Shown: one piece after another, positions 1 to 64,000 of the stretch
How positions within the stretch are numbered: the stretch's first letter is position 1
Layout of the letters: each line of letters starts with the position of its first letter
Assembly (NCBI GenBank): GCA_015058945.1
Contig: SVBF01000007.1
Span: 66,230-130,229, forward strand
Source: Erysipelotrichaceae bacterium
Lineage (GTDB): Bacteria > Bacillota_I > Bacilli_A > RFN20 > CAG-826
Direction of reading: 5' to 3'
Length of the DNA: 64,000 nucleotides
Made by a program: the position numbers and the translations under genes
Notes under the pieces: generated by a model
Told to the model about the DNA's origin: nothing
Databases searched by the model: none
The model's input: only the letters and a program-made list of their open reading frames with translations

Positions 1-543
1 TTTAAACTGTTTTAACTTTGAAGCAAGATGAACGGAATAAGCAAAGTCAACCAGCATTGCGCCAATCACCATTCCAACAAAATATGTATAGATAAGATTC
101 TCACTTATCCAGGAGATGCCTTCCACCAAAACTGGATTCAATAGGAAATAGTACAAAGAGCCAACAACCAACCATATTAAAGAAAACGACGGACAAATGA
201 TGCCCATGATATTCCCCTTGCGGTTTGAATAATCCCATAACTTAATTTTGAGACCTTTTATAAATATGAGGCCGGCGACAAATTCTATTAACGTCATTCC
301 AACCCCGATGATGGCGACACGAGCAACAATATCCCATGCTTGAGAATTAATTCCTAAAGGGATGTTGCTGACTCCATATAGAACAATTACCCCAAAACCA
401 TAAATTGGTAAGTAAGGTCCAGTTAAAAAGCCGGGATTCATCCATTTCTTTTGCGAGACAAATCTGCGGAAGAAAAGTTCTATTACCCATCCTAGCAATG
501 AGCCAATTACAAATAGGGTCGATATTATTACTAAATATTTCAT
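1..543 (-). CDS. Polytopic membrane protein resembling the putative ABC-transporter type IV family (DUF1113-like); C-terminus lies beyond the window start
   Basis: Hand translation of the reverse complement from ATG at 543 gives at least 181 aa with no stop (MKYLVIISTLFVIGSLLGWVIELFFRRF...NPGFLTGPYLPIYGFG...). It is not in the ORF track because it is truncated by the window edge. GC is about 35-38% against about 57% for the window. Confidence 0.5.
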   Translation of the reverse strand, partial: MKYLVIISTLFVIGSLLGWVIELFFRRFVSQKKWMNPGFLTGPYLPIYGFGVIVLYGVSNIPLGINSQAWDIVARVAIIGVGMTLIEFVAGLIFIKGLKIKLWDYSNRKGNIMGIICPSFSLIWLVVGSLYYFLLNPVLVEGISWISENLIYTYFVGMVIGAMLVDFAYSVHLASKLKQFK

Positions 544-620
544 CGCTTTAATTTTGACTAGGATTGTACAAAGGGACAAGATGACTGGAATCAAGTTCAG
601 CAATTAATGGATGCCAGCTC

Positions 621-660
621 TAAAATAAAAACCAACAATAAATTGTTGGCGTTTGTTTGC
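621..660. terminator. Bidirectional rho-independent terminator (hairpin CCAACAATAAATTGTTGG flanked by A-run and T-run)
   Basis: Perfect 7-bp stem at 632-649 with A-rich 5' flank and T-rich 3' flank. It sits 3' of the minus-strand tRNA pair. Confidence 0.6.
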
Positions 661-662
661 TT

Positions 663-739
663 TGGTGACCTGTACGGGATTCGAACCCATGAATGTATCC
701 TTGAAAGGGATATGAGTTAAGCCACTTCTCCAACAGGCC
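663..739 (-). tRNA. tRNA-Glu (anticodon TTC)
   Basis: The reverse complement folds as a cloverleaf: acceptor GGCCTGT/ACAGGTC, anticodon stem TATCC/GGATA with loop CTTTCAA, T-arm ATGGG-TTCGAAT-CCCGT, encoded CCA. The 3' half is nearly identical to B. subtilis tRNA-Glu. Confidence 0.8.
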
Positions 740-742
740 ACG

Positions 743-817
743 TGGCGCTCAGCATAGGATTCGAACCTACAACCGATCGGTTAACAGCCGATTGCTCTAC
801 CGTTGAGCTAGCTGAGC
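743..817 (-). tRNA. tRNA-Asn (anticodon GTT)
   Basis: RC reads GCTCAGC-TA-GCTCAACGGTAGAGC-A-ATCGG-CTGTTAA-CCGAT-CGGTT-GTAGG-TTCGAAT-CCTAC-GCTGAGC-G-CCA, 75 nt. Confidence 0.85.
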
Positions 818-900
818 ATTGCCTTATTCAGGCGAGCAATATCATAAGCGTCTCGAAAACGCTTTGCAACGATTTATCGAACAAATAAAACGAGGGTGAG

Positions 901-1134
901 TTACTCGTTAAGCTTTGCTTCGACAGAACGGAAGAGGTCCGAGACCGTCTTGAAAGAAGAGAGTTCCTCCGTTTCGAAAGAAACGCCAAAGCGATCTTCC
1001 AAGTCCAAGCACATCTCCACCACGTCGAGCGAATCGAGCCCGAGATCGCGTAGGGATTTGCTTTCGTCGACGTTCTTCACGCCGAGGCGCTCCGCGAACA
1101 TCTCGCGGAATTGTTCCATTTTGGTTTGTGACAT
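901..1134 (-). CDS. acpP: Acyl carrier protein
   Basis: 77-aa product MSQTKMEQFREMFAERLGVKNVDESKSLRDLGLDSLDVVEM... with the phosphopantetheine-attachment DSL motif; GAGGT RBS 7 nt upstream. The track ORF 901..1197 extends upstream of the likely start. Confidence 0.8.
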   Translation of the reverse strand: MSQTKMEQFREMFAERLGVKNVDESKSLRDLGLDSLDVVEMCLDLEDRFGVSFETEELSSFKTVSDLFRSVEAKLNE

Positions 1135-1306
1135 ATTGGATACCTCGCGAATATTATAGGGAAGCGCCTGTCTAAAGACAAACAAAAGCCCAAGCAATGC
1201 CTGGGCCTTGGGAGAAGACTCCCCAATAGCCAGTTTCCTGGCAGCGCGACCGACGCCATCCTAGCCATAACGCCTACATGGTCGCCAAAACGATGAGCTA
1301 GGATGG

Positions 1307-1471
1307 CTACCCGATTTGGAATCTGTTGCTCACGAAGGACGTCTCTTGGTCCACGCGGTCGCTGATTTTCTTTGAGGAGCGATCGAACACGCCCCACATC
1401 ACCCCCGCGACGGCGGAGAAGAGCAACAGCACGAGCAACATGCCGAGCAATTGGCCTTTGATTTCAGACAT
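1307..1471 (-). CDS. 54-aa hydrophobic small protein; candidate Flp/pilin-like subunit of the adjacent Tad-like locus
   Basis: Below the ORF-track cutoff. ATG at 1471 is preceded by AGGAGG. Translation is MSEIKGQLLGMLLVLLLFSAVAGVMWGVFDRSSKKISDRVDQETSFVSNRFQIG. It has a single TM helix but lacks the canonical G/XXXXEY Flp motif. Confidence 0.4.
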   Translation of the reverse strand: MSEIKGQLLGMLLVLLLFSAVAGVMWGVFDRSSKKISDRVDQETSFVSNRFQIG

Positions 1472-1485
1472 AGTGGCCTCCTTTC

Positions 1486-1833
1486 TTAACTGACGTAATA
1501 TCCGACGACGGCGCTGCGCCTTACGCTGACGCGCATCGTTGACTTAGAAACGATAAAAGGGTCGTATCCCTTCTCAAGGTAATAAGTGATGGTTTCCCCG
1601 ATGCGGAAGAGTGGCTTCTTCCCATCCTCATAACGAAACGTCGCCCCATAAGAAGAAATCAATCGTTCCGTGGTTTCATTGACAGTGCCATCGCTCGCAA
1701 TCCGATAACTCACGACGGTGCCGAGGGCATCCAAACTGGCTTTTACGCTAGCCAGGTTCATCATGTCACCGGCCAAAAAGAGGACCGCCATCAAAAACGT
1801 TAGGGACAATAGCAAACCAAGTTTATAAGACAT
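1486..1833 (-). CDS. Membrane-anchored small protein (possible TadE/pseudopilin-like)
   Basis: 115 aa, N-terminal TM helix, overlaps the upstream gene by 11 nt (translational coupling). Confidence 0.5.
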   Translation of the reverse strand: MSYKLGLLLSLTFLMAVLFLAGDMMNLASVKASLDALGTVVSYRIASDGTVNETTERLISSYGATFRYEDGKKPLFRIGETITYYLEKGYDPFIVSKSTMRVSVRRSAVVGYYVS

Positions 1834-2494
1834 CGAGCATACCCCCCATGATTTCGACCAAAGAGAGGGTCAAAGCGAGCATCGCGATGCCGCTTCCGGC
1901 CAGCGGAAGGAACGCCATCGTATCGAGGGTTGAGAGGCGTCTCTCCTTATCCATCGCGTAGCGAACATCCGATAATTTGCCGAAAAGACGCTGGAATTGA
2001 CGGATGTAAAGTCCGTTTGTGCCATCATCGATGATGCGATAAACGGAGAGCATCACTTCCTTGATGGATATGTCTTCGAATATCGCGGCGAAACGGACGA
2101 ATGGGGCGACCGATTTATCATTGTCGATATCCTCGAGTAACCGCCTTAGATGCGCCTTCATGTCCTCACTTGCGTAATCGACGATCCTCTCGATCGCGTT
2201 ATACACGGTGAAGCCATCGTTGACGAATACGCCGAAATACGTGAAGAGCTCCACGAACTCCGCCACATAGGCGTCTAACCTTGCGCGCCGCTTCGCCCCA
2301 TAACGGGTAAAGAACCAATACGTGTATAGAAGAAACGCCAAGGCAGGAAAGATCAATAAGAATCCAAGACCCTTCCATAAATAAACCAAGGCGAATAACC
2401 CGGCGAAAACAGCAACCCCGATAAAGTATCGAGTCATCTCCTTTCCAAAGCTAAGGCCGAGGAAGGACAGAGTTTGCTTGAGCTTTGCCATGAT
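1823..2494 (-). CDS. Type II secretion system F-domain membrane protein (TadC-like)
   Basis: Likely start MAKLKQTL. It has multiple TM segments and follows the TadB-like gene in the same operon. Confidence 0.55.
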   Translation of the reverse strand: MMAKLKQTLSFLGLSFGKEMTRYFIGVAVFAGLFALVYLWKGLGFLLIFPALAFLLYTYWFFTRYGAKRRARLDAYVAEFVELFTYFGVFVNDGFTVYNAIERIVDYASEDMKAHLRRLLEDIDNDKSVAPFVRFAAIFEDISIKEVMLSVYRIIDDGTNGLYIRQFQRLFGKLSDVRYAMDKERRLSTLDTMAFLPLAGSGIAMLALTLSLVEIMGGMLDVL

Positions 2495-3197
2495 GCCCTC
2501 CTTTCTTTTGCCACGGTGTTTTCTTGGTGAGGAACGATACGTAGACCACGGCCGACCCAAGAAGGAACAAATAGAAGAAACATGTCGCCGCTAGATAGAT
2601 GAGGTTCGTCGTTAACTGAGAGAAAAACGAAGACAGTCCAAAGCGCATGAAACCCATGATCGCGGCAGCCATTATCCAAAGGAACGCGAATCCCGCCGCT
2701 TTGCGCGCGGCCATCTTTTGGTATGCCCTGCCCGTCTCTTCGACGCGCGAAGCCTCCGCCGTCAGTTCGGACGAAAGTTTAAGGACGTCCCCTCCGCGAT
2801 TCAGATACAAATCGAGGACGCTGAGGAACATCGCGTAGATGTTTTGACCGAAGTAATTGGTGAGATACGTGACTTTGTCTTTGGCTTCCATCGTCGCCAA
2901 GGTTTCGTCGAGGGCGTGGAACTCTTTGCCCATGGGTTCGCCCGCGCTCTCAAAAGCCTTGTCCAGCGAAACGCAAACCGATAGAGTCACCAAAAAGCCA
3001 TGGATGAACAAATAGCATTCGTGGCGTTTTCGGTTTTCCTCGCCATACGCCCGGACGCAGGGGATCACGACAAGGAAAGACGCGAATAACGCCAAAGCCC
3101 CTACTCCAAGGCCGAGATACCATTGTCCCGTCGATAGGAAACCTAAGCCGCCCAAAAGAAGGCAACAAGCTAGGCAAAGTACCACGTCATTCTTCAT
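2451..3197 (-). CDS. Type II secretion system F-domain membrane protein (TadB-like)
   Basis: Start MKNDVVLCLACC is preceded by GGGGGAGGAAG and overlaps the ATPase stop. It is a polytopic membrane protein. Confidence 0.55.
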   Translation of the reverse strand: MKNDVVLCLACCLLLGGLGFLSTGQWYLGLGVGALALFASFLVVIPCVRAYGEENRKRHECYLFIHGFLVTLSVCVSLDKAFESAGEPMGKEFHALDETLATMEAKDKVTYLTNYFGQNIYAMFLSVLDLYLNRGGDVLKLSSELTAEASRVEETGRAYQKMAARKAAGFAFLWIMAAAIMGFMRFGLSSFFSQLTTNLIYLAATCFFYLFLLGSAVVYVSFLTKKTPWQKKGGHHGKAQANSVLPRP

Positions 3198-4173
3198 TTG
3201 GCTTCCTCCCCCGTTTCTTTTCCTCATAAAGCATGGTGATCGAACGATCGGCTTCGCGGATGCGCCCGATCGAAGAAATCCTTCGCACCACACGCCCATC
3301 CACGGTTTGCTTGCCCACCAAAACCAAAAGGTCGAAATGATGGTAGATGTCACCGAGAAGATCCTCGCAGGTCGATTTCGTGTCCCCCGCCATAGCTAGA
3401 CGCGCCATGCGGTATGGCATCCCCTGGATATCCTTCGCGTGAATCGTCGTGATGATGGGGTGCCCGGACATCACGCAATTCAAGGCCGAAAGGAATTCCG
3501 CGCCCCGGCTCTCCGCGAGGACGATGTAGTCCGGATTGTTCCGCAAGGCGTTACGGATCAACGAGTCCGCCTTGCCATCCTCAAACCGGTCGTCCTCCAT
3601 CCAGAAGGTCATGTCGGTCATCCCATCCGCCCGGCAACGTTCGAGTTCGCCGATGTTATCGATGACGATGACCCGCGTCGCCACAGGCAGATTCATGAGG
3701 AGGTATTTCTGTAATTCCGTCTTCCCAGCACCGGTGATGCCACCGATCGCGATCGACTCTCTTTTGGCTAAGGCATCCAATAGGATCTTTTTGGTCTTGC
3801 CGGGAAAGAACGATTCGTCGTCGCTTACCGCCGAGCCGTCATGGCATACGCGGATGTTAAACGTGTAGACCTTTTGTTCGTAAACGCGCCCGATGGAAAG
3901 AAAGGCTGCGTTCAACCGATAACGCGAGAAAGAGACGTCGAGGATCGGCGAGGTATAGGAGAACTGCTGCTCGCTCATGTTCGCGATCTGTCGCAAAAAG
4001 GCGCCGATATCCTCGTTCTTCGCTTCGATGTTCGACCGTTTTCTCCCCTGAAACGAATCCTGATAGAAAATGGCTTCGCCGTTAAAGGAGACGTCCGTCA
4101 CGCTGGGACGCAAAAGCAAAGGCCTTAAGAATGACTCCTCAACATATGAGGTGATGCGTTCGAGATTATTCAT
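3187..4173 (-). CDS. CpaF/TadA/VirB11-family secretion ATPase
   Basis: Walker A GGITGAGKTE, the DYIVLAESRGAE box, and GHPIITTIHAKD (the CpaF His-box region). Likely start MNNLERITSY (329 aa). Confidence 0.75.
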   Translation of the reverse strand: MNNLERITSYVEESFLRPLLLRPSVTDVSFNGEAIFYQDSFQGRKRSNIEAKNEDIGAFLRQIANMSEQQFSYTSPILDVSFSRYRLNAAFLSIGRVYEQKVYTFNIRVCHDGSAVSDDESFFPGKTKKILLDALAKRESIAIGGITGAGKTELQKYLLMNLPVATRVIVIDNIGELERCRADGMTDMTFWMEDDRFEDGKADSLIRNALRNNPDYIVLAESRGAEFLSALNCVMSGHPIITTIHAKDIQGMPYRMARLAMAGDTKSTCEDLLGDIYHHFDLLVLVGKQTVDGRVVRRISSIGRIREADRSITMLYEEKKRGRKPNEE

Positions 4174-4567
4174 GGTTATCCGTCCTTTCGATGAAGAATT
4201 GCGCTTTTCGCGTTTTTTGGATGATGTCGTCGATCTCGACGTAAAAGATGATCTCGATGGACCGGGAAAAGTCTTTTCCCTCCGCTGAAACGCGCGTATC
4301 GAGGCTACGCAAGCCGAATTCGTATTCACGGCAATACGGGGCGAGGTTCACCGCGTAATAACGTTCGAGCCGTTCCTCGAGCTTTGGCATAAAGAAGTAC
4401 GGCGCGCCATAGTAGTTCCCGTTTCGGTCCGCGACCACGACGCATTCCTCAAGCAAGCCCTTATATAAGCCGAGGTAGGCCGATTCGACGCCACTAAGGC
4501 AATAGACGCGATGAAAGCCGACCAAAGTCATAAGCAAAGCGATGCCGGACAAGAAGAGGTGCGTCAT
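4166..4567 (-). CDS. Small membrane-anchored protein of the Tad-like operon
   Basis: MTHLFLSGIALLMTLVGF... There is an ATGA overlap with the upstream gene and an 8-nt overlap with the ATPase start. Confidence 0.45.
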   Translation of the reverse strand: MTHLFLSGIALLMTLVGFHRVYCLSGVESAYLGLYKGLLEECVVVADRNGNYYGAPYFFMPKLEERLERYYAVNLAPYCREYEFGLRSLDTRVSAEGKDFSRSIEIIFYVEIDDIIQKTRKAQFFIERTDNHE

Positions 4568-5586
4568 CGTCTCATCCCTCCTCCGACGACGCAATAATCG
4601 GCTTGATCACAGGGCCCAAAGAGGCGTCGGTCGCTGAAACACGACCCCATCAAGATGACCTCGTCGCCGTAATGTCCGGCGTTTTTGAGGACGATCTGAT
4701 ATTCGTAAAGCGCGTCGTCATGTCCCTCCCTTAAGGGCAGAAACAGTTGGTCGCTTTGAAATAACGGCTCACCGACGATCGGCACCGCATACGCCTGATA
4801 GTCGACCCGCGAATAGAAATAGGTCTTCGTCAGGGAGAACTTATACGTCGGGATGCCAAGCCTCCCCCTACCGACCTTAGCCTTTAATGGAATTACCCCA
4901 TAGCCGCCATGGTTCTCGGCGATCTTGGAAAAATCGTCACGATAGCTAAGCAGCCTTAGTTCCGCCTCCGGATTCTCGTTCGGCGCCAAATAACGGTTCA
5001 GGTATTCCAAGGTGATGGAAGACAAAGGGAATTTCCGATTGGGCAGATTGTTCCCGAAGACGACCCCATGCGACGAATAGCCCTCGCGATAGATCTTGCG
5101 CTCGCTTGCGTCCACCAATGGGTCATAGGCATATAGGTCATGTCCGGTTTCGACCACTTCGTCCTTCATGAAGGCGATGAGCCCGTTATCGTGCCCCACC
5201 TTCACGTTTTCCTTCACCCGCAGGTGCATTCTTGAGTAATCAAGCCCTGGGTAATACGGATCGCGCGACAAACCGAAATAGAACGTCACGACCTCCCCTT
5301 CCTCCAAGTACCAGCCATTTAAGCGAAAGACATAGGTGCGGTAAGCGCCATTAAGCTCCATCGTGGCGGAAGGGCGATAGTCGACGACCGACCATCTGCC
5401 GCTTGACGCGGAGACGTCCGCATACCCATAGCAGGAAGGATATTTGTTGGCCAGAAAGCGGATCATGATCTCGCAATCGTGCCCATCCACCACCGGCCCC
5501 ATATACCATCGAAAACCGGGATCGGTGGATGCACCCAAGCACAATAAAGTCGCAGGAATGAAGAGAAAACGGCGCAAAACACTCAT
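4564..5586 (-). CDS. Secreted protein of unknown function (signal peptide)
   Basis: 340 aa, N-terminus MSVLRRFLFIPATLLCLGASTDPGF. It is the first structural gene of the Tad-like operon. Confidence 0.6.
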   Translation of the reverse strand: MSVLRRFLFIPATLLCLGASTDPGFRWYMGPVVDGHDCEIMIRFLANKYPSCYGYADVSASSGRWSVVDYRPSATMELNGAYRTYVFRLNGWYLEEGEVVTFYFGLSRDPYYPGLDYSRMHLRVKENVKVGHDNGLIAFMKDEVVETGHDLYAYDPLVDASERKIYREGYSSHGVVFGNNLPNRKFPLSSITLEYLNRYLAPNENPEAELRLLSYRDDFSKIAENHGGYGVIPLKAKVGRGRLGIPTYKFSLTKTYFYSRVDYQAYAVPIVGEPLFQSDQLFLPLREGHDDALYEYQIVLKNAGHYGDEVILMGSCFSDRRLFGPCDQADYCVVGGGMRR

Positions 5587-5918
5587 ATTTCTCTCCTTAA
5601 GTAACTGAATATTTCTCTCCGTTTCAATTCGAATTCTCGCGGCGCAAAAAGGTTTTCGTCATAAAACCAAAACGGGTAGACGCGATGCTTCTCAAGCACT
5701 TCCGCGACCAAGATCCGTTTGCCCTTCTCGTCGAGCGAATCGAAGTAACGGCGGATCTTGATGAGGAAGCTGCGCGCATGGCTAGGCGGCAAGCGGAGCA
5801 ATTCGTCGTAACGGAGATCGTAGACGTGGTAATCGGGGCTCTTGCCGATTTGAAGCAAGTAGGCCCGGTATCTTTTTCGGATACTCTCCTCGTGACGCGG
5901 TGACAGGTTGATGTCCAT
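5583..5918 (-). CDS. Small basic protein of unknown function (possible regulator of the Tad-like operon)
   Basis: Likely start MDINLSPRHEESIRKRYRAYLL, preceded by GGGAGG. The upstream part of the track ORF overlaps gmk antisense and looks non-coding. Confidence 0.45.
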   Translation of the reverse strand: MDINLSPRHEESIRKRYRAYLLQIGKSPDYHVYDLRYDELLRLPPSHARSFLIKIRRYFDSLDEKGKRILVAEVLEKHRVYPFWFYDENLFAPREFELKRREIFSYLRREI

Positions 5919-5973
5919 TCTAGGTACCTCCCACCAACATATAGGAGGCGAATTTCGATTTTTGCTCAAAAAA

Positions 5974-6549
5974 ATGAAAAAACTTTTTCGTGGCTTCTTT
6001 ATAATGGTGGAAATGATTTTGCTCGTCGGCGCCTCAGCCTCTGGAAAAACCGAAATCGCGAAGCGTCTCGCTTCCGCTTTTTCGATTACCAAAGCCATCA
6101 CCCATACCACCCGTCCGATGCGCAAAGGCGAACGTCAGGACGTCGATTACCATTTCGTGACCGTGGACGATTTCCTCGCCTTAAAGGAAAAGGGCGGCTT
6201 CGTCGAAACCACCTTCTATAACGGCAATTACTACGGTTGCTCCAAAGCGGAGACGGGCGACGACAAATGCATCATCCTCGACCCCGCGGGCATCTCCTCC
6301 TTTTTATCGCTCCATAACCCCAATATCGTCACCTTCTTTTTACGCACCAGCGACGCCACGAGGGAATATCGCATGCGCTTACGCGGCGACGAAGAGGAAT
6401 CGATCCGTAAGCGCCTCGCTAACGATAAGGATACCTTCGACGAAAAACGCCTCCCCCACGTCGATTATGTCATCGACGCGGACGAGGAGGACGTTCCTAC
6501 GCTGACCGAAAAGATATATTCGCTCTATCAGAAGCGTCTTGGCCGTTAA
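5974..6549 (+). CDS. gmk: Guanylate kinase family protein
   Basis: P-loop GASASGKTE and TTRPMRKGERQDVDYHFV. The start is ambiguous (ATG 5974 or ATG 6004). Confidence 0.7.
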   Translation: MKKLFRGFFIMVEMILLVGASASGKTEIAKRLASAFSITKAITHTTRPMRKGERQDVDYHFVTVDDFLALKEKGGFVETTFYNGNYYGCSKAETGDDKCIILDPAGISSFLSLHNPNIVTFFLRTSDATREYRMRLRGDEEESIRKRLANDKDTFDEKRLPHVDYVIDADEEDVPTLTEKIYSLYQKRLGR

Positions 6550-7832
6550 TCGACCTTCCGACGCGGATGGAAATAAGCCAAGGCCTCTTCCGTCGTGAAT
6601 GGGGTCGCTTTTTTCACGATGACGTCCACTTTGCCGATGGTGACGATGTCGCCTTCTCTTGCAAAGCGTCCGAGGCGGTCGCTTAGCCAGCCGGAAAGCG
6701 TCTCCACGCCATCCTCGAGCTCTTGCTCATCGATGTGGAAATACTCAAAGAAGTCTTCGATGTGGACCGAACCCTTGACGCGATAGACGTTGCGCTTGTC
6801 CGTCTTTTCGATCTCCTCGGAGATCGGTTCGGACTCGTCGAACATCTCGCCCACGAGTTCCTCCAAGATGTCTTCCATCGTGAGGATGCCGTCGTTGCCG
6901 CCGTATTCGTCTTTGACGAGGACGATATGGTGATGGCTTTGCTTCATGGCCTTGAGGATCAAGGAGATTTCCATCGTGCGGGGTACGCTAAGAATAGGCA
7001 ACATGAAATCATTCACACTGACCTTGTCAGAGCGTAATAACGCCTTCTGGACCTCTTTTAGGGGCAAATAGCCAAGGACGTTATCCAAATTCTTGTCGTA
7101 GACGATGATGCGGCTATGGATGAGCTTGCCGGTCTCGACCGCCTTGGTGAGGTTATCGGTGACCTCAAAGCCCTCGACCTTGATGCGCGGGGTCATGATC
7201 TCGTAGGCGCAGGTGTCCTTGAATTCGATCGCGTCGGAAAGCATTTCGGACTCATCCTCGTCGATGATGCCTTCCTCCTCAATCGTGTCCACCATGGCCT
7301 GCAGCTCGTCGTCACTTGGCACGACGGTGTCCGGCTTAAGGCGGGAGAACAAAGGCTTGGTGATGGTCCTCGCGAGGAAAGAGACGCTCTCCACGATGGG
7401 ATAGAAGACGTAACGGAGCACCTTCACCGGTTTGACGAAGGCGATGGACAAAGCGAAACTATGCGCCTTGCCGATGACCTTGGGCAAAATCTCACCGAAG
7501 ATCAAAATGACGAGCAACAAGACGAGTTCGTTCACCGTCGCCATCATGTCCCGGTTTTCATTAAGGAAAGGCAGATCGATGCGGGTTAGCGCCGCGGCGA
7601 AGGAGGAGGCGAGGATGTTGACGAGGTTGTTGCCAAAGAGGATGGTGACGATCGTGTGGTCGTAATGCTCGGCCATCTCCGCGGCCGCCAAAGCGCCCTT
7701 CGTGCCTTTTCTGCGAAGCCGCTTCACCGACACGGTCCCATAAGTCATGTCCGCGCAAGAGAAGAAAGCGCTGCAAAGCAACAAGATGGCAATGAGGACG
7801 ATATAGATCGAAAGCTGGACGTAGGGATTCAT
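6546..7832 (-). CDS. CNNM/HlyC-CorC family transporter (DUF21 + CBS pair + CorC_HlyC)
   Basis: 428 aa with an N-terminal 4-TM DUF21, CBS domains and a C-terminal CorC-like transporter-associated domain. Confidence 0.75.
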   Translation of the reverse strand: MNPYVQLSIYIVLIAILLLCSAFFSCADMTYGTVSVKRLRRKGTKGALAAAEMAEHYDHTIVTILFGNNLVNILASSFAAALTRIDLPFLNENRDMMATVNELVLLLVILIFGEILPKVIGKAHSFALSIAFVKPVKVLRYVFYPIVESVSFLARTITKPLFSRLKPDTVVPSDDELQAMVDTIEEEGIIDEDESEMLSDAIEFKDTCAYEIMTPRIKVEGFEVTDNLTKAVETGKLIHSRIIVYDKNLDNVLGYLPLKEVQKALLRSDKVSVNDFMLPILSVPRTMEISLILKAMKQSHHHIVLVKDEYGGNDGILTMEDILEELVGEMFDESEPISEEIEKTDKRNVYRVKGSVHIEDFFEYFHIDEQELEDGVETLSGWLSDRLGRFAREGDIVTIGKVDVIVKKATPFTTEEALAYFHPRRKVD

Positions 7833-8815
7833 CGTCTCACCCTCGCTTTCGAACTCTCGCCGATGGAACCCACGAGTTCTTCGAGCACGTCCTCCATCGT
7901 GACCATGCCGAGGATCTTGCCTTGGTTACGGACGATCGCGATTTGAGTATGGTGCAATTTGAAGCCGTCCACCAGGTCGTCGAGATGGACCTTGGGGGTG
8001 ACGAAATAGGGACGCTGCACGAACTCGATGTAGTTGACGGAAGGATTCTTGAAATAGGCGGTGAGGTAGTTCTTCACCACGAGCACGCCGACGATCTTGT
8101 CTTTGTTCTTGAAATAGACGGGGATGCGGGAATAGGGGCAATCCTTGATGAAATCGCGAAGTTTCTTGCCGTCTAGCCCATCCGAGTCCACCATCGCCAT
8201 CTTGTTTAACGGGGTGAATACCTCGCGCACGGAGGTATCGGCGAAATCCAACGTGTTCTGGATGATCTCGGATTCATTCTCCTCGAACACGCCCCCTTCC
8301 TCCGCCTCATCGATGGCCGAGGTGAAATCCTCTTCCGTGAGGGCCACTTCAGCCTTGGCTTTAAAGGCGCGGCGGAAGAGATAGTTCAAGCCGCGGAAAA
8401 GCATGATGAGCGGATATAAAAGGACACTGATCCCAAAAAGCGGATAGCAATGGACCTTGGCGATGGCGTCGGGGATGTTCTTGCCGATGAGTTTGGGCAG
8501 CGTATCGGCGAAGAGGAAGAAGATGATCGCCATGATGATGGAGGCGATCAAGGAGACGGTCGCGTCGGGGATAACGCCGTTAAAGAGGTGCAGGAAAAGG
8601 AAGGTCGATAAGGTGGACACCATGATGGAGGCCACGTTATTGCCGATGAGGGTCGTGATTAGGGTCGTCTCGAATTTATCGCAGAGCCGTAGGATCAGGC
8701 GCGGGGTTCTTTTCCCCTCGTCGGCCGCGGCCATGTATTTATAGCGGTTAATGCAGGCGAAGGCGGTTTCGGACGCGTTGAAGAAGGCGCTTAGGATCAA
8801 TAGGACGAAAATCAA
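7829..8815 (-). CDS. CNNM family protein (DUF21 + CBS pair), paralog of the downstream gene
   Basis: 328 aa with a TTG start and a 4-nt overlap with the next gene. Confidence 0.7.
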   Translation of the reverse strand: MIFVLLILSAFFNASETAFACINRYKYMAAADEGKRTPRLILRLCDKFETTLITTLIGNNVASIMVSTLSTFLFLHLFNGVIPDATVSLIASIIMAIIFFLFADTLPKLIGKNIPDAIAKVHCYPLFGISVLLYPLIMLFRGLNYLFRRAFKAKAEVALTEEDFTSAIDEAEEGGVFEENESEIIQNTLDFADTSVREVFTPLNKMAMVDSDGLDGKKLRDFIKDCPYSRIPVYFKNKDKIVGVLVVKNYLTAYFKNPSVNYIEFVQRPYFVTPKVHLDDLVDGFKLHHTQIAIVRNQGKILGMVTMEDVLEELVGSIGESSKARVRR

Positions 8816-8924
8816 AGTGATACTAAGCCAATCGGGGATACTGTCCAGAAGCCACCACCTCCTTTGTGCCGACTTGCACGTATATGACTATATCAAATAA
8901 AGGGCTTCCCTTGAAGAGCGCGCC

Positions 8925-8965
8925 CACGAGTTCAAGAAAAGCGGCCCCTTGATTGAGGAGCCGCT
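8925..8965 (-). terminator. Rho-independent terminator of the repeat-protein gene
   Basis: Hairpin AAGCGGC...GCCGCTT (8938-8965) with a T-rich tail in the minus sense. Confidence 0.45.
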
Positions 8966-8977
8966 TCATGAGTCGGA

Positions 8978-11158
8978 TTAATCGTCGTCCTTATCCGAAC
9001 CGGTGGGCTTGTAGTCCTTCAGCTCATCGGCCCAGTTATGGGGTTCGATCTTGCCTTGCTCGAGGCCGTTCTTCTCCATGACGTCGGCAATGAGTTGCTT
9101 CGCGCGGCGGACGGAGAGGTCGCTCTTGACCTTGAAGACGAGCGGGATGTCGCGATAGACGCCCTTATGGCCCGCGTCTTGGACGGGGAGGGTGCTGTTC
9201 TGGTAATCCTTCGGATCGAGGGCGAAGTAGAGCTTGAGGCCCTTGCCGGCGACGGTTAGCTTGACGAAGGTGACCTTGTGGAGGCGGAAGGTGTCGCCCG
9301 AATTGGAGACGCGGGATTTCACGCCGTAGGACATGATCTCGGCCTTGAGTTCGTTATAGTTCGACTTCATCTCCTTGTCCGCTTGGACCATGCGGGTGGG
9401 GAAAGGAATGCGGATGATCTTGTCGTGCGGGGGAAGATTCGGGTTGACCTGGCCGACGACGCGGGGCGCCGGTTCCTCTTCCTCGACGACCTCGGGCTCC
9501 GGTTCAGGTTCGGGTTCGGGCTCGGGCTCGGGTTTCGGTTCGGCCGGCTTCACGATGATGTTGACCACCGGGAGCTGCGGCTCTTCCTTGGGTTCTTCCT
9601 TGGGCTCGGGGTTGGGTTCGGGGTTGGGTTCGGGGCGGACGATGTCGGATTCCTTGAGGACCACGGTGACGGGCGGGACCTTCTCCTCCTTGACGGGGGC
9701 GACGTCCTTGAGTTCGGCGCGGATGACCTCGCGGATGAGGTCGAGGGTCATTTCCTGCTCTTTCTTGGGTTCTTCAGGGGCCTTCTTGGCGAGTTCGGCG
9801 GCGATGATGGAACGGATGTCCTCCGCGGTCAAAGACGGGGACTTCGCGGCTTCCTCCGCTTCCTTGCGGGCAGCGGCTGCGGCTTCCTCACGGGCCTTCT
9901 TGAGCTCTTCCTCACGGGCCTTGGCCGCCTCTTCTTCGGCGGCTTTGCGCTTGGCTTCCTCATCGAGTTCGCGGCGATGGGCCTCGAGCTCGTCACGGAT
10001 CACGGCGCGGACGTCCACAGGTTCCTCGTGGGGCTTTTCTTCCTCGGGGGCTTTGGACTTGGCGAGTTCGGCGGCGATGATGGAACGGATGTCGTCGGCG
10101 GTGAGGGAAGGAGCCGGTTCCTCTTCGACGAGGATCTCGGATTCTTCGGGGGTTTCACCGTCTTCTCCGGTGGAGAGATAACGGCCAAGTTCTTCGGAGA
10201 AGATCTGGCGGACGTCTTCGGCGGAGAGGCCTTTCTCTTCCGGCTTAGGAGTGCTCGGGACATTGACGATGACGGGCTGGTCTTTCTTGGTGCCCATCTC
10301 TTCCTGGACGATCTTGCGGATGTCTTCGGCAGTGAGCGGCTTCTCGCCGGTGATGGCGCCTTGGATTTCGCTCACGGGGACGGCGTTCTTCTTCGCGCCG
10401 GGGGCGGTGGAGACGGGTTCGCCGTTAGAGGCGGGGGCATAGGTGTTGATATATTGGACTAAGAGAGGTCCTTGGATGCCAGGGGCAGCCGGAGGCGGGA
10501 CCATGTCGGCGGCATGACGCTCGGGGTAGCCACCGGAAGCGAGGGCGGCTTCGGCGGCGCGGGCGGAATCCTCGGAGGAGAGGTCTTCGTCATGGATGAC
10601 CATGACTTCGTCGCTATTACGGACATCCTTGGTCGGATACGGGAGCTCGGCGAGCAGACGGAGTTCGCTGATGAGACCGACGAGGAAGAGGATGAAGCCG
10701 ATGAGGAAGAGCAAGGCCGGGATGAAGAAGATCAACACGAGCCACTGCTGTTGCTGGGCGATATAGGCGATGAAGACCTGGTAATAACCGAACGGAAAGT
10801 CGGTGTGCGGGTTGGGAAGGAAGAAGGTCAGGTTGATGAAGAAATAGATCATCGCGATGCCAAGGAGCGCGCCGACGCTGACCCAGGCCGCGGGGCCGTG
10901 TTTCTTACGAATCGCCATGACGATCTGGACGATCAAGAGGATGAGGATGACCGCGCAAAGGCCGATGTTCACATAGGACATGACGCTGAGCGGGTTGAAC
11001 ATGGCGCCGAGCGCGGTGCCGAAGTTCTGGAAGATGTAATCGGAACTATAGAAGCTCTTGAAGTCCTGGAACATGTTGCCCATGAACAGGAATAAGGCGA
11101 AACCGCCCAACATCAAAAGCAAACCGATAATCGATGTGATCGCTACTTTCTTTTTCAT
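8978..11158 (-). CDS. Membrane-anchored repetitive protein (N-terminal TM bundle, Glu/Pro/Lys-rich low-complexity linker with PEPN/PEPE runs, C-terminal globular domain)
   Basis: Start MKKKVAIT is preceded by GGAGGGAG. There are four degenerate L(S/T)A(E/D)D(I/V)RxI repeats, EAAKAREEELKKAREEAAAAARKEAEEAAK helices and (PE)n tracts encoded by GGTTCGGGCTCGGG-type repeats. Long antisense ORFs exist here only because of GC richness and the repeats. Confidence 0.7.
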   Translation of the reverse strand: MKKKVAITSIIGLLLMLGGFALFLFMGNMFQDFKSFYSSDYIFQNFGTALGAMFNPLSVMSYVNIGLCAVILILLIVQIVMAIRKKHGPAAWVSVGALLGIAMIYFFINLTFFLPNPHTDFPFGYYQVFIAYIAQQQQWLVLIFFIPALLFLIGFILFLVGLISELRLLAELPYPTKDVRNSDEVMVIHDEDLSSEDSARAAEAALASGGYPERHAADMVPPPAAPGIQGPLLVQYINTYAPASNGEPVSTAPGAKKNAVPVSEIQGAITGEKPLTAEDIRKIVQEEMGTKKDQPVIVNVPSTPKPEEKGLSAEDVRQIFSEELGRYLSTGEDGETPEESEILVEEEPAPSLTADDIRSIIAAELAKSKAPEEEKPHEEPVDVRAVIRDELEAHRRELDEEAKRKAAEEEAAKAREEELKKAREEAAAAARKEAEEAAKSPSLTAEDIRSIIAAELAKKAPEEPKKEQEMTLDLIREVIRAELKDVAPVKEEKVPPVTVVLKESDIVRPEPNPEPNPEPKEEPKEEPQLPVVNIIVKPAEPKPEPEPEPEPEPEPEVVEEEEPAPRVVGQVNPNLPPHDKIIRIPFPTRMVQADKEMKSNYNELKAEIMSYGVKSRVSNSGDTFRLHKVTFVKLTVAGKGLKLYFALDPKDYQNSTLPVQDAGHKGVYRDIPLVFKVKSDLSVRRAKQLIADVMEKNGLEQGKIEPHNWADELKDYKPTGSDKDDD

Positions 11159-11261
11159 TTTGCTCCCTCCGCAAAAAGTTCGTTGATTTAGTGTAATACA
11201 TGCTCGCGTGCGTTGCAACTAAGGAAAATATTGCAAAACCCCGCTATTTATCCCGCTTCGC

Positions 11262-12137
11262 CTATTTTTTCGCGCAGAAAATGCGCAAACCGGAATCCAT
11301 TGCCTGAATATGGACGTTACCCATCGGCCCCTTCTCCCCGTCGAGGTCCCAAGGAAGGGGGTATTCGACCTCGATCTTGAAGTCGCTGGCGATGATTTTG
11401 ACGGTGCGCATCTTGAACAAAAGATAATGCAGCAAACCGTTGAAGATGCCGGGTTTGGTCAAAAAGAGCTCGAATTTCCCATCGTGGATGCTGGAGCTGC
11501 CCAAATTGATGGGGAAACCGCCCACGTTCTTGCCGTTAAGACAGAGAATAAAAGGGGTGAAGACATCGTAATCGACCCCATCGGCGACGATGTGGGTATG
11601 GATTTTCTTGGGCGCGAAGGCCTCCCCCACCGCCCGGAAATAATAGGCGATCCTGCCGATGCGCTTCTTGTATTTGCGCGGGGTGACATAAGGGATGTCC
11701 GCAAAGGCTCCGATCGCGGCGACATAGGTGAAGTAATCGTCGTTGATCTTGCCCATGTCAAAACCGCAGGAATGCCCTTCCTCGATGATCTTGAGGGCGC
11801 GGCGAAATGAGCCGTGGATGCCGAAATTGCGTCCCACGTCGCATACCGTGCCGCCATTGATGTAGCCTAGCGTCGGCGCGTTTTCCCTACCGATCAACGA
11901 GGCGGCGATATGGTTGAACGTGCCATCCCCGCCGGAAAAGATCAAGGCGTCATAAACGCCGCAGGCCTTTTGGGCCCGCTCGACGCCATCCTCCATCGAG
12001 GAGGTGAGGACGACGTCAAGGGAATCAAAGCAACGGGAAAGGCGCGACTTCACCTCGTCGATGTGACGGTTCACCACGCCGGTGCCCGTCGCCTCGCTAT
12101 AAAGGAATAACGCTCTCCCCCGTCCCATGTTGATCAC
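11262..12137 (-). CDS. Diacylglycerol/lipid kinase family protein (DAGK_cat, YegS/DgkB-like)
   Basis: The SGGDGTFNHIA catalytic motif. Confidence 0.75.
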   Translation of the reverse strand: MINMGRGRALFLYSEATGTGVVNRHIDEVKSRLSRCFDSLDVVLTSSMEDGVERAQKACGVYDALIFSGGDGTFNHIAASLIGRENAPTLGYINGGTVCDVGRNFGIHGSFRRALKIIEEGHSCGFDMGKINDDYFTYVAAIGAFADIPYVTPRKYKKRIGRIAYYFRAVGEAFAPKKIHTHIVADGVDYDVFTPFILCLNGKNVGGFPINLGSSSIHDGKFELFLTKPGIFNGLLHYLLFKMRTVKIIASDFKIEVEYPLPWDLDGEKGPMGNVHIQAMDSGLRIFCAKK

Positions 12138-12637
12138 TTGATGCGTTCGGGTTCGATCGCCTCTTCGCCCACGAGTTCCGCCTTAAGGATGCGCACGGGC
12201 GTGACGGGACGGTCGCGACGGTCGGTTTTGGAACTCGCGATACGGTCGACGACCTCCATGCCTTCGACGACTTTGCCAAAGGCGGCGTATTGGCCGTCGA
12301 GGAAACGGTCGTCCGCGTCGCAGATGAAGAATTGGCTGCCGGCGGAATCGAAGGCCTGCGAACGGGCCATGGAGATGACCCCGCGGTCATGATGCAACGG
12401 ATTGTTGAAGCCGTTGACCTTGAATTCGCCCTTGATGGCATAGCCGGGACCGCCGATGCCGATGCCCTCGGGGTCGCCGCCTTGGATCATGAAGCCCTTG
12501 ATGACGCGGTGGAAGATGAGCCCGTCGTAGAAGCCTTGGCTCACGAGATAGGCGAAGTTCCTCGCGCTATTGGGCGCGGCTTCGTAATCGAGTTCGATCT
12601 TGATGTCGCCCAGGTTTTCGATGTGTAAGATGACCAT
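12134..12637 (-). CDS. ppiB: Peptidyl-prolyl cis-trans isomerase, cyclophilin type
   Basis: HRVIKGFMIQGGDP...FFICDADDRFLDGQYAAFGKVVEGMEVV. Confidence 0.85.
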   Translation of the reverse strand: MVILHIENLGDIKIELDYEAAPNSARNFAYLVSQGFYDGLIFHRVIKGFMIQGGDPEGIGIGGPGYAIKGEFKVNGFNNPLHHDRGVISMARSQAFDSAGSQFFICDADDRFLDGQYAAFGKVVEGMEVVDRIASSKTDRRDRPVTPVRILKAELVGEEAIEPERIK

Positions 12638-12665
12638 GTTGTTCTCCTATTGGATCTAGATAAGT

Positions 12666-13679
12666 CTACTCTAAGTAGTCGATGATGAGGTTTTCGTTTT
12701 CGTAGGACACCTTCGCCTTCGCGCCGGTCTTGATCGGCATGGAGGGGGAAAGATGGCCGAGGTCGACGTCCATTAAGATCGGGACGCCGAGTCCGCCGAG
12801 CATGTCGGTCGCGGCGTTGAAGCGGTCGACCCCGAGGATCTCCTCCCGCCCGGAAAGCGCCCGGCCGATGAGGAAGCCCTTCGCGTTATCGAACCATCCC
12901 GCTTCGCGTAGCTCGAAATAGGCGCGGCGGATGGCTAAGGCGTTCAGGTCGCAGGCCTCGAGGAACCATATCGTGCCCTCGGGGTGGTCGCGGTTCCATT
13001 TTTTCACCTGGTCGAAGCGCGTGCCACAGAGGTTAGCCAGGCAATCCAGACACCCGCCGAGCAACGTGCCCTCGAACGGTCCCTCGTATTGATGCGAGAC
13101 GATGATCTTGGGTTGGCTTAACCGATATCCCCATAAGGGGTGTTCCTCGTTACGGCGCGAGATGGACCACTTGGGGTAGCCCTCGAAATGGGTTTCGCCA
13201 TGAAGCATCCGCATCGCGTCCTTTTCGCTGAGGCGCCACTTCTTTTGGAAGAATTGCCCCGCGCAGGGACCATAGATCGCCATCATGTTCGCCAGAGTCG
13301 GCAATAGGAAAGTCAAATTGGTGTTGTCCGAAAAGCCCATGAACCATTTGGGCTCACCCTTTTTCAGGGCCTCGAAGTCGAGGTAAGGGAGCATCTCGCA
13401 CATCGTCTCTCCCCCGCCGACGGAAAGAATAAGCTTTGCTTCGGAGGCGAAGGCGTCTTGGATTTCCTTGGCCCTTTCTTCGCCCGAAGCGGAGCAGGCC
13501 ACGCCATCTGCGCGACGGATGTTCGGCCCTTCCTCCACGCGATATCCGGCTTTCCTTAGCCTAGCGATGGAAACGTCGAGGCGCGTCAGATAGGGTTCGA
13601 TCACGCAGCCAAAAGACGGCGCGACGAGGGTGATCAGGTCACCATCTTTAAGGAACTTGGGTTGTCTCATGGGAAACAC
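12666..13679 (-). CDS. LD-carboxypeptidase (peptidase S66, LdcA/MccF-like)
   Basis: GDLITLVAPSFG...GFSDNTNL, the S66 family signature. Confidence 0.7.
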   Translation of the reverse strand: MFPMRQPKFLKDGDLITLVAPSFGCVIEPYLTRLDVSIARLRKAGYRVEEGPNIRRADGVACSASGEERAKEIQDAFASEAKLILSVGGGETMCEMLPYLDFEALKKGEPKWFMGFSDNTNLTFLLPTLANMMAIYGPCAGQFFQKKWRLSEKDAMRMLHGETHFEGYPKWSISRRNEEHPLWGYRLSQPKIIVSHQYEGPFEGTLLGGCLDCLANLCGTRFDQVKKWNRDHPEGTIWFLEACDLNALAIRRAYFELREAGWFDNAKGFLIGRALSGREEILGVDRFNAATDMLGGLGVPILMDVDLGHLSPSMPIKTGAKAKVSYENENLIIDYLE

Positions 13680-13689
13680 GATACCACAC

Positions 13690-13731
13690 TTTGGGTTTTT
13701 AGAAAGACAAAGCCCCCGCTTTCGCGAGGGC
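13690..13731 (-). terminator. Rho-independent terminator downstream of tRNA-Glu(CTC)
   Basis: GCCCTCGCGAAAGCGGGGGC hairpin followed by TTTGTCTTTCT in the minus sense. Confidence 0.55.
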
Positions 13732-13744
13732 TCAAGTCACCATT

Positions 13745-13819
13745 TGGTGACCCCAACAGGAGTCGAACCTGTCATTGAACCTTGAGAGGGTTCCGTCTTA
13801 ACCGATTGACCATGGGGCC
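13745..13819 (-). tRNA. tRNA-Glu (anticodon CTC)
   Basis: RC reads GGCCCCA-TG-GTCAATCGGTTAAGAC-G-GAACC-CTCTCAA-GGTTC-AATGA-CAGG-TTCGACT-CCTGT-TGGGGTC-A-CCA. It lies immediately 3' of gltX. Confidence 0.75.
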
Positions 13820-13872
13820 GAATTCGGGCGAGCACTATTTAAGCACGCGCCCAAAGATGTGGCAAATGTTTT

Positions 13873-15534
13873 TTATAGGGAGGCGATGACTTTGGCTAAG
13901 CGCGCGTCCGTTTTCGCCTTGCCGAGGATCTCCAAGATCTCGTGGAGGTTCGGGGATTGGTTGGAGCCCACCACCGCGACGCGGAGAAGTTCGGCGCAGT
14001 CGGAGACCGATCCGACGAAGGCGGAGGGGTTCTCCTTATATTCCTTATTGGATAAGGCGAAGCCGTGGGCGCCGCCGATGGATTTGATGGATTCGAACCA
14101 CGTCGGCTCATCGACGCCGAAGGGCATCTTCTCCCTCACGTCGGAGAGGAAGGCCTTGATGAGGTCGTGCCCCACTCCCTCCTTGAAGGGAAGGCCACCG
14201 GAAAGGATCTGGTCATATTCCTCGTCGAAGAAGAAACGGATGAGGGGATAGATGTCGCCGTACTTCGCGTAGTCCTTGCGCGGGTTCTTGCGGTCCTTCT
14301 CGATGTTGAGGATCGCCTTGAGGTAAGCCGGGTCGGCCTTGATGGCCGCATCGAGCTTCGGATCATAGGCGGAAGCATAGGCGCGAACCTGCTCGAACTC
14401 CTTGTCCAAAGGCATCCTGGCGATCAACTCCTTGGAGAAATAGTTGAGCTTATCCTGGTCGAAGAGCGCGCCTTCGAGGGCGATCTTCTTGATGGAGAAG
14501 GGGAACTTCGCGAGGTCGAAGGACTTGTTGGCGATGGTCCACTCCTCGAAGTTGGAGTTGGCGATGGACATGAGATAGACCAATAGCGACTCCGTCGGAT
14601 AGCCTTGCTCCAAGAAGAAGCTCACGGCGGCCTCGGGGTCCTTGCGCTTGGAGAGTTTGCGCTTGTTGCCGTGGTCGAGCTTCATGATCGACGGAATATG
14701 GGCGTATTTGGGCGCCTTCCAACCGAGGGCGCGGAACATGTCGAGGTGGATCGGGGTGGAGGGGATCCATTCCTCGCCGCGGGAGATGAGGGTCGTGCGC
14801 ATGAAGTGGTCGTCGCAGACGTGGGCGAAGTGATAGGTCGGGAGGCCATCGGACTTCAGGATGACGACGTCGGTGTCATTGTCCTGCAACTCGATCTCGC
14901 CGCGGATCGCGTCGACGAACTTGGTTTTGCGCTCATGGTCGCCGTTGCTATAGAAGCGGATGACCCAAGGGACGCCGGATTTGATACGGGCGACGCGCTC
15001 TTCGTTAGAGAGGTTGCGGTCGCGGGCGTAGACGCCGTAATAGCCGGGGAGCACCTTGCTCTCCTCCTGCGCCTTGCGGATGGCATCGAGGTCCTCCGGG
15101 GTGCAGAAGTCGGGATAGGCCCTGCCGCGGATGATGAGCTCCTTGATGACGGTCTTGTAGATCTCGGCGCGGGCGGACTGCTTATAAGGTCCGTAGGCAC
15201 CTTTGTCACCCTCGGGGAAATAGCCTTCGTCGGCGATGATGCCAAAGTGGGCGAGCTGGTCGATGAGGTCGCGCTCGCTGCCGGCGATGGTGCGCTTGGT
15301 GTCGGTGTCCTCCAAACGGAAGAAATAGACGCCGCCGCTCTTCTTCGCGGTCATGTAGGAAATCATGGACGTGAAGAGGCTGCCGGTGTGGAGAAAGCCC
15401 GTCGGGGATGGGGCGAAACGGGTGACCTGCGCCCCTTCGGGAAGATTCCTTAAGGGATAGCGGGCCTCCAAGTCCGCGATCGTGGTTTTTATTTCCGGGA
15501 ACAACAGTTCCGCGAGTTCTTCGTTACTGACCAT
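13873..15534 (-). CDS. gltX: Glutamate--tRNA ligase
   Basis: Class I HIGH-like PSPTGFLHTGSL and KLSKRK motifs, 553 aa. Confidence 0.85.
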   Translation of the reverse strand: MVSNEELAELLFPEIKTTIADLEARYPLRNLPEGAQVTRFAPSPTGFLHTGSLFTSMISYMTAKKSGGVYFFRLEDTDTKRTIAGSERDLIDQLAHFGIIADEGYFPEGDKGAYGPYKQSARAEIYKTVIKELIIRGRAYPDFCTPEDLDAIRKAQEESKVLPGYYGVYARDRNLSNEERVARIKSGVPWVIRFYSNGDHERKTKFVDAIRGEIELQDNDTDVVILKSDGLPTYHFAHVCDDHFMRTTLISRGEEWIPSTPIHLDMFRALGWKAPKYAHIPSIMKLDHGNKRKLSKRKDPEAAVSFFLEQGYPTESLLVYLMSIANSNFEEWTIANKSFDLAKFPFSIKKIALEGALFDQDKLNYFSKELIARMPLDKEFEQVRAYASAYDPKLDAAIKADPAYLKAILNIEKDRKNPRKDYAKYGDIYPLIRFFFDEEYDQILSGGLPFKEGVGHDLIKAFLSDVREKMPFGVDEPTWFESIKSIGGAHGFALSNKEYKENPSAFVGSVSDCAELLRVAVVGSNQSPNLHEILEILGKAKTDARLAKVIASL

Positions 15535-15592
15535 GGGAGTACCTCTTTTTTATGGCGCAGGAATTATAGCGAGCGCAAAAAGAAACTTCCAC

Positions 15593-15622
15593 TTGATTAG
15601 GGGAAATTATCGGCTCTATAAT
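15593..15622 (+). promoter_or_regulatory. Sigma-70-type promoter for tRNA-Gly (TTGATT -35, 18 nt spacer, TATAAT -10)
   Basis: TTGATTaggggaaattatcggctcTATAAT ending about 20 nt before the tRNA 5' end. Confidence 0.6.
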
Positions 15623-15643
15623 ATGCAAGCCCTCAGGGGTCAT

Positions 15644-15717
15644 GCAGGTGTAGTTCAATGGTAGAACATTACCTTGCCAAGGTAAATACGCGGGTCCGAT
15701 TCCCGTCACTTGCTCCA
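15644..15717 (+). tRNA. tRNA-Gly (anticodon GCC)
   Basis: GCAGGTG-TA-GTTCAATGGTAGAAC-A-TTACC-TTGCCAA-GGTAA-ATAC-GCGGG-TCCGATT-CCCGT-CACTTGC-T-CCA. Confidence 0.85.
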
Positions 15718-15729
15718 GAAAGCAAAGCA

Positions 15730-15758
15730 AAAAGCCCGGATGATTCCGAGCTTTTTTC
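15730..15758. terminator. Bidirectional terminator (AGCCCGGATGATTCCGAGCT + T6)
   Basis: Hairpin with one bulge followed by TTTTTT; it serves tRNA-Gly (+) and the 3' end of the membrane-protein gene (-). Confidence 0.5.
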
Positions 15759-16785
15759 ATTCTTGGCCGTGGTCTTCCTCGTAGGAATGAAGCGCGTCCT
15801 CCGAGGTCTTAAGCGCCTGGCGCAACCCCTCGAGGTAATCCTCGTCATAGCGGGGATCCTTGGCCGCCATGGCGAGCAACTCCTTCGTCACCGCGACCTG
15901 GTTTTTGTAGAAATAGACCTTCCGCAATAGAAAGAAGGACTTCGTGAGCACCCCAAACCAGGGGAGATAGGCGGCGAAGACGAGGCTCATCACGGCGAGT
16001 CCCACGCTACAGGCGATCGCGTAATCGACCGTGAATAGGAAGCTCACCCCCGCCCCAAGCGCATAGCCTAAGGGCACGGCGAAGAACATGCCATAGGTCC
16101 GTTTGAAGATTAGCGGCATATATTCTTTCTTCGCCAAGGCGAAATAACGGTTGTAGTAAAAGGTCGCGAAGCCTCCCGGCTGCTCCCCCATCACCAAGAT
16201 CAGCGACGGGCGCAAACTATAACGCACGAGCCACCACAAAAACGTGCAGAAAGCCGCCCCCACCCCAACGCAAAGCGAGACGGACATATAGCGCAATAAA
16301 GGCACCGAGGCGTCCAAGATCGCGTAAGCCCCCTCGACGTCGCCGGCAAGATAGGCGTCGGCAACCCTAGCGTAGTCACTTTGGAAGAGTGGGTCGACCG
16401 CGTTAGCGACGAGCCCATACACCAGCAAACAAAGCGCAAGGCCGATGAAAAAAGAGCCGATCGACTTGGCCAAATTGACGAAGACGCGGAAACAACCGAA
16501 AAACGGCGGCCGGAAATAGGCGCCGTATTGCTTTAAGGTCAACCGATGGCTCGGCGTGACGCTTTTCTCGGCGTAGACGTCCGCGATGGCGATGAAACCG
16601 AAATAAAACGGCAACGCGAAGAGACAAAAGGCGAGCACCCCTACCGCGACCGAGACCAGGCATAAGGCAGAGCAGATCAAGCAGAGCAGGAAAAAGGCAA
16701 AGGAAAGGGCGACGTACTTACCGCCGCCTTCCTTCAAGGTTTTCCTCGCGGTGACGACCACCGCTTCTTCCTTAGCCGCGCGCAT
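15757..16785 (-). CDS. Polytopic membrane protein of unknown function
   Basis: 342 aa with multiple hydrophobic helices and no recognizable catalytic motif. Confidence 0.55.
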   Translation of the reverse strand: MRAAKEEAVVVTARKTLKEGGGKYVALSFAFFLLCLICSALCLVSVAVGVLAFCLFALPFYFGFIAIADVYAEKSVTPSHRLTLKQYGAYFRPPFFGCFRVFVNLAKSIGSFFIGLALCLLVYGLVANAVDPLFQSDYARVADAYLAGDVEGAYAILDASVPLLRYMSVSLCVGVGAAFCTFLWWLVRYSLRPSLILVMGEQPGGFATFYYNRYFALAKKEYMPLIFKRTYGMFFAVPLGYALGAGVSFLFTVDYAIACSVGLAVMSLVFAAYLPWFGVLTKSFFLLRKVYFYKNQVAVTKELLAMAAKDPRYDEDYLEGLRQALKTSEDALHSYEEDHGQE

Positions 16786-17398
16786 GGGTCTGGTTGAGCT
16801 CGGCGAAGTCGCGCGCCGCCACGGCGATGTCGCGCGGGTCGAGCGGATCCTCCGGTCCCGATTCGAGTTCCTCGATGAGCTTCGGGAAATCCTTCAGCGA
16901 GGAGACGTAATTGTCATGCCCCTTCGGCTGATAAGGGGTCCAATAGCAGTCGTCGTTTACGAGGACGATCGAGATGAACATGCTCTCGTCGATCCCCGAC
17001 ATCAGGGAAAGACGCTGCACCCTGAGGCGGTTGGTGACCAAGGGATTAGGGACGTAACGCCCGGCGTTCTTATGGAAGAAGATCCAGGAAGGATTGTCCT
17101 CCTTCGTCGCCAAGGCGCCGTCATAGTAACGGTCGCGGATGCAATAGAAGAACTTGTTGCCGATGAGGATGTGGTCGATGTGGAACTCCTCCTGCTCCGC
17201 GGTGCGGTTGCTGAAGCGATTGATCAGGTAGAAGTCGTTATCCAGGGCGACCCGGTATACCTTACGGTAATACATGCGCACCGTGTGATGGGCGCAGAGG
17301 TAGCGTTTCACCGGCCCATAGAGGAAGAGAAACAAAAACGCCAAGCCCGCGGTCATCGCGGCGACGATGAAAAGCGTAAGCTCGACGTTATAGGGCAT
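16772..17398 (-). CDS. NERD domain protein with N-terminal TM helix
   Basis: HIDHILIGNKFFYCIRDRYYDG matches the nuclease-related domain core. Confidence 0.6.
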   Translation of the reverse strand: MPYNVELTLFIVAAMTAGLAFLFLFLYGPVKRYLCAHHTVRMYYRKVYRVALDNDFYLINRFSNRTAEQEEFHIDHILIGNKFFYCIRDRYYDGALATKEDNPSWIFFHKNAGRYVPNPLVTNRLRVQRLSLMSGIDESMFISIVLVNDDCYWTPYQPKGHDNYVSSLKDFPKLIEELESGPEDPLDPRDIAVAARDFAELNQTHARG

Positions 17399-17400
17399 TC

Positions 17401-18120
17401 TTAGCAGAATCTTTCCGCGGCGGTGATGGCCACCTCGATCATCTCGGTGAGGCCGGTCTGACGCTGCTCGGGGGTGAGTTGCCCCTCATCGACGAACGAA
17501 TCCGAGATGGTCAAAAGGCAAAGCGCGCGCTTGCCCGCCAAGGCGGCGTTGACGTAGAGGGAATAGGCCTCCATCTCGACGGCGAGGATGCCGAGCTTCG
17601 CCCAGCGTTTCCACACCTCTTTGTCGAAGTTATAGAAGAGGTCGGCGGAAAGGACGTTGCCGGCGTGGGCGGTGATTCCCCTTTCCTTCGCCGCCTCATA
17701 GGCGCCATACATCAAGTCGAAGTCGGCGCAGGAAGAAAGGGTCGCGCCGTTGAGGCTGAACTGGTTCGGCCAGCTCGATTCGGTCGAGGCGGCCTCGGCC
17801 AAGACGATGTCGCCGAGTTTGACTTTGGTATTGTAGCTTCCCGCGGTGCCGATGCGGATGATCGCCTCGACGCCATAATGCTTGAAGAGCTCGTGGGAAT
17901 AGATGCCGATCGAAGGCATGCCCATGCCGCTCGCCATGACGGAGATGCGCTTGCCGGACTTGGTGAAACCGGTGTAGCCGTTGATGCCGCGGACGGAGTT
18001 GACGAGCTTGGCGTCTTTGAGGAACGTCTCCGCGATCCATTTGGCGCGGAGCGGGTCTCCGGGCATGAGGACGACTTTGGCGAAGTCGCCGTTGACGGCG
18101 TTATTGTGTGGGGTGGGCAT
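17401..18120 (-). CDS. deoD: Purine nucleoside phosphorylase, DeoD type
   Basis: GDFAKVVLMPGDPLRAKWIAETFL...SVMASGMGMPS, a close match to E. coli DeoD. Confidence 0.9.
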   Translation of the reverse strand: MPTPHNNAVNGDFAKVVLMPGDPLRAKWIAETFLKDAKLVNSVRGINGYTGFTKSGKRISVMASGMGMPSIGIYSHELFKHYGVEAIIRIGTAGSYNTKVKLGDIVLAEAASTESSWPNQFSLNGATLSSCADFDLMYGAYEAAKERGITAHAGNVLSADLFYNFDKEVWKRWAKLGILAVEMEAYSLYVNAALAGKRALCLLTISDSFVDEGQLTPEQRQTGLTEMIEVAITAAERFC

Positions 18121-18164
18121 GATAAATCCTCCTACTGATCTAGGGCTATTCTACTCTTATTCCG

Positions 18165-19940
18165 TCATTCGACGGTGACGGATTTGGCCAAATTGCGGGG
18201 TTTGTCGATGGGCAGCCCCTTTTCTAGTGCGACGTAATAGGCGAAAAGCTGCGCGACCACGACGAGCACGTTCGGGGCCAAATAGGGTTTCACGTCCGGG
18301 GCGATGAAGGCGTCCTCGGGGCTAGAGACCTTATGGAGCGAGAAGATCAATAACTTGGCCTTGCGGGCACGAAGTTCCTCGAAGTTGTTGCGGATGGACG
18401 AGGCGACCTCCGGATCGGAGACCAAGCCCACGACCAAAGTGCCCGGTTCGATGAGGGCGATGGGGCCGTGCTTGAGTTCCCCGCCGGGATAGGCCTCGGC
18501 ATGGAGATAGGCGACTTCCTTTAGTTTCAGCGCCCCTTCCATCGAGGCGAGGAAATCGTATCCCCTGCCCACGAAGAAGGCGTCTTTGTTCTTGGTGACT
18601 TGTTTGGCGAGGTCATGGATCTCCTCCTTGCGGGAAATCACTTCGTGAAGTGCCTCGGCGACGCGGTCGATCTCCGCCACGACGGCGTTTTCGTTCTTAA
18701 GGGCGGCGCATAGCAACGCGAGGAAACAGACCTGGGCCACATAGGACTTCGTCGAGGCCACCGCGACCTCTAACCCGGCGTAAAGGAGGAGCGAATAGGT
18801 CGCTTTGCGCTCGATGGTCGAGCCTTTGGTGTTGGTCGCGGCGATGGTGATGCCGCCGGAGGCGTTGATGATCTTCTGGCAACGGATCAAATCGGCGGTC
18901 TCGCCCGACTGGGACATCAAAATGAAGATCGTGTCGTCGCTCACGTCATAAGGGTCATAGGCCCATTCGGAGGCGATCGACACCAGGACCGATTTGCCTA
19001 AGGGGCGGAAATACTTCGCGCCCATCTTTGAAGCGTAATAGCTCGTGCCGCAGGCGAGGAAATGGATTTTCTTCGCGGAACGTAGCGCCTTGATCATGTT
19101 GCGGTTGAAAAGGAACTCGGAGCCGTCGTAGTAATTGTCCACGAGGCGCTTGACGACGCTCGGGATTTCCTCGATCTCCTTGATCATGTAATGGGGATAG
19201 CCTTCGAGGTCGCTCTTGAAGAGGTCGACGTTACGGGTCGCGAACACCGGTTTGACCAAGACGCGGTCATGGTAGATCTTGAGGTCGTCGGCCTCGATAT
19301 AGCCGTAATCGCCGTCTTCCAAATCGACGAAGCGCGAGGTGTAATCCACCATCGGCACCGGGTCGGAGGCGAGTAGCCCCGCCCCTTTGGCGACGCCTAG
19401 AAGAAGCGGGCTCGCCTTCTTCATGAAATAGAGGCGGTTCGGCTCTTGGGCGAAGATGATCGCGCAGGCGAAGGAACCTTCGAGGGCCTCCATGGTCTGG
19501 GCCAAGGCCTCAATCACCGAGCCGGAGCGCAAAAACAGGCGTTCCAAAAGATTCGCGATGACCTCGGTGTCGGTCTCGGTGTGGAATTGGTAGCCGCGGA
19601 CGGTGAGTTGCTGACGCAGCGGGCGGAAGTTCTCGATCACCCCGTTATGGACGATGGTGAAGAGCTTTTGGTTGGATTGATGGGGATGGGCGTTAAGCGC
19701 GTTAGGCTGCCCATGGGTCGCCCAGCGCGTATGGGCGATGCCGACGGTCGGGGCGATGTTCTCGCTCACGACGGCCTCAAGGGAGCTGACGCGCCCGGAG
19801 ACTTTCTGGACGATGACTTCGCTCGATTCGTAATAGGCGATGCCCGCGGAATCGTAGCCGCGGTATTCGAGTTTCTTAAGCCCGGTAAGCAAATATTCGC
19901 GGAGATTGATGTTCCCCACCCCACCGACGATGCCGCACAT
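18165..19940 (-). CDS. glmS: Glutamine--fructose-6-phosphate aminotransferase
   Basis: The N-terminal MCGIVGG Ntn-hydrolase start plus SIS domains. The start overlaps the glmM stop. Confidence 0.9.
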   Translation of the reverse strand: MCGIVGGVGNINLREYLLTGLKKLEYRGYDSAGIAYYESSEVIVQKVSGRVSSLEAVVSENIAPTVGIAHTRWATHGQPNALNAHPHQSNQKLFTIVHNGVIENFRPLRQQLTVRGYQFHTETDTEVIANLLERLFLRSGSVIEALAQTMEALEGSFACAIIFAQEPNRLYFMKKASPLLLGVAKGAGLLASDPVPMVDYTSRFVDLEDGDYGYIEADDLKIYHDRVLVKPVFATRNVDLFKSDLEGYPHYMIKEIEEIPSVVKRLVDNYYDGSEFLFNRNMIKALRSAKKIHFLACGTSYYASKMGAKYFRPLGKSVLVSIASEWAYDPYDVSDDTIFILMSQSGETADLIRCQKIINASGGITIAATNTKGSTIERKATYSLLLYAGLEVAVASTKSYVAQVCFLALLCAALKNENAVVAEIDRVAEALHEVISRKEEIHDLAKQVTKNKDAFFVGRGYDFLASMEGALKLKEVAYLHAEAYPGGELKHGPIALIEPGTLVVGLVSDPEVASSIRNNFEELRARKAKLLIFSLHKVSSPEDAFIAPDVKPYLAPNVLVVVAQLFAYYVALEKGLPIDKPRNLAKSVTVE

Positions 19941-19942
19941 AA

Positions 19943-21265
19943 TCAAATCCTCCCGATGGCTTCGAGCACGGAATCGACCGCGCCGAGGCATTTTTCATGG
20001 TCAAAGGCCTCCGCCATCACGCGGATGAGTGGCTCGGTGCCGGAAGGACGGACCAATAGACGCCCTTCGTCGGCCAGTAGTTCCTCCGCCTCTTCGATCG
20101 CTTTTTTGACGCCTTCGTCTTCCAAGGCCAAGGCGATTTTCTCCCGCGAATCGAGGCGGACGTTTTTGAGGATCTGCGGATAGACGGCGAGTTCGGGGAG
20201 CTTGGCATAGATCCCCGGCTCCAAGACATAGAGGTTCAGGAGGTGGATCATCGACAAAAGCCCATCGCCGGTATTGAGGTCGTCGAGGTAGATGACGTGC
20301 CCAGATTGCTCGCCGCCGAGGGAAAGGCCCTCCTCTTTGAGGCGGGCTTGCACGTATTTGTCGCCGACGGAGACGATGTCGAAGCGGATGTTTTCGTTAT
20401 CGAGGGCCTTGCGGAGCCCAAAATTGGACATGACGGTGATGACGACTTTGTTCTTGCGGAGTTTCCCGCGTTTGGCCAAAGCCATCGCGTTAAGGAAGAT
20501 CTGCGCGTCGCCATCGATGATTCTGCCGCCTCTAGCGATGGCCATGAAGCGGTCGGCGTCGCCATCGAAGCAGACGCCCAAATCGTAATCGCCTTCGAGG
20601 AAACGTTCCCTCAGCGCCTCGATGTGGGTGCTGCCACAGCCCTCGTTGATGTTGCGCCCGTCCGGACTAGCGGCCAAAAAGGTCGCCTCAAGCCCCATGG
20701 CGGCGAATAGGCGCGGCGCCAAAGCGCTCGCGGAGCCGTTAGCCAAATCGGCGAGGATGCGTAGCCCCTTTACTTCGGGGGCGGCTTTGGAGAGCAGCCA
20801 GGAAAGGTAATCGTCTTTCTCCGCGTTGGCCTCGACTCGCCTGCCGCCACCTTTCGCTAACGGGAGATTGGGCAACTCGATGAAGTCTTCGATGCGGGAT
20901 TCGATGTCCGCGGAAATTTTTTCCCCTTCCGCGTTAAAGACCTTGATGCCGTTATCGCGGTAGGGATTATGGGAGGCGGAGATCATCACGCCGAAATCGG
21001 CGTCGCCCTTGCGGACGAGATAGGAGACCGAGGGGGTGGAGGAGACGCCGAGGTCCTTGACTTCGCCCCCCGCGTCCACGACGCCTTGGGAGAGCGCCTC
21101 GGACAAAGCGAGGCCGGACTCACGTGTATCGCGCGACAATAAAATCGACTTCGGCGCACCGAATCCATCGCCGCCGAGAAAACGGCCGATGCGGTAAGCC
21201 AGGGCGTCGTTAAGGACATCGCCATAGCGGCCGCGCACGCCGTCGGTGCCGAAATATCTGCCCAC
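19943..21265 (-). CDS. glmM: Phosphoglucosamine mutase
   Basis: GTDGVRG...SASHNPYRDNGIKVF. Confidence 0.9.
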   Translation of the reverse strand: MGRYFGTDGVRGRYGDVLNDALAYRIGRFLGGDGFGAPKSILLSRDTRESGLALSEALSQGVVDAGGEVKDLGVSSTPSVSYLVRKGDADFGVMISASHNPYRDNGIKVFNAEGEKISADIESRIEDFIELPNLPLAKGGGRRVEANAEKDDYLSWLLSKAAPEVKGLRILADLANGSASALAPRLFAAMGLEATFLAASPDGRNINEGCGSTHIEALRERFLEGDYDLGVCFDGDADRFMAIARGGRIIDGDAQIFLNAMALAKRGKLRKNKVVITVMSNFGLRKALDNENIRFDIVSVGDKYVQARLKEEGLSLGGEQSGHVIYLDDLNTGDGLLSMIHLLNLYVLEPGIYAKLPELAVYPQILKNVRLDSREKIALALEDEGVKKAIEEAEELLADEGRLLVRPSGTEPLIRVMAEAFDHEKCLGAVDSVLEAIGRI

Positions 21266-21266
21266 G

Positions 21267-22097
21267 TTATTCTTTCCCTTCGCTTTCGTCGAGGACGGAA
21301 TTCATGGCCATGTATTCTTTGAAACGGTTGAAGAAATCCCTGGGGGAGACGGTCTCGAGCTCCGCCTGATAGGCGATGGAGATGCGACCGGTTTCCTCGG
21401 AGACGACGACGGTGACGGCGTCGACTTCCTCGGAGATGCCGATGGCGGCGCGATGGCGGAGGCCATATTTGCCGGGGAGCGGGCGGGTGGTCGGAAGGTA
21501 GGCGACCGCCGCGGCGAGGATCATGTCGTTGCGGATGATGACCGCGCCGTCATGGAGACGGGTGCCTTTGTAGAAGATGGTCTGCAATAGTTCGGAGGAA
21601 ACCGGGGCGTTGATCATCGTGCCGTTATGGCAGAACTCAGTGAGGGAATCCTTCTTCTCCAGCGTGATGATCGCGCCGACTTTCTGGTCGGACATCGAGA
21701 GGACGGCGTCGCGGATCTCGGCATAGACGGCGTCGCGGTCGAAGAGCACCTCCGCCTTCTTATGGCGGCGGAAGAACGAGAAGCCCTTGGCCTTGCCGAT
21801 CATGTTGTTGCCGATGAAGGTGCGGGACTCGTTCTGGTTCGCGACGAAGAAGAAGACGAGCCCGGCGACGAGGGCGATGGCAAAAGCCACCACCGGCAGC
21901 CATAAGCCAAAGAGCCAGCTGACCGCCAGGAGGATTTCGACGAGCACCAAATAGACGCGCGGCAAAGTCCTACGGAAGATGACAAACAAGGGGATGTCCC
22001 CCACCAAGGCGAGGGTGAAAACCACGGCGAGCGAAATCCAATTCTCGGGCTGATCGAGATGGAAGGCGGGGGATTGGACGATGTCGAGGATACGCAT
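21267..22097 (-). CDS. cdaA: Diadenylate cyclase CdaA
   Basis: Three N-terminal TM helices plus a DisA_N domain (GAIITLE...GTRLHDGAVII...GLRHRAAIGISEE). Confidence 0.85.
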   Translation of the reverse strand: MRILDIVQSPAFHLDQPENWISLAVVFTLALVGDIPLFVIFRRTLPRVYLVLVEILLAVSWLFGLWLPVVAFAIALVAGLVFFFVANQNESRTFIGNNMIGKAKGFSFFRRHKKAEVLFDRDAVYAEIRDAVLSMSDQKVGAIITLEKKDSLTEFCHNGTMINAPVSSELLQTIFYKGTRLHDGAVIIRNDMILAAAVAYLPTTRPLPGKYGLRHRAAIGISEEVDAVTVVVSEETGRISIAYQAELETVSPRDFFNRFKEYMAMNSVLDESEGKE

Positions 22098-22183
22098 GGT
22101 TCGTGGTGTAATACAAATTATATGATAACCGCCAATATTTGCTTAAGCAAAGGTTAGATGCGCAAAAAATGGCGTTTTTGCGA

Positions 22184-22813
22184 TCATAAACCGTCGGGAA
22201 AAGAGGTGTGGGCGCCGAATTCCTTTTCGGGCGCCCCGAATTCCTTCTCCCCGAGCTTGATGGCCTTGATGAGGAAGGCCATGTTGCGGCCGAGGTTACG
22301 CATGGTCTGCAAGCCCTCGACGTCTTTCTCGACGTCCTCGGCGCGGAAGCCGTGCACCTCGTTCCAATAGGTGCTCGTGGCGATGGGCATGCCGCAGATG
22401 CCGAAATACTTGTAGATTTCGTCTAGTGCCGTGGTCGACCCGGCGCGGCGGGAGGAGACGACCGCGGCCCCCACTTTCATCGTCTTCGAGAAATGGGAGG
22501 AATAGAAGAGGCGATCGAGCAAGGCACGCACTGAGCCGTTGATGCCGGCGTAATATACCGGCGCGCCGACCAAAAGTCCTTCGGCGGATTCGAATTCTGC
22601 GTTGATCTGGTTGACGATGTCGTCATGGACACAGCGCCCGGAACGGTGGCAAGCCCCGCAGCCTAAGCAACCGCGGATCGCGGCGGAACCGAGTTCGAAA
22701 CGGACTGTTTCGATCCCTTCTTTCTCGAGGACGTTGACCACTTCCTCGAGCCCCCTGGCGGTGCAGCCTTTCTTATGCGGGCTGCCGTTGACGACGACGA
22801 CTTTCATGCGCAT
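22184..22813 (-). CDS. Iron-sulfur flavoprotein / NADPH-dependent FMN reductase family
   Basis: VVNGSPHKKGCT...CLGCGACHRSGRC. The C-terminus has a tandem EKEFGAP/EKEFGAH duplication. Confidence 0.65.
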   Translation of the reverse strand: MRMKVVVVNGSPHKKGCTARGLEEVVNVLEKEGIETVRFELGSAAIRGCLGCGACHRSGRCVHDDIVNQINAEFESAEGLLVGAPVYYAGINGSVRALLDRLFYSSHFSKTMKVGAAVVSSRRAGSTTALDEIYKYFGICGMPIATSTYWNEVHGFRAEDVEKDVEGLQTMRNLGRNMAFLIKAIKLGEKEFGAPEKEFGAHTSFPDGL

Positions 22814-22872
22814 TTTCCTCCTATCTTTAATTATTCTTGCAAAGCAAAACCGCGCAATACTAGACTTTCCGC

Positions 22873-23088
22873 ATGGAAGACATCCATAAACGCGTCCTTC
22901 GCATCGCCCAAAACGGCCTCGTCGCCGCGCTTTATTACGGGCTCAACCTCTTCGCCTGCATGGGCTACGTCGCCATAGGGGAAGCCATCGCCTTAGGCAT
23001 CGGCTATGCCGTCTTCATGGGTTTGATCCGTAACCAGGGCTTCATGAAAGTCCTCGCCCCCACTAGACACGCCGAGGTCAAATGCTGA
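22873..23088 (+). CDS. Small membrane protein (hypothetical)
   Basis: 71 aa with two hydrophobic helices; overlaps the start of the HAD gene. Confidence 0.35.
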   Translation: MEDIHKRVLRIAQNGLVAALYYGLNLFACMGYVAIGEAIALGIGYAVFMGLIRNQGFMKVLAPTRHAEVKC

Positions 23089-23663
23089 TGGAGCGCAATG
23101 GCATCGTCCTCTTCGATTGCTTTGGCCTATTCGCTAGTGACGGCATGGTCGACTATTTTCATCGCCATGAGGTGAGTCTCGAGGTGAAGGACCGTTTCTG
23201 CGCCCCCGCCGATCGCGGGGAAAAGAGCTTGGACGAGGTCCTTGCCGAAATGGCCGAATATTTCCATGAGCCCGTCGAAAAACTAAGAAGGGAAACCATC
23301 GGCACGATCCGCGTCAACGAGGGCATGGTCGACTTGCTTCGCCGCCTAAGGAAACACCATTACGTCGCCTTGCTCTCCAACTGTATGAAAGGCAGTATGG
23401 AGGCTTTCTTCGGGGGCACCGATTTCCTCTCCCTCTTCGACGCGACTTTCCTTAGTTGCGACCTCGGTCTCATCAAGCCGAACGCGGATTATTACGCCTA
23501 TTGCCTCGATAAGTTGAAAACCTATCCCGGGCCCATGGTCTTCTTCGACGATAACCCCGCGAATGTCCTCGGGGCGAAAAAAGCCTCCGTCGACGCCGTC
23601 AGGTTCTTAAGCCAAGAAGGGTGCGAGGAGGAACTTCTTCGTCGGGGTTACCGCCTTATTTGA
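23082..23663 (+). CDS. HAD-superfamily hydrolase
   Basis: The VLFDCFG motif I region and a C-terminal FFDDNPANV motif. Confidence 0.65.
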   Translation: MLMERNGIVLFDCFGLFASDGMVDYFHRHEVSLEVKDRFCAPADRGEKSLDEVLAEMAEYFHEPVEKLRRETIGTIRVNEGMVDLLRRLRKHHYVALLSNCMKGSMEAFFGGTDFLSLFDATFLSCDLGLIKPNADYYAYCLDKLKTYPGPMVFFDDNPANVLGAKKASVDAVRFLSQEGCEEELLRRGYRLI

Positions 23664-24441
23664 TGTTGCCGTTTTTCCTAAATGTCGCCATAGCGGCCTC
23701 TTCGGTCATCTCGTAGAGGCCTTTTTTGAGCAAGACGTCGACGCCTTCGATGGTCGATCCGCCGGGGGAACAGACTTCCTCCCCGAGCTTTTTCGGGGAC
23801 TTATCCGAAGCGAGGGCAAGTTTCGCCGCGCCTTCCGCCATATGGAGGGCGTAGGAGGTCGCCTCCTCTTTGGTTAGGCCCATCTTCGCGCCGGCTTCGG
23901 CGAGGGCGTCGAGGAAGTAATCGAGATAAGCCGGGGCGGAACCGGTGATCACGCTCGCGGCGTTGATCTTCTCTTCCTCGATTTCGCATAAGACGCCGGT
24001 ATCCTTCATCAAATCGGCGAAAATCTTCTTTTGTTCTTCGCTCACCTGATCGCCATAGGCGACGAAAGTGAAACCCTTCTTCACCGCGATGGGAGTGTTG
24101 GGCAAAATGCGGATGACGGGATGGGAGGGAAGGGCGGCGCCAAGTTCGGCGATGGAGATGCCCGCGGCCATCGAAACGACGACCGCACTTGTGGAAACGG
24201 AGGCGATTTTGCGTAGCAATCCCTCGATATCGCCAGGTTTCACTCCCAAGAAGATGAAGTCACTATCATGGACGATCGAACGGGCGTCCATCACGAAGCA
24301 ACCCCTGCCGATCCTCTTGCTTAAGTCGACGGCTTTCTGCCGGTCTTTGTCGCATAAAAGCAACCGAATGGACGGATTGTTCCGTAAGGCGTAGGCGATG
24401 CTGCCGCCCATATGTCCGGTGCCGATGAATCCAATCTTCAT
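23656..24441 (-). CDS. proC: Pyrroline-5-carboxylate reductase
   Basis: MKIGFIGTGHMGGSIA Rossmann N-terminus and a ProC C-terminal domain. Confidence 0.85.
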   Translation of the reverse strand: MKIGFIGTGHMGGSIAYALRNNPSIRLLLCDKDRQKAVDLSKRIGRGCFVMDARSIVHDSDFIFLGVKPGDIEGLLRKIASVSTSAVVVSMAAGISIAELGAALPSHPVIRILPNTPIAVKKGFTFVAYGDQVSEEQKKIFADLMKDTGVLCEIEEEKINAASVITGSAPAYLDYFLDALAEAGAKMGLTKEEATSYALHMAEGAAKLALASDKSPKKLGEEVCSPGGSTIEGVDVLLKKGLYEMTEEAAMATFRKNGNIK

Positions 24442-24529
24442 ATGCGTACCTCCGCCCCATTACTTTAACCGAATGTGTGAAAAGGAAAAGTGACTTCGCG
24501 CGCTCGAAACGATAAAATAAGGTCAACAC

Positions 24530-25501
24530 ATGGGAAACGACCTCAAGGAACGCATCGAATCCTTTCGCACCATCGTCCTATGCTCTTTGACGCCGAAGGA
24601 CGATCCTTTTTCGACGCCCTTCGATTACCTCGCGGGCGACTTTGCCTTCTGCGGCTTGCCCCACTACCGGAACCTCAATGAACTGATCGCGGGCATCGAC
24701 GAACATAGCGAGGTCGCCGTCGGCATCGGCTATAAGGCGTTCTGCGAGGATATCCGCGAATCGATCCTCACCCTGATTTCCCGCGGAGGCAAAACCTCCT
24801 ATATCATCCCTTTCGCCCATCCGGAAAAGACCCATAACTTCCTCATGGCGATCTCCAGCCAAGGCCAAAACCTCTGCTTCTTCTTTTCCTTCTTTGACAA
24901 CAACACCGCCTTCGACTTCGATTCGTTCGCGAAGGGTTCGTTCAAAGACCGCCTCACCGGGCTATTCAACTTCGCGACGATGAAGAACCACCTTTCGACC
25001 AATCGCCGTAACGGTTATCTTTGTCTTTTCGACCTCAATAAGTTCAAGCATATCAACGACGCCTATGGCCATGGCACGGGCGACGACGTTTTGGTGTTGC
25101 TCGCCAAATACTTAATCGCCATCTGCTCCATGGAAGAGATCTACTACCGTAGGGGAGGCGACGAATTCCTGATTCTCATCCTCGATAACGGTTTATCCCA
25201 CGCCCTTAAGCTCGTCGACATGATCGAGGGCTACCTCGAATCCTTGCCCAAAAACGAACTTAAGGAGCATGCCGGGCTCGAATGCTCCGCCTCCTTTGGC
25301 TTATTGGAATTGAAGTACGACGAGGAAGGTCATGGCATCGACAGCGAGCTCCAACTGAAGCTCGTCGACCTCGCAATGTATCAGGCCAAATTGGCCAAGC
25401 GGCGTTACCACGTCATCAGCGACGAGGACGCGAAGTGCATCATCGAAGAGGGCGACCTCGACGAACGACTCGCCAAGCTCTATTCCGCGAACAATCGATA
25501 A
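24530..25501 (+). CDS. GGDEF-domain diguanylate cyclase with N-terminal domain of unknown function
   Basis: RLTGLFNFATMKNHL...GDDVL...YYRRGGDEFLILIL. Confidence 0.75.
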   Translation: MGNDLKERIESFRTIVLCSLTPKDDPFSTPFDYLAGDFAFCGLPHYRNLNELIAGIDEHSEVAVGIGYKAFCEDIRESILTLISRGGKTSYIIPFAHPEKTHNFLMAISSQGQNLCFFFSFFDNNTAFDFDSFAKGSFKDRLTGLFNFATMKNHLSTNRRNGYLCLFDLNKFKHINDAYGHGTGDDVLVLLAKYLIAICSMEEIYYRRGGDEFLILILDNGLSHALKLVDMIEGYLESLPKNELKEHAGLECSASFGLLELKYDEEGHGIDSELQLKLVDLAMYQAKLAKRRYHVISDEDAKCIIEEGDLDERLAKLYSANNR

Positions 25502-25526
25502 AGACGGCAAGGATGCCGCCTTTTTC

Positions 25527-25985
25527 TTAACCGATTACAGCTAACGCCTCGTCGATTATGGCCGTGTCGAATCCGAAATCGCGATATCCTCGACGGACCG
25601 TCTCCACATATGAAGCATCCGGGCGGCCAGGTTTCATGCCTTCGACCATGACGTAGGCAAAGCAATGCAGTCTTTTCTTTCTTCCGTCCAAGGAGACCTC
25701 GAGGTCGAAATCTTTCTTCACGTAATAATCGGGGAAGCCTTCATAGACATCCAGCGACCGCTCATCCTCCGGCCCTATCTCGAACACCCCGACCGGGACG
25801 ATATGCCCAGCAGCGGGTTCGATGGTCAAATGATATCTTCCATATCCCTTAAATAGGAGGCGGTAGTCCTTAATGACGCCCACCCCTACCCGTTTCGCCT
25901 CAGGACACCTCACTTGCATTTGCCTGAGGTTAAGATTGCTCCCATAGGCTAAGTAATACCTGGTTTTGTCGTTGTTTTGGTTCAT
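25527..25985 (-). CDS. Gamma-glutamyl cyclotransferase-like (AIG2/GGACT family)
   Basis: YYLAYGSNLNLRQM. The start at MNQNN is preceded by GAGGAGAG. Confidence 0.65.
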   Translation of the reverse strand: MNQNNDKTRYYLAYGSNLNLRQMQVRCPEAKRVGVGVIKDYRLLFKGYGRYHLTIEPAAGHIVPVGVFEIGPEDERSLDVYEGFPDYYVKKDFDLEVSLDGRKKRLHCFAYVMVEGMKPGRPDASYVETVRRGYRDFGFDTAIIDEALAVIG

Positions 25986-26154
25986 GGTTTCTCTCCTCTT
26001 TTTTCCCATTATCACTAGGTTTTTTCAGGGTGAAAAGAGGGGTATCTGGCTGCGCATAATGGCCGGGTGAAGACACGGTGCGAGGGCACGAAGACGCCTG
26101 CCCACGCAGTACCTTATTCTTTTCGCGCACGGGTGCTTAAGCAGCGGCGCACGC

Positions 26155-26186
26155 CCACAAAAAAAGGCGAGCTTTATTAGCCCGCC
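26155..26186 (-). terminator. Rho-independent terminator for the lipoprotein gene
   Basis: GGCGGGCTAATAAAGCTCGCC hairpin + T7 in the minus sense. Confidence 0.55.
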
Positions 26187-26204
26187 TAAATGATCTAAAA
26201 CGAA

Positions 26205-26708
26205 TTAGATGTTGTACCTACCGATCGCTTCGTCGAGGCGGGCGTTCAGGCCTCTGGTCCACTTGACCGCGTCACCGGTGGCGAAAGCGACATAAGCCTT
26301 CTTCGAGGTGTTGACGACGCCAGTCAAGACGCGGGAGAGGTATTCGCCGAGCTTGTCGGCCACGATCGCCTTGTTGACCGCGACGAGTTCATTGCCTTCG
26401 CCGTCCGAAGTGACGACGACAAAGGAATGGGTGCTCGTGCTCTCACCGGTGTAGGAGAAGGCGAGATTGGCGCCGATGTCGGCGGTTTGGGCGGCCTTCA
26501 CTTCGGTGGAGCCATAGGAGATCTTCACGTCGAGGGCTTCGGGGACGTCGAAATAGATTTTGCCCATGGCGACAAAGTCGATGTAGGTCGGTTGGGCGAT
26601 AGAGGATTCCGCTTGGGATGCTGGGGGAACGGAGCCGGATTGTTGTTCACCGCAAGAGGCGAGGAGCATGAGGCTCGCGATGGCGAATAAGGGAGTTTTA
26701 AGTTTCAT
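26205..26708 (-). CDS. Lipoprotein of unknown function
   Basis: Signal peptide with an LLASC lipobox. Confidence 0.65.
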   Translation of the reverse strand: MKLKTPLFAIASLMLLASCGEQQSGSVPPASQAESSIAQPTYIDFVAMGKIYFDVPEALDVKISYGSTEVKAAQTADIGANLAFSYTGESTSTHSFVVVTSDGEGNELVAVNKAIVADKLGEYLSRVLTGVVNTSKKAYVAFATGDAVKWTRGLNARLDEAIGRYNI

Positions 26709-26826
26709 GGTTTTGCTTCCTGTTGTTTGGATATTTTATCACTTATTGGCACACAGGCGTGAAGCTGGGCAAGAGGAATGGGTCCGTGACCGGCATATTT
26801 TGCGGAAGAATCCGCGCAAAAAGGGT

Positions 26827-28089
26827 TTATTTTGCGAAGGATACCGTGACTTTGGTGCCTTTGCCGACTTCGCTCTCGACCTTCATCTCGACCGACCCGA
26901 CCTGGCGCAGACGGTAACGGATGTTGTTGAGCCCGACGTGCTCGTTGGACTCGAAGTCGACTTTGTCCATGTCAAAGCCAACGCCATCGTCGATGACCTC
27001 GACGACATAACGGTCGCTTTCTTCATAAGAACGTAACGTCAGCGTCCCGCCCTCGACTTTCTTCAATATGCCGTGACGGACGGCGTTTTCCACTAAGGGC
27101 TGCACGCTAAGGGGCGGGACGTAGAAATCGGTCGCGGCGATGTCATAGACGACGCTAAGCCGCTCGCCGAAGCGGATCTTTTCCAAGGAGAGGAAGGCGC
27201 GGATATGGCTTAGCTCGTTGTCAAAGGCGATCATCCGGTTCTCCGTGAGGGAGGAAAGGTTCGCCCGGAGATATTCGGTGAAGTCGTCCAAAGCCGCCTG
27301 GGCTTTCTCGGGATCGATGGTGATCAAGGTCGAGATGGAGGAGAGGGAATTGTAGATGAAGTGTGGCTGAATCTGCGAAAGCATGACCCGGATTTGGGCG
27401 TCGCGCACCTTCTCCTCCTCACTCGCGAGGAGGATGTTGCGTTCCAAGTTGAGGAAAAAGAAGAGCACCTCGGTCGCCACGATGATGGAGAGATAGGCGA
27501 TCGCGTATCCTGGAAAGGCATCCTGGAAGGCGATGGCCACCACCGGCAAAAGACAATAGACCGCGAAGGCGATCTTCTCCCGGAGCTTCACCTTCTTGGA
27601 GAAGAGCGCATAGAAGAAGATGACCGCGAGCATCACGAACTGGTAACCCTGGGAGATTGGGAGCAACGGCAAACGGACATATTTTCCGCCTTGGGCCTCG
27701 AAGAACATCGGCACGAAGAGGTTCAGCACGTCGAGGAAGACGAACACCGCGAGCAAAGAGACGTTGAGGATGGCGAAGATCTTCGCCGTCTTCTTTTCCG
27801 GTTCCACATAACGGAGCATGTAGATGAAGAGGAAGAAAACCTCGAGGTTGTTCGCGATGTAAAAACCGGTATAGAAACCGCGGATCAACGCGTCGCTAGG
27901 CACATTGGCGCGCAAAAAGACGAAAGTGAAATAAGCGGCGAAATGGATGGCGGTGAAGGCGAGGAAGGCCAGCAAGGCGTTCTCGTCCTTACGCCGCTTT
28001 TTCTTCGTGGCGAGGTAGGCGATATGGACCAAAAAGATGACGATGCCGATCAGGCAGACGGTCGCGTTGAACATCGCGTTGTTTTCCAT
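26827..28089 (-). CDS. Sensor histidine kinase, LytS/YehU-type (polytopic N-terminus + His_kinase + HATPase)
   Basis: QIQPHFIYNSLSSISTL H-box and a C-terminal GHKL domain. It is the last gene of the peptide-export operon. Confidence 0.8.
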   Translation of the reverse strand: MENNAMFNATVCLIGIVIFLVHIAYLATKKKRRKDENALLAFLAFTAIHFAAYFTFVFLRANVPSDALIRGFYTGFYIANNLEVFFLFIYMLRYVEPEKKTAKIFAILNVSLLAVFVFLDVLNLFVPMFFEAQGGKYVRLPLLPISQGYQFVMLAVIFFYALFSKKVKLREKIAFAVYCLLPVVAIAFQDAFPGYAIAYLSIIVATEVLFFFLNLERNILLASEEEKVRDAQIRVMLSQIQPHFIYNSLSSISTLITIDPEKAQAALDDFTEYLRANLSSLTENRMIAFDNELSHIRAFLSLEKIRFGERLSVVYDIAATDFYVPPLSVQPLVENAVRHGILKKVEGGTLTLRSYEESDRYVVEVIDDGVGFDMDKVDFESNEHVGLNNIRYRLRQVGSVEMKVESEVGKGTKVTVSFAK

Positions 28090-28099
28090 ATCCCTTCCA

Positions 28100-28142
28100 T
28101 TTTACAACAAAGAAAAGGCCGCCGTGGCAATAACCGCGGCGG
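28100..28142 (-). terminator. Hairpin/terminator-like element between the rSAM and HK genes
   Basis: CCGCCGCGGTTATTGCCACGGCGG followed by CCTTTTCTTTGTT in the minus sense. It may attenuate rather than terminate. Confidence 0.35.
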
Positions 28143-28160
28143 AACCTTGCAAACGGGGAA

Positions 28161-29558
28161 TCAATCGATGTCGAGCGGGTTCTCGACGCGCCACTCCCCC
28201 ATCTTCGCGAGGACTTTCTCATACCACCCGTTCTCGAAGAAGAGGCATTTGGTGACGTCTTCGTGGAAATAATCTTGGTTTGGCGAATAGAGCAAGCCTA
28301 GTCCCGGGCAACCGCCGTTGCAGGCTTTGTAATAACGGCAGTTGCCGCATTTGTCGTTCTTCACGATTTGCTTTAACAAAGGCGCCGTCGCGAGGTTCAC
28401 GTAATCGCTATGTTTCAATAGTTCGCTTAACGGGGTCTTCAGGCAATTGCCCAAACTGATGCCCTTCTCGAGGAAATAGCCGGACATCTGAAGGCAAGGC
28501 ACCACTTCGCCGCTGCTCGAGACCGCGATCATGCCACGGGTCCCCTTGCACATGGGGATGCGAATGTTGAAGTCTTTCTTGTTGCAGGCGATCGGCACGA
28601 GTTCGTAGCTCTTTTGATTTGGATGCAGGCGCATGTATTGCCAAATGTCGATCTTCATCTTCAACCCGCTTTGGGCGTAAGCGGAGGCAAACTCGAGCAT
28701 GCGGTCGTAATATTCCTCGATCGATAGGCTCGACTGAGGCGAGTTCTTCTCCCACCGCGGCGCTTCGGTCGTGCGGATGATGCGCATCTCGTTGACGCCC
28801 ATCTGCTCGAGCAAAGCCGCCGTCTTCATCATGACGTCAACGTTTTTGCGGTTGACCTGGACCTGCGCCTTCACGCGGAAACCGTTATCTAAGCAGAGCT
28901 TTATGGCTTTGAGGGTCAATTCCTCGGCCTTGGGATGCTGACGGATCCAATTGTGGTAGCAGACGCCGTCATAGGAGATCTTGATCAAGGGACGGCAGCC
29001 GAGTTCCTTGAACACGTCGAGCATCTTTTGGTTCAAAAGCAGGCCGTTGGTGTTGAGCTCGAAGATCATCATGTCGCGTTCGTAGATGGCGCGGACGATG
29101 TCGAGGAAGCGCTTATGGACGAGGGGCTCCCCACCGGTCAATGTGAAGGCGTTGACGCCGACGTCTTTCGCCTGGTCCAAGATCGAAAGGATCTGCTCGA
29201 AACTTAGCTCCGAGTTCAGCGGCGCGTTGTCCTTCGCGTTAAAGCAATGGAGACAATTGAGGTTGCATTTGCCCGTCACCATGAGGTTCATGCGCGGGAA
29301 ATAAAGGTTGTCGTATTCCTTGAAACGGGACCATTCGCTCGGCTTTTGCCCCTTCTCACATTCCTCGATGAGGCCTTGGCGGAGCAAGTCCTCGAGGACG
29401 GGGCTAGGCTTTAAATCGGTCACGCCATCGCAACGAAGCAGGCATTCCATTTCCTCCGCGGAGACGCCAAAGGCGCAGTCCATCCCCTTACGGTAGACCG
29501 CGCGGTCGAGAAAGAGCCATTTCCTTAAGGCGATGTGGTCCTTCAGTCGGTAAAACAT
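28161..29558 (-). CDS. Radical SAM enzyme with C-terminal SPASM domain (peptide-maturase type)
   Basis: CNLNCLHC radical-SAM cluster motif near residue 98 and a C-terminal Cys-rich CGNCRYYKACNGGCPG. The first ~90 residues could be an RRE-like domain. Confidence 0.8.
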   Translation of the reverse strand: MFYRLKDHIALRKWLFLDRAVYRKGMDCAFGVSAEEMECLLRCDGVTDLKPSPVLEDLLRQGLIEECEKGQKPSEWSRFKEYDNLYFPRMNLMVTGKCNLNCLHCFNAKDNAPLNSELSFEQILSILDQAKDVGVNAFTLTGGEPLVHKRFLDIVRAIYERDMMIFELNTNGLLLNQKMLDVFKELGCRPLIKISYDGVCYHNWIRQHPKAEELTLKAIKLCLDNGFRVKAQVQVNRKNVDVMMKTAALLEQMGVNEMRIIRTTEAPRWEKNSPQSSLSIEEYYDRMLEFASAYAQSGLKMKIDIWQYMRLHPNQKSYELVPIACNKKDFNIRIPMCKGTRGMIAVSSSGEVVPCLQMSGYFLEKGISLGNCLKTPLSELLKHSDYVNLATAPLLKQIVKNDKCGNCRYYKACNGGCPGLGLLYSPNQDYFHEDVTKCLFFENGWYEKVLAKMGEWRVENPLDID

Positions 29559-29587
29559 AATGGTCGGTCCACCTTAAAACGAAGAAT

Positions 29588-30343
29588 CTATTGCCCGTCG
29601 AAGAACGCCCAATCGTATTGGGTCATGTATTCGCCGCGATACTGACGGATCGCGTCTTTGTTGCCCTTCTTGTATTCATAGGCGTCGCATTCCACCTTGG
29701 TCACGTCGATGAAGCATTCGGTGTAGCGCTTGACGAAGACGCCTTCCGCCCCCGCTTTGTTGAGAGTGTTTTGGATGTCGGCGATGAGGTTCCTCAAATA
29801 GGAGGGATGGTCCTCTTCCCATAAGACGGCGTTAAGTTCGTTGATGTGGATCGCCGAGCCCTCGCGGTCGACGAGGTAGGCAAAAGCCTCTTTCGATTTC
29901 TTGTAGGAGAAGCGCAAAGGTTCGCCGTCCCAGAAGGCCTCGAAATTGCCGAAGCACTTGATGCGCAGCTTCCGTTGCTTCGAGGAAATGGGATAACGGA
30001 GGTGGCTTAGTTCCTCCATGATCTTGGCCTTGCTCACCGGTTTGGTGACATAACCCGAGGCATGGATTTTATGGGCCTCGAGGGCGTATTGGTCATAGGC
30101 GGTGACGAAGATGACGTTGATCTCTGGGTTAACGAACTGCAGCCTTTTGGCGAGCTGGACGCCGTTAGTGCCAGGCATCTCGATGTCGAGGAATGCGAGG
30201 TCGAAAATCTGCTCCTTCGTGGCATCCATCGCTTCCTTGGAATTTGAAAAAGAGTGCGTTTTTGCGTCCGGAATGGCCTCTTTTACGGCTTTTTCGAGAC
30301 GTAGGAGCTGCAAGGGCTCGTCATCGACCAACATGATGTTCAT
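29588..30343 (-). CDS. Response regulator, REC domain + SARP/OmpR-type winged-helix with truncated BTAD
   Basis: N-terminal MLVDDEP...DLAFLDIEMPG receiver, then a C-terminal RIKCFGNFEAFWDGEPLRFSYKKSKEAFAYLV segment and WAFF. Confidence 0.75.
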   Translation of the reverse strand: MNIMLVDDEPLQLLRLEKAVKEAIPDAKTHSFSNSKEAMDATKEQIFDLAFLDIEMPGTNGVQLAKRLQFVNPEINVIFVTAYDQYALEAHKIHASGYVTKPVSKAKIMEELSHLRYPISSKQRKLRIKCFGNFEAFWDGEPLRFSYKKSKEAFAYLVDREGSAIHINELNAVLWEEDHPSYLRNLIADIQNTLNKAGAEGVFVKRYTECFIDVTKVECDAYEYKKGNKDAIRQYRGEYMTQYDWAFFDGQ

Positions 30344-30372
30344 CTTCTTCCCTCCGTCCGAATTTTCAGGGT

Positions 30373-32262
30373 TTAAAAACGCTTCTTGAGCACGAGCATG
30401 TTCTTGCCGTTGATGCGATCATAGGCGCATTCGGTCATGATGCTCTTGACGATATGGATGCCAAGTCCACCGACGTGGGCGAGGCTTTGCTCGGTGCCGA
30501 CGTCAGGGTTATCGACGTCGAGCTGATTGAACGGCTTGCCGTGGTCGATGACCGTGAGGACGAATTCGTTCTCGTCTTCGTTGAAGAGGAGGCGGAGGAA
30601 GACGTCGCCCGTCCCATCGGAGTCGGCATAACCATAGTTGATGATGTTGGACACGAGTTCGTCGCCGACGATGACGAGTTTGTTTTTGAAGTCGTCGGGG
30701 AAATGGTGTTCCTCGCCGAAGCCGCTAATCATGCCGAGGATCTGCGGGACGCTCTCCTTCGCCGCGGCGAAGCTCTGCTCCTTATAGGAATAGGAGCCGC
30801 CGCGGTATTTGAGGGTCAGATAAGTGATGTCGTCGCTTTGGGGCGCCCCAGCCACGAAGGCGTTGACGTCGTCTTTGATGGAACGGTGGAGTTCGACGAC
30901 GCTGCCATAGGGGCGGCGGTTCATCGTCTCAAGGAAGCGCTTCTCGCCATAGAAATCTCCGGCCCCGTTACGCGCCTCGGTGACGCCATCGGTATAAAGG
31001 GTGATGCTTTCGCCGGGCTTAAGGACGATGGTCTCGTCGCGGACGAAGACATCCTTGAAGCAGCCTAAGAGAAAACCGGAGTTGCAGGTGAGGTAATGAA
31101 AATCCTGGCTTAGGCCCACGATCGGGGGGTTATGGCCCGCATTAGCGAACTGCAACGTCCCATCGCGCTTATTGAGGATGGCGAGGAAGGCCGTGACGAA
31201 CATGCTGGATTTGTTGCCCTTGAAGATGGACGCGTTGATATCAGCGAGGATCTGCGAAGGGGTCTTGCCCGAAGTCGCCGCGTCGCGGAAGGAGGTGATG
31301 GTCTTCATCATGAACATGGCCGCGGGCACGCCTTTGCCGGAGACGTCGCCGATGAGGATCGCGACATGGTCGTCGTCGATATCGACATAGTCATAGAGGT
31401 CGCCGCCGACTTCCTTGGCCGCGCGTAGCTCCGCCACGATCTCGACGTCCTTGGAGGAGATGGTCTCGGAGGGCAACGTGTTCATCTGGATGTCCTTCGC
31501 GACCTCGAGTTCGGTCTTGCTCTTCTGGTATTCGCCGTTGACGCTGATCTCGCTCTCCATCAAGTCGTTCGTACGACGGTTGAGGAAGTACATCGAGAGG
31601 AAGAGCAACGTGACGAAAAGCGCCCTGCCGAGGTAATAGTTCGCGAAAATGTTGATGAAGCGGTTCTCCCCCACTTTCCCGAGGTCGACCAGATATTGCC
31701 ATCTGCCTTGGGCGGTATCGGGGTAGGCGTCGGGGAGGAGGCGGTTATAGATGAGCTGGGATTCCTTGTCAAGCTGACCGGAGAAGAGGTTCGCGTCGAA
31801 TTCGCCATAGAAAACGCCAAGGCCAAGGGCGATGAGCATCTCGATAAGGACCGCGATGAAGATCGACCGGCACACCTTGGGACTGTAATAATGGGCCGTT
31901 AACGCAATGCAAACCGCCCATCCGAGCACGGCGTGCTTGGGCATGATGACGTTCAAGACGCCGATCGCGAGGACGAAGAGGCCAAGCAGGAAGTATTTGT
32001 ACTTCGGATGCGCCAGGAATTTGGACTTTATCCAAAACATCGGCGAAACCAAGAAGAAGATGGTGATCGGAATGACGATAATCGTCATCCGGTAGGTGCT
32101 CTCGCCGACGGTGAAGAGCTTGAAGAGGTATCCGAAATAGACGAGGAAAAGCAAAATCGCGGTGAAAAGCGCCGCGAAGGACATGTGCCAGTTCGCGCTG
32201 CGCTCGTTTACGAGATATGCTTCGCGGCTCTCTTGTTCCGCCTTCATTGCTTCATTCCCCAA
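30373..32262 (-). CDS. Membrane-bound PP2C (SpoIIE-like) phosphatase fused to an RsbW/SpoIIAB-like GHKL serine-kinase domain
   Basis: About 8 TM helices, then PP2C motifs GDVSGKGVPAAMFMM and TDGVTEA, then a C-terminal ELVSNIINYG...DHGKPF...GGLGIHIV (N, G1, G2 boxes). Confidence 0.75.
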   Translation of the reverse strand: MGNEAMKAEQESREAYLVNERSANWHMSFAALFTAILLFLVYFGYLFKLFTVGESTYRMTIIVIPITIFFLVSPMFWIKSKFLAHPKYKYFLLGLFVLAIGVLNVIMPKHAVLGWAVCIALTAHYYSPKVCRSIFIAVLIEMLIALGLGVFYGEFDANLFSGQLDKESQLIYNRLLPDAYPDTAQGRWQYLVDLGKVGENRFINIFANYYLGRALFVTLLFLSMYFLNRRTNDLMESEISVNGEYQKSKTELEVAKDIQMNTLPSETISSKDVEIVAELRAAKEVGGDLYDYVDIDDDHVAILIGDVSGKGVPAAMFMMKTITSFRDAATSGKTPSQILADINASIFKGNKSSMFVTAFLAILNKRDGTLQFANAGHNPPIVGLSQDFHYLTCNSGFLLGCFKDVFVRDETIVLKPGESITLYTDGVTEARNGAGDFYGEKRFLETMNRRPYGSVVELHRSIKDDVNAFVAGAPQSDDITYLTLKYRGGSYSYKEQSFAAAKESVPQILGMISGFGEEHHFPDDFKNKLVIVGDELVSNIINYGYADSDGTGDVFLRLLFNEDENEFVLTVIDHGKPFNQLDVDNPDVGTEQSLAHVGGLGIHIVKSIMTECAYDRINGKNMLVLKKRF

Positions 32263-32268
32263 CGATTA

Positions 32269-32562
32269 TTAGAGCTTCTCGATTTTCATCAGGTTCTGGA
32301 AGCCGACCATCTCGAAGATGTCGTAGACCCCAGAGGGGACGCGGACGAGGCGGGTATCGTCGTAACGCTGCTTGAGGCGCACGATGATGCGAAGTCCGGC
32401 GGAGGAGATGTAACGGAGCTCCGCCATGTCGACGACGATGGAGCTCGGCTCGGTCGATTTGAGGATCTCCTCGACCTCCTTCTCCACCTCCTCGGAGTTG
32501 AAAGAGTTGAGTTCGCCCTCCAAATAGAGGGTCAACACTTTGTTTTCGATGGTATGTTTCAT
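32269..32562 (-). CDS. STAS-domain anti-sigma-factor antagonist-like protein
   Basis: 97 aa with the LRYISSAGLRIIV STAS core and a conserved Ser. Confidence 0.75.
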   Translation of the reverse strand: MKHTIENKVLTLYLEGELNSFNSEEVEKEVEEILKSTEPSSIVVDMAELRYISSAGLRIIVRLKQRYDDTRLVRVPSGVYDIFEMVGFQNLMKIEKL

Positions 32563-32573
32563 ATAAGGCCTCC

Positions 32574-34748
32574 TTATTTTGTGTCTAGCCTTTGCCGTTC
32601 GACGAGTTCGGCGAACCGGCCTTTTTTCGCTAATAGCGATTCATAGTCCCCGCTTTCGACCACGCGCCCGTCCTCGAGCATCAGGATGCGGTCGGCATGC
32701 TGGATGGTCGAGAGGCGATGGGCGATCACGATGCGGGTGCAGTTGAGCTTGTCGATCGCTTCGGAGATGCTCCGCTGCGTCTTGTTGTCGAGGGCGCTCG
32801 TGGCCTCGTCGAAGATGAGGATCTTCGGACGATGGACGATGGCCCGGGCGATCATGATGCGCTGCTTTTGCCCGCCCGAGATGCCGCCTTGGCCCTCGGA
32901 GATGACCGTCTTCATCTTCATCGGCATCGCGCGGATGTCGTTGGCGATGTCGGCGATTTCCGCCGCCTCCCACGCGTCTTTCTCGGTGAGGTTCGGGGCG
33001 GAGATGATGATGTTGGACAAGATGTCCGCATGGAAGAGGTTGCCCCCTTGCATGACGGTACCGATCTTGCGCCGCAACGAAGGCAAGTCGATGTCGTCCA
33101 TCGGAATGTCGTCGTAGAGGATGGTGCCAGAAGTCGGTTTCTCGAAGCCGAGAAGCAAACGCACGAAGGTCGATTTGCCGCACCCCGTCCTACCGACGAT
33201 GGCGACGTATTCGCCTTCGCGAATGTCTAACGACAGGTGGTCCAAAACATCCGGTCCGCCTTCATTATACTGGAAAGAAACATTGTCGAAACGGATATTT
33301 CCGTTCACGTGTTCCATGACGATTTTGCCTTGGATATTCTCGCTTTCGGCGGAGAGGATCGGTCGCGCGAGCTCAAATAACGGGGGCACCGTGAAGGAGA
33401 CCTCCACGATGCGGCCCACCGAGACGAAGGCGGCGGAGAGGATGCCATAGCTCGTCACGAAGGCCATGTAGTCGTCGACGGCGACGTTATATCTCGCGGC
33501 GAGGAAATAGATCGCCACGTTGCCGAGCAAAGTGATGAGCAAGGTGATCGCCGGGGCCAAGCGGATGATCAGCGGTGGGCTATAACGTGCCCTCGCGGCA
33601 CGATAATACACGCTCGCCCATTTGGCGAAGACGCGCTTCTCCGAGCCGGAGAGGCGGATCTTTTGGATGCCGTTGATCATCTCGTAGGTCACGCCGGACT
33701 CTTTGGAGGAGAGCTCGAGTTGTTTGGTCATGTGCCCCTTTCGCACGACGGAGACGATGACGGTGAACAAGGTCGAGGCGACCAGAATCAAAACGACGGG
33801 CAGGATCAACACGGGGGCAAAGCCCGCGAGCTGGAAGAGGTAGACCAAGGACATCACCGAGGAGATCAAGGCCGCGAAGATGCCGTTGACGATGGTGTTC
33901 GCAAGCAGTGGCACCGCGTTGAAGCGGGCGGTCATCTCGCCGGTGTTGTATTTCTTGAAGAAAGAGGGCGGTAGCGAAAACACGCGCATCATCGTCGCCT
34001 CCTGGATCGCCTTCTCGCGACGGATGGCGATATGCGAATTGACGAAGGTCTGCACCGCCTTGAGGAGCAATAAGCCGGTCGCGGTCGCGACGACGTAGAT
34101 CGAGATCGCGACGTATTGGACGATGTTTTTGTCCTGCACCACTTCGCCGGTCAAGATCTTGGTGAGGTAAGGCAAAAGCGCCCCGACCCCCACCACCGAT
34201 GCGGAGAGCACGCCATAGACGACCGTCTCCCAAAGGCGGATCGATTTGCGGATGTAACGGATGTATTCCTTTAACGACACCTTTTGGGTCGGCAGGGCGC
34301 GGTAGAAGCTATAGGCCTCCGCCTCGAGCTTATCGAAGATGCTTTCGGCGAGGCGCGTCTTCTTGCCCGTCTTGAAGTTGACGTAATAATAGCCCTTCTC
34401 GCCGCGAGGCAAGAGGACGACCGGGTTATGGCCCTCCTTGGTGAAGACGAGCAAAGGCGAAAGGTCGCCTTCTTTGATCGAGTCCTTGAGTTCGACCTTA
34501 TGGTATTGGATCTCATAGGGACGGAGAGCGTAATTGAACTTCTCCATCAGGGTGACGATGGAAGAGGGGATGTCGCCGAGCTGATGATGGTAGAAGGAAA
34601 GGACTTGGGCGACGGCTTGGTTCTCGCGCAGCGCTTTCTCGTCGAGCTGCCCGGAGGTATCCATTCCGGCGAGCGAACGGAAAGAATCCTCGAACGTCGC
34701 TTCGTCGAGTTTTCTGCGTTTGGCGATTTGTTCTTCGAACCAGCCCAT
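32574..34748 (-). CDS. NHLM-type bacteriocin-system ABC transporter, ATP-binding/permease subunit with non-peptidase N-terminal domain
   Basis: The N-terminal ~170 aa lack a catalytic Cys, then 6 TM, then an ABC ATPase (GRTGCGKST, LSGGQKQR, ILIFDEATS). Confidence 0.75.
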   Translation of the reverse strand: MGWFEEQIAKRRKLDEATFEDSFRSLAGMDTSGQLDEKALRENQAVAQVLSFYHHQLGDIPSSIVTLMEKFNYALRPYEIQYHKVELKDSIKEGDLSPLLVFTKEGHNPVVLLPRGEKGYYYVNFKTGKKTRLAESIFDKLEAEAYSFYRALPTQKVSLKEYIRYIRKSIRLWETVVYGVLSASVVGVGALLPYLTKILTGEVVQDKNIVQYVAISIYVVATATGLLLLKAVQTFVNSHIAIRREKAIQEATMMRVFSLPPSFFKKYNTGEMTARFNAVPLLANTIVNGIFAALISSVMSLVYLFQLAGFAPVLILPVVLILVASTLFTVIVSVVRKGHMTKQLELSSKESGVTYEMINGIQKIRLSGSEKRVFAKWASVYYRAARARYSPPLIIRLAPAITLLITLLGNVAIYFLAARYNVAVDDYMAFVTSYGILSAAFVSVGRIVEVSFTVPPLFELARPILSAESENIQGKIVMEHVNGNIRFDNVSFQYNEGGPDVLDHLSLDIREGEYVAIVGRTGCGKSTFVRLLLGFEKPTSGTILYDDIPMDDIDLPSLRRKIGTVMQGGNLFHADILSNIIISAPNLTEKDAWEAAEIADIANDIRAMPMKMKTVISEGQGGISGGQKQRIMIARAIVHRPKILIFDEATSALDNKTQRSISEAIDKLNCTRIVIAHRLSTIQHADRILMLEDGRVVESGDYESLLAKKGRFAELVERQRLDTK

Positions 34749-34761
34749 CCGTTCCTCCTTC

Positions 34762-36930
34762 CTACTCGTTGGTCACGAGCTCATAATACGGTCCTTTGGC
34801 CGCCATGAGCTCCTCGTGGGTCCCCTGCTCCGCGATCTCGCCGCCCTCGAGCATGACGATCAAATCCGCGTCGCGGATGGTCGAGAGACGGTGGGCGATG
34901 ACGATGGTCGTGATGCCCCTGGCCTTGACGGCGCGGACGACGTCGTATTCCGTCTTCGCGTCGAGGGCGCTCGTGGCTTCGTCGAGGATGATGATGCTCG
35001 GGTCGGCCGCGAGGGAACGGGCGATCTCCAAACGCTGTTTCTCGCCGCCGGAGAAGTTGCGCCCGCCTTCGAGCACCGCCGCGTTATACCCGCCTTCGCG
35101 CTGCATGATCTGGCGATGAATCTGGGCGTCGTTGCAGGCCATGATGATCTCGTAGTCCTCAATGGACTCATCCCACATGCGGATGTTGTTCGCGACCGTG
35201 TCCTCATAGAGGGTGATGTCCTGATCGACGACGGCGATGGAAGAGGTGAAGATCTCGTGGTCGATCTCCTCGATTCGCTTGCCATCAAAGATGATTTCGC
35301 CAGACCACGGCGAATAAAGGCCAGAGATCAGTTTGGAGAGCGTCGACTTGCCGCTGCCGGTCGAGCCGACGATCGCCACCTTTTGACCCTGCTTGATCTC
35401 GAGGTTGAAGTGGCGCAACACGGGTTCGTCCAAGGGCGAGTAGCCGAAGGTGACGTCGCGCAGGACGAGGTTGCCCTTGACCTTGGCGACGTTATCCATG
35501 GCCACCGAACGGGTGACGTTGGCGTCGAGGGGGTATTCGATGACGTCGTCGACGCGCTCCATCTGGGTGCGCATCTCCTGCAGGGTCTGACCGCTGTTGA
35601 TTAAGGTCATGGCCGGGGACATGAATAAACTCAAAATCGCCTGGAAGGACAAAATGGAACCGACGGTGAACTGGCCCTTGATGACGTAATAGATGCCGAG
35701 GACCAACACCGAATAGTTCGCGATAAGCGTGAGGAAGGCGGGCAAGATGCCGAGGGTTTGGTTCACCCGCGACATGCGGATCTTGCCTTTGGTGACGTTT
35801 TCCTCGACCTCCGCCCAGGTGTCGTAATAGGCCGCCTCGGCGCCGTTGCTCTTGATGGTCTCGATCATCTCGATGCCTTTGGAGGTCATGGCGGAAAGCT
35901 TGGCGGCATCGCGGGATTGGACGCGGGAGATGTTGACCCTGATCTTGGAGATGCGGTTGGAGATGAAGCCGTTGAGGACAATCGTCACCACGCCAAGAAG
36001 GGCGAGCGTCGCGCTTTTTTGGATCATGATGGTCAGGTAGACGACGATCATGATGGCGTTGAAGAAAAGCGGCGCGAAGACGTTCACGAGCGTTTCGGCG
36101 ATCGAGGCGTTCTCGCTTTGGCGCGACTGCAGATCGCCAACCATTCTCTGGGAGAAGAAATTGATGGGGAGGCGGAGGATGCGCCACATGTAGGATGTCG
36201 AGCCGATGAGGTCGAGTTTGCCGCTGATCTTATACGAATAGAGGGCCTGCACCCCCGTCACGACGACCTGCAGCAACCCGATGAGCCCGAACAAGGTCAA
36301 AAAGGGATAGAGCCAATCCGGGTTACGCCCGGCGAGCAGATAGTCGACGAAAACCTGCTCCATCGCCGGGGAGATGATGGTGAAGAGGTAGACGACGACC
36401 GAGGTGATGGAAAAGAACGCCATCAGAGGCACCGCGCCTTTGAGGCGGCGCTTAGCAAAGCCGATGATGGACTTCTTCTTGCCGCCGGGGACGAATTCCT
36501 CGGTGGGGACGATCTCCAAATAGACGCCGGTGAAGTACTCGTCGAAGGTCGCGACGTCGAGTTTCATCTGCCCACGCGCGGGGTCGTTGATGTACACCTT
36601 GTTGCCGCGGAAGCCGGAGACGACGACGAAATGGCCGCCGTTCCAGTGGACGATCGCGGGGAACTTGCCCCGCTGCTTGAGCTTCAACGCGTTAAGGGCG
36701 TAGCCTTTCGTGGCGAAGCCGTACTTACGGGCCGCTTGGAGGATGTTCTTCGCGCTCGAGCCGTTACGGGAGACGCCGCAATCGACGCGTAGTTGCTCTA
36801 ACGGCACCCATTTGCCGTAATAGGCCATGACCATGGCCAAAGAAGCCGCGCCGCATTCGAGGGCCTCGAGCTGCATGATGATGGGGACGTTGGCGACCCC
36901 TTTGGTTTTGGGCGTCTTGACCTTTCTCAT
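34762..36930 (-). CDS. ABC transporter with N-terminal C39 double-glycine peptidase domain (peptidase/permease/ATPase)
   Basis: QLEALECGAASLAMVMAYYG and HFVVV C39 motifs with TM and ABC domains. ATG at 36930 forms an ATGA overlap with the upstream gene stop; the track ORF start 36984 lies inside the upstream ORF. Confidence 0.8.
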   Translation of the reverse strand: MRKVKTPKTKGVANVPIIMQLEALECGAASLAMVMAYYGKWVPLEQLRVDCGVSRNGSSAKNILQAARKYGFATKGYALNALKLKQRGKFPAIVHWNGGHFVVVSGFRGNKVYINDPARGQMKLDVATFDEYFTGVYLEIVPTEEFVPGGKKKSIIGFAKRRLKGAVPLMAFFSITSVVVYLFTIISPAMEQVFVDYLLAGRNPDWLYPFLTLFGLIGLLQVVVTGVQALYSYKISGKLDLIGSTSYMWRILRLPINFFSQRMVGDLQSRQSENASIAETLVNVFAPLFFNAIMIVVYLTIMIQKSATLALLGVVTIVLNGFISNRISKIRVNISRVQSRDAAKLSAMTSKGIEMIETIKSNGAEAAYYDTWAEVEENVTKGKIRMSRVNQTLGILPAFLTLIANYSVLVLGIYYVIKGQFTVGSILSFQAILSLFMSPAMTLINSGQTLQEMRTQMERVDDVIEYPLDANVTRSVAMDNVAKVKGNLVLRDVTFGYSPLDEPVLRHFNLEIKQGQKVAIVGSTGSGKSTLSKLISGLYSPWSGEIIFDGKRIEEIDHEIFTSSIAVVDQDITLYEDTVANNIRMWDESIEDYEIIMACNDAQIHRQIMQREGGYNAAVLEGGRNFSGGEKQRLEIARSLAADPSIIILDEATSALDAKTEYDVVRAVKARGITTIVIAHRLSTIRDADLIVMLEGGEIAEQGTHEELMAAKGPYYELVTNE

Positions 36931-37319
36931 TGCGCGTTTCCGAACAGGAATTCGATCGGTCGGACCTCGCGATAGATGACGCAAAAGGGGTATTCGCCGT
37001 CCGCGACGTCAAACACCGACGCCATCACGCTTGACCCTTCGACGAAAGTGATCGAGCCTTCCTTGCCTGAGATGATGACCTTTTGCCCCACCGCGATCTT
37101 GGGACGGTCGTCCACTTGGACCAGTAACGTCGCCTCCCCATCGAGGACCTCGGCCGTGCCGAATGCCCGAAGCGGGAGGATGGTGAGCGTCGACCAGAGG
37201 AAAAGAGAAAGCAGCGAAACCGCCACCGAGGCCAGAATGACCCAGGTGACCGGCGAGGTGCGCTGGAGGTGACGGTTGAGCTCCTCCGGGCTCGAAATGT
37301 TCGCTTCGCTCTTCTTCAT
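36927..37319 (-). CDS. Mini HlyD-like secretion/membrane-fusion protein (N-terminal TM + beta domain)
   Basis: 130 aa; TM helix then VQVDDRPKIAVGQKVIIS...GSITFVEG, resembling an HlyD C-terminal barrel. It is the first gene of the operon. Confidence 0.45.
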   Translation of the reverse strand: MKKSEANISSPEELNRHLQRTSPVTWVILASVAVSLLSLFLWSTLTILPLRAFGTAEVLDGEATLLVQVDDRPKIAVGQKVIISGKEGSITFVEGSSVMASVFDVADGEYPFCVIYREVRPIEFLFGNAQ

Positions 37320-37366
37320 GGGGGCAAAAAGGAAAAGGTTTTCGTTTGATTATAGTGTACGCACGA

Positions 37367-37410
37367 GCGCAAAAAAAGCGCGAACACGCGTGTTTTCGCG
37401 TCGCGCTTTG
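37367..37410 (-). terminator. Rho-independent terminator of the deoxyribosyltransferase gene
   Basis: GCGCGA...TCGCGC stem followed by T7 in the minus sense. A TATAAT-like element for the downstream operon follows at about 37345-37355. Confidence 0.55.
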
Positions 37411-37495
37411 CTTGGGGTTATTTGGATAAGCCGGAGGCGAAGAGAGTGCCGGAAGGGCCGACCGCGACCGGCGGGGTAAGCGGCTTTATCTCGAT

Positions 37496-37969
37496 TTAGA
37501 GTTCGTGGTGGTCCAAATATTCCGTCAACGCGGCGATGGCCTGCTCGCCGTTGCTGCCCACGAAAAGCGCGTTGAGGCAGCCACTTATCATGGGATTATA
37601 GGTAAGCTTCATCGTCTCCACACGGGAATCGGTGCGGAAACCATAGCAAGGTTTGCCGATCGCATAAGCCATGCCGAGTTCGACGCAGGTCCCATCGTCG
37701 GGCACGCGTCCGTCGAGGATGGCGAAGAAAATGTCCGCCTTCTGCACTTCGTTCCAATCCCTGGCGAAGATCTTCTTGACGAGGTCCGCTTCGTTTAGCC
37801 CGGTGAGTTCGGCGGCTAGATAGCCGTCCCTCTGAGGAAGAAAAACCTTGTAGCCATATTCTTCGAGGATATGGACGATCTTGAGGTTGTATTCGAGTTC
37901 GGCCGCGCTGAACAAGGGAGCGGCGAAATAGATGCTCTTTGCGCTTTTCTTCATATGCTTGTCTCCCAT
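37496..37969 (-). CDS. Nucleoside 2-deoxyribosyltransferase family protein
   Basis: IYFAAPLFS...E N-terminal signature and a conserved C-terminal region. Confidence 0.65.
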   Translation of the reverse strand: MGDKHMKKSAKSIYFAAPLFSAAELEYNLKIVHILEEYGYKVFLPQRDGYLAAELTGLNEADLVKKIFARDWNEVQKADIFFAILDGRVPDDGTCVELGMAYAIGKPCYGFRTDSRVETMKLTYNPMISGCLNALFVGSNGEQAIAALTEYLDHHEL

Positions 37970-38027
37970 CGCCGTATTCGCTTTGCCACATTATACCCTA
38001 CGCTCATGCCAAATAAGGATTGTTCCT

Positions 38028-38061
38028 AAAGGGAAAACAAAACCGCCATAAAGGACGGTTT
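38028..38061 (-). terminator. Weak terminator after the precursor peptide gene
   Basis: AAACCGTCCTTTATGGCGGTTT hairpin + TGTTTTCCC in the minus sense. Confidence 0.4.
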
Positions 38062-38077
38062 GTGGGTCGACCTCGGA

Positions 38078-38299
38078 TCAGGAGTCGATTTTGCGCTGCC
38101 CCAACGGCGTATCCTTGGGTTGGTCTTTGTCGTCGTCGCCGCCGCATCCGCCGCCGGAGACCGCGTCGAGCTGCTCGTCGCTAAGTTCTACGCCCTCGTC
38201 CTTGGCAAGCTGGAGGAGGTCGAAGGTGTTGTCGCATTCGGCGACCTTCTCGATCTGGTCCGCGGTGAGGCCTTTGAGCAATTCCTGTTTGACGTTCAT
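38078..38299 (-). CDS. Nif11-type leader peptide precursor with double-glycine cleavage site and 23-aa acidic single-Cys core
   Basis: MNVKQELLKGLTADQIEKVAECDNTFDLLQLAKDEGVELSDEQLDAVSGG | GCGGDDDKDQPKDTPLGQRKIDS. A GGAGGAA RBS lies 7 nt upstream. The track ORF extends upstream of the real start. Confidence 0.75.
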   Translation of the reverse strand: MNVKQELLKGLTADQIEKVAECDNTFDLLQLAKDEGVELSDEQLDAVSGGGCGGDDDKDQPKDTPLGQRKIDS

Positions 38300-38447
38300 G
38301 GTGTTTCCTCCTTCGTCTTGCCCATATCTTAGAAGGGCGTTTGTCACAGACTTGCCACACATTGGAAAAACTTTGGAAGTCCCGCCCAACATCGATACAT
38401 ATCCCGGGCGTATTATTGGACTTTACATTTGTATAGCCCTTATCCTT

Positions 38448-38489
38448 ATATTTTATATAAAAGAAGGCCGCGCGACGAGGCGCGGCCTT
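38448..38489 (-). terminator. Strong rho-independent terminator of preA
   Basis: AAGGCCGCGCCTCGTCGCGCGGCCTT with AT-rich tails on both sides. Confidence 0.65.
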
Positions 38490-38506
38490 TGGTTCAGCCT
38501 GATGAT

Positions 38507-39775
38507 TTAGGACACCTTGTCGAAGCTATCCTGCAGTTTCAACCGTTCCAGTTTGAGTGGTTTGCGGCCTGGTTTTAGGACACGCTCGCCGAGCTTAATC
38601 GCGGAGACGGGGCAAACGAGTCCGCAGAGCAAGCAGCCCACGCATTTGTCCTTGTCGCAATGGGGTTTGCGCTTTTCCTCGTCCCACTTCATCGCCTGGT
38701 GGGCGCCGTCATAGCAAGAGATGACGCAACGTCCGCAGCCGATGCAGCGGTCCGCGTCGATCTCGGGATAGGCCTTGTAGTCGCGGTTAAGCTCCTCGGC
38801 GGGGATGATGTTCTTGTTCGCGAGTCCGACGAGGTCCTCCAGCCGATCGACCCCTTGCTCCTCCATGTAGAAGGATAGGCCTTCGCAAAGATCCTCGACG
38901 ATGCGGTAGCCGTATTGCATGATCGCCGTGGTGACCTGCAACGTCTTCGCGCCGAGCAAGATGAATTCGGCCGCGTCCTCCCAGGTCTCGATGCCCCCGA
39001 TGCCGGAGATCTCGAGGTCTTTGAGCTTCGGATGGGAACGCATCTGCTGAATGAAGCGCAACGCGATCGGTTTGACCGCCTTGCCCGAGTAGCCGGAGAT
39101 GGACGATTTGCCGTCGATGATCGGCAAGCCTACCTTCGCGTCCAGATCGAGGTTGATGATGGACTTCACCGTGTTGATCGCGGAGATGCCGTCGGCCCCG
39201 CCTTCGATCGAGGCGATCGCGGGGTCGCACATGTCGGTGATGTTCGGGGTCATCTTCGCCATGAAGGGCAAGTGGGTGGAACGGCGCACCGCCGCGCAAT
39301 ACTTACGGCATAGCTCCGGATTGGAACCGACGTCGCTGCCCATCGCGTGGGACGTCATCTGGGGGCAGGAGAAATTGAGTTCGATCATGTCCGCGCCGGC
39401 CTCGGTGACGAGTTTGGCGAGCTCTTCCCAATCCTGCTCGTTGCTGCCCATGATGGAGGCGATCAAGACGCGGTCGGGATAGTTCTTCTTGAGGCGGCGC
39501 AAATCGGCGAGGTTTTCCTCGAGGGAATGTTCGGCGATCTGCTCCATGTTCTTGAAGCCGACGAAGGGAGAGCCTTCCTTGGCCAAGGCATCGAAGCGCG
39601 GCGAGACCTCATCGATGAGGTAATGCTTGGGGCCGATGGTCTTGAAGACCACGCCACCCCAGCCGGTGTCGTAGGCTTTCGCGCACATGTCGTAGCAATT
39701 GCCTACCGGCGAAGAGGAGAGACAGAAGGGATTGGGGAAACGCACCCCCATGAACGTGATGGATAAGTCTTTCAT
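38507..39775 (-). CDS. preA: NAD-dependent dihydropyrimidine dehydrogenase subunit PreA (DHOD-like TIM barrel + 2x[4Fe-4S])
   Basis: Flavin TIM-barrel N-terminus and a C-terminal [11 protein letters not shown]...[12 protein letters not shown] ferredoxin domain. Confidence 0.8.
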
Positions 39776-40956
39776 CGTGCTTCACCTCCGAGATAGGCAT
39801 CGACCCGCCTTGCGGCTTCTTTGCCCGTTTTGACCGCGTAGACCACCGTCTTGTCGCCCTCGACGATGTCGCCGGCGTAGAAGACGTTATCGTGGTCTTT
39901 GGGTTCGCCTAGGCCGCCTTCGGCCCGGGTTTGGCCAACGGCCAAGACAATCAGGTCGGCCTTGAGTTTCAACTCGATTTCGTTTTTGCGGTGCCTAAAG
40001 GAAACGATGCCACCCCTACCCGTGGACACGGGGACGAAGCCGTCATAGATGGACACATTGTGCTTTCTGGCTAACTCGAGTTCCGCCCTCGACGCCTTAA
40101 ACTCGTCGAAGGTCTCGTAGACGACGTCGCTCACTTGGGCGACGCCGAGTTTCTTGCAGGTCGTCGCCACGTCCATCGCCACGTCGCCGCCGCCGACGAT
40201 GACGACGTGATCATAGGGTTTGACGCGGCCTTTCTTGGCCTTTTTGAGGAAATCCACCGCGGTGATCGCGCGCTTATTGCCTTCGAACAAAGGCAAAGTC
40301 TTGCCTAGGCCAAAGCCATCGGCGACCACCACCGCGTCATAATGTTTCCTTAGTTCCTCCACGTCGTTAACGGGGCTAAAGAGGGAGATCTTCACCCCGA
40401 GGGATTCGATGCGGGAGATCTCGTGGTCCAAGACGCGTTCGGGGAGGCGGTATTCGGGGATGCCGAAACGGAGGCATCCGCCCGCCTTCCATTCCTTCTC
40501 GAAGACGAGGACCTCGTAGCCGAGTTTGGCTAGGCTCGCCGCCGCGGTTAAGCCGGCGGGGCCAGAGCCCACCACCGCGACCTTCTTGCCTTTATAAAGC
40601 GATGGTTTTTCCACCTTCATCTTGAAGGCTTCCTCCATGTCCGTCGCGTAACGTTGCAGCCGCGCGATGTCGATGGGCTTATCGATGCCCGAACGCGAGC
40701 AGCCCTTCTGGCAATAATGCTCGGTGGGACAGACCCTGGCGCAGATCGCGCCGAGGGGGTTGTTGTCGTGGATGGTCTTCGCCGCCCCTTTGACGTTTTT
40801 GAAACGGATGGAGCGGATGAATTTGGCCGGGTCGGTTCCGGCGGGGCACATCTTGGAGCAAGGGGCGTCGAGGCAAAGCAGGCACCTGGACGCCTCTTCC
40901 ATCGCCAAAACGGGCGTGAAAGACGGGGTTTCTTCGGGGAATTGTGTTTTAGCCAT
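39772..40956 (-). CDS. preT: Dihydropyrimidine dehydrogenase subunit PreT (GltD-like)
   Basis: N-terminal Cys cluster, [24 protein letters not shown] and a second GGGDVAMD Rossmann fold. Confidence 0.8.
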
Positions 40957-40980
40957 AAAAAGGGCCTTCCTTATTTGGGT

Positions 40981-41016
40981 TTATTGTAACAGGAAAAGCC
41001 TCCCTTTTGGGGAGAG
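40981..41016 (-). terminator. Terminator-like hairpin after the PP2C gene
   Basis: CTCCCCAAAAGGGAG hairpin + CTTTTCCTGTT in the minus sense. Confidence 0.4.
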
Positions 41017-41042
41017 AAGAAAAAGGCGATGCCCTCGCCCGT

Positions 41043-42482
41043 TCATTCCTTGCCTTGATATTTGAGGCTTAGCAGGGTGATATCGTCGCTTTGGGGCGCC
41101 TCGAGGACGAAGGAGGCGATGTCCGCCTTCACCGTGGCGTGGAGGTGTTCCATGGAGTCGAACTGTTTGCCGGTGAGGCAGGAGAGGAAGCGCTTCTCGC
41201 CATAGAAGTCCCCCGACGCGTTACGCGCCTCAGTAACGCCGTCGGTATAGAGGGTGAGGCTCTCGCCCGGCTTAAGGACGATCTCCTCATCGGTCACGAT
41301 CGCGTTATCGAAGCAGCCAAGGAGCAAACCCGAGGAGCATTTGAGGTAATCGTATTTGCCCCCTTGCCCAAGGATCGGGGGATTATGGCCCGCATTAGCG
41401 AACTTCAAGGTCCCGTCGCGCTTATCGAGGATCGCGAGGAAAGCCGTCACGAACATCGCGGCCTTATTGCCTTTGACGATGGAGGAATTGATGTCCTTAA
41501 GGATCTGCGAAGGGGTCTTGCCCGCGGTCGCGAAATCGCGGAAGGAGGTGATGGTCTTCATCATGAACATCGCGGCCGGGATCCCCTTGCCGGAGACGTC
41601 GCCGATGAGGACCGCGACGTGGTCTTTGTCGATATCGACGTAGTCGTAGAGGTCGCCGCCGACTTCCTTCGCGGCGTTAAGCTCGCCGATGATCTCCACC
41701 CCATCGGAGAGGACCGCCTTGGTGGGCAAGGTGTTGATCTGGATGTCCCTGGCGACGTTAAGCTCGGTCTTGGCCTTCTCTTGCTCGTCGTGAACCTTGA
41801 TCTCGTCGTCGAGGAGGCGATAGGTGCGCTGATTGAGGATGTTGGACACCATGAAGAACAGCGTCACGATGGCCGCGCGGGGGAAGAAATAGAAAATCAG
41901 CACTTTGACGTAACGGTTATCCCCGTGGGCGATGCGGTCCTGAAGCAACGCCACGCGCTCCTCCAAGGTCTCGACCGTGCCGATCGTGCCATCGGATAAG
42001 ATCACTCCGCCGCCAAAGAGGTTCTCGTCGAACTCGCCGAAGAACATGCCGAGGTAGATGCAGCAAAGCATCGAGAGGATGCTCACCGCGTAGACGACCC
42101 TGCCGATCGTGGGGTTGTAATAATGGTTCGCGATCAAAATGACGAACGGCCAGAAGAGCAGGCTATGCTTCGGCAAGAAGACGTTGAGGGCGAAGATGAC
42201 CGCCATCAAGGAAAAGAGGATGAAATATTTGTACCCCGGCCTGCGGATCATGTCGGTCTTTAAGAAGAAAAGCGGCAGGAACATCAACACGGCCACGATC
42301 GGGAAGAGGATGTTCACCATCACGAAGAACTGCTCGGGGATGACGAAGACGCGGACGACGTAAAGGAGCCAAATGACCAGGGACAAAATGCCGGCCGCGC
42401 CATTGACGTAGCTCATGTACTTGTTCGCGTCGGCCTCGTGGTTGTAATAGGCCTGCTGGTATTCCTGTTTCCTTTTCGGCAT
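41043..42482 (-). CDS. Membrane-bound PP2C (SpoIIE-like) phosphatase, paralog of 30373..32262 without the kinase domain
   Basis: GDVSGKGIPAAMFMMKTITSFRDFATAGKTPSQIL... is nearly identical in its motifs to the fused paralog. Confidence 0.75.
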   Translation of the reverse strand: MPKRKQEYQQAYYNHEADANKYMSYVNGAAGILSLVIWLLYVVRVFVIPEQFFVMVNILFPIVAVLMFLPLFFLKTDMIRRPGYKYFILFSLMAVIFALNVFLPKHSLLFWPFVILIANHYYNPTIGRVVYAVSILSMLCCIYLGMFFGEFDENLFGGGVILSDGTIGTVETLEERVALLQDRIAHGDNRYVKVLIFYFFPRAAIVTLFFMVSNILNQRTYRLLDDEIKVHDEQEKAKTELNVARDIQINTLPTKAVLSDGVEIIGELNAAKEVGGDLYDYVDIDKDHVAVLIGDVSGKGIPAAMFMMKTITSFRDFATAGKTPSQILKDINSSIVKGNKAAMFVTAFLAILDKRDGTLKFANAGHNPPILGQGGKYDYLKCSSGLLLGCFDNAIVTDEEIVLKPGESLTLYTDGVTEARNASGDFYGEKRFLSCLTGKQFDSMEHLHATVKADIASFVLEAPQSDDITLLSLKYQGKE

Positions 42483-42564
42483 GGTTTATCGTTTTTGGGT
42501 TCTTTTCAGTTTAGCAAAACGAGGCCATTTAAAACAGCGTTTTACCGATACTTATGCGGCGATG

Positions 42565-43665
42565 TCAGTCGATTTGAGGCTCAGGTTCCGGCTCTTCCTC
42601 GACGGAGTCGTTCTTGAAGTTGGCCGCGTATTCCTCATCGTATACGTCGATGGGCTGACCGTTCTCGTCGTACTCCTGGACGAGGTCCTGGGCGACGCTA
42701 TTCTGGAACTGTTCGTTGCCTACGGGCGGATGCTGCTCGTCATAGTCCTCGATCCCGGCCTCGCGCTCGGCGCGGCGTTCCCTGTTGCCGTTCATGATGG
42801 TCTCGTAGACCTGTTCGCCCTTACGCTGCTGCTGGCTGGTTAACAGGAGGTTATAGCTGAAGGCGGCGCGTTCTTTCCTCGTGCCGCTGAGGCGGTTGAT
42901 GTCTTCTTGGCTCGGCAGGCCATCCTCCGGATCCCAACTAGGGAAGACGTGGCGGAGGTATTCGGTCGCGGCCTTGTCCAAGGCGTCCAAGTCGCCATGG
43001 AGGACGTGGTTTGGTTTATTGAAGGCCTCATAGACCTGCCTGAGGTTCGCGTAGGCCGTGGAATACTTGCCAAACATCCCGGCGACGAGGCCCGGCTTGG
43101 TGTTCTCGAAGGCTTTGTCGAGCTGCGCCTTACCGCGGTAATTCGCTTTGAGGCGGGCCATGAAGTCGCGCCCGGTGGCGTCGACTTCATAGGCGTCGAT
43201 ACGTTGGGACATGGATCCGTCGAAATCGCCGGAGAGGACGGCGGACATGACCTGAAGGTCATTGAGACGTTTCTGCCCTTCCGGGGAATTGTCGTTTCCT
43301 CCCGCCTCGATCTGGATGAGGCGCGTGGTTTCGCCTTGGAGGTATTGCACCGGCTCGAGCATGAACTGACGGTATGGCGCGTCTTCTTCGTCACTGAGGT
43401 TCGGGTCGACGGATTCGTTAGGAATGACGATGCTCTTCTTTCGCCTTAAGGTGAGGGATGCGTCGGCGATTTTCATCTTCGCGATGTGGACGGCCTGCTC
43501 GAAGGGGACGTCACGGTTTTGCCCCGCCCCATAGGCGAGCAAGTAACGGGTGGTGAAGGCCATCTTGTCCTCGAGGTTCTCCAAGGAATCCATGCTGCTC
43601 ATGTAATCCGCCATGGAGATGTACTTCACTTTTCTGAGTATTTGTTCGCTTAGGATCTTCGGCAT
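42565..43665 (-). CDS. Hypothetical cytoplasmic protein, family A (acidic C-terminus)
   Basis: 366 aa, N-terminus MPKILSEQILRKVKYISMAD. It is paralogous to the next gene. Confidence 0.6.
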   Translation of the reverse strand: MPKILSEQILRKVKYISMADYMSSMDSLENLEDKMAFTTRYLLAYGAGQNRDVPFEQAVHIAKMKIADASLTLRRKKSIVIPNESVDPNLSDEEDAPYRQFMLEPVQYLQGETTRLIQIEAGGNDNSPEGQKRLNDLQVMSAVLSGDFDGSMSQRIDAYEVDATGRDFMARLKANYRGKAQLDKAFENTKPGLVAGMFGKYSTAYANLRQVYEAFNKPNHVLHGDLDALDKAATEYLRHVFPSWDPEDGLPSQEDINRLSGTRKERAAFSYNLLLTSQQQRKGEQVYETIMNGNRERRAEREAGIEDYDEQHPPVGNEQFQNSVAQDLVQEYDENGQPIDVYDEEYAANFKNDSVEEEPEPEPQID

Positions 43666-43801
43666 CGGTCTTTCCTCCTGCTTGCGGTTATTCTAGCATT
43701 GGCGCCGTCACAAAGGTGTCACACGGCGAAAATGGCGCGTTTTCCTTAGAAAAACAAAGGAAAACCCTCGCTTGGGGCAAGGGTGTTTCCATGTGTTTGG
43801 C

Positions 43802-44890
43802 TTAGGCCTCGACGGAAGGCTCCTCGTCGTCGTTAACGAGCCCTTTCTCCATCTCGGATTCCTCCTCCACCGAGTCATCGATGAGGCTATCGTCATCATC
43901 GCTTAAATCGAGGACCAGGTTTTGCCTATGCTCGTTCTCTTCGGCGGGCTCGGGCCCTTTGATGGCCTCGACCGATTCGGCGGTCATCTCCTTGCGGGCG
44001 GCCTGGCCGACGATGGGCTTGAAGACCTCGTTATTCGCCTTTTGCTCGCGGATCGAGGCGAGGAGGTGTTCAGCGAAGCCTTCCTTTGGCTCACGGACGC
44101 GGAGGCCGACCGCGTTCTCCGCGGCGGAGCGGGTCGAAGCCTTGTAGTCGAGGTATTGGCTGGTCGCTTGCTCCAAGGCGTCCAAGTTGCCGTAAAGCGC
44201 GTGCTTGGGGTTATTGAAGGCGGCGTAGACCTCGTCGAAGTTCTTGCCGGCGTTGGAACGGGTGCCGAAGGTCCTGGTGAACCAGCTCGGACGGGTCACA
44301 TTCTCCATCTTTTTGAATCTCTCGCGGCCAAGGTATTTGGCCTCCATGCGGGCTTTGATGTCGAGGGGAGCCGTGCCCTTTTCCTCCATGGTGAGGATGC
44401 CGATGGACTTCTGGGTGTTGAGTTCCCGGCTTAAGCGGATGCAGTTCTCCTTGAAGCTGATTTCCTCATTAAGCTCCAAGTCCTGGTCCGAGATCTCCTT
44501 CACGCATTTCTCCGCCTTGCTCTTGAGGTATTCGGCGGGATGGCCGAGGAAGAACTGGTTCTCGATATCGTCCTTCTCGTCTTCGGCATAAGGGTTGACC
44601 GCCTGCTCGTTAAAGTCGATATAGAGGTCAGCGGGATCGGGTCCTTCCTCGTCGTTATAGATCTTGTCGCGAAGCTTTTTGGATTCGTCGACGAGTTTGA
44701 GCCTGGCGAGGTGGACGGCCTCCTCGAAGCTATAGTCGGTGGCTCTGCCATCGGCCCCATGGGAGAGGAGGCAATTGGTCGCGAACTCCACCTTGTCGTC
44801 GAAGTTCGGGATCATGTCGAGCTGACGGTAAAGGTCCGCCATCGAGGTATATTTGGCTTTTTGGATTTTCTCTCTCGTGATTTTCGGCAT
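43802..44890 (-). CDS. Hypothetical cytoplasmic protein, family A paralog
   Basis: 362 aa, MPKITREKIQKAKYTSMAD; shares VYAAFNNPKHALYGNLDALEQATSQYL with the neighbour. Confidence 0.6.
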   Translation of the reverse strand: MPKITREKIQKAKYTSMADLYRQLDMIPNFDDKVEFATNCLLSHGADGRATDYSFEEAVHLARLKLVDESKKLRDKIYNDEEGPDPADLYIDFNEQAVNPYAEDEKDDIENQFFLGHPAEYLKSKAEKCVKEISDQDLELNEEISFKENCIRLSRELNTQKSIGILTMEEKGTAPLDIKARMEAKYLGRERFKKMENVTRPSWFTRTFGTRSNAGKNFDEVYAAFNNPKHALYGNLDALEQATSQYLDYKASTRSAAENAVGLRVREPKEGFAEHLLASIREQKANNEVFKPIVGQAARKEMTAESVEAIKGPEPAEENEHRQNLVLDLSDDDDSLIDDSVEEESEMEKGLVNDDEEPSVEA

Positions 44891-44960
44891 GGTTTTATCC
44901 TCCTTTTCCCTGAGGGACGCCCATATTATTCACCCCCGACTGTCACAACCGTGCCACAAA

Positions 44961-44999
44961 TGAGAAAAATTAACGAAAAACCCGCGCAAATCACGCGGG
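44961..44999 (-). terminator. Rho-independent terminator of the nucleosidase gene
   Basis: CCCGCGTGATTTGCGCGGG + TTTTTCGTTAATTTTTC in the minus sense. Confidence 0.6.
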
Positions 45000-45019
45000 T
45001 AAACGTCTCTAGGTTGGAA

Positions 45020-45808
45020 TCAAAGCGATTCGAGCATTTTTAGCACGATCGCGTTGGATTGCTCTGCGGCCTCGTCCATGAAGTCCACATAGGATTCGTG
45101 CGCCATGCCATCGGCCTTATCGCTTAAGGTCCTCATGATGACGAAGGGTTTCTCGTAGGTTTGGCATACCTTCGCGACCGCCGCGCCTTCCATCTCGCAC
45201 GCATAGGCGTCGAATTCTTTGTTCAAATAAGCCACGTAGTCGGATGAGGCGATGAACTGGTCGCCCGAAGCGATCACACCCTTGAACACCTTTTGATCCT
45301 TGAGAACCTTCAAGGAGGATTCATAGGCCAAGTCCACGAGCGCGGAGTCGCATTCGTAATATTCGCCCGGCTCAAAGCGGCCGGGGTCTCCCCCATACCA
45401 GACGAAGCCGTCGTTGCCCTGATAGCCATAATCGTGTTCCACCACTTTCGTGCCCACGACCTGGTCGAGGACGCTCTCCTCGTCCTTGGTGCCGCCGGCG
45501 ACGCCGGTGAAGATGACTTGGGAGAGGTCGTAATGCTCCATGACGCTGGTGAAGCCGCTGGAAGCGTTGATCTTGCCGATGCCCGAACGGGAGATGACGA
45601 CGTCTTTGCCCTTTAAGGTACCGACATGGGCCTCGGCGTTGCCAAAGGTCTTCGTCTCGCGGATCGAGGCCTCCTTCAAAAGGAGCTCGATCTCGACGTC
45701 CATCGCCGAGAAGACGCCGATATATGACTTAGGGGCTTGGTTCCCGCATCCGGCGCAAGAAATCATCATGGTAAGTAACAAAGGGAAATGAGATAGACGG
45801 TTTTTCAT
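45020..45808 (-). CDS. MTA/SAH nucleosidase family lipoprotein (PNP_UDP_1 fold)
   Basis: Start MKNRLSHFPLLLTMMISCAGC (lipobox) is preceded by AAGGAGGGA. The GVAGG and EMEGAAVA motifs are present. Confidence 0.7.
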   Translation of the reverse strand: MKNRLSHFPLLLTMMISCAGCGNQAPKSYIGVFSAMDVEIELLLKEASIRETKTFGNAEAHVGTLKGKDVVISRSGIGKINASSGFTSVMEHYDLSQVIFTGVAGGTKDEESVLDQVVGTKVVEHDYGYQGNDGFVWYGGDPGRFEPGEYYECDSALVDLAYESSLKVLKDQKVFKGVIASGDQFIASSDYVAYLNKEFDAYACEMEGAAVAKVCQTYEKPFVIMRTLSDKADGMAHESYVDFMDEAAEQSNAIVLKMLESL

Positions 45809-45983
45809 GGTATCCCTCCTTTCGTGGACGGGTGAGAAAGCGCGCTTCATCGCCAACCCAAAATGATAAGGAATAACGCGGGCGATATCACCTTAGAATT
45901 TCCAAACGCCTCATTCCTCGCCCCGAAGAATCACCCCTTCTTGATGTTTTTTGCGGATTTTTGTTGATTTTTGATGATTTCTG

Positions 45984-45998
45984 TTGAAAGCGCTTTCT
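45984..45998 (+). promoter_or_regulatory. Candidate catabolite-responsive element (cre) upstream of the fructose operon
   Basis: TTGAAAGCGCTTTCT fits WTGNAANCGNWNNCW exactly, 40 nt upstream of fruR. Confidence 0.5.
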
Positions 45999-46037
45999 TT
46001 TTATGACAAAGTATGGTGAATTCCAGCCCCAATCTTC

Positions 46038-46784
46038 ATGTTAAAAGAAGCCAGGTTCTCCAAAATCATCGACGCCGTGAACACCCATAAATATGTGTCG
46101 GTGCATTCTTTGATGGCCCTCACTTCCTCCAGCGAATCCACCATCCGCGCCGATTTGATCGAACTCGACCACCAAGGCAAGCTCATCCGCCTTCGCGGCG
46201 GCGCCCAAGCCATCAACGACGAGACGCTTTCCTACGAGCTATCCGTCGAGCAGAAAATGGAGATCCAATCCGGGGCCAAAAAGGCCATCGCCATGAAAGC
46301 CCTGACCTTCATCCGCCCCAAAACCCTCATCTATCTCGACGCCGGTACTTCCACTTACGCTCTCGCGGAAGAACTGAACGTCCCCGGCGTCACCGTGGTG
46401 ACCAATTCCTTCCTCATCGCCCGCAAGGTGATGTCCCAAGGGCTCAAGGCCTATGTCGTCGGCGGGGAAATCAAGCTCTCCACCGATGCCTTGGTCGGTT
46501 CCTTTGCCCAGGAAAGCGTGTCGAGGTTCCGCTTCGATTTGGGTTTCTTCGGCGCCAACGGCATCGACTTGAAGGCGGGTTTCACCACCCCCGACCTCGT
46601 CGAGGCCGCGATGAAGAGGACGGCCTTCGACCACTGCGAGAAAGCCTATGTCCTCGCCGATTCCACCAAGTTCGACGTCGTCACCGCGGTGAGTTTCCAC
46701 CCCTTCGACCCGAACTCCCTCATCACCGACGCCATCGCCAAAGACGCCTATAAGAATCTCAACATATTGGAGGCCAAACCATGA
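46038..46784 (+). CDS. fruR: DeoR-family transcriptional repressor of the fructose operon
   Basis: N-terminal HTH (KYVSVHSLMALTSSSESTIRADLIELD) and a DeoR C-terminal sensor domain. Confidence 0.8.
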   Translation: MLKEARFSKIIDAVNTHKYVSVHSLMALTSSSESTIRADLIELDHQGKLIRLRGGAQAINDETLSYELSVEQKMEIQSGAKKAIAMKALTFIRPKTLIYLDAGTSTYALAEELNVPGVTVVTNSFLIARKVMSQGLKAYVVGGEIKLSTDALVGSFAQESVSRFRFDLGFFGANGIDLKAGFTTPDLVEAAMKRTAFDHCEKAYVLADSTKFDVVTAVSFHPFDPNSLITDAIAKDAYKNLNILEAKP

Positions 46785-47683
46785 TCGTCACCCTCACCTT
46801 CTCCCCCGCCATCGACTATGTCGTCGACCTCGATCACCTCGAGAAAGGGGCCATCAACCGCTCCCGCGGCGAACACTGCATGCCCGGCGGCAAGGGCATC
46901 AACGTCTCGATCGTCCTGGCGAACCTCGGCCGCAAATCGATCGCCACCGGCTTCCTCGGCGGCTTCACCGGGGATTACATCGAAGGGGAACTCCGGAAAC
47001 GGGGCATCGAATCCGGCTTCGTCCAAGTCGACGGCAACACCCGCATCAACGTCAAACTCCGCGGCGAAGAAGAGACGGCCATCAACGGCCAAGGCCCCCA
47101 CATCACCGAAAAGCAGATCGAGGAACTCATCGTCTTCTTGGAGAAACTGACCAAAGAGGACCTCCTCGTCATATCCGGCACCGTCCCCTCCTCCTTGCCG
47201 AGCGACATCTACGAAAAGATCTTGGCCCGCATCGAGGACCGCCATGTCCAGCTCATCGTGGACGCGACCGGCGACATCCTGCTCAACACCCTCAAATACC
47301 GCCCGCTTCTCGTCAAACCCAACCAAGAGGAGCTAGAGGAAATGTTCCATACCGTCATTCATGACGAAGAGGAACTCATCGAAAACGCGAAGAAACTATT
47401 GGATTTAGGGGCCAGTAACGTCATCGTCTCCCTCGGCGGGGATGGGGCGTTGCTCGTGGGTAAGGGCATAGCGCCCCTCCACCTCAAAGCCCCCAAAGGC
47501 AAAGTCGTGAACACCGTTGGGGCGGGGGATTCCCTCGTCGCCGGCTTCATCGACGAATACGTCAGCTCAGGAAATATCGCGAAAGCCTTCAGACAAGGCA
47601 TCGCGACGGGCAGCGCATCCGCTTTCTCCGAAGGGCTAGCCACCCGCGAGGAAGTCGAGGCCCTGCTCAATACGATGGAATAA
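46781..47683 (+). CDS. fruK: 1-phosphofructokinase (PfkB family)
   Basis: MIVTLTFSPAIDYVV ... GAGDSLVAGF. Confidence 0.85.
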   Translation: MIVTLTFSPAIDYVVDLDHLEKGAINRSRGEHCMPGGKGINVSIVLANLGRKSIATGFLGGFTGDYIEGELRKRGIESGFVQVDGNTRINVKLRGEEETAINGQGPHITEKQIEELIVFLEKLTKEDLLVISGTVPSSLPSDIYEKILARIEDRHVQLIVDATGDILLNTLKYRPLLVKPNQEELEEMFHTVIHDEEELIENAKKLLDLGASNVIVSLGGDGALLVGKGIAPLHLKAPKGKVVNTVGAGDSLVAGFIDEYVSSGNIAKAFRQGIATGSASAFSEGLATREEVEALLNTME

Positions 47684-47701
47684 GAAAGGAGGATAGAAGA
47701 C

Positions 47702-49708
47702 ATGAAAATAACGGATCTACTATCAGAAAAAACCATCGACGTGGGAGCGTCCGCAGCTTCCAAAGAAGACATCATCCGGCAAGCCGTCGCGCTCATCGGC
47801 AAATCCGGGGCCATCACCGACCTCGAAACCTAACAGAAAGGGGTTTTCAAGAGGGAGGAGGAATCCACCACCGGCATCGGCGAAGGCATCGCCATCCCCC
47901 ACTGCAAATCCGACGTCGTCGCCAAGCCGGCTCTAGCCGCCATGGTGATCAAAGACGGGGTCGACTATGCCTCCCTCGACGGGGAAAAGGTCAACCTCCT
48001 CTTCCTCATCGCCGCCCCCAACTCCGAGGATAACGTCCACCTCGACGTCCTCGCTCGCTTAAGCGAAATGCTCATGGACGAGGCGTTTAAGAACAAACTC
48101 ATCGCCGCCAAGAGCAAAAAGGAATTCCTCAAGATCATCGACGAAGCCGAGGCCGGCAAGCTCGAAGAGAACGAGGAATCCGTGCAGTTCCCCCGTGTCT
48201 TGGCCGTCACGGGTTGCCCCACCGGCATCGCCCACACCTACATGGCCGAACAAGCCTTGAAGGACAAAGCGAAGGAGATGGGCATCTCCATCAAAGTCGA
48301 GACCAATGGTTCCGGCGGCATCAAAAACGCCTTGACCGACGAAGAGATCGAACGCTGCGAAGGCATCGTCGTCGCCGCGGACGTCCAAGTCGAAATGGAC
48401 CGTTTCGCCGGCAAGCGCGTCGTCCAAGTCGCCGTCGCCAAAGGCATCCATGAACCCGAGGCCTTGATCAACCAGGCCCTCGATCCCAATACCCCCGTCT
48501 TCAAAGCGGGCGAAGAGAGGAAGACCTCCGGCGGCGGAGGAAAGCAATCCATCGGCCGTCAGATCTACAAGCACTTGATGAGCGGCGTGAGTCACATGCT
48601 CCCCTTCGTCATCGGCGGCGGTATCCTCATCGCCATCGCCTTCTTGATCGACACCATCGCCGGTAACGCCGGCAGCAGCGCCTTCGGCTCGGTCAACCCC
48701 GTCGCCGGTTGGTTCAAGACCGTCGGCGGCTATGCCTTCAACTTCATGGTCTGGGTCCTGGCCGGCTTCATCGCCTACTCCATCACCCGCCAGAGCAAAG
48801 GCGCCCTCGCCGTCGGTATGGTCGGCGGCTTCATCGCGACCCAATCCAACTTCAACATCCTCGCCTCCATCATGGGCGCGGATTACCCCTATGAGGCCAA
48901 CGCCGGCTTCCTAGGCGGCATCGTGGCCGGCTTTGCCGCGGGCTATATCGTCCTCGGCCTCAACCGCCTCTTCTCCTTCTTGCCAAAGTCCTTGGATTCC
49001 CTCAAGGCCACGCTGGTCGTGCCGGTGCTCGGCACCCTTTCCATCGGCCTCACCATGTACTTGGTGAACACCCCGCTCATCTACGTCAACATCGGCTTCA
49101 CCAACATGTTGAACTGGCTCGCCAACAACAACCTCACCATCCTCCTCTGCGCCTTGCTCGGCGGCATGATGGCCGTCGATATGGGCGGCCCCGTCAACAA
49201 AGCGGCCTACGTCTTCGCCGTCGGCTCCTTGGCTTCCGCTAGCGCCACCAACCCCTCCGGCTACATCATCATGGCGGCCGTCATGGCCGGTGGCATGGTC
49301 CCGCCGTTAGGCATCGCCATCTCCGCCAACCTCTTCCCACAGAAGTACAACAAGTCCGAGCGCCGCGACGCCTACGTCAACTACGTCATGGGTGCCTCCT
49401 TCATCACCGAAGGCGCCATCCCCTTCGCCGCGAGCGACCCCTGGCGCGTCATCCTTTCCAGCGCCCTCGGCAGCGCCGCCGCCGGCTTATTCACCGGACT
49501 CTTCGGCTGCCAGCTCTTGGCCCCTCACGGCGGCGTCTTCGTCCTCGCCACCATCCAACCTTCCGGCTGGACCATCCTGCTCTACCTGCTCGCCATCGTC
49601 ATCGGTTCCTTCATCACCGCCCTCATGCTTGGTATCCTTAAGAAGAACCATGCCAATCCCGAGTTAGGCAAATGGAAAGGCATCAACTTCCCCTGGACCA
49701 AAAAATAA
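47702..49708 (+). pseudogene. fruA: PTS fructose transporter IIABC with in-frame TAA at codon 44 (47831-47833)
   Basis: ATG at 47702 (MKITDLLSEKTIDVGASAASKEDIIRQAVALIGKSGAITDLET*) continues in the same frame through the EIIA His motif GIGEGIAIPHCK into the track ORF 47942..49708 (IIB VLAVTGCPTGIAHTY, then IIC). Confidence 0.6.
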
Positions 49709-49728
49709 ACGAATAAGGAGGATCAACC

Positions 49729-49986
49729 ATGAAATCGTTCGTTTACGTCATCAAAGACAAAGAAGGCATCCACGCCCGCCCCGCCGGGGTCGTCGTGGCC
49801 GAAGCCAAGAAATACGCCTCTGCCGTCTCCATCGAGAACAAAGGCAAAAAGGCCGACCTCAAGCGCATCTTCGGCGTCATGTCGCTATGCGTGAAGTCCG
49901 GCGAAGAAGTCAAAATCACCTGCGAAGGCGCCGACGAAGAGGCCGCCTCCGCCGCGTTAGAGACCGTCTTCAAGGAAAACCTCTGA
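49729..49986 (+). CDS. ptsH: Phosphocarrier protein HPr
   Basis: GIHARPAG and 85 aa. Confidence 0.85.
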   Translation: MKSFVYVIKDKEGIHARPAGVVVAEAKKYASAVSIENKGKKADLKRIFGVMSLCVKSGEEVKITCEGADEEAASAALETVFKENL

Positions 49987-49987
49987 T

Positions 49988-51631
49988 ATGGGTTCCTATA
50001 AAGGTTCCCGCGTCTTTGAGGGATATGCCCTTGGCAAACTCGCCGTCTATGCCACCGTCAAGGTGGAGAAGGCGGCTGGCTTAGGCCAAGACAAAGAATT
50101 CGCCCGCTTCGAAAAAGCCAGGGCCGCCACCATCGCGGCCTTGGATCGCTCCTACATGGAGACCCTCTCCAAACTCGGGGAGGAGGAAGCCGCCTTGTTC
50201 GCCACCCACAAACTGATGGCGGAAGACCTCGACTTCGAAGACGCCGTCCGCGCCGAACTGGAGACCGGCGTGTCCGCCGAATACGCGGTCCACGCCGCCG
50301 GGGGACAGCTCGCCGAGATGTTCGCCTCCATGGATGACGCCTACATGAAAGAGCGCGCCAACGACGTCCGCGAGGTCGCCGCCCGCATCGTCACGGCCTT
50401 GCGCCAAAAGGAAGATGGCTTCGCTTTGACCGAGCCCTCCATCATCCTCTGCGAGGATCTCCCTTCCTCCGAGCTCATGAAGCTCGACAAGAAGCTGATC
50501 CTCGGCATCGTCTTTGCCAAAGGCGGCACCAATAGCCACGTCTCCATTTTGACCCGCATGTTGGAAATCCCCGCCATCTGTGGCATCGAAGATCTCGAGG
50601 TGGACCGCAAGCTCGACGGCATCTTCGCCGTGCTCGACGCCTTAAAGAGCGAGCTGCTCATCGCCCCCGATGGCGACGAGATCTCCAAATACCTCGCGAA
50701 AAAGAAGGAATACGAGGCCAATAAGGCCAAACTCCAGGCCTTCAAAGGCAAGCCGACCTTGAGCAAGGACGGCAAAAAGGTCGAGATCTACAACAACATC
50801 GCCTCTTCCTTCGAGGTCGAAAACGCCCTCCGCAACGACGCGGAAGGCATCGGTCTCTTCCGTTCCGAGTTCATCTATCTCGACGCCAAGGACTACCCCG
50901 GCGAAGAGGAACAGTTCGAACACTATAAGCGCGTCGTTGAGGCGATGGGCGAGAAACAAGTCATCATCCGCACCCTCGACATCGGCGCCGACAAGAAGAT
51001 CGATTACTTCGATCTGCCCGACGAAGAAAACCCTGCCTTGGGCTTCCGCTCCATCCGCATCTGCCGCGCCAGACCCGAGATCTTCCTCGTCCAGCTCCAA
51101 GCCCTCTATAGGGCCTCCGCCTATGGCAACCTCGCCGTGATGGTCCCCATGATCATCTCCCTTGAGGAAGTCGACTTCATCCACCAGATGGCGGCCTTAG
51201 CGAGAGAAAACCTCGACGCCAGAGGCTTGCCCTACAAGAAGGACATGAAGATCGGCATCATGGTCGAGACCCCCGCCGCGGCGGTCTGCTCGGACCTGCT
51301 CGCGAAGAAGGTGGACTTCTTCTCCATCGGCACGAACGACCTCAGCCAATACACCTTGGCGATCGACCGCGTGAACCCCAACCTCTCCCTCTCCTTCAAC
51401 CCCCGTCATAAGGCGGTGTGCCGTCTCATCAAACTCGCGACCGAAAACGCCCATCGGGCCGGTATCCCCATCGGCATCTGCGGCGAACTCGCCCGCGACG
51501 AGAAACTGCTCCCCTTCTTCTTGAGGATCGGGGTCGATGAGCTCTCCGTCTCCCCGGCCTACACCTTATCGTTGAGGAAACAGATCTCTCATATCGATAC
51601 CCGTCAGGTCGACGAAGGAAAATACATCTGA
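49988..51631 (+). CDS. ptsI: Phosphoenolpyruvate--protein phosphotransferase (Enzyme I)
   Basis: 547 aa with the GGTNSHVSILTR phospho-His region and a PEP-utilizing C-terminal domain. Confidence 0.9.
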   Translation: MGSYKGSRVFEGYALGKLAVYATVKVEKAAGLGQDKEFARFEKARAATIAALDRSYMETLSKLGEEEAALFATHKLMAEDLDFEDAVRAELETGVSAEYAVHAAGGQLAEMFASMDDAYMKERANDVREVAARIVTALRQKEDGFALTEPSIILCEDLPSSELMKLDKKLILGIVFAKGGTNSHVSILTRMLEIPAICGIEDLEVDRKLDGIFAVLDALKSELLIAPDGDEISKYLAKKKEYEANKAKLQAFKGKPTLSKDGKKVEIYNNIASSFEVENALRNDAEGIGLFRSEFIYLDAKDYPGEEEQFEHYKRVVEAMGEKQVIIRTLDIGADKKIDYFDLPDEENPALGFRSIRICRARPEIFLVQLQALYRASAYGNLAVMVPMIISLEEVDFIHQMAALARENLDARGLPYKKDMKIGIMVETPAAAVCSDLLAKKVDFFSIGTNDLSQYTLAIDRVNPNLSLSFNPRHKAVCRLIKLATENAHRAGIPIGICGELARDEKLLPFFLRIGVDELSVSPAYTLSLRKQISHIDTRQVDEGKYI

Positions 51632-51641
51632 TCGTCGATTA

Positions 51642-51670
51642 GGCCACGGAGTCCCGTGGCCGTTTTTATT
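51642..51670 (+). terminator. Rho-independent terminator of the PTS operon
   Basis: GGCCACGGAGTCCCGTGGCC + GTTTTTATTT. Confidence 0.7.
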
Positions 51671-51699
51671 TCACCTCATCAAATCATCTCATCAAAGGC

Positions 51700-51870
51700 G
51701 GGCGACGCGCGTGCAGACGTTTTTCTTGAGCACGCGTTCGGGGCGGGTGGCCCAAAAGTTATCGTAGGTGACATCCCAGATGATGCATTGGCCGTCTCAT
51801 AGTAGACGTAGTCCTTCTGCTCGCCGGTAAGCACGTCATAGACGGCTTTGGCAAAATGGAGATCGAAGTT
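51700..51870 (-). pseudogene. Probable C-terminal gene remnant with frameshift
   Basis: The minus-strand translation reads ...AKAVYDVLTGEQKDYVYYE then, after a 1-nt shift, TGQCIIWDVTYDNFWATRPERVLKKNVCTRVARL*. There is no start codon or RBS. Confidence 0.3.
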
Positions 51871-54012
51871 TTATCTTTCCTTTCTGCGTCTCAAGGCGAA
51901 GAAACTTCCAACGGAAAGGATGGAAGCGATCGCGAGGAGGGCAACGACCACCGCCGCACCGTTATTGACTCGGCTAACAGAAAGAGGCTTAGGGACGGAT
52001 GTGAGTTGGATCAGTCCCGCTTCCTTGCGGTTCATGAAGTCGGCTAGGCCATATCTGCTGACGATATAGTCGTAGCGGTCGACGATATCCGCCACCGTCC
52101 CATATTCCTCTTTGTTATGGGTGTAGGTGGTACTCGCGATCCTTCCTTGGGCATCGGGGCTTAAGGCTTTATAGGAGGATGCCACGCTACCCCAAGAAGC
52201 AGTCAGAGCCTCGGCATCGGTAGAGCCATCGCTCTTGCAGGTCTTTGTCCCGTTATTGAAGGCGTCGATAAAGTCCGTCAACTCTTGATTGATCGAAGTG
52301 GTCGCATTGAGCTTATATAGGCTAACCGGGGAATTGGAGGTAGAGGGCTCATAGAGTTTGAAGCGCTCGCTGCCGGATTTTGGGTTATATCGAATCGGCA
52401 ACCCGTTGATTGAGAGGATGTCCTCGCCATAGGAAAGGCTAGCGATTCCTCTTGATGCATCGAATATCGGTTCATTTGTTATTCCGTATTCATTCCCAAG
52501 GAGATAATCTCCATCGGGGAGCTTAACGACGTAGGGCGCGCCACCCAAATCGAAGTTCCTGACGATCTGAACCCTCCTCATATCGATGTCGCGCGATCCG
52601 ACGATCTGGTTGTCGGCGACCTTCGCTTCGAAATAATTCTCCGTGAGGCCAACATAGCCCAGGGAACTGTCGAACAGCTTCGAATGATCCTCATTTTCAT
52701 AGACGAGCAAATAGGTTCCCCGCCAATCCGCAGGCGCATTTGATTCGGTGATTTTGCTGTAACGGGTTGGAAAGTATTCCGCCACGTCGATCGTGTAGGT
52801 GACGGAATAGGAATCGGTATTTTGGTTCATGGTCAAGGTGACGTCGAAGGAACCCTCTTCATTGAGTTCTGCGCCAATCGCCTTAGAGAAGCCGATCCCA
52901 TGAGTGTTCGAAGGCGTAAAGTCGCGATAGGTGATGGGCTGGTCGCCTTTGGTTTTGACGGCATTCACCACGAGCCCCTCGGCTGTGAAGGTATCTCCTA
53001 TGGCATAATGCGTCTTTCCCGGCTTAGCGATTTCAAGAGCGGCGATATGGCTGCTGCCATCGTTGATTTTATAGAGCGCAGGCCACAAATAATTACTATC
53101 TCCAGAGTCAGTGACAACCCAGTGAGAGACATTGGTATCGTAGCGAAGGTAGTTCCCTGGAAAGCCGACGCTTTCGAACTCCCACCGCCCATCTTCGCTA
53201 TCGTAATTGATCTTCCAATCCGCGTTGCCATTTCCGGTTATTGCGATCTTCTTGGAGGAACCGCGAGCTACGGCGCCAAGATAGTTGTACCTGTCATCCC
53301 GTTCGGTAATCGCATAAGCGCCACCCTCTTTTTCTTGCAGCACCCAGACGATGTATTGATCGTTGGTTGTGATGACGTTGTCTTTGATCGTGACGTCTTT
53401 CGCGCCCTGCCCTTCGTTAAAGCTGAAATCGCCCTCATAGAGAGCGTGGGTGCCCGCCGCAATGACATAGTTTCCTCCAGACGAAACGGGGGAAGTGGTT
53501 AATTCGTAATCGCGATAAGCGACTGGGACGATACCGGTCACGTTGATATCAAAGGTCCCTGTGACCGAAGGGCATTCTTTCGAGGTTACCTTCACCGTAT
53601 AGGTTCCGTTCTTTTCAAAAGAAAGGTAGAAGTCGCCGTAACCTTTGTCGAGGTAATAACATGGTTCTTCCCATACCATATCCTCAACTTCTTCTTCATT
53701 CGAATAGACCTTCACGGATACTTCCCGGCTTCCCTTATCCTCCCCGGTTGAATAAGAGACCACGTATTTGACGGTGGCATCGGCTACTGGATAGCCGCCT
53801 CCATCGATCTTCTCTGTATACCCGTCGATGGAAAGATCGATGCTAGAGACGACGACGCCAGCGTCCATCTTCTGTTTGGGAGTGACTAGTGAGACCTTCG
53901 TTTCGCTTGAGAGAGCTTTATCGCCGGATACGATGGTCACGGAGGCCCCTGCTCCTAGAGTCACCATGGAGCCTAGAAGCAATGCCGAGACCTTGGTTAA
54001 TAATTTACCCAT
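51871..54012 (-). CDS. Large cell-surface protein with signal peptide and C-terminal TM anchor
   Basis: 713 aa, N-terminus MGKLLTKVSALLLGSMVTLGAGASV, C-terminus AAVVVALLAIASILSVGSFFALRRRKER. No LPXTG motif. Confidence 0.7.
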   Translation of the reverse strand: MGKLLTKVSALLLGSMVTLGAGASVTIVSGDKALSSETKVSLVTPKQKMDAGVVVSSIDLSIDGYTEKIDGGGYPVADATVKYVVSYSTGEDKGSREVSVKVYSNEEEVEDMVWEEPCYYLDKGYGDFYLSFEKNGTYTVKVTSKECPSVTGTFDINVTGIVPVAYRDYELTTSPVSSGGNYVIAAGTHALYEGDFSFNEGQGAKDVTIKDNVITTNDQYIVWVLQEKEGGAYAITERDDRYNYLGAVARGSSKKIAITGNGNADWKINYDSEDGRWEFESVGFPGNYLRYDTNVSHWVVTDSGDSNYLWPALYKINDGSSHIAALEIAKPGKTHYAIGDTFTAEGLVVNAVKTKGDQPITYRDFTPSNTHGIGFSKAIGAELNEEGSFDVTLTMNQNTDSYSVTYTIDVAEYFPTRYSKITESNAPADWRGTYLLVYENEDHSKLFDSSLGYVGLTENYFEAKVADNQIVGSRDIDMRRVQIVRNFDLGGAPYVVKLPDGDYLLGNEYGITNEPIFDASRGIASLSYGEDILSINGLPIRYNPKSGSERFKLYEPSTSNSPVSLYKLNATTSINQELTDFIDAFNNGTKTCKSDGSTDAEALTASWGSVASSYKALSPDAQGRIASTTYTHNKEEYGTVADIVDRYDYIVSRYGLADFMNRKEAGLIQLTSVPKPLSVSRVNNGAAVVVALLAIASILSVGSFFALRRRKER

Positions 54013-54263
54013 ATTGGTTCATTCCTTTCCGATTCGACCTAAAGAATCCTAAGGTGAAATAATTCTACACTTTATCGAAGATAAATTAAGTCTCGAACCT
54101 AATCTTTATCCAGCAGCGCACCAAACACCGTTTTGGTGTGCGCTAGAGAAATTTTAGTTGTCTTTGAGTCGTCCCGAAATTTTCAAAAAAATAAAAGAGG
54201 ACCTCGACCACGTCGAGGAAATCCGCAAAAATGGAGCGCGATGCGGGATTGGAATCGCGTTCC

Positions 54264-54395
54264 ATAATTTGCCAAGAACAAGAAAAAAATCGGTTCACGG
54301 CAATTTATATTGTGATGGCATGGCATTGTCTGGCCAAGATTTCTAACATATAATTTGCCACGAACAAGAAAAAAATCGGTTCACGGCAATTTATA
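54264..54395 (+). repeat. Two 46-bp direct repeats (1 mismatch, 86-bp period), each starting with a -10-like ATAAT and holding an AATTTGCC/GGCAATTT inverted pair
   Basis: 54264-54309 and 54350-54395; the second copy ends at the RBS of the 54406 ATPase gene. Confidence 0.7.
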
Positions 54396-54405
54396 GGAGA
54401 CGATT

Positions 54406-55872
54406 ATGGTTGGTAGGAAACGAGAACAGCAAAAACTCAAGTCAGCGTTTCAAAGCAGGCGCGCGGAATTCGTCGGGGTCTATGGTCGCAGGCGTGTAGG
54501 CAAAACATATCTTATCAGCGAGTCCTTTGCGGGAAATTTCGTCTTTCAACACGCCGGGCTTTCCCCAGTGGAAGAAGAGCAAAAGGAAGCGGGATTGACG
54601 GAAGAGGAGAGCGCTGAACGCGCAATGCAGAAGCAGCTGGCCCACTTCCACGCTTCATTGCTCCGCGAAGGCGATGCAAATCCCGAGAAACCCAAAAGCT
54701 GGGAGGAGGCTTTCTTTCGCATGGAAAGGCTGATTGCCAAAAAACGCTCTAAGACAAAAAAAGTCGTTTTTCTCGATGAACTCCCGTGGATGGACACCCC
54801 AAAAGCTGGGTTTATCACCGCTTTGGAGGGCTTCTGGAACACATGGGGATGCCACCAAAACGACCTGCTTTTCATCGTTGCTGGATCAGCGACTTCATGG
54901 ATGACGGACAAACTCATCAATAATCATGGCGGGCTTTATGGCAGGCTCACAAGGGAAATCCGCTTGGATCCGATGACCCTTGGGGAATGCAAGGAACTAT
55001 TTAAGGAAAACGGGGTGGTGATTTCCGATTACGACATCGCTCAGGCTTATATGGTTTTCGGTGGTATCCCCTACTACTTGAATCCGATGGAAAGCTGGCA
55101 AAGCCTTGCCCAATATGTCGACGAATGCTTCTTCAGCGGGAAAGCAACGCTAAAGAGGGAGTTCGATCGGCTATTCGAATCCGTGTTCACCAATCCCGAT
55201 ACCATGAAATCCATCGTCAAGGCATTATTTTGCAGACGCATTGGGCTCACCCGCGCCGAAATCGAGGAAAACACGGGGGTTAAAACCGGAGGAGGGTTAA
55301 CGCGTTATCTCAATGCCTTAGCAGACAGCGATTTCATCGTGGAGTATTTCCCGTTTGGAATGGGAAAGAGAGAGCCTTACTATAGGCTAAGCGATCCTTT
55401 TTGCTGGTTCTATCTATCCTTCGTTGAGGGTAAGAAAGGGCTCCCGGCGAACTTTTGGCAGGGGAACACGGCCTCGCAGAGAATCGTTTCGTGGCGAGGA
55501 CTTGCGTTCGAAAACCTATGTTTCCTCCACGTTCCGCAGATCAAGGCGGCCCTTGGAGTCGCCGCGGTGACAAGCGAGGAATCGGCATTCACCAAGCGCG
55601 GGGACAGCCAAGAGCAAGGCGGGCAAATCGACCTTCTCATCCTACGCGCTGATAACATCACCGACCTTTGCGAAGCGAAGTTTGCCTCAGGGAGATACAA
55701 GTTGGGGAAGAGCGAATACCTGAAACTCAGCGATAGAGAGGCGATCGTCAGTGAATTGCTTCCAAAGAAGCATGCGGTTCATAAAGTTTTGCTGACAACC
55801 TTCGGGATTGCCGACAATGAGTATAGGTGGACATTCAATTCGGTCGTCACACTCGAGGATTTAATGAAGTGA
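54406..55872 (+). CDS. ATPase_2 (archaeal-type AAA) + DUF234 family ATP-binding protein
   Basis: Walker A GRRRVGKTYL, Walker B VVFLDELPWM. Paralogous to 56518..57954. Confidence 0.75.
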   Translation: MVGRKREQQKLKSAFQSRRAEFVGVYGRRRVGKTYLISESFAGNFVFQHAGLSPVEEEQKEAGLTEEESAERAMQKQLAHFHASLLREGDANPEKPKSWEEAFFRMERLIAKKRSKTKKVVFLDELPWMDTPKAGFITALEGFWNTWGCHQNDLLFIVAGSATSWMTDKLINNHGGLYGRLTREIRLDPMTLGECKELFKENGVVISDYDIAQAYMVFGGIPYYLNPMESWQSLAQYVDECFFSGKATLKREFDRLFESVFTNPDTMKSIVKALFCRRIGLTRAEIEENTGVKTGGGLTRYLNALADSDFIVEYFPFGMGKREPYYRLSDPFCWFYLSFVEGKKGLPANFWQGNTASQRIVSWRGLAFENLCFLHVPQIKAALGVAAVTSEESAFTKRGDSQEQGGQIDLLILRADNITDLCEAKFASGRYKLGKSEYLKLSDREAIVSELLPKKHAVHKVLLTTFGIADNEYRWTFNSVVTLEDLMK

Positions 55873-55886
55873 GGAAAGAGGCCGAA

Positions 55887-56315
55887 ATGGTTGTTATCCG
55901 AGATATTCGAGAAAAGGATTACCCCGAGGTGGCGCGCATTTGGCGCGATGTCCTCGGTATCCCCGTGACGGATGAGTGCCTAGCGGAAACCTATGACAAA
56001 ATGGGCAAAGACGACCGCTACGCCACTTTCGTCGCGGAAGAGAACGGAAAGATCGTCGGTCTAATCGCGACGGTCGTTTGCCTTGCGATCGGTCATCCTA
56101 GCGGATACACCAAGATCAATGGACTCGGCGTGCTCCCCGAGCATCGGGGCAAGGGAATCGGCAGGATGCTCATAGAAAGGGCTGAAGAGTCCGCGAAGGC
56201 CAATGGGACAATGTATCTCGGCCTTGCTTCGGGGCTTCAGCGCAAGACGGCGCATGCCTTCTATGAACACATGGGTTACCAAAAGACATCCTACTGGTTC
56301 AGGAAAAGGCTTTAG
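55887..56315 (+). CDS. GNAT family N-acetyltransferase
   Basis: Start MVVIRDIREKDYPEV is preceded by GAGGAAAGAGG. Acetyl-CoA motif RGKGIGRMLIERAEE. Confidence 0.7.
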   Translation: MVVIRDIREKDYPEVARIWRDVLGIPVTDECLAETYDKMGKDDRYATFVAEENGKIVGLIATVVCLAIGHPSGYTKINGLGVLPEHRGKGIGRMLIERAEESAKANGTMYLGLASGLQRKTAHAFYEHMGYQKTSYWFRKRL

Positions 56316-56486
56316 GCATTTTATATAGCCCGATTCCGTCTCCAAAAAAGCGTTGATTATTTGTAGGCCAGCCATTGTGCAAAACAATCAATATCTTTTG
56401 ATTCCATCGGAATAATCTGAAAATAGCGGAGCGCGATGCGGGTACAAGGTCAAACGTTGTTTGCTCATTGAACACATTTATAAAAG

Positions 56487-56530
56487 AGCGGTTTTTTGTG
56501 TTTTCATCATTTTCCGCTCAGTTATGTTTC
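56487..56530 (+). repeat. Element E1: GAGCGG-22 nt AT-rich-CCGCTCA inverted-repeat element overlapping the stop codon of the 56518..57954 gene
   Basis: aaagagcggttttttgtgttttcatcattttccgctcagttatg; about 80% identical to E2 at 57995-58040. Confidence 0.6.
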
Positions 56531-57954
56531 GTAAACAAGTCATCGATGGTAATCGCTTTCGAAAAGACATCGCCATACAGGCTTCTTTTTAGGCCAAAAG
56601 TCGAAACGAACACAAGTTGTATGGACTTTCTTGTCCCTAAGTCTTCCCGATACCTTTCCTTTTTGTTCTCCAGATTATCGCGATAATCCTTGTCTACGGC
56701 GAATTCCTGCGACAGGTATTTGATTTCACATAGGGTAGCCACTTTGTCCTTGCGATCGATTACCAAATCAATTTGGGCTCCGTCCTTCCCGTCTTTCGCT
56801 TCCGCCCGGTAGGAATAATCCTCGGACAGAATCCCGGAAATGCCAAGGCTTCCCTTTATCGCGAACAGATGGTCGGAGACAACCCTTTCGAAGGAAAAGC
56901 CCAACCACGCCCTCCTTGAGGACTCGTTATAGGAATTCCTCCAGAAATGCTCGTCCTTCCCAGCGTTCTCCTGAATGAAATGGAAATAAAACAGGGTGAA
57001 ATAATCGGAAAGAACATAAAGGCGCCTTTTCTTTCTGCCAAGGTAAGAGGTCTTTATCCTCGCGAACCCGGACGATACGATCCCTTCGAGCGCCTCCGAA
57101 AGCGCCCCTCCATCGGAAAGGCCGGACCTTTTCGCGATTTCTTCGCGTGGCAAACCCGCTTTTTCTTTAGAGAGAAGCCTCATGATTTTGGCGGATACGG
57201 CGCCTTTGGTGAAAAGCGTTTCGTAAAGCTGTGGGAACTCTCCTTCCAGTTTGGCACCCGGCCTAAAGAAAAGCGCGTCAATGTTCTCGCTCGGCGTCAA
57301 AGCGGGGTCAAGTTTGTTTAAATAGTAAGGTATCCCACCCAAAGCCATATACATCATGACTATCTCGTAACGGGGCCATTCGAATCCCTTTCCAACGAGG
57401 TAACGCTCCGTTTCAAGCAAATTGAAGGGCTGAAGGCTAACCAAATCGGTGTGGCGGTTATATAGGCCGCCTTTGCTTTTCGTGAACTTCTTGTCGATCC
57501 ACGAGGAGGAAGACCCGCACAGGATCAGCATCAGATTGTCTTTTGCGGAAGCATAGTCATTCAAGAAATAATTGAACTCAAAGAGAAAACCGCTCTTCTT
57601 CGTATCCATCCACGGGAGTTCGTCCAAAAAGACGACTACCCTCTTTGAATCGTCAAAAGAGTCTATATGGTGGCGCAGGGAAGCGAAGGCATCGGCCCAA
57701 GTCCGGATTTCACCTTTGCCACGATAGCCGTATTCAAATAAGGCCTCGCTGAATTTGGCAAGTTGTTTCTTCATAGCGGCTTTATGAGTGCCCGTGAATT
57801 TGAAAGAAAGCCTTCCCTTAAACACGTGATTGACCAAAAAGGTCTTGCCGACGCGGCGGCGCCCCTTTACAAGCACAACGCTGAGTTCTCTGGCGGCATA
57901 GGCCCTTTCGAGATCATGTATTTCCGCTTCTCTTCCGATGATGACGCTTTCCAT
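56518..57954 (-). CDS. ATPase_2 + DUF234 family ATP-binding protein
   Basis: GRRRVGKTFL, VVFLDELPWMD; 478 aa. Confidence 0.75.
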   Translation of the reverse strand: MESVIIGREAEIHDLERAYAARELSVVLVKGRRRVGKTFLVNHVFKGRLSFKFTGTHKAAMKKQLAKFSEALFEYGYRGKGEIRTWADAFASLRHHIDSFDDSKRVVVFLDELPWMDTKKSGFLFEFNYFLNDYASAKDNLMLILCGSSSSWIDKKFTKSKGGLYNRHTDLVSLQPFNLLETERYLVGKGFEWPRYEIVMMYMALGGIPYYLNKLDPALTPSENIDALFFRPGAKLEGEFPQLYETLFTKGAVSAKIMRLLSKEKAGLPREEIAKRSGLSDGGALSEALEGIVSSGFARIKTSYLGRKKRRLYVLSDYFTLFYFHFIQENAGKDEHFWRNSYNESSRRAWLGFSFERVVSDHLFAIKGSLGISGILSEDYSYRAEAKDGKDGAQIDLVIDRKDKVATLCEIKYLSQEFAVDKDYRDNLENKKERYREDLGTRKSIQLVFVSTFGLKRSLYGDVFSKAITIDDLFTKHN

Positions 57955-57994
57955 GTGAACATTTTAGAAATAGCGGAATCTTTAATCAATTATA

Positions 57995-58040
57995 TATGAG
58001 CGGTTTTTTTGCATTTTTTAATTTTCCGCTCATTTATGAA
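57995..58040 (+). repeat. Element E2: second copy of the GAGCGG...CCGCTCA element in the 5' region of the 56518..57954 gene
   Basis: atgagcggtttttttgcattttttaattttccgctcatttatg. Confidence 0.6.
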
Positions 58041-58444
58041 CATTTTCTTTTTGCATTATGGGTAGTGCGAGTGCTAAAGTGGCGTCCGCAAAGCAAGTCC
58101 TATAATGTGCTTGGTTCCGGGTTGAAGCGGCGTGGCTTCCGCAAGAGAATCGGTTCAATGCCGTGGGAAATCCCTCGTGGTTCCTTGATTCAAATCGCGA
58201 TAATCGTCGCGTTCCGACACGCTTTAAAAGGGGAATGATGATTCCTGAAGATTTTCGTCCACCAAAATAAAAGCGTTTTTTAAGTGGGCGATTAGTGGGC
58301 CAAGTTTTTGGAAAAGTGCGACTGTATCGGATAAATTTTGGTCATGGTTCACGATGCGGGCCGCCAACCGAGAATTTGTTCACTATTTTTTACCCAGATA
58401 AATTGGTTTTTTACCCAAATAAGAATAGGGTCAATCCTTCAAAC

Positions 58445-58981
58445 CTATGAGTGCTTTATCGATCTCCGAATAGATGGCATCGCACTCCTCTGCGGATACG
58501 ATAGCGGACGGAATCCAAAAGGAGCGAAGGCTTCCAACGCTTTATCGCCGTCGAATAGCGTTTTCGCTTTGGCGTAGGCAAATTGGTTCGCATCGATTTC
58601 GTGTGGTTGGGAAAGGTATAACCTCGTGAAGCGATCCTCTCCGCCATCGAGGCGGCATGAAATCCATTTCCCATTGACCCTTTTCGAGCAATTCCCATCG
58701 TAGGCGATATCATAATCCAAGGCCTTGCGGATGGCGGGAGGGAAACGCTCGGGATGGGCGAATTGCTCCGCGTGGCGAAGCTCGTGGAAAAGATAGAAGG
58801 CCTTCTCGGAATCAGGGCATTCCTTAAGCAATGTGGCGTTCATGAAAACGGTATCCGTTTCCGGGTCATACATGCCGTTTGCTTCCTCGTAACCCTCGGG
58901 CATGTCAAAAGATAGGCGACAAACAAGCCCTGCCTCCAGGCGCAGAGAATCGAATGAGGCGCGATAATCAAAATCGGGCAT
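58445..58981 (-). CDS. HExxH-motif protein (putative zinc metallopeptidase-like)
   Basis: FHELRHAEQF. 178 aa with no signal peptide. Confidence 0.5.
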   Translation of the reverse strand: MPDFDYRASFDSLRLEAGLVCRLSFDMPEGYEEANGMYDPETDTVFMNATLLKECPDSEKAFYLFHELRHAEQFAHPERFPPAIRKALDYDIAYDGNCSKRVNGKWISCRLDGGEDRFTRLYLSQPHEIDANQFAYAKAKTLFDGDKALEAFAPFGFRPLSYPQRSAMPSIRRSIKHS

Positions 58982-58993
58982 TGCGTTTCTCCC

Positions 58994-60367
58994 CTAGAGC
59001 AAATACGCCATGTAACAAGGAAGCGCGACGATTCCGTCGGGACGGACGAAGAGGTTCTTTGGGTGCAGGATGAAGGCTCCCCCGATCCTCGCCTTGAATT
59101 TAGCGACGAACCGCGTCAAGGAGACATTCGCGTAATTCTTCGAGGACTTCACCTCGATGGGGAAAATCTTGGGTTTCGTCTTGCTTCCGTTGGAAAGAAG
59201 GAAGTCGATCTCGATGTCGTTGCGCTTCTTCTCCTCGCTGTAATGGGTGTAGAAATAAAGCTTATGGCCGCTCGCGACGAGCATTTGGGCGATGGCGTTT
59301 TCGTAAAGCATGCCTTCATTGACGGACAGCCTTCCGGACAAGATGGATGCGTATACTTCCTCCGCGATCAGCTCGTTTTCGTCAAAGGCATGGGAAACGA
59401 GAAGCCCGGTATCCCCCATATAGCATTTCACCGCCGCCCGGGATTCGTTGAGGGACAGCCCGACATTGGGGTCCGAGCAGGCGAAGCACTCATTGCAGAT
59501 CATGGAATCCGCGAGCCAGAAAAAGGTCTCCTCGTATTCGGGGTAATTCGTGTCCGATTCGATGAGACGAAGCCTCACCCTCTTCTCGTGCATCGATAGG
59601 AACGAGGGGATCTGATCGAATATGGAAAGGACCTTGGCTTTGTACTTCGCGTCGATCTTCATGATGTCGTCGCGGTAATTCACGAGGATGTCCCTCTTCT
59701 CCGCGTCGCAGTCGGCGAATTGCTTGCGGGCGAGCAGGAATTTGGATAGCGCCTTGGGCATGCCGCCGACCAGCATGTATTGCTTGAACAGCATCATGGC
59801 CCTTTCGTGAAGCCCGCGCTCCAAGGGAATTCTCTTTTCAAAGCAATCCCGGATATAGGGAAGCAATTGCTCTTCCCCGAGAGCCCAGGCGAATTCCTCA
59901 AAGTCCATGGGGTACATCTTGATCTTCCTTTCCTCACTGGGGATCGTGATGCCCTGGACGTTTTGCTTGATGGAGATCAAAGAGCCCGTCTCGATGAAAT
60001 CGTAACGGCCGTCCGCGACGAGGTATTTAATGGCTTCCCTTGCCTTGGGGTAAGCCTGAACCTCATCAAAGATGATAAGGCTCTCGCGCGGATAGAGCGT
60101 CTTCCCGTAAGCGGCGGAAAGCACCATGAAGAACGTGTCGAGTTTTTCGAGGTTGTCGCGGAAGTCGTCGAACACGATGCTGCTCGCTTTGTTGAAATCG
60201 ATGAGGATGTAGGAACGGTAATGGGCTTTGGCGAATTCCTCGACCGCCGTGGATTTGCCGATACGCCTAGCCCCTTCGATGAGCAAGGCCTTCTCGCCTT
60301 TTGATTCATTCTTCCACTTGAGGAGCTTTTCGGTGATTTTTCTTTTGAAAATGATTTCCGGTTCCAT
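58994..60367 (-). CDS. AAA_14 + DUF4143 family ATP-binding protein (COG1373-type)
   Basis: Walker A GARRIGKST, Walker B LIIFDEVQ. Likely ATG start MEPEIIFKRK is preceded by AAGGAGAA. The track ORF begins 18 codons upstream at a TTG inside a direct-repeat array. Confidence 0.75.
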   Translation of the reverse strand: MEPEIIFKRKITEKLLKWKNESKGEKALLIEGARRIGKSTAVEEFAKAHYRSYILIDFNKASSIVFDDFRDNLEKLDTFFMVLSAAYGKTLYPRESLIIFDEVQAYPKAREAIKYLVADGRYDFIETGSLISIKQNVQGITIPSEERKIKMYPMDFEEFAWALGEEQLLPYIRDCFEKRIPLERGLHERAMMLFKQYMLVGGMPKALSKFLLARKQFADCDAEKRDILVNYRDDIMKIDAKYKAKVLSIFDQIPSFLSMHEKRVRLRLIESDTNYPEYEETFFWLADSMICNECFACSDPNVGLSLNESRAAVKCYMGDTGLLVSHAFDENELIAEEVYASILSGRLSVNEGMLYENAIAQMLVASGHKLYFYTHYSEEKKRNDIEIDFLLSNGSKTKPKIFPIEVKSSKNYANVSLTRFVAKFKARIGGAFILHPKNLFVRPDGIVALPCYMAYLL

Positions 60368-60374
60368 GGGATTC

Positions 60375-60460
60375 TCCTTAAAACGCAAGGTAATAATAGT
60401 GAAGTTCGTCTTAAAACGCAAGGTATCTAATAATGATTATCTCCTTAAAACGCAAGGTAT
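60375..60460 (+). repeat. Three direct repeats of CTTAAAACGCAAGGTA (about 33-bp period) in the 5' region of the 58994..60367 gene
   Basis: Copies at about 60375, 60408 and 60443. Confidence 0.65.
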
Positions 60461-60584
60461 CTGTTCCGCGACGAGCTACGATATCATCACAACAAAAACG
60501 ATCTGTGTTCGATTGATCGGAAACACGATTGGAATCTTGCATCCCTCGTTCTTTGAAGCCCGATTTTATCTTCAAATAAAAATG

Positions 60585-60675
60585 CCGAATTTTTGTAACC
60601 CAAATGTAACCCATAAAAATATAAACCCCCGATGGCATCGAGGGAATTTGGCTTTTGGAACGCGATGCGGGAATC
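60585..60675 (+). repeat. About 90-bp element A: tandem TGTAACCCA x2, CGATGGCATCG palindrome and the GGAACGCGATGCGGGAAT motif
   Basis: Highly similar to element B at 62097-62186. It lies 110-200 nt upstream of the 60782 gene. Confidence 0.7.
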
Positions 60676-60679
60676 TTTG

Positions 60680-60742
60680 CACAAATCTCTCGGAGCAAAT
60701 ACCGCAATATTCTCGGTTTAAAATCCACAAATCTCTCGGAGA
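60680..60742 (+). repeat. Two perfect 16-bp direct repeats CACAAATCTCTCGGAG, 45 bp apart, upstream of the 60782 gene
   Basis: 60681-60696 and 60726-60741. Confidence 0.65.
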
Positions 60743-60781
60743 AACATTGATTTCGCAGCGTAATCAGCTTATCATTTTCAT

Positions 60782-62083
60782 ATGAAAACGGAACGAACGA
60801 AGAACTACTTGCCTAGAATCCAAGACAAAGAATTGGAGGATCTTCTTGCCGATTTCGGCGCGGTGTTAATCCGCGGGCCGAAATGGTGCGGAAAGACGAC
60901 GAGTGCAGAGCGCCTCGCGGAGTCCGCGATTTACCTAAACGATCCCGATCATTTGGAAGAGTACGAAGAAATCGCTTCCCAGCAAATATCTTTGTTTCTA
61001 GAAGGCGAAAACCCCCACCTCATCGACGAATGGCAAACATTCCCTTCCGTTTGGGACGCCGTCAGGGGAAAATGCGACCACAGCCCCGACAATGGCCTAT
61101 TCCTCCTCACCGGTTCAATATCGCCTAAGCCTGGTTCGACTAAGCATACCGGCGCGATGAGAATCAGCCGCCTAGATATGGAGTCGATGTCCCTTTGGGA
61201 ATCCGACGAATCGAGCGGCGACGTCAGTTTCGCTGCGCTTTTTAGTAAAAAGAACGGACCAATCAAAGGACGCGCAAAGCTCGATAAGGCCGGCATCACC
61301 GCAGCCATCGTGCGCGGGGGCTGGCCGAAAGCCATCGCCCAACCGCCGAGGAAGCTCTCCCATTACGGTGAGCAAGCCTTCGTTTCCATCTGCGAAACCG
61401 ACATTCAGGAGGCGACCGGTCTAGGTTTGAGCAAAGATACAACCGCCGCCATTTTGGCTTCGCTCGCCCGAAACATCACCATCCCCGTGACCAACGAGAC
61501 CATCATCAAGGACGTCAACGAGCATGGGCAGCCACTGTCCGAGGACACGTTCTACGAATACATCAAAGGGCTCCGTCGTCTCTTTGTCTTGCGCGAGGTC
61601 CCCGCGTGGAACCCGAATGTACGGAGCGCCACCGCCATCCGTTCTATCCCAAAGAAGGAATTCTACGACCCCTCCATCGCCTGCGCCGCCTTGGGTCTAG
61701 GGGTCGATGCCTTGAGCTACGATTTTAAGACGCGTGGATATTTCTTCGAATCGATGGCGGGAAGGGACCTTTCCGTATACGCATCCGCATTAGGCGGTTC
61801 CCTTTCCTATTACCGAGATCGTTATGGGTTGGAATGCGATTTCGTCGTCCATCTTCCCGACGGACGGTATGGCCTATTCGAATGCAAAACCGGAAGCAAA
61901 CACATCGAGGAAGGTTCGGCGCATCTCAACAAACTGCTGAAGCTTATCAAAGAACGTAGGGCGATGGAAAAAAGCGTCGTCCTAAGAGAACCCGAAGTCA
62001 TGGTCATCATCACCGATGGCGAATTCGCCTATCGAAGGGAAGACGGGATCGTCATATGCCCGCTCTCCTGTCTGAAGCCATAG
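60782..62083 (+). CDS. AAA_14 + DUF4143 family ATP-binding protein (COG1373-type)
   Basis: Walker A GPKWCGKTT and Walker B GLFLLTGS region; 433 aa. Confidence 0.75.
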   Translation: MKTERTKNYLPRIQDKELEDLLADFGAVLIRGPKWCGKTTSAERLAESAIYLNDPDHLEEYEEIASQQISLFLEGENPHLIDEWQTFPSVWDAVRGKCDHSPDNGLFLLTGSISPKPGSTKHTGAMRISRLDMESMSLWESDESSGDVSFAALFSKKNGPIKGRAKLDKAGITAAIVRGGWPKAIAQPPRKLSHYGEQAFVSICETDIQEATGLGLSKDTTAAILASLARNITIPVTNETIIKDVNEHGQPLSEDTFYEYIKGLRRLFVLREVPAWNPNVRSATAIRSIPKKEFYDPSIACAALGLGVDALSYDFKTRGYFFESMAGRDLSVYASALGGSLSYYRDRYGLECDFVVHLPDGRYGLFECKTGSKHIEEGSAHLNKLLKLIKERRAMEKSVVLREPEVMVIITDGEFAYRREDGIVICPLSCLKP

Positions 62084-62096
62084 GAAAGACACGGTT

Positions 62097-62186
62097 GTTT
62101 TTGTAACCCAAATGTAACCCATGGAAATGAAATTTCCCCGATGGTGTCAAGGGAATTTAGACATATAGAGCGCGATGCGGGAAATG
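62097..62186 (+). repeat. About 90-bp element B (copy of element A), ending in AGAGCGCGATGCGGGAAATG, abutting the stop codon of the AlbA_2 gene
   Basis: tttttgtaacccaaatgtaacccatggaaatgaaatttccccgatggtgtcaagggaatttagacatatagagcgcgatgcgggaaatg. Confidence 0.7.
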
Positions 62187-63608
62187 CTATTTTTTAAGCC
62201 AAAATTTCTTCCCCTTCGTCGCTTTGCCATTGTTCTCAACGGTCCCGGATGCACACATTTCCTTTAAGGCAAGGCTCACCGTGGCATTGTTCACGGAAAG
62301 CGTTTTTGCCAACTCGGTCACGCTTGCCTCTCCGAGTTCGGCCAAAGCATGGATGATCTTCGTCTCCAAATCCGGGGAATTCGTGGTCAGGTTCTGAGTC
62401 AGCAAAAAGACCAATGTGGTTCGGGACGGGGCGCTCGACTGTTCTAAAATGGGGTCCGGAAAGCCCAAAGCGCGCATTCTCCGATAGATGTTTGGGACGC
62501 CTTCGCCCGCTTTGTCGCCGATCCTCGCGAGATGGAGCAGGTTCATCACCCCCTCGTTCCTTGGGTCGCTTTCGCCGCCTTGCAGAACCTGGATGATGGG
62601 AAGCCTAAGCTTGCCGGCGTTTTTAAAAGTGAGCACGCCGCCGGAAAAAGTAAGCTGCACGCCTCCCGGAAGCAGGTAATCGCAATTAGCGATGGCGTTG
62701 GTCAGCCCTTCGCGGACGCACTCCAAAAGACCTTCTCCGCCGTCTTCGTATAATCCGTTAAGGTGAAAACGGTTCGGTAGCATCGGCTGGATGCGGTTGA
62801 CCACCATATGGTAGAAGTCGAACGCGTTGCCGGTCCACGTCAGGCTCGATGCCTCAAGGCGGTAGTCCCACCTCGACGCGCCGGTTTTGTTTTCCCGATA
62901 GTCGAGGTTATATTCCGGGAAGATCTCCTTGATCATCAGGTAATTACCGAAAAGGAGGACCGCCGCGTTGGTGGGGACGATCTTGCCATTCCCATTTTTC
63001 TTAAGCGCTCCGATATGGAGGAAGAAGTCCTCGTCCGAATCCCCGATAAGGAGGTTGTCCGGATTCCTGGCGTTGAAGATGGAGCGGTATTTCGAAAGCG
63101 TGTCCCGGTTGAGGTCGCCGAATTCATATCCCGCCGCGTTCGGGCGCATGTCAAATTTCTGCGGGACCGCGTCGAGTTCCATCGCCCTCCTCTCGAACGC
63201 GGATGCTGGATAATCGCCGTCGTCCTTCCTCAAATAGCAAAGCGCGGGATTGCCGTTTAGGTATACTGGCTTAAGGGAAATCGGCGCCTCCCTGACCGCG
63301 ATCGCGATGACGGTCTTTCCCTCGACCGACATCACTTGCCATTGCGAATCGTCAACGAGCGCCACGGAAACCTTCGTCTTGTTGTTTATCGCGCTGAAAA
63401 AGGACTTCTTGAGCATCGGCTCATTGGTCACGCCCGTGATGATGTTCTTGGGCTTCTTCTCCTTGACGCCCAAATACATGGTTCCTCCCCGCGTGTTCGC
63501 GAAGCTCGAATAGGTTTCGTACATATTAATTGGCAAGTTGTCGGATGCCTCCTTCAGCTCGATCGTCTGGCTTTCGCGCAAAGTGTATAAATCAACTTGA
63601 TCGTTCAT
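62187..63608 (-). CDS. AlbA_2 (Schlafen-like divergent AAA) + HATPase_c_4 + C-terminal wHTH protein (RecG-like putative transcriptional regulator)
   Basis: 473 aa with an AlbA_2-type N-terminal signature and a C-terminal helix-turn-helix ELAKTLSVNNATVSLALKEM. Confidence 0.7.
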   Translation of the reverse strand: MNDQVDLYTLRESQTIELKEASDNLPINMYETYSSFANTRGGTMYLGVKEKKPKNIITGVTNEPMLKKSFFSAINNKTKVSVALVDDSQWQVMSVEGKTVIAIAVREAPISLKPVYLNGNPALCYLRKDDGDYPASAFERRAMELDAVPQKFDMRPNAAGYEFGDLNRDTLSKYRSIFNARNPDNLLIGDSDEDFFLHIGALKKNGNGKIVPTNAAVLLFGNYLMIKEIFPEYNLDYRENKTGASRWDYRLEASSLTWTGNAFDFYHMVVNRIQPMLPNRFHLNGLYEDGGEGLLECVREGLTNAIANCDYLLPGGVQLTFSGGVLTFKNAGKLRLPIIQVLQGGESDPRNEGVMNLLHLARIGDKAGEGVPNIYRRMRALGFPDPILEQSSAPSRTTLVFLLTQNLTTNSPDLETKIIHALAELGEASVTELAKTLSVNNATVSLALKEMCASGTVENNGKATKGKKFWLKK

Positions 63609-63794
63609 TTGGATATCCTCCCAGAAAAATAATACAACAACCGATTCATTAATTCATTATTTATTCGTTAGAAAAAACTGTTTTTCATTAACAATGTCTA
63701 ATGAATGGCTGCAGAGTGCATGGAAATATTTGTATAGCGCTCCAAAGAAAAAGTTCGGAAATTCGTTCGGCAATCGTGCGGTTAATAAACGTAT

Positions 63795-63835
63795 ATATGA
63801 AAATGTCTCGACGACGCCGAGACATTTTCGTTTGG
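63795..63835. terminator. Bidirectional terminator (11-bp perfect stem AAAATGTCTCG/CGAGACATTTT)
   Basis: gaaaatgtctcgacgacgccgagacattttcgttt with T-rich tails on both strands. Confidence 0.65.
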
Positions 63836-63837
63836 TG

Positions 63838-63855
63838 GAGCACGATGCGGGATTA
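63838..63855 (+). repeat. Sixth copy of the GGAGC(G/A)CGATGCGGGA motif, overlapping the stop of the partial minus-strand gene
   Basis: ggagcacgatgcgggatt. The other copies are at 54233, 56428, 58346, 60657 and 62168, all on the plus strand. Confidence 0.7.
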
Positions 63856-63856
63856 G

Positions 63857-64000
63857 ATAACCGGTGGGATGACTTGGTCCACGACGTCGCCAAGGAAGTC
63901 TTCGGCGTCCTCATAGACAACGGGGTTCGGCTCGATATATAGGTCTTCCTCGAACTTCTTGTTCCAGGAATAACCGTTCGCCTTGAATTCCATGGTGGTC
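63857..64000 (-). CDS. C-terminal fragment of a gene continuing beyond the window end
   Basis: Minus-strand translation ...TMEFKANGYSWNKKFEEDLYIEPNPVVYEDAEDFLGDVVDQVIPPVI* with the stop at about 63854-63856. Not in the track because it is truncated by the edge. Confidence 0.4.

Follow-up and report, generated by a model that had tools for sequence, protein, structure and literature searches.

The window analyzed here is a 64,000-nt stretch of contig SVBF01000007.1 (assembly GCA_015058945.1) from an Erysipelotrichaceae bacterium; the host of the cluster is a rumen bacterium. Eight tightly packed genes occupy positions 26827–37319, with a precursor gene upstream, and the coordinates and minus-strand orientation given for all nine in the original prediction are confirmed. 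All other window features described below lie on the same strand. In the direction of transcription, the eight genes encode a truncated HlyD-like accessory protein (mini-HlyD), an ABC exporter with a C39 peptidase domain (ABC1), a second exporter (ABC2), a STAS protein, a membrane PP2C phosphatase fused to a GHKL kinase, a response regulator, a radical-SAM/SPASM enzyme, and a sensor histidine kinase. The mini-HlyD and ABC1 genes share an ATGA overlap, and the gaps after ABC1 are 13, 11, 21, 29, and 29 nt, followed by 71 nt between the radical-SAM and kinase genes. The last of these gaps exceeds the predicted range of 4–30 nt.

The precursor gene is, as had been proposed, separately terminated, by a terminator-like hairpin predicted at 38061–38040, and is separated from the operon by a nucleoside 2-deoxyribosyltransferase gene (37496–37954, Nuc_deoxyrib_tr), which is itself followed by a terminator-like hairpin at 37402–37383. 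A tblastn search finds no homologue of the deoxyribosyltransferase in any of 80 related loci, so that this gene is probably an unrelated insertion. At the other end, a lipoprotein gene (26205–26708, lipobox LLASC) may be the ninth gene of the operon transcript, because the first predicted terminator, a strong one, is found only beyond it at 26187–26165. Homologues of the lipoprotein adjoin the histidine kinase in two related loci (L013 and L026). The 80 loci belong to other species and were found via the radical-SAM enzyme (44–77% identity); 36 of them have full flanks. Their gene orders differ and define a Bacilli, a Lachnospiraceae, and an Oscillospirales type, the last two labels being the names given in the MAG records.

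The three export proteins have their best matches in the NHLP/Nif11 RiPP export families (TIGR03794, TIGR03796, and TIGR03797; leaders TIGR03793/TIGR03798). ABC1 (34762–36930; 722 aa from the ATG at 36930) carries a Peptidase_C39 domain, whose motifs ECGAAS and GGHFVV are seen in the translation, and scores 836 bits against TIGR03796 (cutoff 853). ABC2 (32574–34748) has no peptidase domain and is closest to TIGR03797 (622 bits, cutoff 709). For mini-HlyD (36927–37319), the predicted TIGR03794 assignment holds at the level of the family, all 14 members of which match, but the window protein does so over its N-terminal ~50 residues only (22.8 bits, cutoff 156). The tandem exporters, one with a C39 peptidase, the HlyD-type gene preceding them, and a Gly-Gly leader that is of Nif11 type at the family level all resemble NHLP/Nif11 export. 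The window departs from it in that its three export proteins are below the curated cutoffs, its HlyD has only 130 aa, with one transmembrane (TM) segment and a small C-terminal domain, its Nif11 leader is shortened, and its modifying enzyme is a radical-SAM/SPASM protein.

The precursor (38078–38299) is a 73-aa double-glycine peptide, whose Nif11-like leader ends in LSDEQLDAVSGG and is followed by a predicted 23-aa core, GCGGDDDKDQPKDTPLGQRKIDS. Its description as a Nif11-type precursor is valid for the family, in which Pfam Nif11 matches 22 of 30 members and TIGR03798 matches 20, but not for the window copy, which is outside the Nif11 models and matches NHLP/CTB leader models at sub-threshold scores throughout. 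The core contains a single Cys, at core position 2, and ends in a conserved RKIDS tail. Both features recur in the relatives: the first Cys is at core position 1–3 in 96 of 117 distinct Gly-Gly cores, exactly one Cys is present in 32 of 36 short cores, and most short cores of the Bacilli-type loci have the C-terminus [RK][RK][IFL][DE][SDN].

The radical-SAM/SPASM enzyme (28161–29558; Radical_SAM and SPASM) has the CxxxCxxC motif and a 7-Cys SPASM pattern, preceded by an N-terminal domain of ~88 residues that sits where RiPP maturases have their peptide-recognition domain. The structures closest to its model are those of the peptide maturases SkfB, the best match, and SuiB, the alignment with the latter covering almost the full length, N-terminal domain included. 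At the sequence level, no NCBIfam family is matched above cutoff; the models of PapB, StsB, and SCM-type maturases are matched weakly (PapB 68 bits, cutoff 340). Radical-SAM thioether RiPPs comprise sactipeptides (sporulation killing factor/SkfB) and ranthipeptides (freyrasin/PapB and thermocellin/CteB). The window enzyme shares with these systems the domain arrangement and the Cys-containing core, but differs in that its sequence similarity is at the superfamily level only and in that the short cores have a single Cys right past the cleavage site and no recognizable CX3D or repeated-Cys motif.

The sensor histidine kinase (26827–28089) consists of His_kinase (PF06580) and HATPase_c domains, with at least six TM segments within its first 213 residues. 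The response regulator (29588–30343) combines a receiver (Response_reg) with a SARP/OmpR-like winged-helix output domain. The SARP label given to its C-terminus finds no Pfam match in the window protein; the family profile matches EmbR (E = 5.6e-4) and AfsR (0.036), and Trans_reg_C is matched by two of eight family members. The resemblance to SARP activators (AfsR, ActII-ORF4, DnrI, EmbR) lies in this output domain, whereas the fusion to a receiver, a BTA domain reduced to a stub, and the occurrence in Firmicutes are points of difference.

A direct-repeat box, TGTGGCAAGTCTGTGACA (38342–38359), is present upstream of the precursor gene, with 10 nt between it and the downstream −10-like hexamer TAAGAT (38331–38326). 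A second copy, TGTGACACCTTTGTGACG (43706–43723, 10 nt upstream of TAGAAT), precedes the gene of a 366-aa protein (42565–43665), and a third, TGTGGCACGGTTGTGACA (44941–44958, 10 nt upstream of AATAAT), precedes that of its 362-aa paralogue (43802–44890), making both genes candidate regulon members. The 366-aa protein belongs to a lineage-restricted family, and its confident, all-alpha structure model has no match in the PDB. The box consensus is TGTGRCA-N4-TGTGRCA, and the three sites in the window, compared to 0.33 expected, are all on the gene strand with the same 10-nt distance to the −10 hexamer. The 32 Bacilli-type loci contain 57 sites, compared to 0–1 in shuffled sequences and to 2 in the other 48 loci, and nearly all sites lie 20–70 nt 5′ of genes for precursors, 397-aa proteins, 366-aa homologues, or lipase-like and surface proteins. 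In a locus whose response regulator is only 41% identical, the same box architecture is found with the heptamer TGGTGCA, and another divergent locus has YGTTGCR. The element, its position, and its conservation are thus directly observed; from the geometry, co-occurrence, and co-variation we infer that it is a candidate SARP-type operator of the response regulator. In several Bacilli-type loci the boxes are present and the regulator is absent from the fetched flanks. Like the boxes of actinomycete SARPs, the repeats are in an 11-bp register over the −35 region at a fixed short distance to the −10, but this distance is 10 nt here rather than 8 bp, and the heptamer sequence is different (PMC10936776). 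No box is found upstream of 37319, at the promoter of the window operon, and in this genome only the precursor would therefore be under the proposed feedback.

These elements can be assembled into an autoinduced circuit based on an exported, radical-SAM-modified peptide, either quorum-sensing-like or bacteriocin-like, a proposal derived from sequence to which we give an even chance. The radical-SAM/SPASM enzyme would use its N-terminal domain to bind the Nif11-like leader of the precursor and might then modify the core; the single Cys 1–3 residues past the Gly-Gly is the most probable site, and a thioether cross-link the leading guess. By homology, ABC1 with its C39 peptidase, ABC2 without one, and the truncated HlyD would cleave after the Gly-Gly and release a very hydrophilic peptide of ~23 residues. 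The multi-TM kinase would sense this peptide outside the cell and phosphorylate the response regulator, which would bind the tandem repeats in place of a −35 region and activate the precursor gene and the two paralogous genes.

Circuits of the same logic are known from the streptococcal Gly-Gly pheromones (ComC/ComAB/ComDE and BlpC/BlpAB/BlpRH) and from agr. The common features are a small precursor, its cleavage and export by a C39-ABC transporter aided by an accessory protein, a multi-TM histidine kinase with its response regulator, and tandem direct repeats ahead of the pheromone gene and of a small regulon. In the window locus, by contrast, the peptide probably carries an enzymatic modification, the kinase belongs to the His_kinase (PF06580) rather than the HPK10 type, the regulator is SARP-like rather than LytTR, and the cluster includes a PP2C/STAS/kinase partner switch.

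The product could instead be a weapon rather than a signal, i.e., an antimicrobial sactipeptide- or ranthipeptide-like bacteriocin, with the regulators serving autoinduction and protection of the producer. A radical-SAM/SPASM enzyme, a Gly-Gly leader, and a C39 exporter make up a typical bacteriocin cluster, and many relatives carry 2–8 diverse precursors per locus, a diversification typical of bacteriocins. Some of these have long, Cys-rich, zinc-ribbon-like cores behind the same leader, so an effector or bacteriocin family fits as well as a pheromone. In one relative, a LanM lanthipeptide synthetase adjoins the radical-SAM gene, and secreted lipase-like proteins and surface proteins are among the members of the proposed regulon. 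On the other hand, all eight window genes are assigned to export, regulation, or maturation, with no recognizable immunity gene among them, and the sole core of the window is very hydrophilic (23 residues, GRAVY −1.73, 6 acidic and 4 basic residues), with no amphipathic or hydrophobic stretch. The RK[IF][DE]S tail, moreover, is kept between species, which is more usual for a receptor-recognized signal than for a diversifying toxin. We therefore consider the bacteriocin a possible but less probable product.

The remaining two genes of the operon encode a partner-switching module. The single-domain STAS protein (32269–32562; STAS 56 bits) keeps the Ser at the SpoIIAA/RsbV phosphorylation position (YISSAGLR), as do all 47 STAS members. 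The 624-aa PP2C–GHKL protein (30373–32247) joins a SpoIIE-type phosphatase (171 bits) to an RsbW-like kinase (HATPase_c_2, 69 bits), and its N-terminal ~240 residues, with at least four TM segments, have no counterpart among known domains. The TM domains of this protein and of the histidine kinase are not homologous and so give no indication that the two bind a common ligand. The box-driven 366-aa gene is followed, after 82 nt and without an intervening predicted terminator, by the gene for a 479-aa membrane PP2C paralogue that lacks the kinase domain (41043–42482). Well-known partner-switching modules are RsbU/V/W–sigma B, SpoIIE/AA/AB–sigma F, Vibrio SypE/SypA, and Bordetella BtrU/V/W. The window module has the same phosphatase, RsbW-like kinase, and STAS protein with its phospho-Ser position, and the phosphatase–kinase fusion is found also in M. 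tuberculosis Rv1364c, one of the best PDB matches (3ke6, E = 2.6e-13). The window module is unlike these in its uncharacterized multi-TM anchor, its location within an operon for peptide maturation and export, and the lack of a sigma gene in its lineage.

In the Lachnospiraceae- and Oscillospirales-type relatives, PP2C, STAS, and RsbW-like kinase are separate genes, and the cluster includes an ECF sigma gene. The partner switch is thus ancestrally sigma-directed, and the sigma-less fused module of the window is a derived form of the classical one. No sigma gene is detected in the window by a profile derived from those of the relatives, none occurs in any Bacilli-type locus, and across the 80 loci the sigma gene and the window-type response regulator are mutually exclusive. 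The original idea that a Ser/Thr partner switch without a sigma factor transduces the peptide signal is therefore not sustained, because the relatives' module has an ECF sigma factor and the cis-regulatory evidence found concerns the response regulator only.

We have also considered that the partner switch gates the ABC exporter post-translationally through STAS phosphorylation, as MlaB binds the MlaF ATPase, leaving transcription to the two-component system alone. The STAS and PP2C–GHKL genes directly follow ABC2 in most Bacilli-type loci, where, as in the window, no sigma gene is detected, and the same genomes encode, beside another STAS gene, a MatE transporter with a fused RsbW-like kinase domain (L032, 6735–8510), which suggests that kinase–STAS pairs address transporters in this lineage. 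However, the similarity of the STAS protein to the MlaB family is weak (E = 0.0012) and far below threshold, the homologous genes of clostridial relatives form a regular sigma-controlling module, its ECF sigma gene lying inside the cluster, and the genome could encode a sigma factor at another locus. Such gating is accordingly judged unlikely.

The original prediction made much depend on whether these genes co-occur outside this genome, and they do so widely and not by chance. Among the 36 full-flank loci, ABC1 and ABC2 are found in 32, mini-HlyD in 31, PP2C in 25, and STAS in 23. The histidine kinase (6/36) and the response regulator (10/36) are rarer, which marks the two-component system as an addition specific to certain lineages and outside the core. 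That the exporter, a generic partner switch, and a two-component-plus-radical-SAM module are neighbors with no functional coupling is very improbable. In favor of such a chance arrangement, the window gene order is scrambled relative to the relatives, the unrelated deoxyribosyltransferase gene lies within the locus, and PP2C/STAS modules are numerous (extra copies in L013–L015, L030, and L032), but the co-occurrence persists over three lineages with different gene orders and radical-SAM identities down to about 45%, and box promoters directly precede STAS in L015 and a mini-HlyD operon ending in PP2C–GHKL in L030 and L032. The data thus support a peptide maturation and export module that is genuinely linked to its regulators.

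The architecture had been put forward as undescribed, and the literature searched indeed yielded no published account of such a peptide, export, and regulator cluster. The locus belongs, in rearranged form, to a gene-cluster family that is conserved among Firmicutes of the rumen and gut. The best reading of its sequence is that the two-component system would provide the transcriptional route, while the membrane PP2C–kinase fusion and the STAS protein would form a phosphorylation-based partner switch adding a second input. Candidate outputs of this switch are the exporter, the two-component system itself, and a sigma factor encoded outside the locus.

The 73-aa precursor ORF (38078–38299, minus strand), which has a strong Shine–Dalgarno sequence and its own hairpin terminator, is followed on the same strand by a nucleoside deoxyribosyltransferase gene (37496–37954) with a terminator-like site, and then by the eight close-packed genes of the operon (26827–37319, minus strand), whose junctions consist of one ATGA overlap and gaps of 13, 11, 21, 29, 29, and 71 nt. 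HMM scans bear out the domain calls of the original prediction. The sensor kinase (HK) combines His_kinase and HATPase_c, the response regulator (RR) contains a receiver domain, the radical-SAM enzyme (rSAM) matches Radical_SAM and SPASM, the PP2C-GHKL gene joins SpoIIE and HATPase_c_2 within a single 624-aa membrane protein, and the STAS protein and two ABC exporters are recognized as such. Identical DNA is present in rumen metagenome contigs of up to 585 kb, contigs being deposited under ENA ERZ27247026 and JGI 3300021279. Just past the operon end lies a gene for a GGDEF-domain protein (24530–25501, plus strand; the identical gene of related locus L001 has PF00990) with no obvious link to the cluster.

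The C39-peptidase ABC subunit (ABC1) matches TIGR03796 over its full length, by far its best family, with 836.1 bits against an equivalog cutoff of 853.3, and the peptidase-less subunit (ABC2) matches TIGR03797, again over its full length and as best family by a wide margin, with 622.1 bits against 709.4. Because the former narrowly misses its cutoff, we term the exporter NHLM-like. The mini-HlyD protein has only 130 aa, compared to ∼420 aa for a full-length HlyD-family adaptor, and matches positions 2–50 of the 421 in the NHLM HlyD model (TIGR03794) with 22.8 bits against a cutoff of 156; members of its family match the HlyD model in 14 of 14 cases tested, each below the cutoff.

Scanning an alignment of the rSAM enzyme and its homologues against one genome per species yielded 80 related loci with rSAM identities of 44–77%, in MAGs labelled Bacilli, Lachnospiraceae, Oscillospiraceae, and a few others, with the labels Bacilli and Erysipelotrichaceae both represented. 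The window proteins were placed on these loci by tblastn and by HMMs built for the purpose. In 36 of the loci, the flanks extend for 6 kb or more upstream and 8 kb or more downstream; of these 36, 32 contain ABC1/ABC2, 31 mini-HlyD, 25 PP2C, 23 STAS, 10 RR, and 6 HK. Three types of gene order are seen. The Bacilli-type order is [HK-RR]-397-aa gene-precursor-rSAM-miniHlyD-ABC1-ABC2-STAS-(STAS fused to an APH-type kinase)-membrane PP2C-GHKL, the Lachnospiraceae-type order is rSAM-PP2C(HAMP)-STAS-sigma-GHKL-miniHlyD-ABC1-ABC2, and the Oscillospirales-type order is either STAS-PP2C-GHKL-miniHlyD-ABC1-ABC2-sigma-precursors-rSAM or rSAM-STAS-PP2C-GHKL. The linkage originally proposed from the window thus recurs in other genomes, across loci of all three types, and this co-occurrence, which outlasts the shuffling of gene order, argues for functional coupling.

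The window locus is a rearranged Bacilli-type locus, in which RR, rSAM, and HK are placed after the partner switch and the 397-aa gene of the relatives is missing. The deoxyribosyltransferase gene that splits the precursor from the operon has a tblastn match in 0 of the 80 related loci. It is one of several nucleotide-metabolism genes interleaved with the signalling genes, the others being a minus-strand pair (38507–40956) between the precursor and a PP2C paralogue. The first member of the pair is a DHO_dh-type protein of 422 aa that also has 4Fe-4S ferredoxin domains (Pfam record of the identical L001 gene) and the second is a 394-aa Cys-rich protein that, read from the sequence by eye, is glutamate-synthase-small-chain-like; by eye, the pair resembles PreA/PreT dihydropyrimidine dehydrogenase.

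The 397-aa protein lies between RR and precursor, with its own direct-repeat box, in L028 (8544–9737) and about 24 other Bacilli-type loci. It has no match in Pfam, NCBIfam, or PDB sequences, and its consideration as a HipA-like kinase accordingly found no support there. An association of its presence with Ser/Thr-rich cores and of its absence with Asp-rich cores was not clean across the loci and was dropped. The second STAS of the Bacilli-type order is an unusual STAS-kinase fusion of ∼384 aa with an APH/EcKL-type phosphotransferase domain, located between the first STAS and PP2C-GHKL in L032 (16685–17839) and likewise in L008, L010, L012, L014, L015, L021, L030, and L031. In L056, a class II lanthipeptide synthetase (4725–7430; DUF4135 + LANC_like, 901 aa) immediately precedes the rSAM homologue, after which come STAS, PP2C, and GHKL. 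The locus may be a lanthipeptide/rSAM hybrid governed by a partner switch.

The rSAM enzyme scores above the cutoffs of both Radical_SAM (73.9 bits) and SPASM (31 bits) and carries the CxxxCxxC motif together with the auxiliary-cluster Cys pattern. The Cys residues invariant in 14 sequences are C98-x3-C102-x2-C105, C337...G350-x4-C355, C404-x2-C407-x5-C413-x3-C417, and C438. No NCBIfam family matches the enzyme above cutoff. Over 1,500 relatives of the clade are found at E ≤ 1e-10; among 120 listed, none is named beyond "radical SAM protein". Structurally, the model is closest to SkfB, a peptide maturase that forms thioethers, and to SuiB, the latter over nearly the full length; the SPASM half is poorly modelled (pLDDT below 50), so that the model places the enzyme in its superfamily and says nothing about chemistry. 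Residues 1–88 form a confidently modelled small strand/helix domain, and the alignment to SuiB, over 437–451 columns, includes the SuiB N-terminal domain; a direct match of this domain to RRE models was not obtained. Sactipeptides and ranthipeptides are defined by a bond from a Cys sulfur to the alpha (sacti) or beta/gamma (ranthi) carbon of a second residue. A tentative placement of the window peptide among them would have two grounds, the conserved Cys of the precursors and the superfamily-level similarity of the enzyme, and a thioether product is a guess.

The leader of the window precursor presents a Gly-Gly site with V-4, L-7, and L-12. Its proposed Nif11 character is not borne out by the peptide taken alone, which matches neither PF07862 nor TIGR03798 at E ≤ 1, but in the aligned family PF07862 matches 22 of 30 members (best 1.5e-5) and TIGR03798 matches 20 of 30 (best 4.2e-10). 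A leader-pattern scan of the loci gave 117 distinct Gly-Gly peptides, 96 of which have their first Cys at core position 1–3, the exceptions mostly having a short leader of another kind. In Bacilli-type loci, the peptides encoded just upstream of rSAM have hydrophilic cores of 13–23 residues. Exactly one Cys is found in 32 of the 36 short cores, and most of the short cores of Bacilli-type loci terminate in a conserved tail, [RK][RK][IFL][DE][SDN]. The window core is GCGGDDDKDQPKDTPLGQRKIDS, with a GRAVY of -1.73. Since the Cys beside the cleavage site is the invariant feature of these peptides, we take it as the likely modification site.

Other precursors of the relatives share the leader of the short-core peptides and have zinc-ribbon-like CPxCG...CxxCG cores. 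These cores comprise 40–60 residues (L010 488–2109, L018 6564–7826, L060 1282–2769, L020, L025, and others), often with several precursors per locus and a direct-repeat box for each, and look like exported mini zinc-ribbon proteins.

A tandem repeat, TGTGRCA-N4-TGTGRCA, emerged when the sequences preceding the precursor genes were aligned. In the window, three sites are found with at most two mismatches, compared to 0.33 expected, all on the minus strand: before the precursor (38342–38359), before a 366-aa gene (43706–43723), and before its 362-aa paralogue (44941–44958). At all three, the second heptamer is followed after exactly 10 nt by a -10-like hexamer (TAAGAT, TAGAAT, or AATAAT). When no more than one mismatch is allowed, 57 sites are counted in the 523 kb of the 32 Bacilli-type loci, against 0–1 in dinucleotide shuffles, and two in the 691 kb of the other 48 loci. 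Nearly all sites lie 20–70 nt upstream of the precursor genes of both kinds, of the 397-aa gene, of the 366-aa homologues, of signal-peptide genes encoding class-3-lipase-like and Listeria-Bacteroides-repeat proteins, and in some cases of STAS or the miniHlyD operon. In two further genomes, reached via the 366-aa protein, the box again precedes the 366-aa homologues.

The hallmark of SARP binding sites is a pair of tandem repeats in an 11-bp register that replaces the -35 element and whose 3′ member is spaced 8 bp from the -10 element (PMC10936776). The present box has the same register and a similarly fixed position, the distance to the -10 element being, however, 10 nt rather than 8 bp. A profile of the C-terminal domain of the RR family finds EmbR (E = 5.6e-4) and AfsR (0.036) in the PDB over ∼85 winged-helix residues, and Trans_reg_C matches two of eight RR members; BTAD is not matched, and the last 45 residues could not accommodate a complete BTA domain. 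No DNA-binding protein other than the REC-SARP regulator is conserved in these loci, and the box co-varies with this regulator. In L068, where the RR shares 41% identity, the same architecture is built on TGGTGCA and found in divergent orientation ahead of the precursors and of the rSAM gene (9836–9947), and it recurs with a YGTTGCR repeat before the precursor in L086 (15129–15163), the SARP-type regulators of these two loci being only 34–41% identical to that of the window and the geometry of the variant boxes being kept. On the basis of the SARP-like geometry, the sole conserved DNA-binding protein, and the co-variation, we infer that the box is a candidate operator of RR. In canonical loci, the box-driven precursor is followed immediately by the rSAM, export, and partner-switch genes, which amounts to a full positive-feedback layout. 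In the window, the boxes are limited to the precursor and the 366-/362-aa genes, and the operon promoter has none.

The 366-aa (42565–43665) and 362-aa (43802–44890) genes, both on the minus strand, are 28% identical paralogues from a small lineage-restricted family, with N-termini of the form MPK[IL]..E...Y.SMADY and acidic C-terminal tails. Only 40 homologues of the 366-aa protein are detectable, all lacking names and Pfam domains. Its structure model is confident (pLDDT 86) and all-alpha; a comparison to alpha-pore-forming toxins was rejected, as the top PDB matches (E = 0.24, TM 0.13) are not significant. A kinase-less paralogue of the membrane PP2C of the operon (41043–42482, minus strand) is separated by 82 nt from the box-driven 366-aa gene upstream of it, and no terminator is predicted in the gap. 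If the two genes are co-transcribed, the two-component system would, speculatively, feed the partner switch.

The best-supported reading of the locus is an autoinduced exported peptide circuit. The rSAM enzyme would modify the precursor at the Cys, the modified peptide would be cleaved at Gly-Gly and exported, the multi-TM HK would sense it, and the REC-SARP regulator would activate at the tandem repeats, with the partner switch as a second input whose output is conjectural throughout. Two features, the box before the precursor and the multi-TM nature of the kinase, point to the exported peptide as the HK ligand that induces its own gene. The main rival is a bacteriocin with autoinduction, a possibility favoured by the multiple, diverse precursors of the relatives; the lack of an immunity gene in this window and its hydrophilic core with the conserved tail speak against it.

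All components of a partner-switching set, namely a PP2C, an RsbW-type GHKL kinase, and a STAS protein with a phosphorylatable Ser, are present in the window. The PP2C-GHKL protein covers positions 1–191 of 192 in SpoIIE and 1–127 of 127 in HATPase_c_2, and the STAS protein exceeds the cutoff of the anti-sigma-antagonist family TIGR00377 (62.6 bits against 53.45). The STAS proteins keep Y[IV]SSAGLR, with Ser at the SpoIIAA/RsbV phosphorylation position in 47 of 47. The kinase domain is fused to the phosphatase in 18 Bacilli-type loci and in the window, an arrangement for which Rv1364c of M. tuberculosis is a solved precedent (PDB). A TM sensor domain shared by HK and PP2C, and hence a common ligand, was considered and rejected (hhalign probability 0.5%).

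In the clostridial locus L040, the genes between rSAM and miniHlyD encode a HAMP-PP2C, a STAS protein, an ECF-type sigma factor of 168 aa (TIGR02937, 105 bits), and, separately, a 140-aa HATPase_c_2 protein. The sigma family HMM detects a gene of this type in 13 clostridial loci and in neither the 64-kb window nor any Bacilli-type locus; among the 17 loci with window-type RRs (58–71% identity), it finds none. Inspection of the regions upstream of precursors in the sigma-carrying relatives gave no convincing sigma-type promoter motif. From this distribution, the ancestral state of the partner switch is sigma-directed. The original prediction that no sigma factor lies nearby therefore holds for the window, but as a derived state, since the clostridial relatives carry the ECF sigma.

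A MatE efflux transporter fused to an RsbW-like HATPase_c_2 domain, adjoining another STAS gene, is encoded in L032 (6735–8510), L014, L015, and L030; a 715–721-aa PP2C-GHKL gene follows in L014 and L015 and was not mapped there in L030 and L032. These fusions suggest that partner-switch components are wired to transporters in the Bacilli-type lineage. A third and rather unlikely idea, that STAS might gate the exporter, is prompted by these fusions and by the missing sigma gene.

Each part of the cluster belongs to a known kind. We found no description of the conserved assembly in the literature searched, a coverage that excludes most subscription journals, so that this absence is not proof. 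The assembly comprises an rSAM clade without a characterised member, leader-Gly-Gly-x-Cys precursors, an NHLM-like exporter with a truncated HlyD, a partner switch with either an ECF sigma or a two-component SARP regulator depending on lineage, and the TGTGRCA box regulon; none of the specific proteins of the cluster reaches an NCBIfam family cutoff. We regard as conceivable, though less likely than not, a new peptide-signalling system of rumen/gut Firmicutes in which a Nif11-leader pheromone is modified at its single N-terminal Cys by a new radical-SAM/SPASM clade and read out by His_kinase/REC-SARP through the TGTGRCA repeats, with secreted lipases, surface proteins, and a new all-alpha family in its regulon, and in which the PP2C-kinase/STAS switch, having lost its ancestral ECF sigma, now gates either the two-component system or the exporter.

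Most rumen and gut Firmicutes of this type have not been cultured, and to our knowledge little is known of their cell-to-cell communication. Testable leads from the cluster include a candidate signal peptide whose single Cys and C-terminal tail are both conserved, an rSAM maturase clade not yet characterised, and a defined promoter box for which a regulator and a regulon are predicted. What makes the cluster interesting is chiefly the triad of signal, regulator, and box, which is open to testing, together with the sigma-less partner switch. The latter is a natural replacement, in which the ECF-sigma-controlling switch of the clostridial relatives takes the form of a fused module that lacks a sigma gene and stands next to a two-component system. 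If this module acts on a transporter or a kinase, the range of known partner-switch targets would be extended.

Follow-up and report, generated by a model that had tools for sequence, protein, structure and literature searches.

Organization of the locus

The window, a 64,000-nucleotide stretch of an Erysipelotrichaceae contig, encodes a radical SAM (rSAM) enzyme whose gene lies between those of a response regulator (RR) and a histidine kinase (HK). All three belong to a predicted nine-gene operon that, in the order of transcription, contains the following genes and one intergenic element:

36927..37319, minus strand: short membrane protein of 130 aa resembling the HlyD N-terminus (NHLM_micro_HlyD, E=4e-5), first gene of the operon
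34762..36984, minus strand: ABC exporter bearing a double-glycine peptidase (C39) domain (TIGR03796, 836 bits; cut-off 853)
32574..34748, minus strand: second ABC exporter subunit (TIGR03797, 622 bits; cut-off 709)
32269..32562, minus strand: single-domain STAS protein of the anti-sigma-antagonist type (profile matches)
30373..32262, minus strand: fusion of a PP2C (SpoIIE) phosphatase with an RsbW-like HATPase_c_2 kinase (Pfam and NCBIfam matches)
29588..30343, minus strand: RR with a REC domain (E=1e-23) and a SARP-like winged-helix output domain
28161..29558, minus strand: predicted rSAM/SPASM peptide maturase of 465 aa, with an 88-aa N-terminal alpha/beta domain, the rSAM core and a seven-Cys SPASM domain
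28105..28142, minus strand: hairpin (stem 28119-28142) and U-rich tail between the rSAM and HK genes
26827..28089, minus strand: HK in which some 6-7 membrane-spanning helices are followed by the domains His_kinase (PF06580) and HATPase_c (Pfam)
26205..26708, minus strand: 167-aa protein of unassigned function with a lipoprotein-like N-terminus, final gene before a terminator at 26165-26187

The sandwiched position of the rSAM gene, first noted from the sequence alone, was confirmed. The tight spacing also holds, though each gap is one nucleotide shorter than the 30 and 72 nt originally given: 29 nt separate the RR and rSAM genes and 71 nt the rSAM and HK genes. As had been noted, the latter gap contains only a weak hairpin, with eight pairs and one mismatch, followed by CCUUUUCUUUGUUG. 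It was not among the hits of the consensus terminator scan, and the z-score of the 86-nt fold is -1.8; its stem is unchanged in a 95%-identical relative (locus L063), and it may act as a partial terminator. An identical rSAM protein is encoded by 19 metagenome contigs belonging to separate assemblies of ENA and JGI, and the RR-rSAM-HK order was seen at all three places examined, which represent 16 of these contigs. Because the order recurs on separately assembled contigs, it is no assembly artefact.

TIGR03796 and TIGR03797 are the best-scoring families of the exporter genes, with both scores lying just under the equivalog cut-offs, and the true start of the C39-bearing protein is likely the ATG at 36930, as indicated by the gene calls of L063. 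The HlyD-like protein likewise scores best against the HlyD family of this export system (TIGR03794) but matches only the first 50 positions of its profile; its gene is kept beside the exporter in about 40 loci. The phosphatase-kinase fusion is the predicted partner-switch partner of the STAS protein. Weak homologues of the 167-aa protein occur beside the HK in two other loci (L007 and L020).

Precursor peptides and the range of substrates

Upstream of the operon the window contains one recognizable precursor gene:

38078..38299, minus strand: class A precursor, consisting of a Nif11-like leader with VSGG at its end, followed by the core GCGGDDDKDQPKDTPLGQRKIDS
38040..38061, minus strand: terminator-like hairpin directly after the precursor gene (terminator scan)

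The precursor gene has an AGGAGG ribosome-binding site 7 nt upstream and lies 8.5 kb upstream of the rSAM gene. The sequence-only reading had taken it for the sole recognizable precursor, and a six-frame scan of the 64 kb with a leader-HMM indeed returned this single match (E=5e-27). Its suggestion of further substrates of less than 60 aa found no support: the leader-HMM recovered none in the window, and from 26 to 38 kb no space between genes exceeds 176 nt or holds a credible small ORF. The Nif11 resemblance of the leader is that of a helical leader with a GG site. Against the Nif11 leader model TIGR03798, with a cut-off of 32.3 bits, the window precursor gave no match at E<=0.01, while one relative of class C reached 29.6 bits and one of class B 18 bits.

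The proposal that the enzyme is a RiPP-type rSAM tied to the upstream precursor gains support from the relatives: in 22 related loci the rSAM orthologue is preceded, at a distance of 6-90 nt, by the gene for a homologous short precursor, and in three loci the precursor gene follows it. Cys-containing precursors also adjoin the rSAM gene in a more distant clade at 45% identity. These substrates range from 13-residue charged peptides to folded zinc-ribbon mini-proteins and share only a Cys near the cleavage site; located 1-5 residues after the GG in 80 out of 80 precursors, it is the sole invariant feature of the core. The position three residues after this Cys is enriched in D, E, S or T. The window core contains the sequence C-G-G-D-D, potentially compatible with a Cys-X2-3-Asp link. 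When SPASM enzymes act on peptides with Cys, they mostly form thioethers, for example in the sactipeptide and ranthipeptide families, and the product here is probably a Cys thioether as well.

Each cluster has a single class A peptide, as a rule encoded beside the rSAM, with the zinc-ribbon and mini-protein cores occurring in variable arrays. The class A peptide is found in 15 of 17 loci with the RR gene against 5 of 18 without it (p=5e-4, with 20-kb loci counted regardless of shared ancestry).

A candidate operator for the response regulator

The output domain of the RR gives profile matches to the SARP EmbR (E=6e-6, residues 5-117 against 7-123) and to AfsR (E=1.5e-3). Only about 30 residues follow the winged helix, and at E<=1 Pfam returned neither a BTAD nor any other domain for the last 132 residues. 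The sites bound by SARP activators are direct repeats of heptamers with an 11-bp periodicity, located just upstream of the -10 box. Three sites of comparable form were found in the window; they are given here with the genes that they precede and a nearby phosphatase gene:

38326..38359, minus strand: operator-promoter of the precursor gene, TGTGGCA-agtc-TGTGACA, 10-nt spacer, -10 box TAAGAT
44925..44958, minus strand: second operator-promoter, TGTGGCA-cggt-TGTGACA, 10 nt, AATAAT
43802..44890, minus strand: U362, 362 aa, function unassigned, predicted to be transcribed from the second operator
43690..43723, minus strand: third operator-promoter, TGTGACA-cctt-TGTGACG, 10 nt, TAGAAT
42565..43665, minus strand: U366, a paralogue of U362 (31% identity), predicted to be transcribed from the third operator
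41043..42482, minus strand: membrane-bound PP2C (SpoIIE) phosphatase of 479 aa, 60-72% identical to a cluster-linked PP2C of most related loci

The consensus of the candidate operator is TGTGRCR-N4-TGTGRCR followed, after 10 nt, by a -10 box. It occurs three times in the window as against none in 100 shuffles, in front of the precursor and of the two unassigned genes at 42.6-44.9 kb. U362 and U366 have no Pfam, NCBIfam or PDB match and belong to a family of just 24 unnamed protein clusters. The same element stands before precursors in about 25 related loci, preceding both class A and class B genes. Across 1.04 Mb we counted 52 exact sites, all except one on the strand of the cluster; 29 lie 30-60 nt upstream of precursors, and 45 have a TAnnnT exactly 10 nt downstream (background 1.8%). 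The operator accompanies the RR gene in 17 of 18 loci and is found in 9 of 30 loci devoid of it (p=1e-5, again counting loci regardless of shared ancestry). The element has a fixed geometry and is the likely operator of the RR. With a SARP-like RR in the cluster and the operator before the precursor, regulator and precursor are therefore probably linked, and the peptide cluster is probably under RR control.

No operator was detected upstream of the rSAM operon of the window, even with two mismatches permitted, or within 10 kb in L063, and the 45%-identity clade has neither exact sites nor an obvious variant. A single TGTGGCA half-site beside the promoter of a deoxyribosyltransferase gene was judged not meaningful.

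A proposed pathway and its possible closure into a signalling loop

The explanation that we favor, with a probability of roughly 0.65, is that the rSAM is the modifying enzyme of a conserved RiPP cluster under REC-SARP control and that its place between the RR and HK genes came about by reshuffling. Speaking against this explanation are the rSAM family scores below cut-off, the want of an RRE match in the N-terminal domain, the operator-less rSAM operon of the window, L063 with neither operator nor precursor within 10 kb, and the many related clusters devoid of HK or RR in the available sequence. The substrate would be a Nif11-type precursor with a double-glycine cleavage site and an N-proximal core Cys, which the enzyme most likely converts to an intramolecular thioether. 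Cleavage and export would fall to the NHLP/Nif11-type ABC pair, one member of which carries the C39 protease, together with the short HlyD-like protein. On the regulatory side, the multi-pass membrane HK would phosphorylate the REC and SARP-like regulator, which might then bind the two TGTGRCR heptamers, 11 bp apart and 10 nt upstream of the -10 box. Such binding would turn on the precursor gene and, in the window genome, also the genes for the two proteins of about 360 aa (U362 and U366). In most relatives the rSAM gene follows directly behind the precursor and would thus come under the operator of the latter. In the window lineage the reshuffle would have moved it between the RR and HK genes, into the nine-gene operon with its own, operator-less promoter.

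A possible though doubtful extension of this explanation, which does not contradict it, is that the class A peptide is the HK's own signal: once modified by the rSAM and exported, it would be sensed by the HK and, via the REC-SARP protein, induce its own gene and the effector genes in a quorum-sensing loop. The presence of a C39 exporter, HK and RR in one cluster is consistent with such a loop, as are the single class A peptide beside the rSAM amid otherwise variable arrays, its co-occurrence with the RR, and the operators before class A and class B genes. Further, in seven of eight distant HK orthologues the sensor half is less conserved (49-55% identity) than the catalytic half (60-68%); however, membrane domains commonly diverge faster in any case. 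Against the loop, the peptides are oddly hydrophilic and charged for Gram-positive pheromones, and many clusters have a class A peptide or the operator but no HK or RR in the available sequence.

Gene order in related clusters

The canonical order across 62 loci is HK, RR, a HipA-like gene, precursor, rSAM, HlyD-like, two ABC exporters, STAS and PP2C/kinase. The window departs from it in several respects: tblastn found no copy of the HipA-like gene, which is present in 27 loci; the precursor is displaced; and genes for a nucleoside deoxyribosyltransferase and for PreT/PreA interrupt the cluster. Moreover, L063 has no precursor within 10 kb by a six-frame leader-HMM search. One might read this as a cluster decaying in the window lineage, with the sandwich as a remnant of little function, but we consider such decay improbable. 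No ORF is disrupted, and between the two lineages the rSAM shows 95% identity and no loss of a catalytic Cys. The window still has three perfect operator-promoters, and in the precursor the ribosome-binding site, the leader, the GG site, the Cys and the RKIDS motif at the C-terminus all persist.

The two-component system does belong to the rSAM cluster, as the sequence-only reading had supposed, with RR orthologues (59-71% identity) encoded upstream of the rSAM in 16 loci. The significance that it attached to the position inside the pair is not borne out. Among the 62 related genome loci plus L063, the RR-rSAM-HK order recurs only in L063. HK orthologues (53-62% identity) are encoded directly beside the RR in seven other loci, where the rSAM gene lies 1.3-2 kb downstream, and further permutations include RR-precursor-rSAM and an HK placed after the PP2C gene. 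The order in the window is one of at least four permutations, found in one shallow lineage, and is therefore apparently meaningless in itself; as the genes were reshuffled in this lineage, the sandwich is a by-product of rearrangement rather than a mechanism. That the position is functional, with the rSAM acting for instance on the HK or RR or with the arrangement fixing their stoichiometry, is most unlikely: the gaps are tight and the order is stable across the 19 contigs (16 of them through the three places shown) and in the 95% relative, but these permutations speak against it, and even the RR-rSAM spacer is unconserved, measuring 29 nt in the window against 8 nt in L063. The analysis gave no sign that the enzyme itself takes part in regulation.

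Architecture and family placement of the rSAM enzyme

Pfam recognizes in the protein a Radical_SAM domain (PF04055, E=2e-20) and a SPASM domain (PF13186, E=3e-7). In the ORF translation, CNLNCLHC supplies C98, C102 and C105 of the CX3CX2C motif, all invariant in 115 homologues. The seven-Cys pattern of SPASM domains consists of CX9-15GX4C, then CX2CX5CX3C, then a final C. It is present here as C337-X12-G-X4-C355, as C404, C407, C413 and C417 in the stretch CGNCRYYKACNGGCPG (C404-C417), and as C438, with all seven again invariant in the 115 homologues. An AF2 model of the protein (pLDDT 93) has SuiB as its nearest PDB fold (E=2e-17 over about 490 aligned columns), followed by SkfB (E=1e-16) and, in third place, anSME, and SkfB is the top PDB sequence-profile match (61.7 bits). 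Residues 1-88, modeled in isolation (pLDDT 92), form three strands, a helix, a strand, a helix and a strand. No RRE match was obtained for this N-terminal domain by Pfam (E<=10, 23 N-terminal domains), by the PDB profile search or by Foldseek on the isolated model (best E=5).

We placed the enzyme by curated HMM scores and the PDB ranking. It falls below the cut-off of every curated rSAM family model among the 86 NCBIfam families matched. The scores are 74 bits for StsB (NF045574, cut-off 625), 68.5 bits for the PapB-type ranthipeptide maturases (NF047865, cut-off 340), 66.9 bits for the anaerobic sulfatase maturases (TIGR03942, cut-off 349) and 56 bits for SkfB (TIGR04403, cut-off 300). The model TIGR03973, by whose rule ranthipeptides were identified in the Hungate1000 survey, is absent from the best 25 of those 86 families. 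The highest score, 114 bits against a cut-off of 500, goes to the non-RiPP enzyme AhbD. Non-RiPP kinship together with a missing RRE had been named beforehand as evidence against a RiPP role, and the outcome is split: no RRE match was found, while the first rank of AhbD comes with a score far under its cut-off.

It is worth asking if the gene product is instead a SPASM protein unrelated to RiPPs, for instance a maturase of the anaerobic sulfatase, cofactor or heme type, encoded near a peptide cluster by chance. AhbD, AhbC and NirJ as its top-scoring models, the third-ranked anSME fold and the want of a recognizable RRE would agree with this, yet we regard it as highly improbable. The three scores lie 4-6 fold under the family cut-offs, the clusters are without sulfatase or heme genes, and Cys-containing precursors are direct neighbors of the rSAM both in 22 close loci and within the clade at 45% identity. 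The C/S-x-P/A-x-R motif does not follow the conserved Cys in any of the 80 precursors. Assignment as an anSME was rejected on the bit score and the missing substrate motif, the fold likeness being real but generic. The RiPP assignment rests on genomic context rather than homology. The best reading of the enzyme is that it matures double-glycine precursors of the Nif11 type.

Comparison with known systems

SuiB/StrB, the enzymes of streptide, and other RaS-RiPP maturases resemble the window rSAM in having three [4Fe-4S]-type Cys motifs contributed by the rSAM core and the seven-Cys SPASM domain, and in SuiB the RRE sits where the window enzyme has its extra N-terminal domain. In both kinds of system peptide production is tied to a signalling regulator. 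However, sequence identity to SuiB is just 13-14%, the regulator of streptide-type systems is Rgg/SHP in place of an HK and REC-SARP protein, their conserved substrate residues are Lys and Trp rather than a single Cys, and the Nif11-like leader with its GG site sets the window-type precursors apart. The thioether maturases SkfB, CteB (SCIFF) and PapB share with the window cluster the use of Cys-containing substrates. Sactipeptide and ranthipeptide cores have repeated CX3D motifs or six Cys, whereas the short core of the window type has one, and against the PapB, StsB and SkfB models the window enzyme reaches only 56-74 bits where 300-625 are called for.

The export machinery resembles the NHLP/Nif11 systems (TIGR03794/03796/03797) in its tandem pair of ABC proteins, of which the leading one bears a C39 domain, in the HlyD-related protein, and in the helical Nif11-like leader ending in GG. 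It differs in its sub-cut-off exporter scores (836/853 and 622/709), in the HlyD-like protein of merely 130 aa, and in the modifying enzyme, an rSAM as opposed to LanM or a cyclodehydratase. As with the SARPs EmbR, AfsR and ActII-ORF4, the operator consists of a pair of heptamers that repeat every 11 bp, and a short, constant distance separates it from the -10 box. The window RR, in contrast, has its output domain fused to REC, comes from a Firmicute host, is devoid of a Pfam BTAD and is associated with a 10-nt spacer to the -10 box.

The overall logic recalls the ComCDE and BlpCHR systems of streptococci: a GG-leader peptide, a C39 ABC exporter, a membrane HK and an RR, with direct-repeat operators before the peptide and effector genes. 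Com and Blp combine an HPK10 kinase with a LytTR regulator, whereas the window cluster has a PF06580 (LytS/YehU-type) HK and a SARP-like RR; its peptide is presumably rSAM-modified, and a STAS/PP2C-kinase partner-switch module is added.

Distribution and implications

The first homologue search with the rSAM already returned over 2,000 clusters of proteins grouped at 90% identity. The gene was located in 62 species-level genomes, mostly of rumen Bacilli and Lachnospiraceae, and the hosts of the cluster are rumen and gut Bacilli, Lachnospiraceae and related Clostridia. Full-text literature searches gave no description of the rSAM family or of the operator, and we found no curated model for the family. 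The sandwich itself is ordinary, but it is a pointer to a large unnamed family. This family unites features that are usually apart, namely an rSAM/SPASM maturase, NHLP/Nif11-type export and a SARP-like RR with a sharp operator, to which it adds the STAS/PP2C-kinase partner switch and a wide range of substrates. The operator offers a simple handle for regulon searches in metagenomes and for building reporters, and the single-Cys core of 23 residues is an easy substrate for chemistry.

We tentatively raise the possibility that these clusters constitute an undescribed signalling system of rumen and gut Firmicutes, in which an rSAM-modified class A autoinducer, NHLP-type C39 export, a PF06580 kinase, a REC-SARP protein and TGTGRCR promoters act together and all cargoes are tagged at a Cys. 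If so, the autoinducer would carry an N-proximal Cys crosslink, and the promoters would drive the peptide gene together with those for zinc-ribbon mini-proteins, beta-rich secreted domains of 60-80 aa and the two proteins of about 360 aa. One rSAM would then tag the cleavage-site Cys of every cargo, amounting to a general N-terminal modification of exported mini-proteins. Should the peptide be a signal, bacteria of an economically important microbiome would be communicating with one another in a new way.

The radical-SAM gene and its genomic neighborhood

Every gene from 38.3 to 26.2 kb lies on the minus strand. Most belong to a compact nine-gene operon (most gaps <30 nt; 71 nt at a hairpin) that encodes, in order, an HlyD-like protein (130 aa), an ABC protein with a C39 protease, a second ABC protein (ABC2), a STAS protein, a PP2C-HATPase_c_2 fusion, a response regulator (RR), the radical-SAM/SPASM enzyme (rSAM), a histidine kinase (HK) and, 118 nt past the latter, a lipoprotein-like 167-aa protein; a strong terminator at 26165-26187 closes it. 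Scores of the ABC proteins against the NHLP/Nif11 bacteriocin exporter are slightly below the equivalog cut-offs (836/853 and 622/709).

Features of the system
44941-44958, minus: operator site before the 362-aa ORF (U362)
43706-43723, minus: operator site before its 366-aa paralogue (U366)
41043-42482, minus: membrane PP2C (SpoIIE), 479 aa, without kinase domain; next gene past U366
38342-38359, minus: operator site before the precursor
38078-38299, minus: precursor, 73 aa; own operator-promoter before it, terminator-like hairpin after it
37496-37969, minus: nucleoside 2-deoxyribosyltransferase, between precursor and exporter operon; own -10 box and hairpin
29588-30343, minus: RR, 251 aa, upstream of rSAM
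28161-29558, minus: rSAM, 465 aa; CNLNCLHC (C98/C102/C105) and CGNCRYYKACNGGCPG
26827-28089, minus: HK, PF06580-type, 420 aa, downstream of rSAM

The sequence-only reading had placed the rSAM gene between those of the RR and HK, and this is borne out, with spacers of 29 and 71 nt respectively. The identical protein is found on 19 contigs from separate assemblies, and the same order recurs in all three places shown, which represent 16 of the 19; hence, the arrangement is real. The rSAM-HK gap contains a hairpin (8 pairs, one mismatch) with a U-rich tail after it. Its stem is kept in the relative with a 95% identical rSAM (L063), its stability is moderate (z=-1.8), and a consensus terminator scan did not pick it out.

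The rSAM homologues form >2,000 protein clusters, of which the best 120 are 464-468 aa long and 72-95% identical. A genome scan yielded 62 related loci, mostly in rumen MAGs with Bacilli or Erysipelotrichaceae labels (61-77% rSAM identity), along with some Lachnospiraceae (61-65%) and a clade at 44-47% from Coproplasma, Oscillospiraceae and other Clostridia. When mapped for synteny, the loci reveal a canonical order: HK, RR, a 397-aa HipA_C-like protein, precursor, rSAM, HlyD-like, ABC1, ABC2, STAS (sometimes duplicated) and PP2C/kinase. The HK directly adjoins the RR in seven loci; in L001 it comes after the PP2C gene, and L025 and L027 show the order RR-precursor-rSAM. Among the loci compared, RR-rSAM-HK is restricted to the window and L063, and even between these the RR-rSAM spacer varies (29 versus 8 nt); the sandwich is thus a recent permutation specific to this lineage. 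Of the earlier interpretation, it stands that the enzyme is the maturase of the cluster and that the two-component system is part of the same system, while the enzyme's location between the RR and HK has no demonstrable meaning.

The HipA-like gene, whose domain match is weak (E=0.014), is conserved between RR and precursor in L022 (8544-9737) and 26 other loci, often with an operator in front. It is found in neither the window nor L063, and has been lost in their lineage.

Two further observations concern individual loci. L023 (JAFUHJ010000089.1), a complete bacterial-type cluster with a 70% identical rSAM, sits in a MAG that bears the label Candidatus Methanomethylophilaceae archaeon; this probably reflects misbinning and not an archaeal version of the cluster. 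L059 and L062 (Eubacteriales and Lachnospiraceae MAGs) have three tandem radical-SAM genes with 26-41% identity to the query.

An unnamed SPASM family and its precursors

Pfam matches in the protein are Radical_SAM (E=2e-20), Fer4_12 and SPASM; as no NCBIfam model reached its cut-off, the family is unnamed. Across 115 homologues ten cysteines never vary: the rSAM motif contains three, the SPASM domain the other seven. A possible eighth ligand, C325, is kept in only 68 of the 115, so that one auxiliary cluster could have an open coordination site. An AlphaFold2 model built from the homologue alignment (pLDDT 93) best matches the PDB folds of SuiB (2e-17), SkfB (1e-16), anSME (3e-14), PqqE, TigE and ChlB. 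SkfB, a Cys-to-C-alpha thioether maturase, is the nearest solved protein by sequence profile (61.7 bits). Residues 1-88 are confidently predicted to form a conserved domain, in which R12, Y22 and C43-D44-G45 show little or no variation; it occupies the position of the RRE of SuiB, and sequence and fold comparison with known RREs gave no match.

Using tblastn and ORF extension we recovered 80 precursors, all of which combine a helical Nif11-like leader, terminated by a double glycine, with a Cys 1-5 residues beyond. Their cores sort into three classes:

Class A: highly charged cores of 13-26 aa with one Cys, most ending in [RK][RK][IFL][DE][SDN]; a single copy in each cluster, typically 6-90 nt upstream of rSAM
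Class B: ~45 aa, zinc-ribbon pattern CPxCG...CxxCG; tandem arrays
Class C: 60-80 aa, beta-rich, N-proximal Cys often the sole Cys; 45%-identity clade

The window peptide belongs to class A, with the core GCGGDDDKDQPKDTPLGQRKIDS. The suspicion that the window harbors unrecognised substrates was not sustained: a leader HMM scan of the 64 kb revealed no further precursor, and there are no hidden substrates here. As the Cys after the double-glycine is the sole feature common to all substrates, this N-proximal residue is the likely modification site. Position 3 after it is often D/E/S/T in the precursor set, which would be compatible with a small thioether ring, and we infer thioether chemistry for the enzyme.

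Arrays of 3-5 Nif11-leader genes with ~45-aa zinc-ribbon-like cores occur in L004 (488-2109), L012 (6564-7826) and L043 (1341-2769), many of the genes preceded by their own operator copy. L045, L048, L051, L052 and L055, which belong to the 45%-identity clade, have precursors 125-145 aa long, with beta-rich core domains of 60-80 aa that frequently contain a PKYxVGD motif; in many of these precursors, the Cys directly beyond the GG is the only one.

An operator element and a SARP-like response regulator

In the window and about 20 loci, class A precursors are preceded by a shared, conserved element, TGTG[G/A]C[A/G]-N4-TGTG[G/A]C[A/G], followed after 10 bases by a TAnnAT -10 box. The window has three exact sites versus none in 100 shuffles. 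Across 1.04 Mb (loci plus window) there are 52, of which 51 share the strand of the cluster; behind the 52 sites lie 29 class A/B precursors, seven HipA-like, two HlyD-like and one STAS gene, U362 and U366, with no recognised downstream gene at the remaining 11. TAnnnT stands exactly 10 nt past the operator at 45 of the 52 (background 1.8%). L027 (9707-9735) has a triple rather than double TGTGGCA heptamer, at 11-bp spacing, upstream of its class A precursor. The spacer between the HK and 167-aa genes (26709-26826, minus) contains a small hairpin (GCGG..CCGC) and a half-site, TGTGCCA, ahead of a TAAAAT box; as a lone heptamer this is unlikely to be a site.

The C-terminal domain of the RR has no match in a Pfam search; when used as a profile, it hits two SARP proteins, EmbR (E=6e-6) and AfsR (E=1.5e-3). 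SARPs are known to recognise direct repeats of heptamers, phased at 11 bp and adjoining a -10 box, exactly the geometry of the cluster operator. In counts uncorrected for phylogeny, the operator is found in 17/18 loci with an RR gene versus 9/30 without (p=1e-5), and class A peptides likewise co-occur with the RR (15/17 versus 5/18, p=5e-4). Taken together, these observations suggest that the RR binds the operator and activates its promoters. The peptide itself might act as an autoinducer.

In the window, no operator precedes the rSAM-containing operon, which seemingly has a plain TATAAT promoter near 37350; in canonical loci, by contrast, rSAM lies behind the operator-controlled precursor.

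Extent of the system

U362 and U366 (42565-44958, minus) are 31% identical, have acidic C-terminal tails and each follow a perfect operator-promoter copy; their unnamed family comprises only 24 protein clusters. The adjacent 479-aa PP2C shares 60-72% identity with the PP2C linked to the cluster in most other loci, more than the window's in-cluster PP2C-kinase fusion does (52%). As this second PP2C resembles the cluster-linked ones and L033 has U362/U366 homologues on the flanks of its cluster, the system covers roughly 26-45 kb, broken by PreT/PreA-like genes and the deoxyribosyltransferase gene; no related locus compared carries the latter, which hence looks like an unrelated insertion. The G+C content is 0.47-0.53 at 1-6000 and 52000-64000 versus 0.55-0.60 in the window centre, and the GC skew switches sign near 46 kb.

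The family is an uncharacterised variant of the rSAM/SPASM RiPP systems, set apart by its REC-SARP regulator and operator; the principal new result concerns regulation.

Follow-up and report, generated by a model that had tools for sequence, protein, structure and literature searches.

The window, by which we mean the whole 64,000-nucleotide stretch of DNA analyzed here, encodes a 73-residue precursor that we take, at somewhat better than even chances, to be an exported Gly-Gly-leader peptide that is modified by a radical-SAM enzyme and has a signaling role. The precursor is one member of a large, uncharacterized peptide family in rumen bacteria; its hosts are Erysipelotrichaceae-like Bacilli of the rumen and gut, and relatives of the system occur among Lachnospiraceae and Coproplasma. 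The radical-SAM/SPASM pathway with Gly-Gly-leader export is known as such; this system differs in its enzyme clade, which is uncurated, and in its conserved site and regulatory partners, both of which are unusual. A literature search for this type of cluster found no report.

Results

The precursor gene and its family

The precursor gene was read from the sequence on the minus strand, from an ATG at 38299 to a stop codon at 38080-38078 (Table 1), and the 73-residue product given by an initial annotation of this DNA is exact in translation. Two in-frame ATGs further 5' (38392 and 38362) correspond to the start of no homologue; all precursor homologues start at, or shortly ahead of, an ELLKGL motif. 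The initial annotation had also credited the gene with its own ribosome-binding site, flanking terminators and independent expression, and these points held up. The GGAGG 5' of the ATG has surroundings that are identical in sequence in the orthologous locus L001, and the gene stands between two terminator-like hairpins, of which the one that follows preA is strong and the one on the 3' side weaker. The preA hairpin insulates the precursor gene against upstream transcription, while a terminator function of the weaker hairpin is only suggestive; with the gene between two such hairpins, independent expression is plausible. A sigma-70 consensus promoter for the precursor gene was looked for and none was detected, and a search for known RNA elements between 26 and 45 kb of the window was likewise negative. 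A conserved 26-nt element 5' of the precursor was considered as a shared operator and rejected; it is unique in the window and among 77 loci recurs only in L001. The genes preT and preA, which lie upstream of the precursor, appear to be unrelated to it.

Homology searching returned 183 precursor homologues, and a profile search with the leader returned 1,777 cluster representatives at 50% identity (E <= 1e-3). In the family alignment the leader is nearly invariant and Cys52 is present in at least 90% of the sequences. Compared with the L001 orthologue, the leader carries eight synonymous and four non-synonymous codon changes; in the core, all seven non-synonymous changes fall within codons 59-68, between an unchanged GCGGDDDK and an unchanged RKIDS, indicating purifying selection on the leader and on both ends of the core. 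We regard it as virtually certain that the precursor is a real Gly-Gly-leader peptide gene.

Table 1. Features of the precursor locus and its gene cluster, in coordinates of the window.
Feature	Position	Strand	Evidence and remarks
Terminator-like hairpin 3' of preA	38464..38489	-	-20.7 kcal/mol, z = -3.9, 0/200 shuffles fold as well
Ribosome-binding site GGAGG, 7 nt 5' of the precursor ATG	38307..38311	-	Read directly
Precursor peptide gene, 73 codons + stop	38078..38299	-	ORF and translation, homologues, alignment, codon changes
Leader, codons 1-50	38299-38150	-	C-terminal end VSGG
Predicted core, codons 51-73, GCGGDDDKDQPKDTPLGQRKIDS	38149-38081	-	
Weaker terminator-like hairpin with T-rich tail, 17 nt past the precursor stop codon	38040..38061	-	z = -1.9
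Nucleoside deoxyribosyltransferase-like protein	37969-37496	-	
130-aa protein, one transmembrane helix	36927..37319	-	TIGR03794, 22.8 bits (cut-off 156), profile positions 2-50
Peptidase-containing ABC exporter (C39 protease, membrane and ATPase domains)	34762..36984	-	TIGR03796, 836 bits (cut-off 853)
Second ABC exporter subunit without protease domain, NHLP-system ABC2 type	32574..34748	-	TIGR03797, 622 bits (cut-off 709)
STAS-domain protein, anti-sigma-factor-antagonist type	32269..32562	-	TIGR00377, 62.6 bits, above cut-off
Membrane protein, ~5 transmembrane segments, SpoIIE/PP2C phosphatase + RsbW-like kinase fusion	30373..32262	-	SpoIIE 171 bits, HATPase_c_2 69 bits
Response regulator, receiver domain at residues 1-112	29588..30343	-	70% identity to the L004 regulator
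Radical-SAM/SPASM peptide maturase, 465 aa	28161..29558	-	PF04055, PF13186
Sensor histidine kinase, six transmembrane segments	26827..28089	-	PF06580, PF02518

The leader and its cleavage site

The initial annotation described a classic Nif11/GG leader, of which the GG part was borne out. The leader ends in ...L(-12)SDEQL(-7)DAV(-4)SGG, which follows the double-glycine pattern, with hydrophobic residues at -4, -7 and -12 and an acidic or polar one at -8 or -9. The family alignment shows these positions to be conserved, and an exporter with an intact C39 protease domain is encoded nearby. The leader also falls into the wider Nif11/NHLP group, but it is not a classic Nif11 leader: the peptide gave no match to the Nif11 leader model TIGR03798 (cut-off 32.3 bits) even at E <= 10, and a Pfam search returned nothing, PF07862 included. 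Against the NHLP leader model TIGR03793 (cut-off 50.9) it scored 17.4 bits over the last 32 profile positions only, and all of its NCBIfam matches were sub-threshold, among them a CTB bacteriocin family at 21.4 bits. Relatives with short leaders scored 18-23 bits against the Nif11 leader model, and relatives with long leaders 31.5, 33.7 and 38.9 bits; the long-leader precursors adjoin distant enzyme homologues (44-47% identity) in Coproplasma, Lachnospiraceae and Oscillospiraceae. Since long-leader relatives reach the Nif11 cut-off and the window peptide has no match, the window leader is a shortened derivative and not a member by the curated test; by eye it looks like a Nif11 leader from which a middle segment has been deleted.

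The N-terminal 170 residues of the exporter match LahT150 (PDB 6MPZ) with E = 1.6e-57 and 197 bits, and the ECGAAS motif around the presumed catalytic Cys is kept. The LahT report shows experimentally that LahT150 cuts Nif11-type and other leaders at Gly-Gly, and describes that it requires just the last 13 leader residues and tolerates varied residues past the cut (PMC6363468). Because the homology is this close, cleavage after Gly50 is well supported and, by analogy with LahT150, very likely, and the exporter is predicted to cut there and to export the core. The leader is about 50 residues long, of which a LahT150-like protease would need the last 13, so that the remainder is probably there for the maturase. 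A lipoprotein lipobox, considered for the GG-x-C sequence, was rejected on inspection, as there is neither a hydrophobic signal region nor a hydrophobic residue at -3.

The LahT/LahA system of Lachnospiraceae bacterium C6A11 (PDB 6MPZ; Bobeica et al., 2019; PMC6363468) resembles the window system in its protease, which is a very close homologue, in its Gly-Gly leaders, which are likewise related to Nif11, and in having one exporter that serves several precursors with diverse cores. LahA leaders are of Nif11 type and appear much longer (~9-10 kDa including a His6 tag), whereas the window leader has about 50 residues and falls short of the Nif11 model. The window cluster further adds a radical-SAM/SPASM enzyme, a STAS protein and a SpoIIE-kinase; the searched text on LahT/LahA names no radical-SAM enzyme.

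A conserved gene cluster in rearranged form

A survey with the enzyme as query yielded 62 loci from species-representative genomes; 33 of these species-level loci have usable flanks and an enzyme of 70% identity or more, and they form the close set used below. The canonical order in these clusters is kinase, regulator, HipA-like gene (394-399 aa), precursor, radical-SAM enzyme, 126-131-aa protein, two exporters, STAS and SpoIIE-kinase. In locus L004 the enzyme follows a family precursor at a distance of 10 nt, and all components of this cluster except the HipA-like gene have orthologues in the window at 46-76% identity (enzyme 75%). In the window, nine genes and about 8.5-9 kb separate precursor and enzyme. 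Judged from gene order, the window carries a rearranged form of the conserved cluster: the precursor now stands first, under a regulatory region of its own, and there is no HipA-like gene; the close relative L001 (P0121 on the same contig) shares this arrangement. Searches for a solved or curated relative of the HipA-like gene, which is absent from the window, gave only a weak HipA_C match (E = 0.0017).

The 130-aa protein resembles only the first 50 residues of the HlyD-type secretion protein of NHLP systems; it is 46% identical to its L004 homologue, and a version of 126-131 aa is conserved ahead of the exporter in most related loci. The true start of the peptidase-containing exporter is probably the ATG at 36930, the homologue aligning from 36924, and the second ABC subunit is conserved beside the first in relatives. 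In the loci compared, the STAS gene always lies directly 3' of the second exporter gene and the SpoIIE-kinase gene is likewise downstream. The STAS protein carries a YISSAGL motif with a candidate phosphorylatable Ser, and the SpoIIE-kinase membrane protein is likely its partner-switching sensor. The response regulator, whose C-terminal ~130 residues gave no Pfam match, is conserved upstream of the precursor in canonical loci, and histidine kinase homologues (53-62% identical) lie upstream of the regulator in L013-L015, L019, L020, L032, L034 and L049.

The export genes place the cluster close to the NHLP/Nif11 systems (TIGR03793, TIGR03798, TIGR03794, TIGR03796, TIGR03797): the best matches of the two exporters are NHLM ABC1 and ABC2, the small membrane protein aligns with the beginning of the HlyD-type protein of NHLM systems, and the long-leader relatives encoded beside homologous enzymes pass the Nif11 leader cut-off. 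The differences are that all three export proteins of the window score below the respective cut-offs (Table 1), that the HlyD-like protein is cut down to 130 aa, and that the window peptide itself lacks a Nif11 match and remains far below the cut-off of the NHLP leader model.

Association of the precursor with the enzyme

The precursor directly adjoins the enzyme in 23 of the 33 close loci, as a rule 5-35 nt upstream; five further loci have a precursor elsewhere within 10 kb, as in the window, and five have none. Among the more distant loci the precursor is beside the enzyme in 10 of 27. In L011 a precursor is kept beside a deletion remnant of the enzyme, and orphan precursor copies are found in L002, L003, L075 and L077, a pattern that is also expected of dispersed precursors processed in trans. 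A Gly-Gly regular-expression scan of the window returned the precursor and one other, antisense, ORF, and neither tblastn nor a motif scan found a second precursor near the radical-SAM enzyme; the precursor is the sole Gly-Gly-leader ORF in 64 kb. The proposal that the radical-SAM gene of the window is the precursor's partner proved credible, given that a 75%-identical enzyme lies directly downstream of a family precursor in relatives; on the strength of gene order the gene at 28161-29558 is likely the partner, and we consider it probable that its product modifies the precursor.

These distributions also bear on the possibility that the product is an unmodified Gly-Gly-leader pheromone or class II-like peptide and that the enzyme acts elsewhere or on other peptides with the same leader. 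The 8.5 kb between precursor and enzyme in the window would fit such a product, as would the survival of precursors in loci that have lost the enzyme or have none within 10 kb, Lachnospiraceae enzyme orthologues that often lack an adjacent precursor, and an unrelated Gly-Gly peptide of one relative, described below, that has HRKID in three copies and a single late Cys. Set against this are the 23 of 33 close loci with the precursor usually 5-35 nt upstream of the enzyme, a leader much longer than the protease needs, a cut-site Cys that is near-universal yet dispensable for LahT-type proteases, and the lack of any other candidate substrate in the window. On balance we judge an unmodified product unlikely.

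The radical-SAM/SPASM enzyme

The enzyme has the general motifs of radical-SAM/SPASM maturases, an invariant CxxxCxxC at C98/C102/C105 and a complete seven-Cys SPASM motif (C337, C355, C404, C407, C413, C417 and C438), to which C325 is added; all of these are invariant. Identity is 72-79% among the best 120 homologues listed. Seventy-eight curated families matched the enzyme and none came near its cut-off; the best was AhbD (heme b synthase) with 114 bits against a cut-off of 500, a match that reflects only the generic SPASM fold. The PapB-type enzyme implied by the initial annotation was not recovered, the PapB family NF047865 scoring 68.5 bits against a cut-off of 340. Anti-phage defense models gave only generic viperin-like matches to the radical-SAM core.

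In a structure model the N-terminal 88 residues are predicted with high confidence as a domain of beta-strands and helix, and this ~88-residue domain probably binds the leader; the model is poor in the SPASM region. The closest solved structures in fold are SkfB (19.0), SuiB (17.6) and anSME (17.5), a comparison with which thioether formation, C-C cross-linking and formylglycine formation are all compatible. SkfB makes the sporulation killing factor SkfA, with one Cys-to-Met alpha-carbon thioether, and as the nearest solved relative of the window enzyme it is a weak pointer to a sactipeptide-type alpha-carbon thioether. Thioether synthases such as CteB leave one auxiliary-cluster site open. 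The eight invariant Cys in the C-terminal half of the window enzyme may be enough to ligate the two auxiliary clusters completely, as happens in anSME and SuiB, and this possibly full ligation counts against the thioether chemistry that we favor.

Conserved features of the core

Core statistics were collected on 101 non-redundant short family cores, acid-spacing counts on 92 of them. The window core, acidic in its N-terminal half and basic at its C-terminal end, had been called atypical and highly acidic. It contains six Asp, three Lys and one Arg, giving a net charge of only -2, and such cores are the norm in a family of more than 100 members that is near-neutral overall (mean +0.6), so that neither term is supported. 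Two conserved features had been overlooked, namely the Cys beside the cleavage site and a C-terminal RK[IFY][DE]S motif. Exactly one Cys is present in 98 of the 101 cores and it stands at core position 2 in 93; the residue that follows it is Ser in 70 cores, Gly in 14 and Thr in eight. The C-terminal pattern [RKH][RK]x[ED]x, with the consensus R-K-[IFY]-[DE]-S, occurs in 70/101 cores. One relative has a further, unrelated Gly-Gly-leader peptide in which GPGKHRKIDA occurs as three repeats and the single Cys comes late, and the threefold occurrence of HRKID in this peptide suggests that the motif is a functional unit in its own right. A His-based cyclophane (triceptide-like, at H-R-K in HRKID) was considered and rejected, as His occupies that position in 26 of 101 cores and the window peptide has Gln there.

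Cx3D, which the initial annotation had treated as the defining motif, occurs once in the window core and is found in only 24 of 101 cores (Cx3[DE] in 41). Between the Cys and the first acidic residue there are 0-12 intervening residues, six or fewer in 80 of 92 cores; in the window core Asp follows after two, three and four. In 82/92 cores the penultimate residue is Asp or Glu and stands at a distance of 9-19 residues from the Cys. While 90 of the 92 have an acidic residue after the Cys, eight cores have one in the last three positions only and two have none, and no fixed acceptor residue goes with the core Cys.

These spacings bear most directly on the proposal of a PapB-type ranthipeptide, in which Cys52 would form one small thioether ring with a nearby Asp in CGGDD (Cx2D or Cx3D). 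PapB accepts Cys-Xn-Asp with n = 0-6 in vitro (PMC9413430) and can link Cys even to a C-terminal residue (PMC12373016), a tolerance that would accommodate the three Asp spacings of the window core and the Cys-to-acid distance of most family cores, and the enzyme is of the radical-SAM/SPASM class. Ranthipeptides such as freyrasin (PapB) and SCIFF (CteB) are also alike in combining such an enzyme with a Cys-containing core, and most cores of the window family have an acidic residue soon after the Cys. The proposal has to contend with the low PapB-family score of the enzyme, the rarity of Cx3D and the unfixed distance to the first acid, and the ten cores that have their acid in the last three positions only or lack one; it leaves unexplained both the conserved RK[IFY][DE]S end and the retention of the Cys in zinc-ribbon and other cargo. 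We therefore consider a PapB-type product decidedly unlikely. A SCIFF assignment finds no support either, as nearly all cores have a single Cys and SCIFF maturase models are absent from the best enzyme matches.

The same leader carries zinc-ribbon mini-proteins, usually with five Cys (four of the ribbon and one extra), and long leaders carry domains of 60-90 residues. Among 207 diverse cores, ~97% have a Cys no more than four residues from the cut site; the share is 101/101 in short cores, 66 of 70 in long cores on short leaders and 33 of 35 in long cores on long leaders, and of the 140 best cluster representatives 133 have it. No other feature marks the family as broadly as this Cys beside the cleavage site, which is retained whether the cargo is a zinc ribbon or of another type. 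Because LahT150 tolerates varied residues past the cut, the Cys is probably not a requirement of the protease.

A broader role for this Cys would be one identical modification in every leader-bearing protein, in a general tag-and-export pathway for small proteins, as opposed to a classical system built around one peptide, that would span short RK[IFY][DE]S peptides, 40-50-residue zinc-ribbon mini-proteins and 60-90-residue beta-rich domains. Such a modification would need no fixed partner residue; it could be, for example, the formation of formylglycine from the Cys or a bond to a directly neighboring residue, and the pathway would feed the SpoIIE-kinase/STAS sensor; we hold this possibility to be rather unlikely.

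Discussion

We propose that the 50-residue shortened Nif11-type leader would be bound by an N-terminal leader-recognition domain of the enzyme, which would then modify the core at or through the invariant Cys52, perhaps by linking the Cys sulfur in a thioether to a residue further along the core, which may be Asp or Glu. The exporter pair (36984-32574) would, as its homology to LahT150 suggests, cut after Gly50 and secrete a 23-residue hydrophilic product, and this product would act as an extracellular signal rather than as a membrane-active toxin. Candidate sensors are the six-helix histidine kinase with the response regulator, and/or the membrane SpoIIE-kinase with the STAS protein.

As to the chemistry, a Cys thioether is the most likely one in view of SkfB as nearest relative, of the lone Cys in the core and of the acid that lies downstream of the Cys in nearly all cores (90/92); by analogy with these systems, a thioether from Cys52 is a tentative assignment that we place clearly below even chances. 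Among the points against our explanation are the lack of a fixed acceptor residue that goes with the Cys, the ten of 33 close loci without an adjacent precursor, and the Cys count of the enzyme. Streptide, the product of the streptococcal, quorum-controlled SuiB family, offers a further comparison; it is made under Rgg/SHP regulation instead of a two-component and STAS/SpoIIE module, from an unrelated leader, and contains a Lys-Trp cross-link, whereas the window core has no aromatic residue.

The signaling role is suggested by the hydrophilic zwitterionic core, by its fixed ends around a variable middle and by the invariable presence of kinase and regulator together with STAS and SpoIIE-kinase. 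Drawing on gene neighborhood and peptide composition, we regard it as possible, at a little under even chances. An exporter combined with a two-component system is also the arrangement typical of class II bacteriocin loci, and the peptide might instead be an antimicrobial bacteriocin whose two-component system serves the usual autoinduction. Besides this arrangement, the sub-threshold match to the CTB bacteriocin leader model, one homologue labeled 'bacteriocin-like protein' by its source and the arrays of paralogous cargo genes in some loci could be read in this direction. The core, however, has no hydrophobic or amphipathic segment, the cluster includes no conserved immunity-like small membrane protein, and fixed core ends with a free middle fit recognition by an enzyme or receptor better than membrane activity, which makes a bacteriocin highly improbable.

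The close relationship of the protease to LahT150, a widely used tool, means that the pathway of a modified and exported signal should be straightforward to reconstitute. If the model is true, the family would represent an abundant peptide system of rumen and gut Firmicutes that has so far been unstudied. The fixed link to a two-component system and to a PP2C-kinase/STAS module suggests a signaling circuit of a type for which we found no report, and an enzyme that belongs to no curated radical-SAM family and apparently targets a single Cys whatever the cargo could mean new chemistry or the tagging of exported proteins.

Region upstream of the precursor and HipA-like gene

Ahead of the family precursor gene, the untranslated sequence was strongly conserved between the window and L001, a close relative with the same rearranged cluster. 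It included a 26-nt block (ATACAAATGTAAAGTCCAATAATACG) that occurs once in the window and that no fetched locus other than L001 shares. The block probably serves as a promoter or operator, but a search for consensus promoters gave none. In most relatives a HipA-like gene lies immediately 5' of the precursor, also in loci devoid of the radical-SAM enzyme, and it is missing from the window. The only family signal of its product was a faint HipA_C match (E = 0.0017), and no curated or solved relative was found.

Features of the window and of related loci (L numbers) and homologous peptides (P numbers).
Feature	Location	Strand	Remark
Arrays of 4-6 tandem genes, 85-100-aa proteins with family leader	L009:5562-7631; L016:485-2106; L024:6546-7823; L055:1272-2766
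Second class of short cores, ending P-[IVT]-x-N-P-[FY]	L011:7508-7696; L077:10001-10198		also P0112, P0113, P0252, P0302, P0306, P0324, P0371
Unrelated 75-aa Gly-Gly-leader peptide	L004:9756-9983; L005:2195-2422		just upstream of family precursor
HipA-like protein, 394-399 aa	L004:8502-9686; L007:8744-9943; L011:8732-9931; L077:8732-9931		directly upstream of precursor
65-aa ORF	L011:10381-10578		N- and C-terminal ends of radical-SAM enzyme fused
Untranslated region upstream of precursor	window:38330-38460	-	compared with L001:9780-10000
Nucleoside 2-deoxyribosyltransferase-like gene	window:37496-37969	-	inserted between precursor and export genes
167-aa protein, lipoprotein-type signal sequence (LLASCGE)	window:26205-26708	-	after histidine kinase
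Second membrane SpoIIE phosphatase	window:41043-42482	-
Two paralogous 362-366-aa proteins	window:42565-43665; 43802-44890	-

Neighboring genes and state of the radical-SAM enzyme

In L001, the interval between precursor and export genes holds further insertions, a GGDEF protein and an S41 peptidase. Since neither these nor the deoxyribosyltransferase-like gene occur in canonical clusters, all three are probably passengers. Likewise, the 167-aa protein probably stands outside the peptide system because weak homologues were detected in only two of 62 loci. The second SpoIIE phosphatase, whose gene is also carried by L001, is 52% identical to the SpoIIE-kinase fusion of the cluster, membrane domain included, and lacks the kinase domain. 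The paralogous 362-366-aa proteins have very acidic C-terminal tails and gave no Pfam or NCBIfam match; L001 has gene calls of matching sizes 5' of its SpoIIE paralogue.

The 65-aa ORF of L011 is a deletion remnant of the radical-SAM enzyme, next to which precursor and exporter genes are intact. A cluster-bearing contig with an enzyme of 70% identity (L035, JAFUHJ010000089.1) was assigned to a genome bin named 'Candidatus Methanomethylophilaceae archaeon'. The cluster is typically Firmicute, and the archaeal assignment is most likely a binning error.

Unrelated Gly-Gly-leader peptide, and cargo of the family leader

The core of the 75-aa peptide, confined to L004 and L005 among the 77 fetched loci, contains the unit GPGKHRKIDA three times in tandem and, after these repeats, one cysteine and an acidic tail, so that HRKID, the end motif of family cores, reappears in it. 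The family leader itself also precedes longer cargo. Each array protein has one cysteine near the cut site and then a four-cysteine zinc-ribbon-like domain, and the arrays are positioned upstream of the HipA-like gene, the precursor and the radical-SAM enzyme. Counted as 50%-identity clusters, long cores of this sort outnumbered the short peptide type among the best matches (111 versus 29). In the second class of short cores, the family leader and the cut-site cysteine are kept and the RK[IFY][DE]S end is replaced by P-[IVT]-x-N-P-[FY], which suggests that there are two or more different recognition motifs at the C-terminus.
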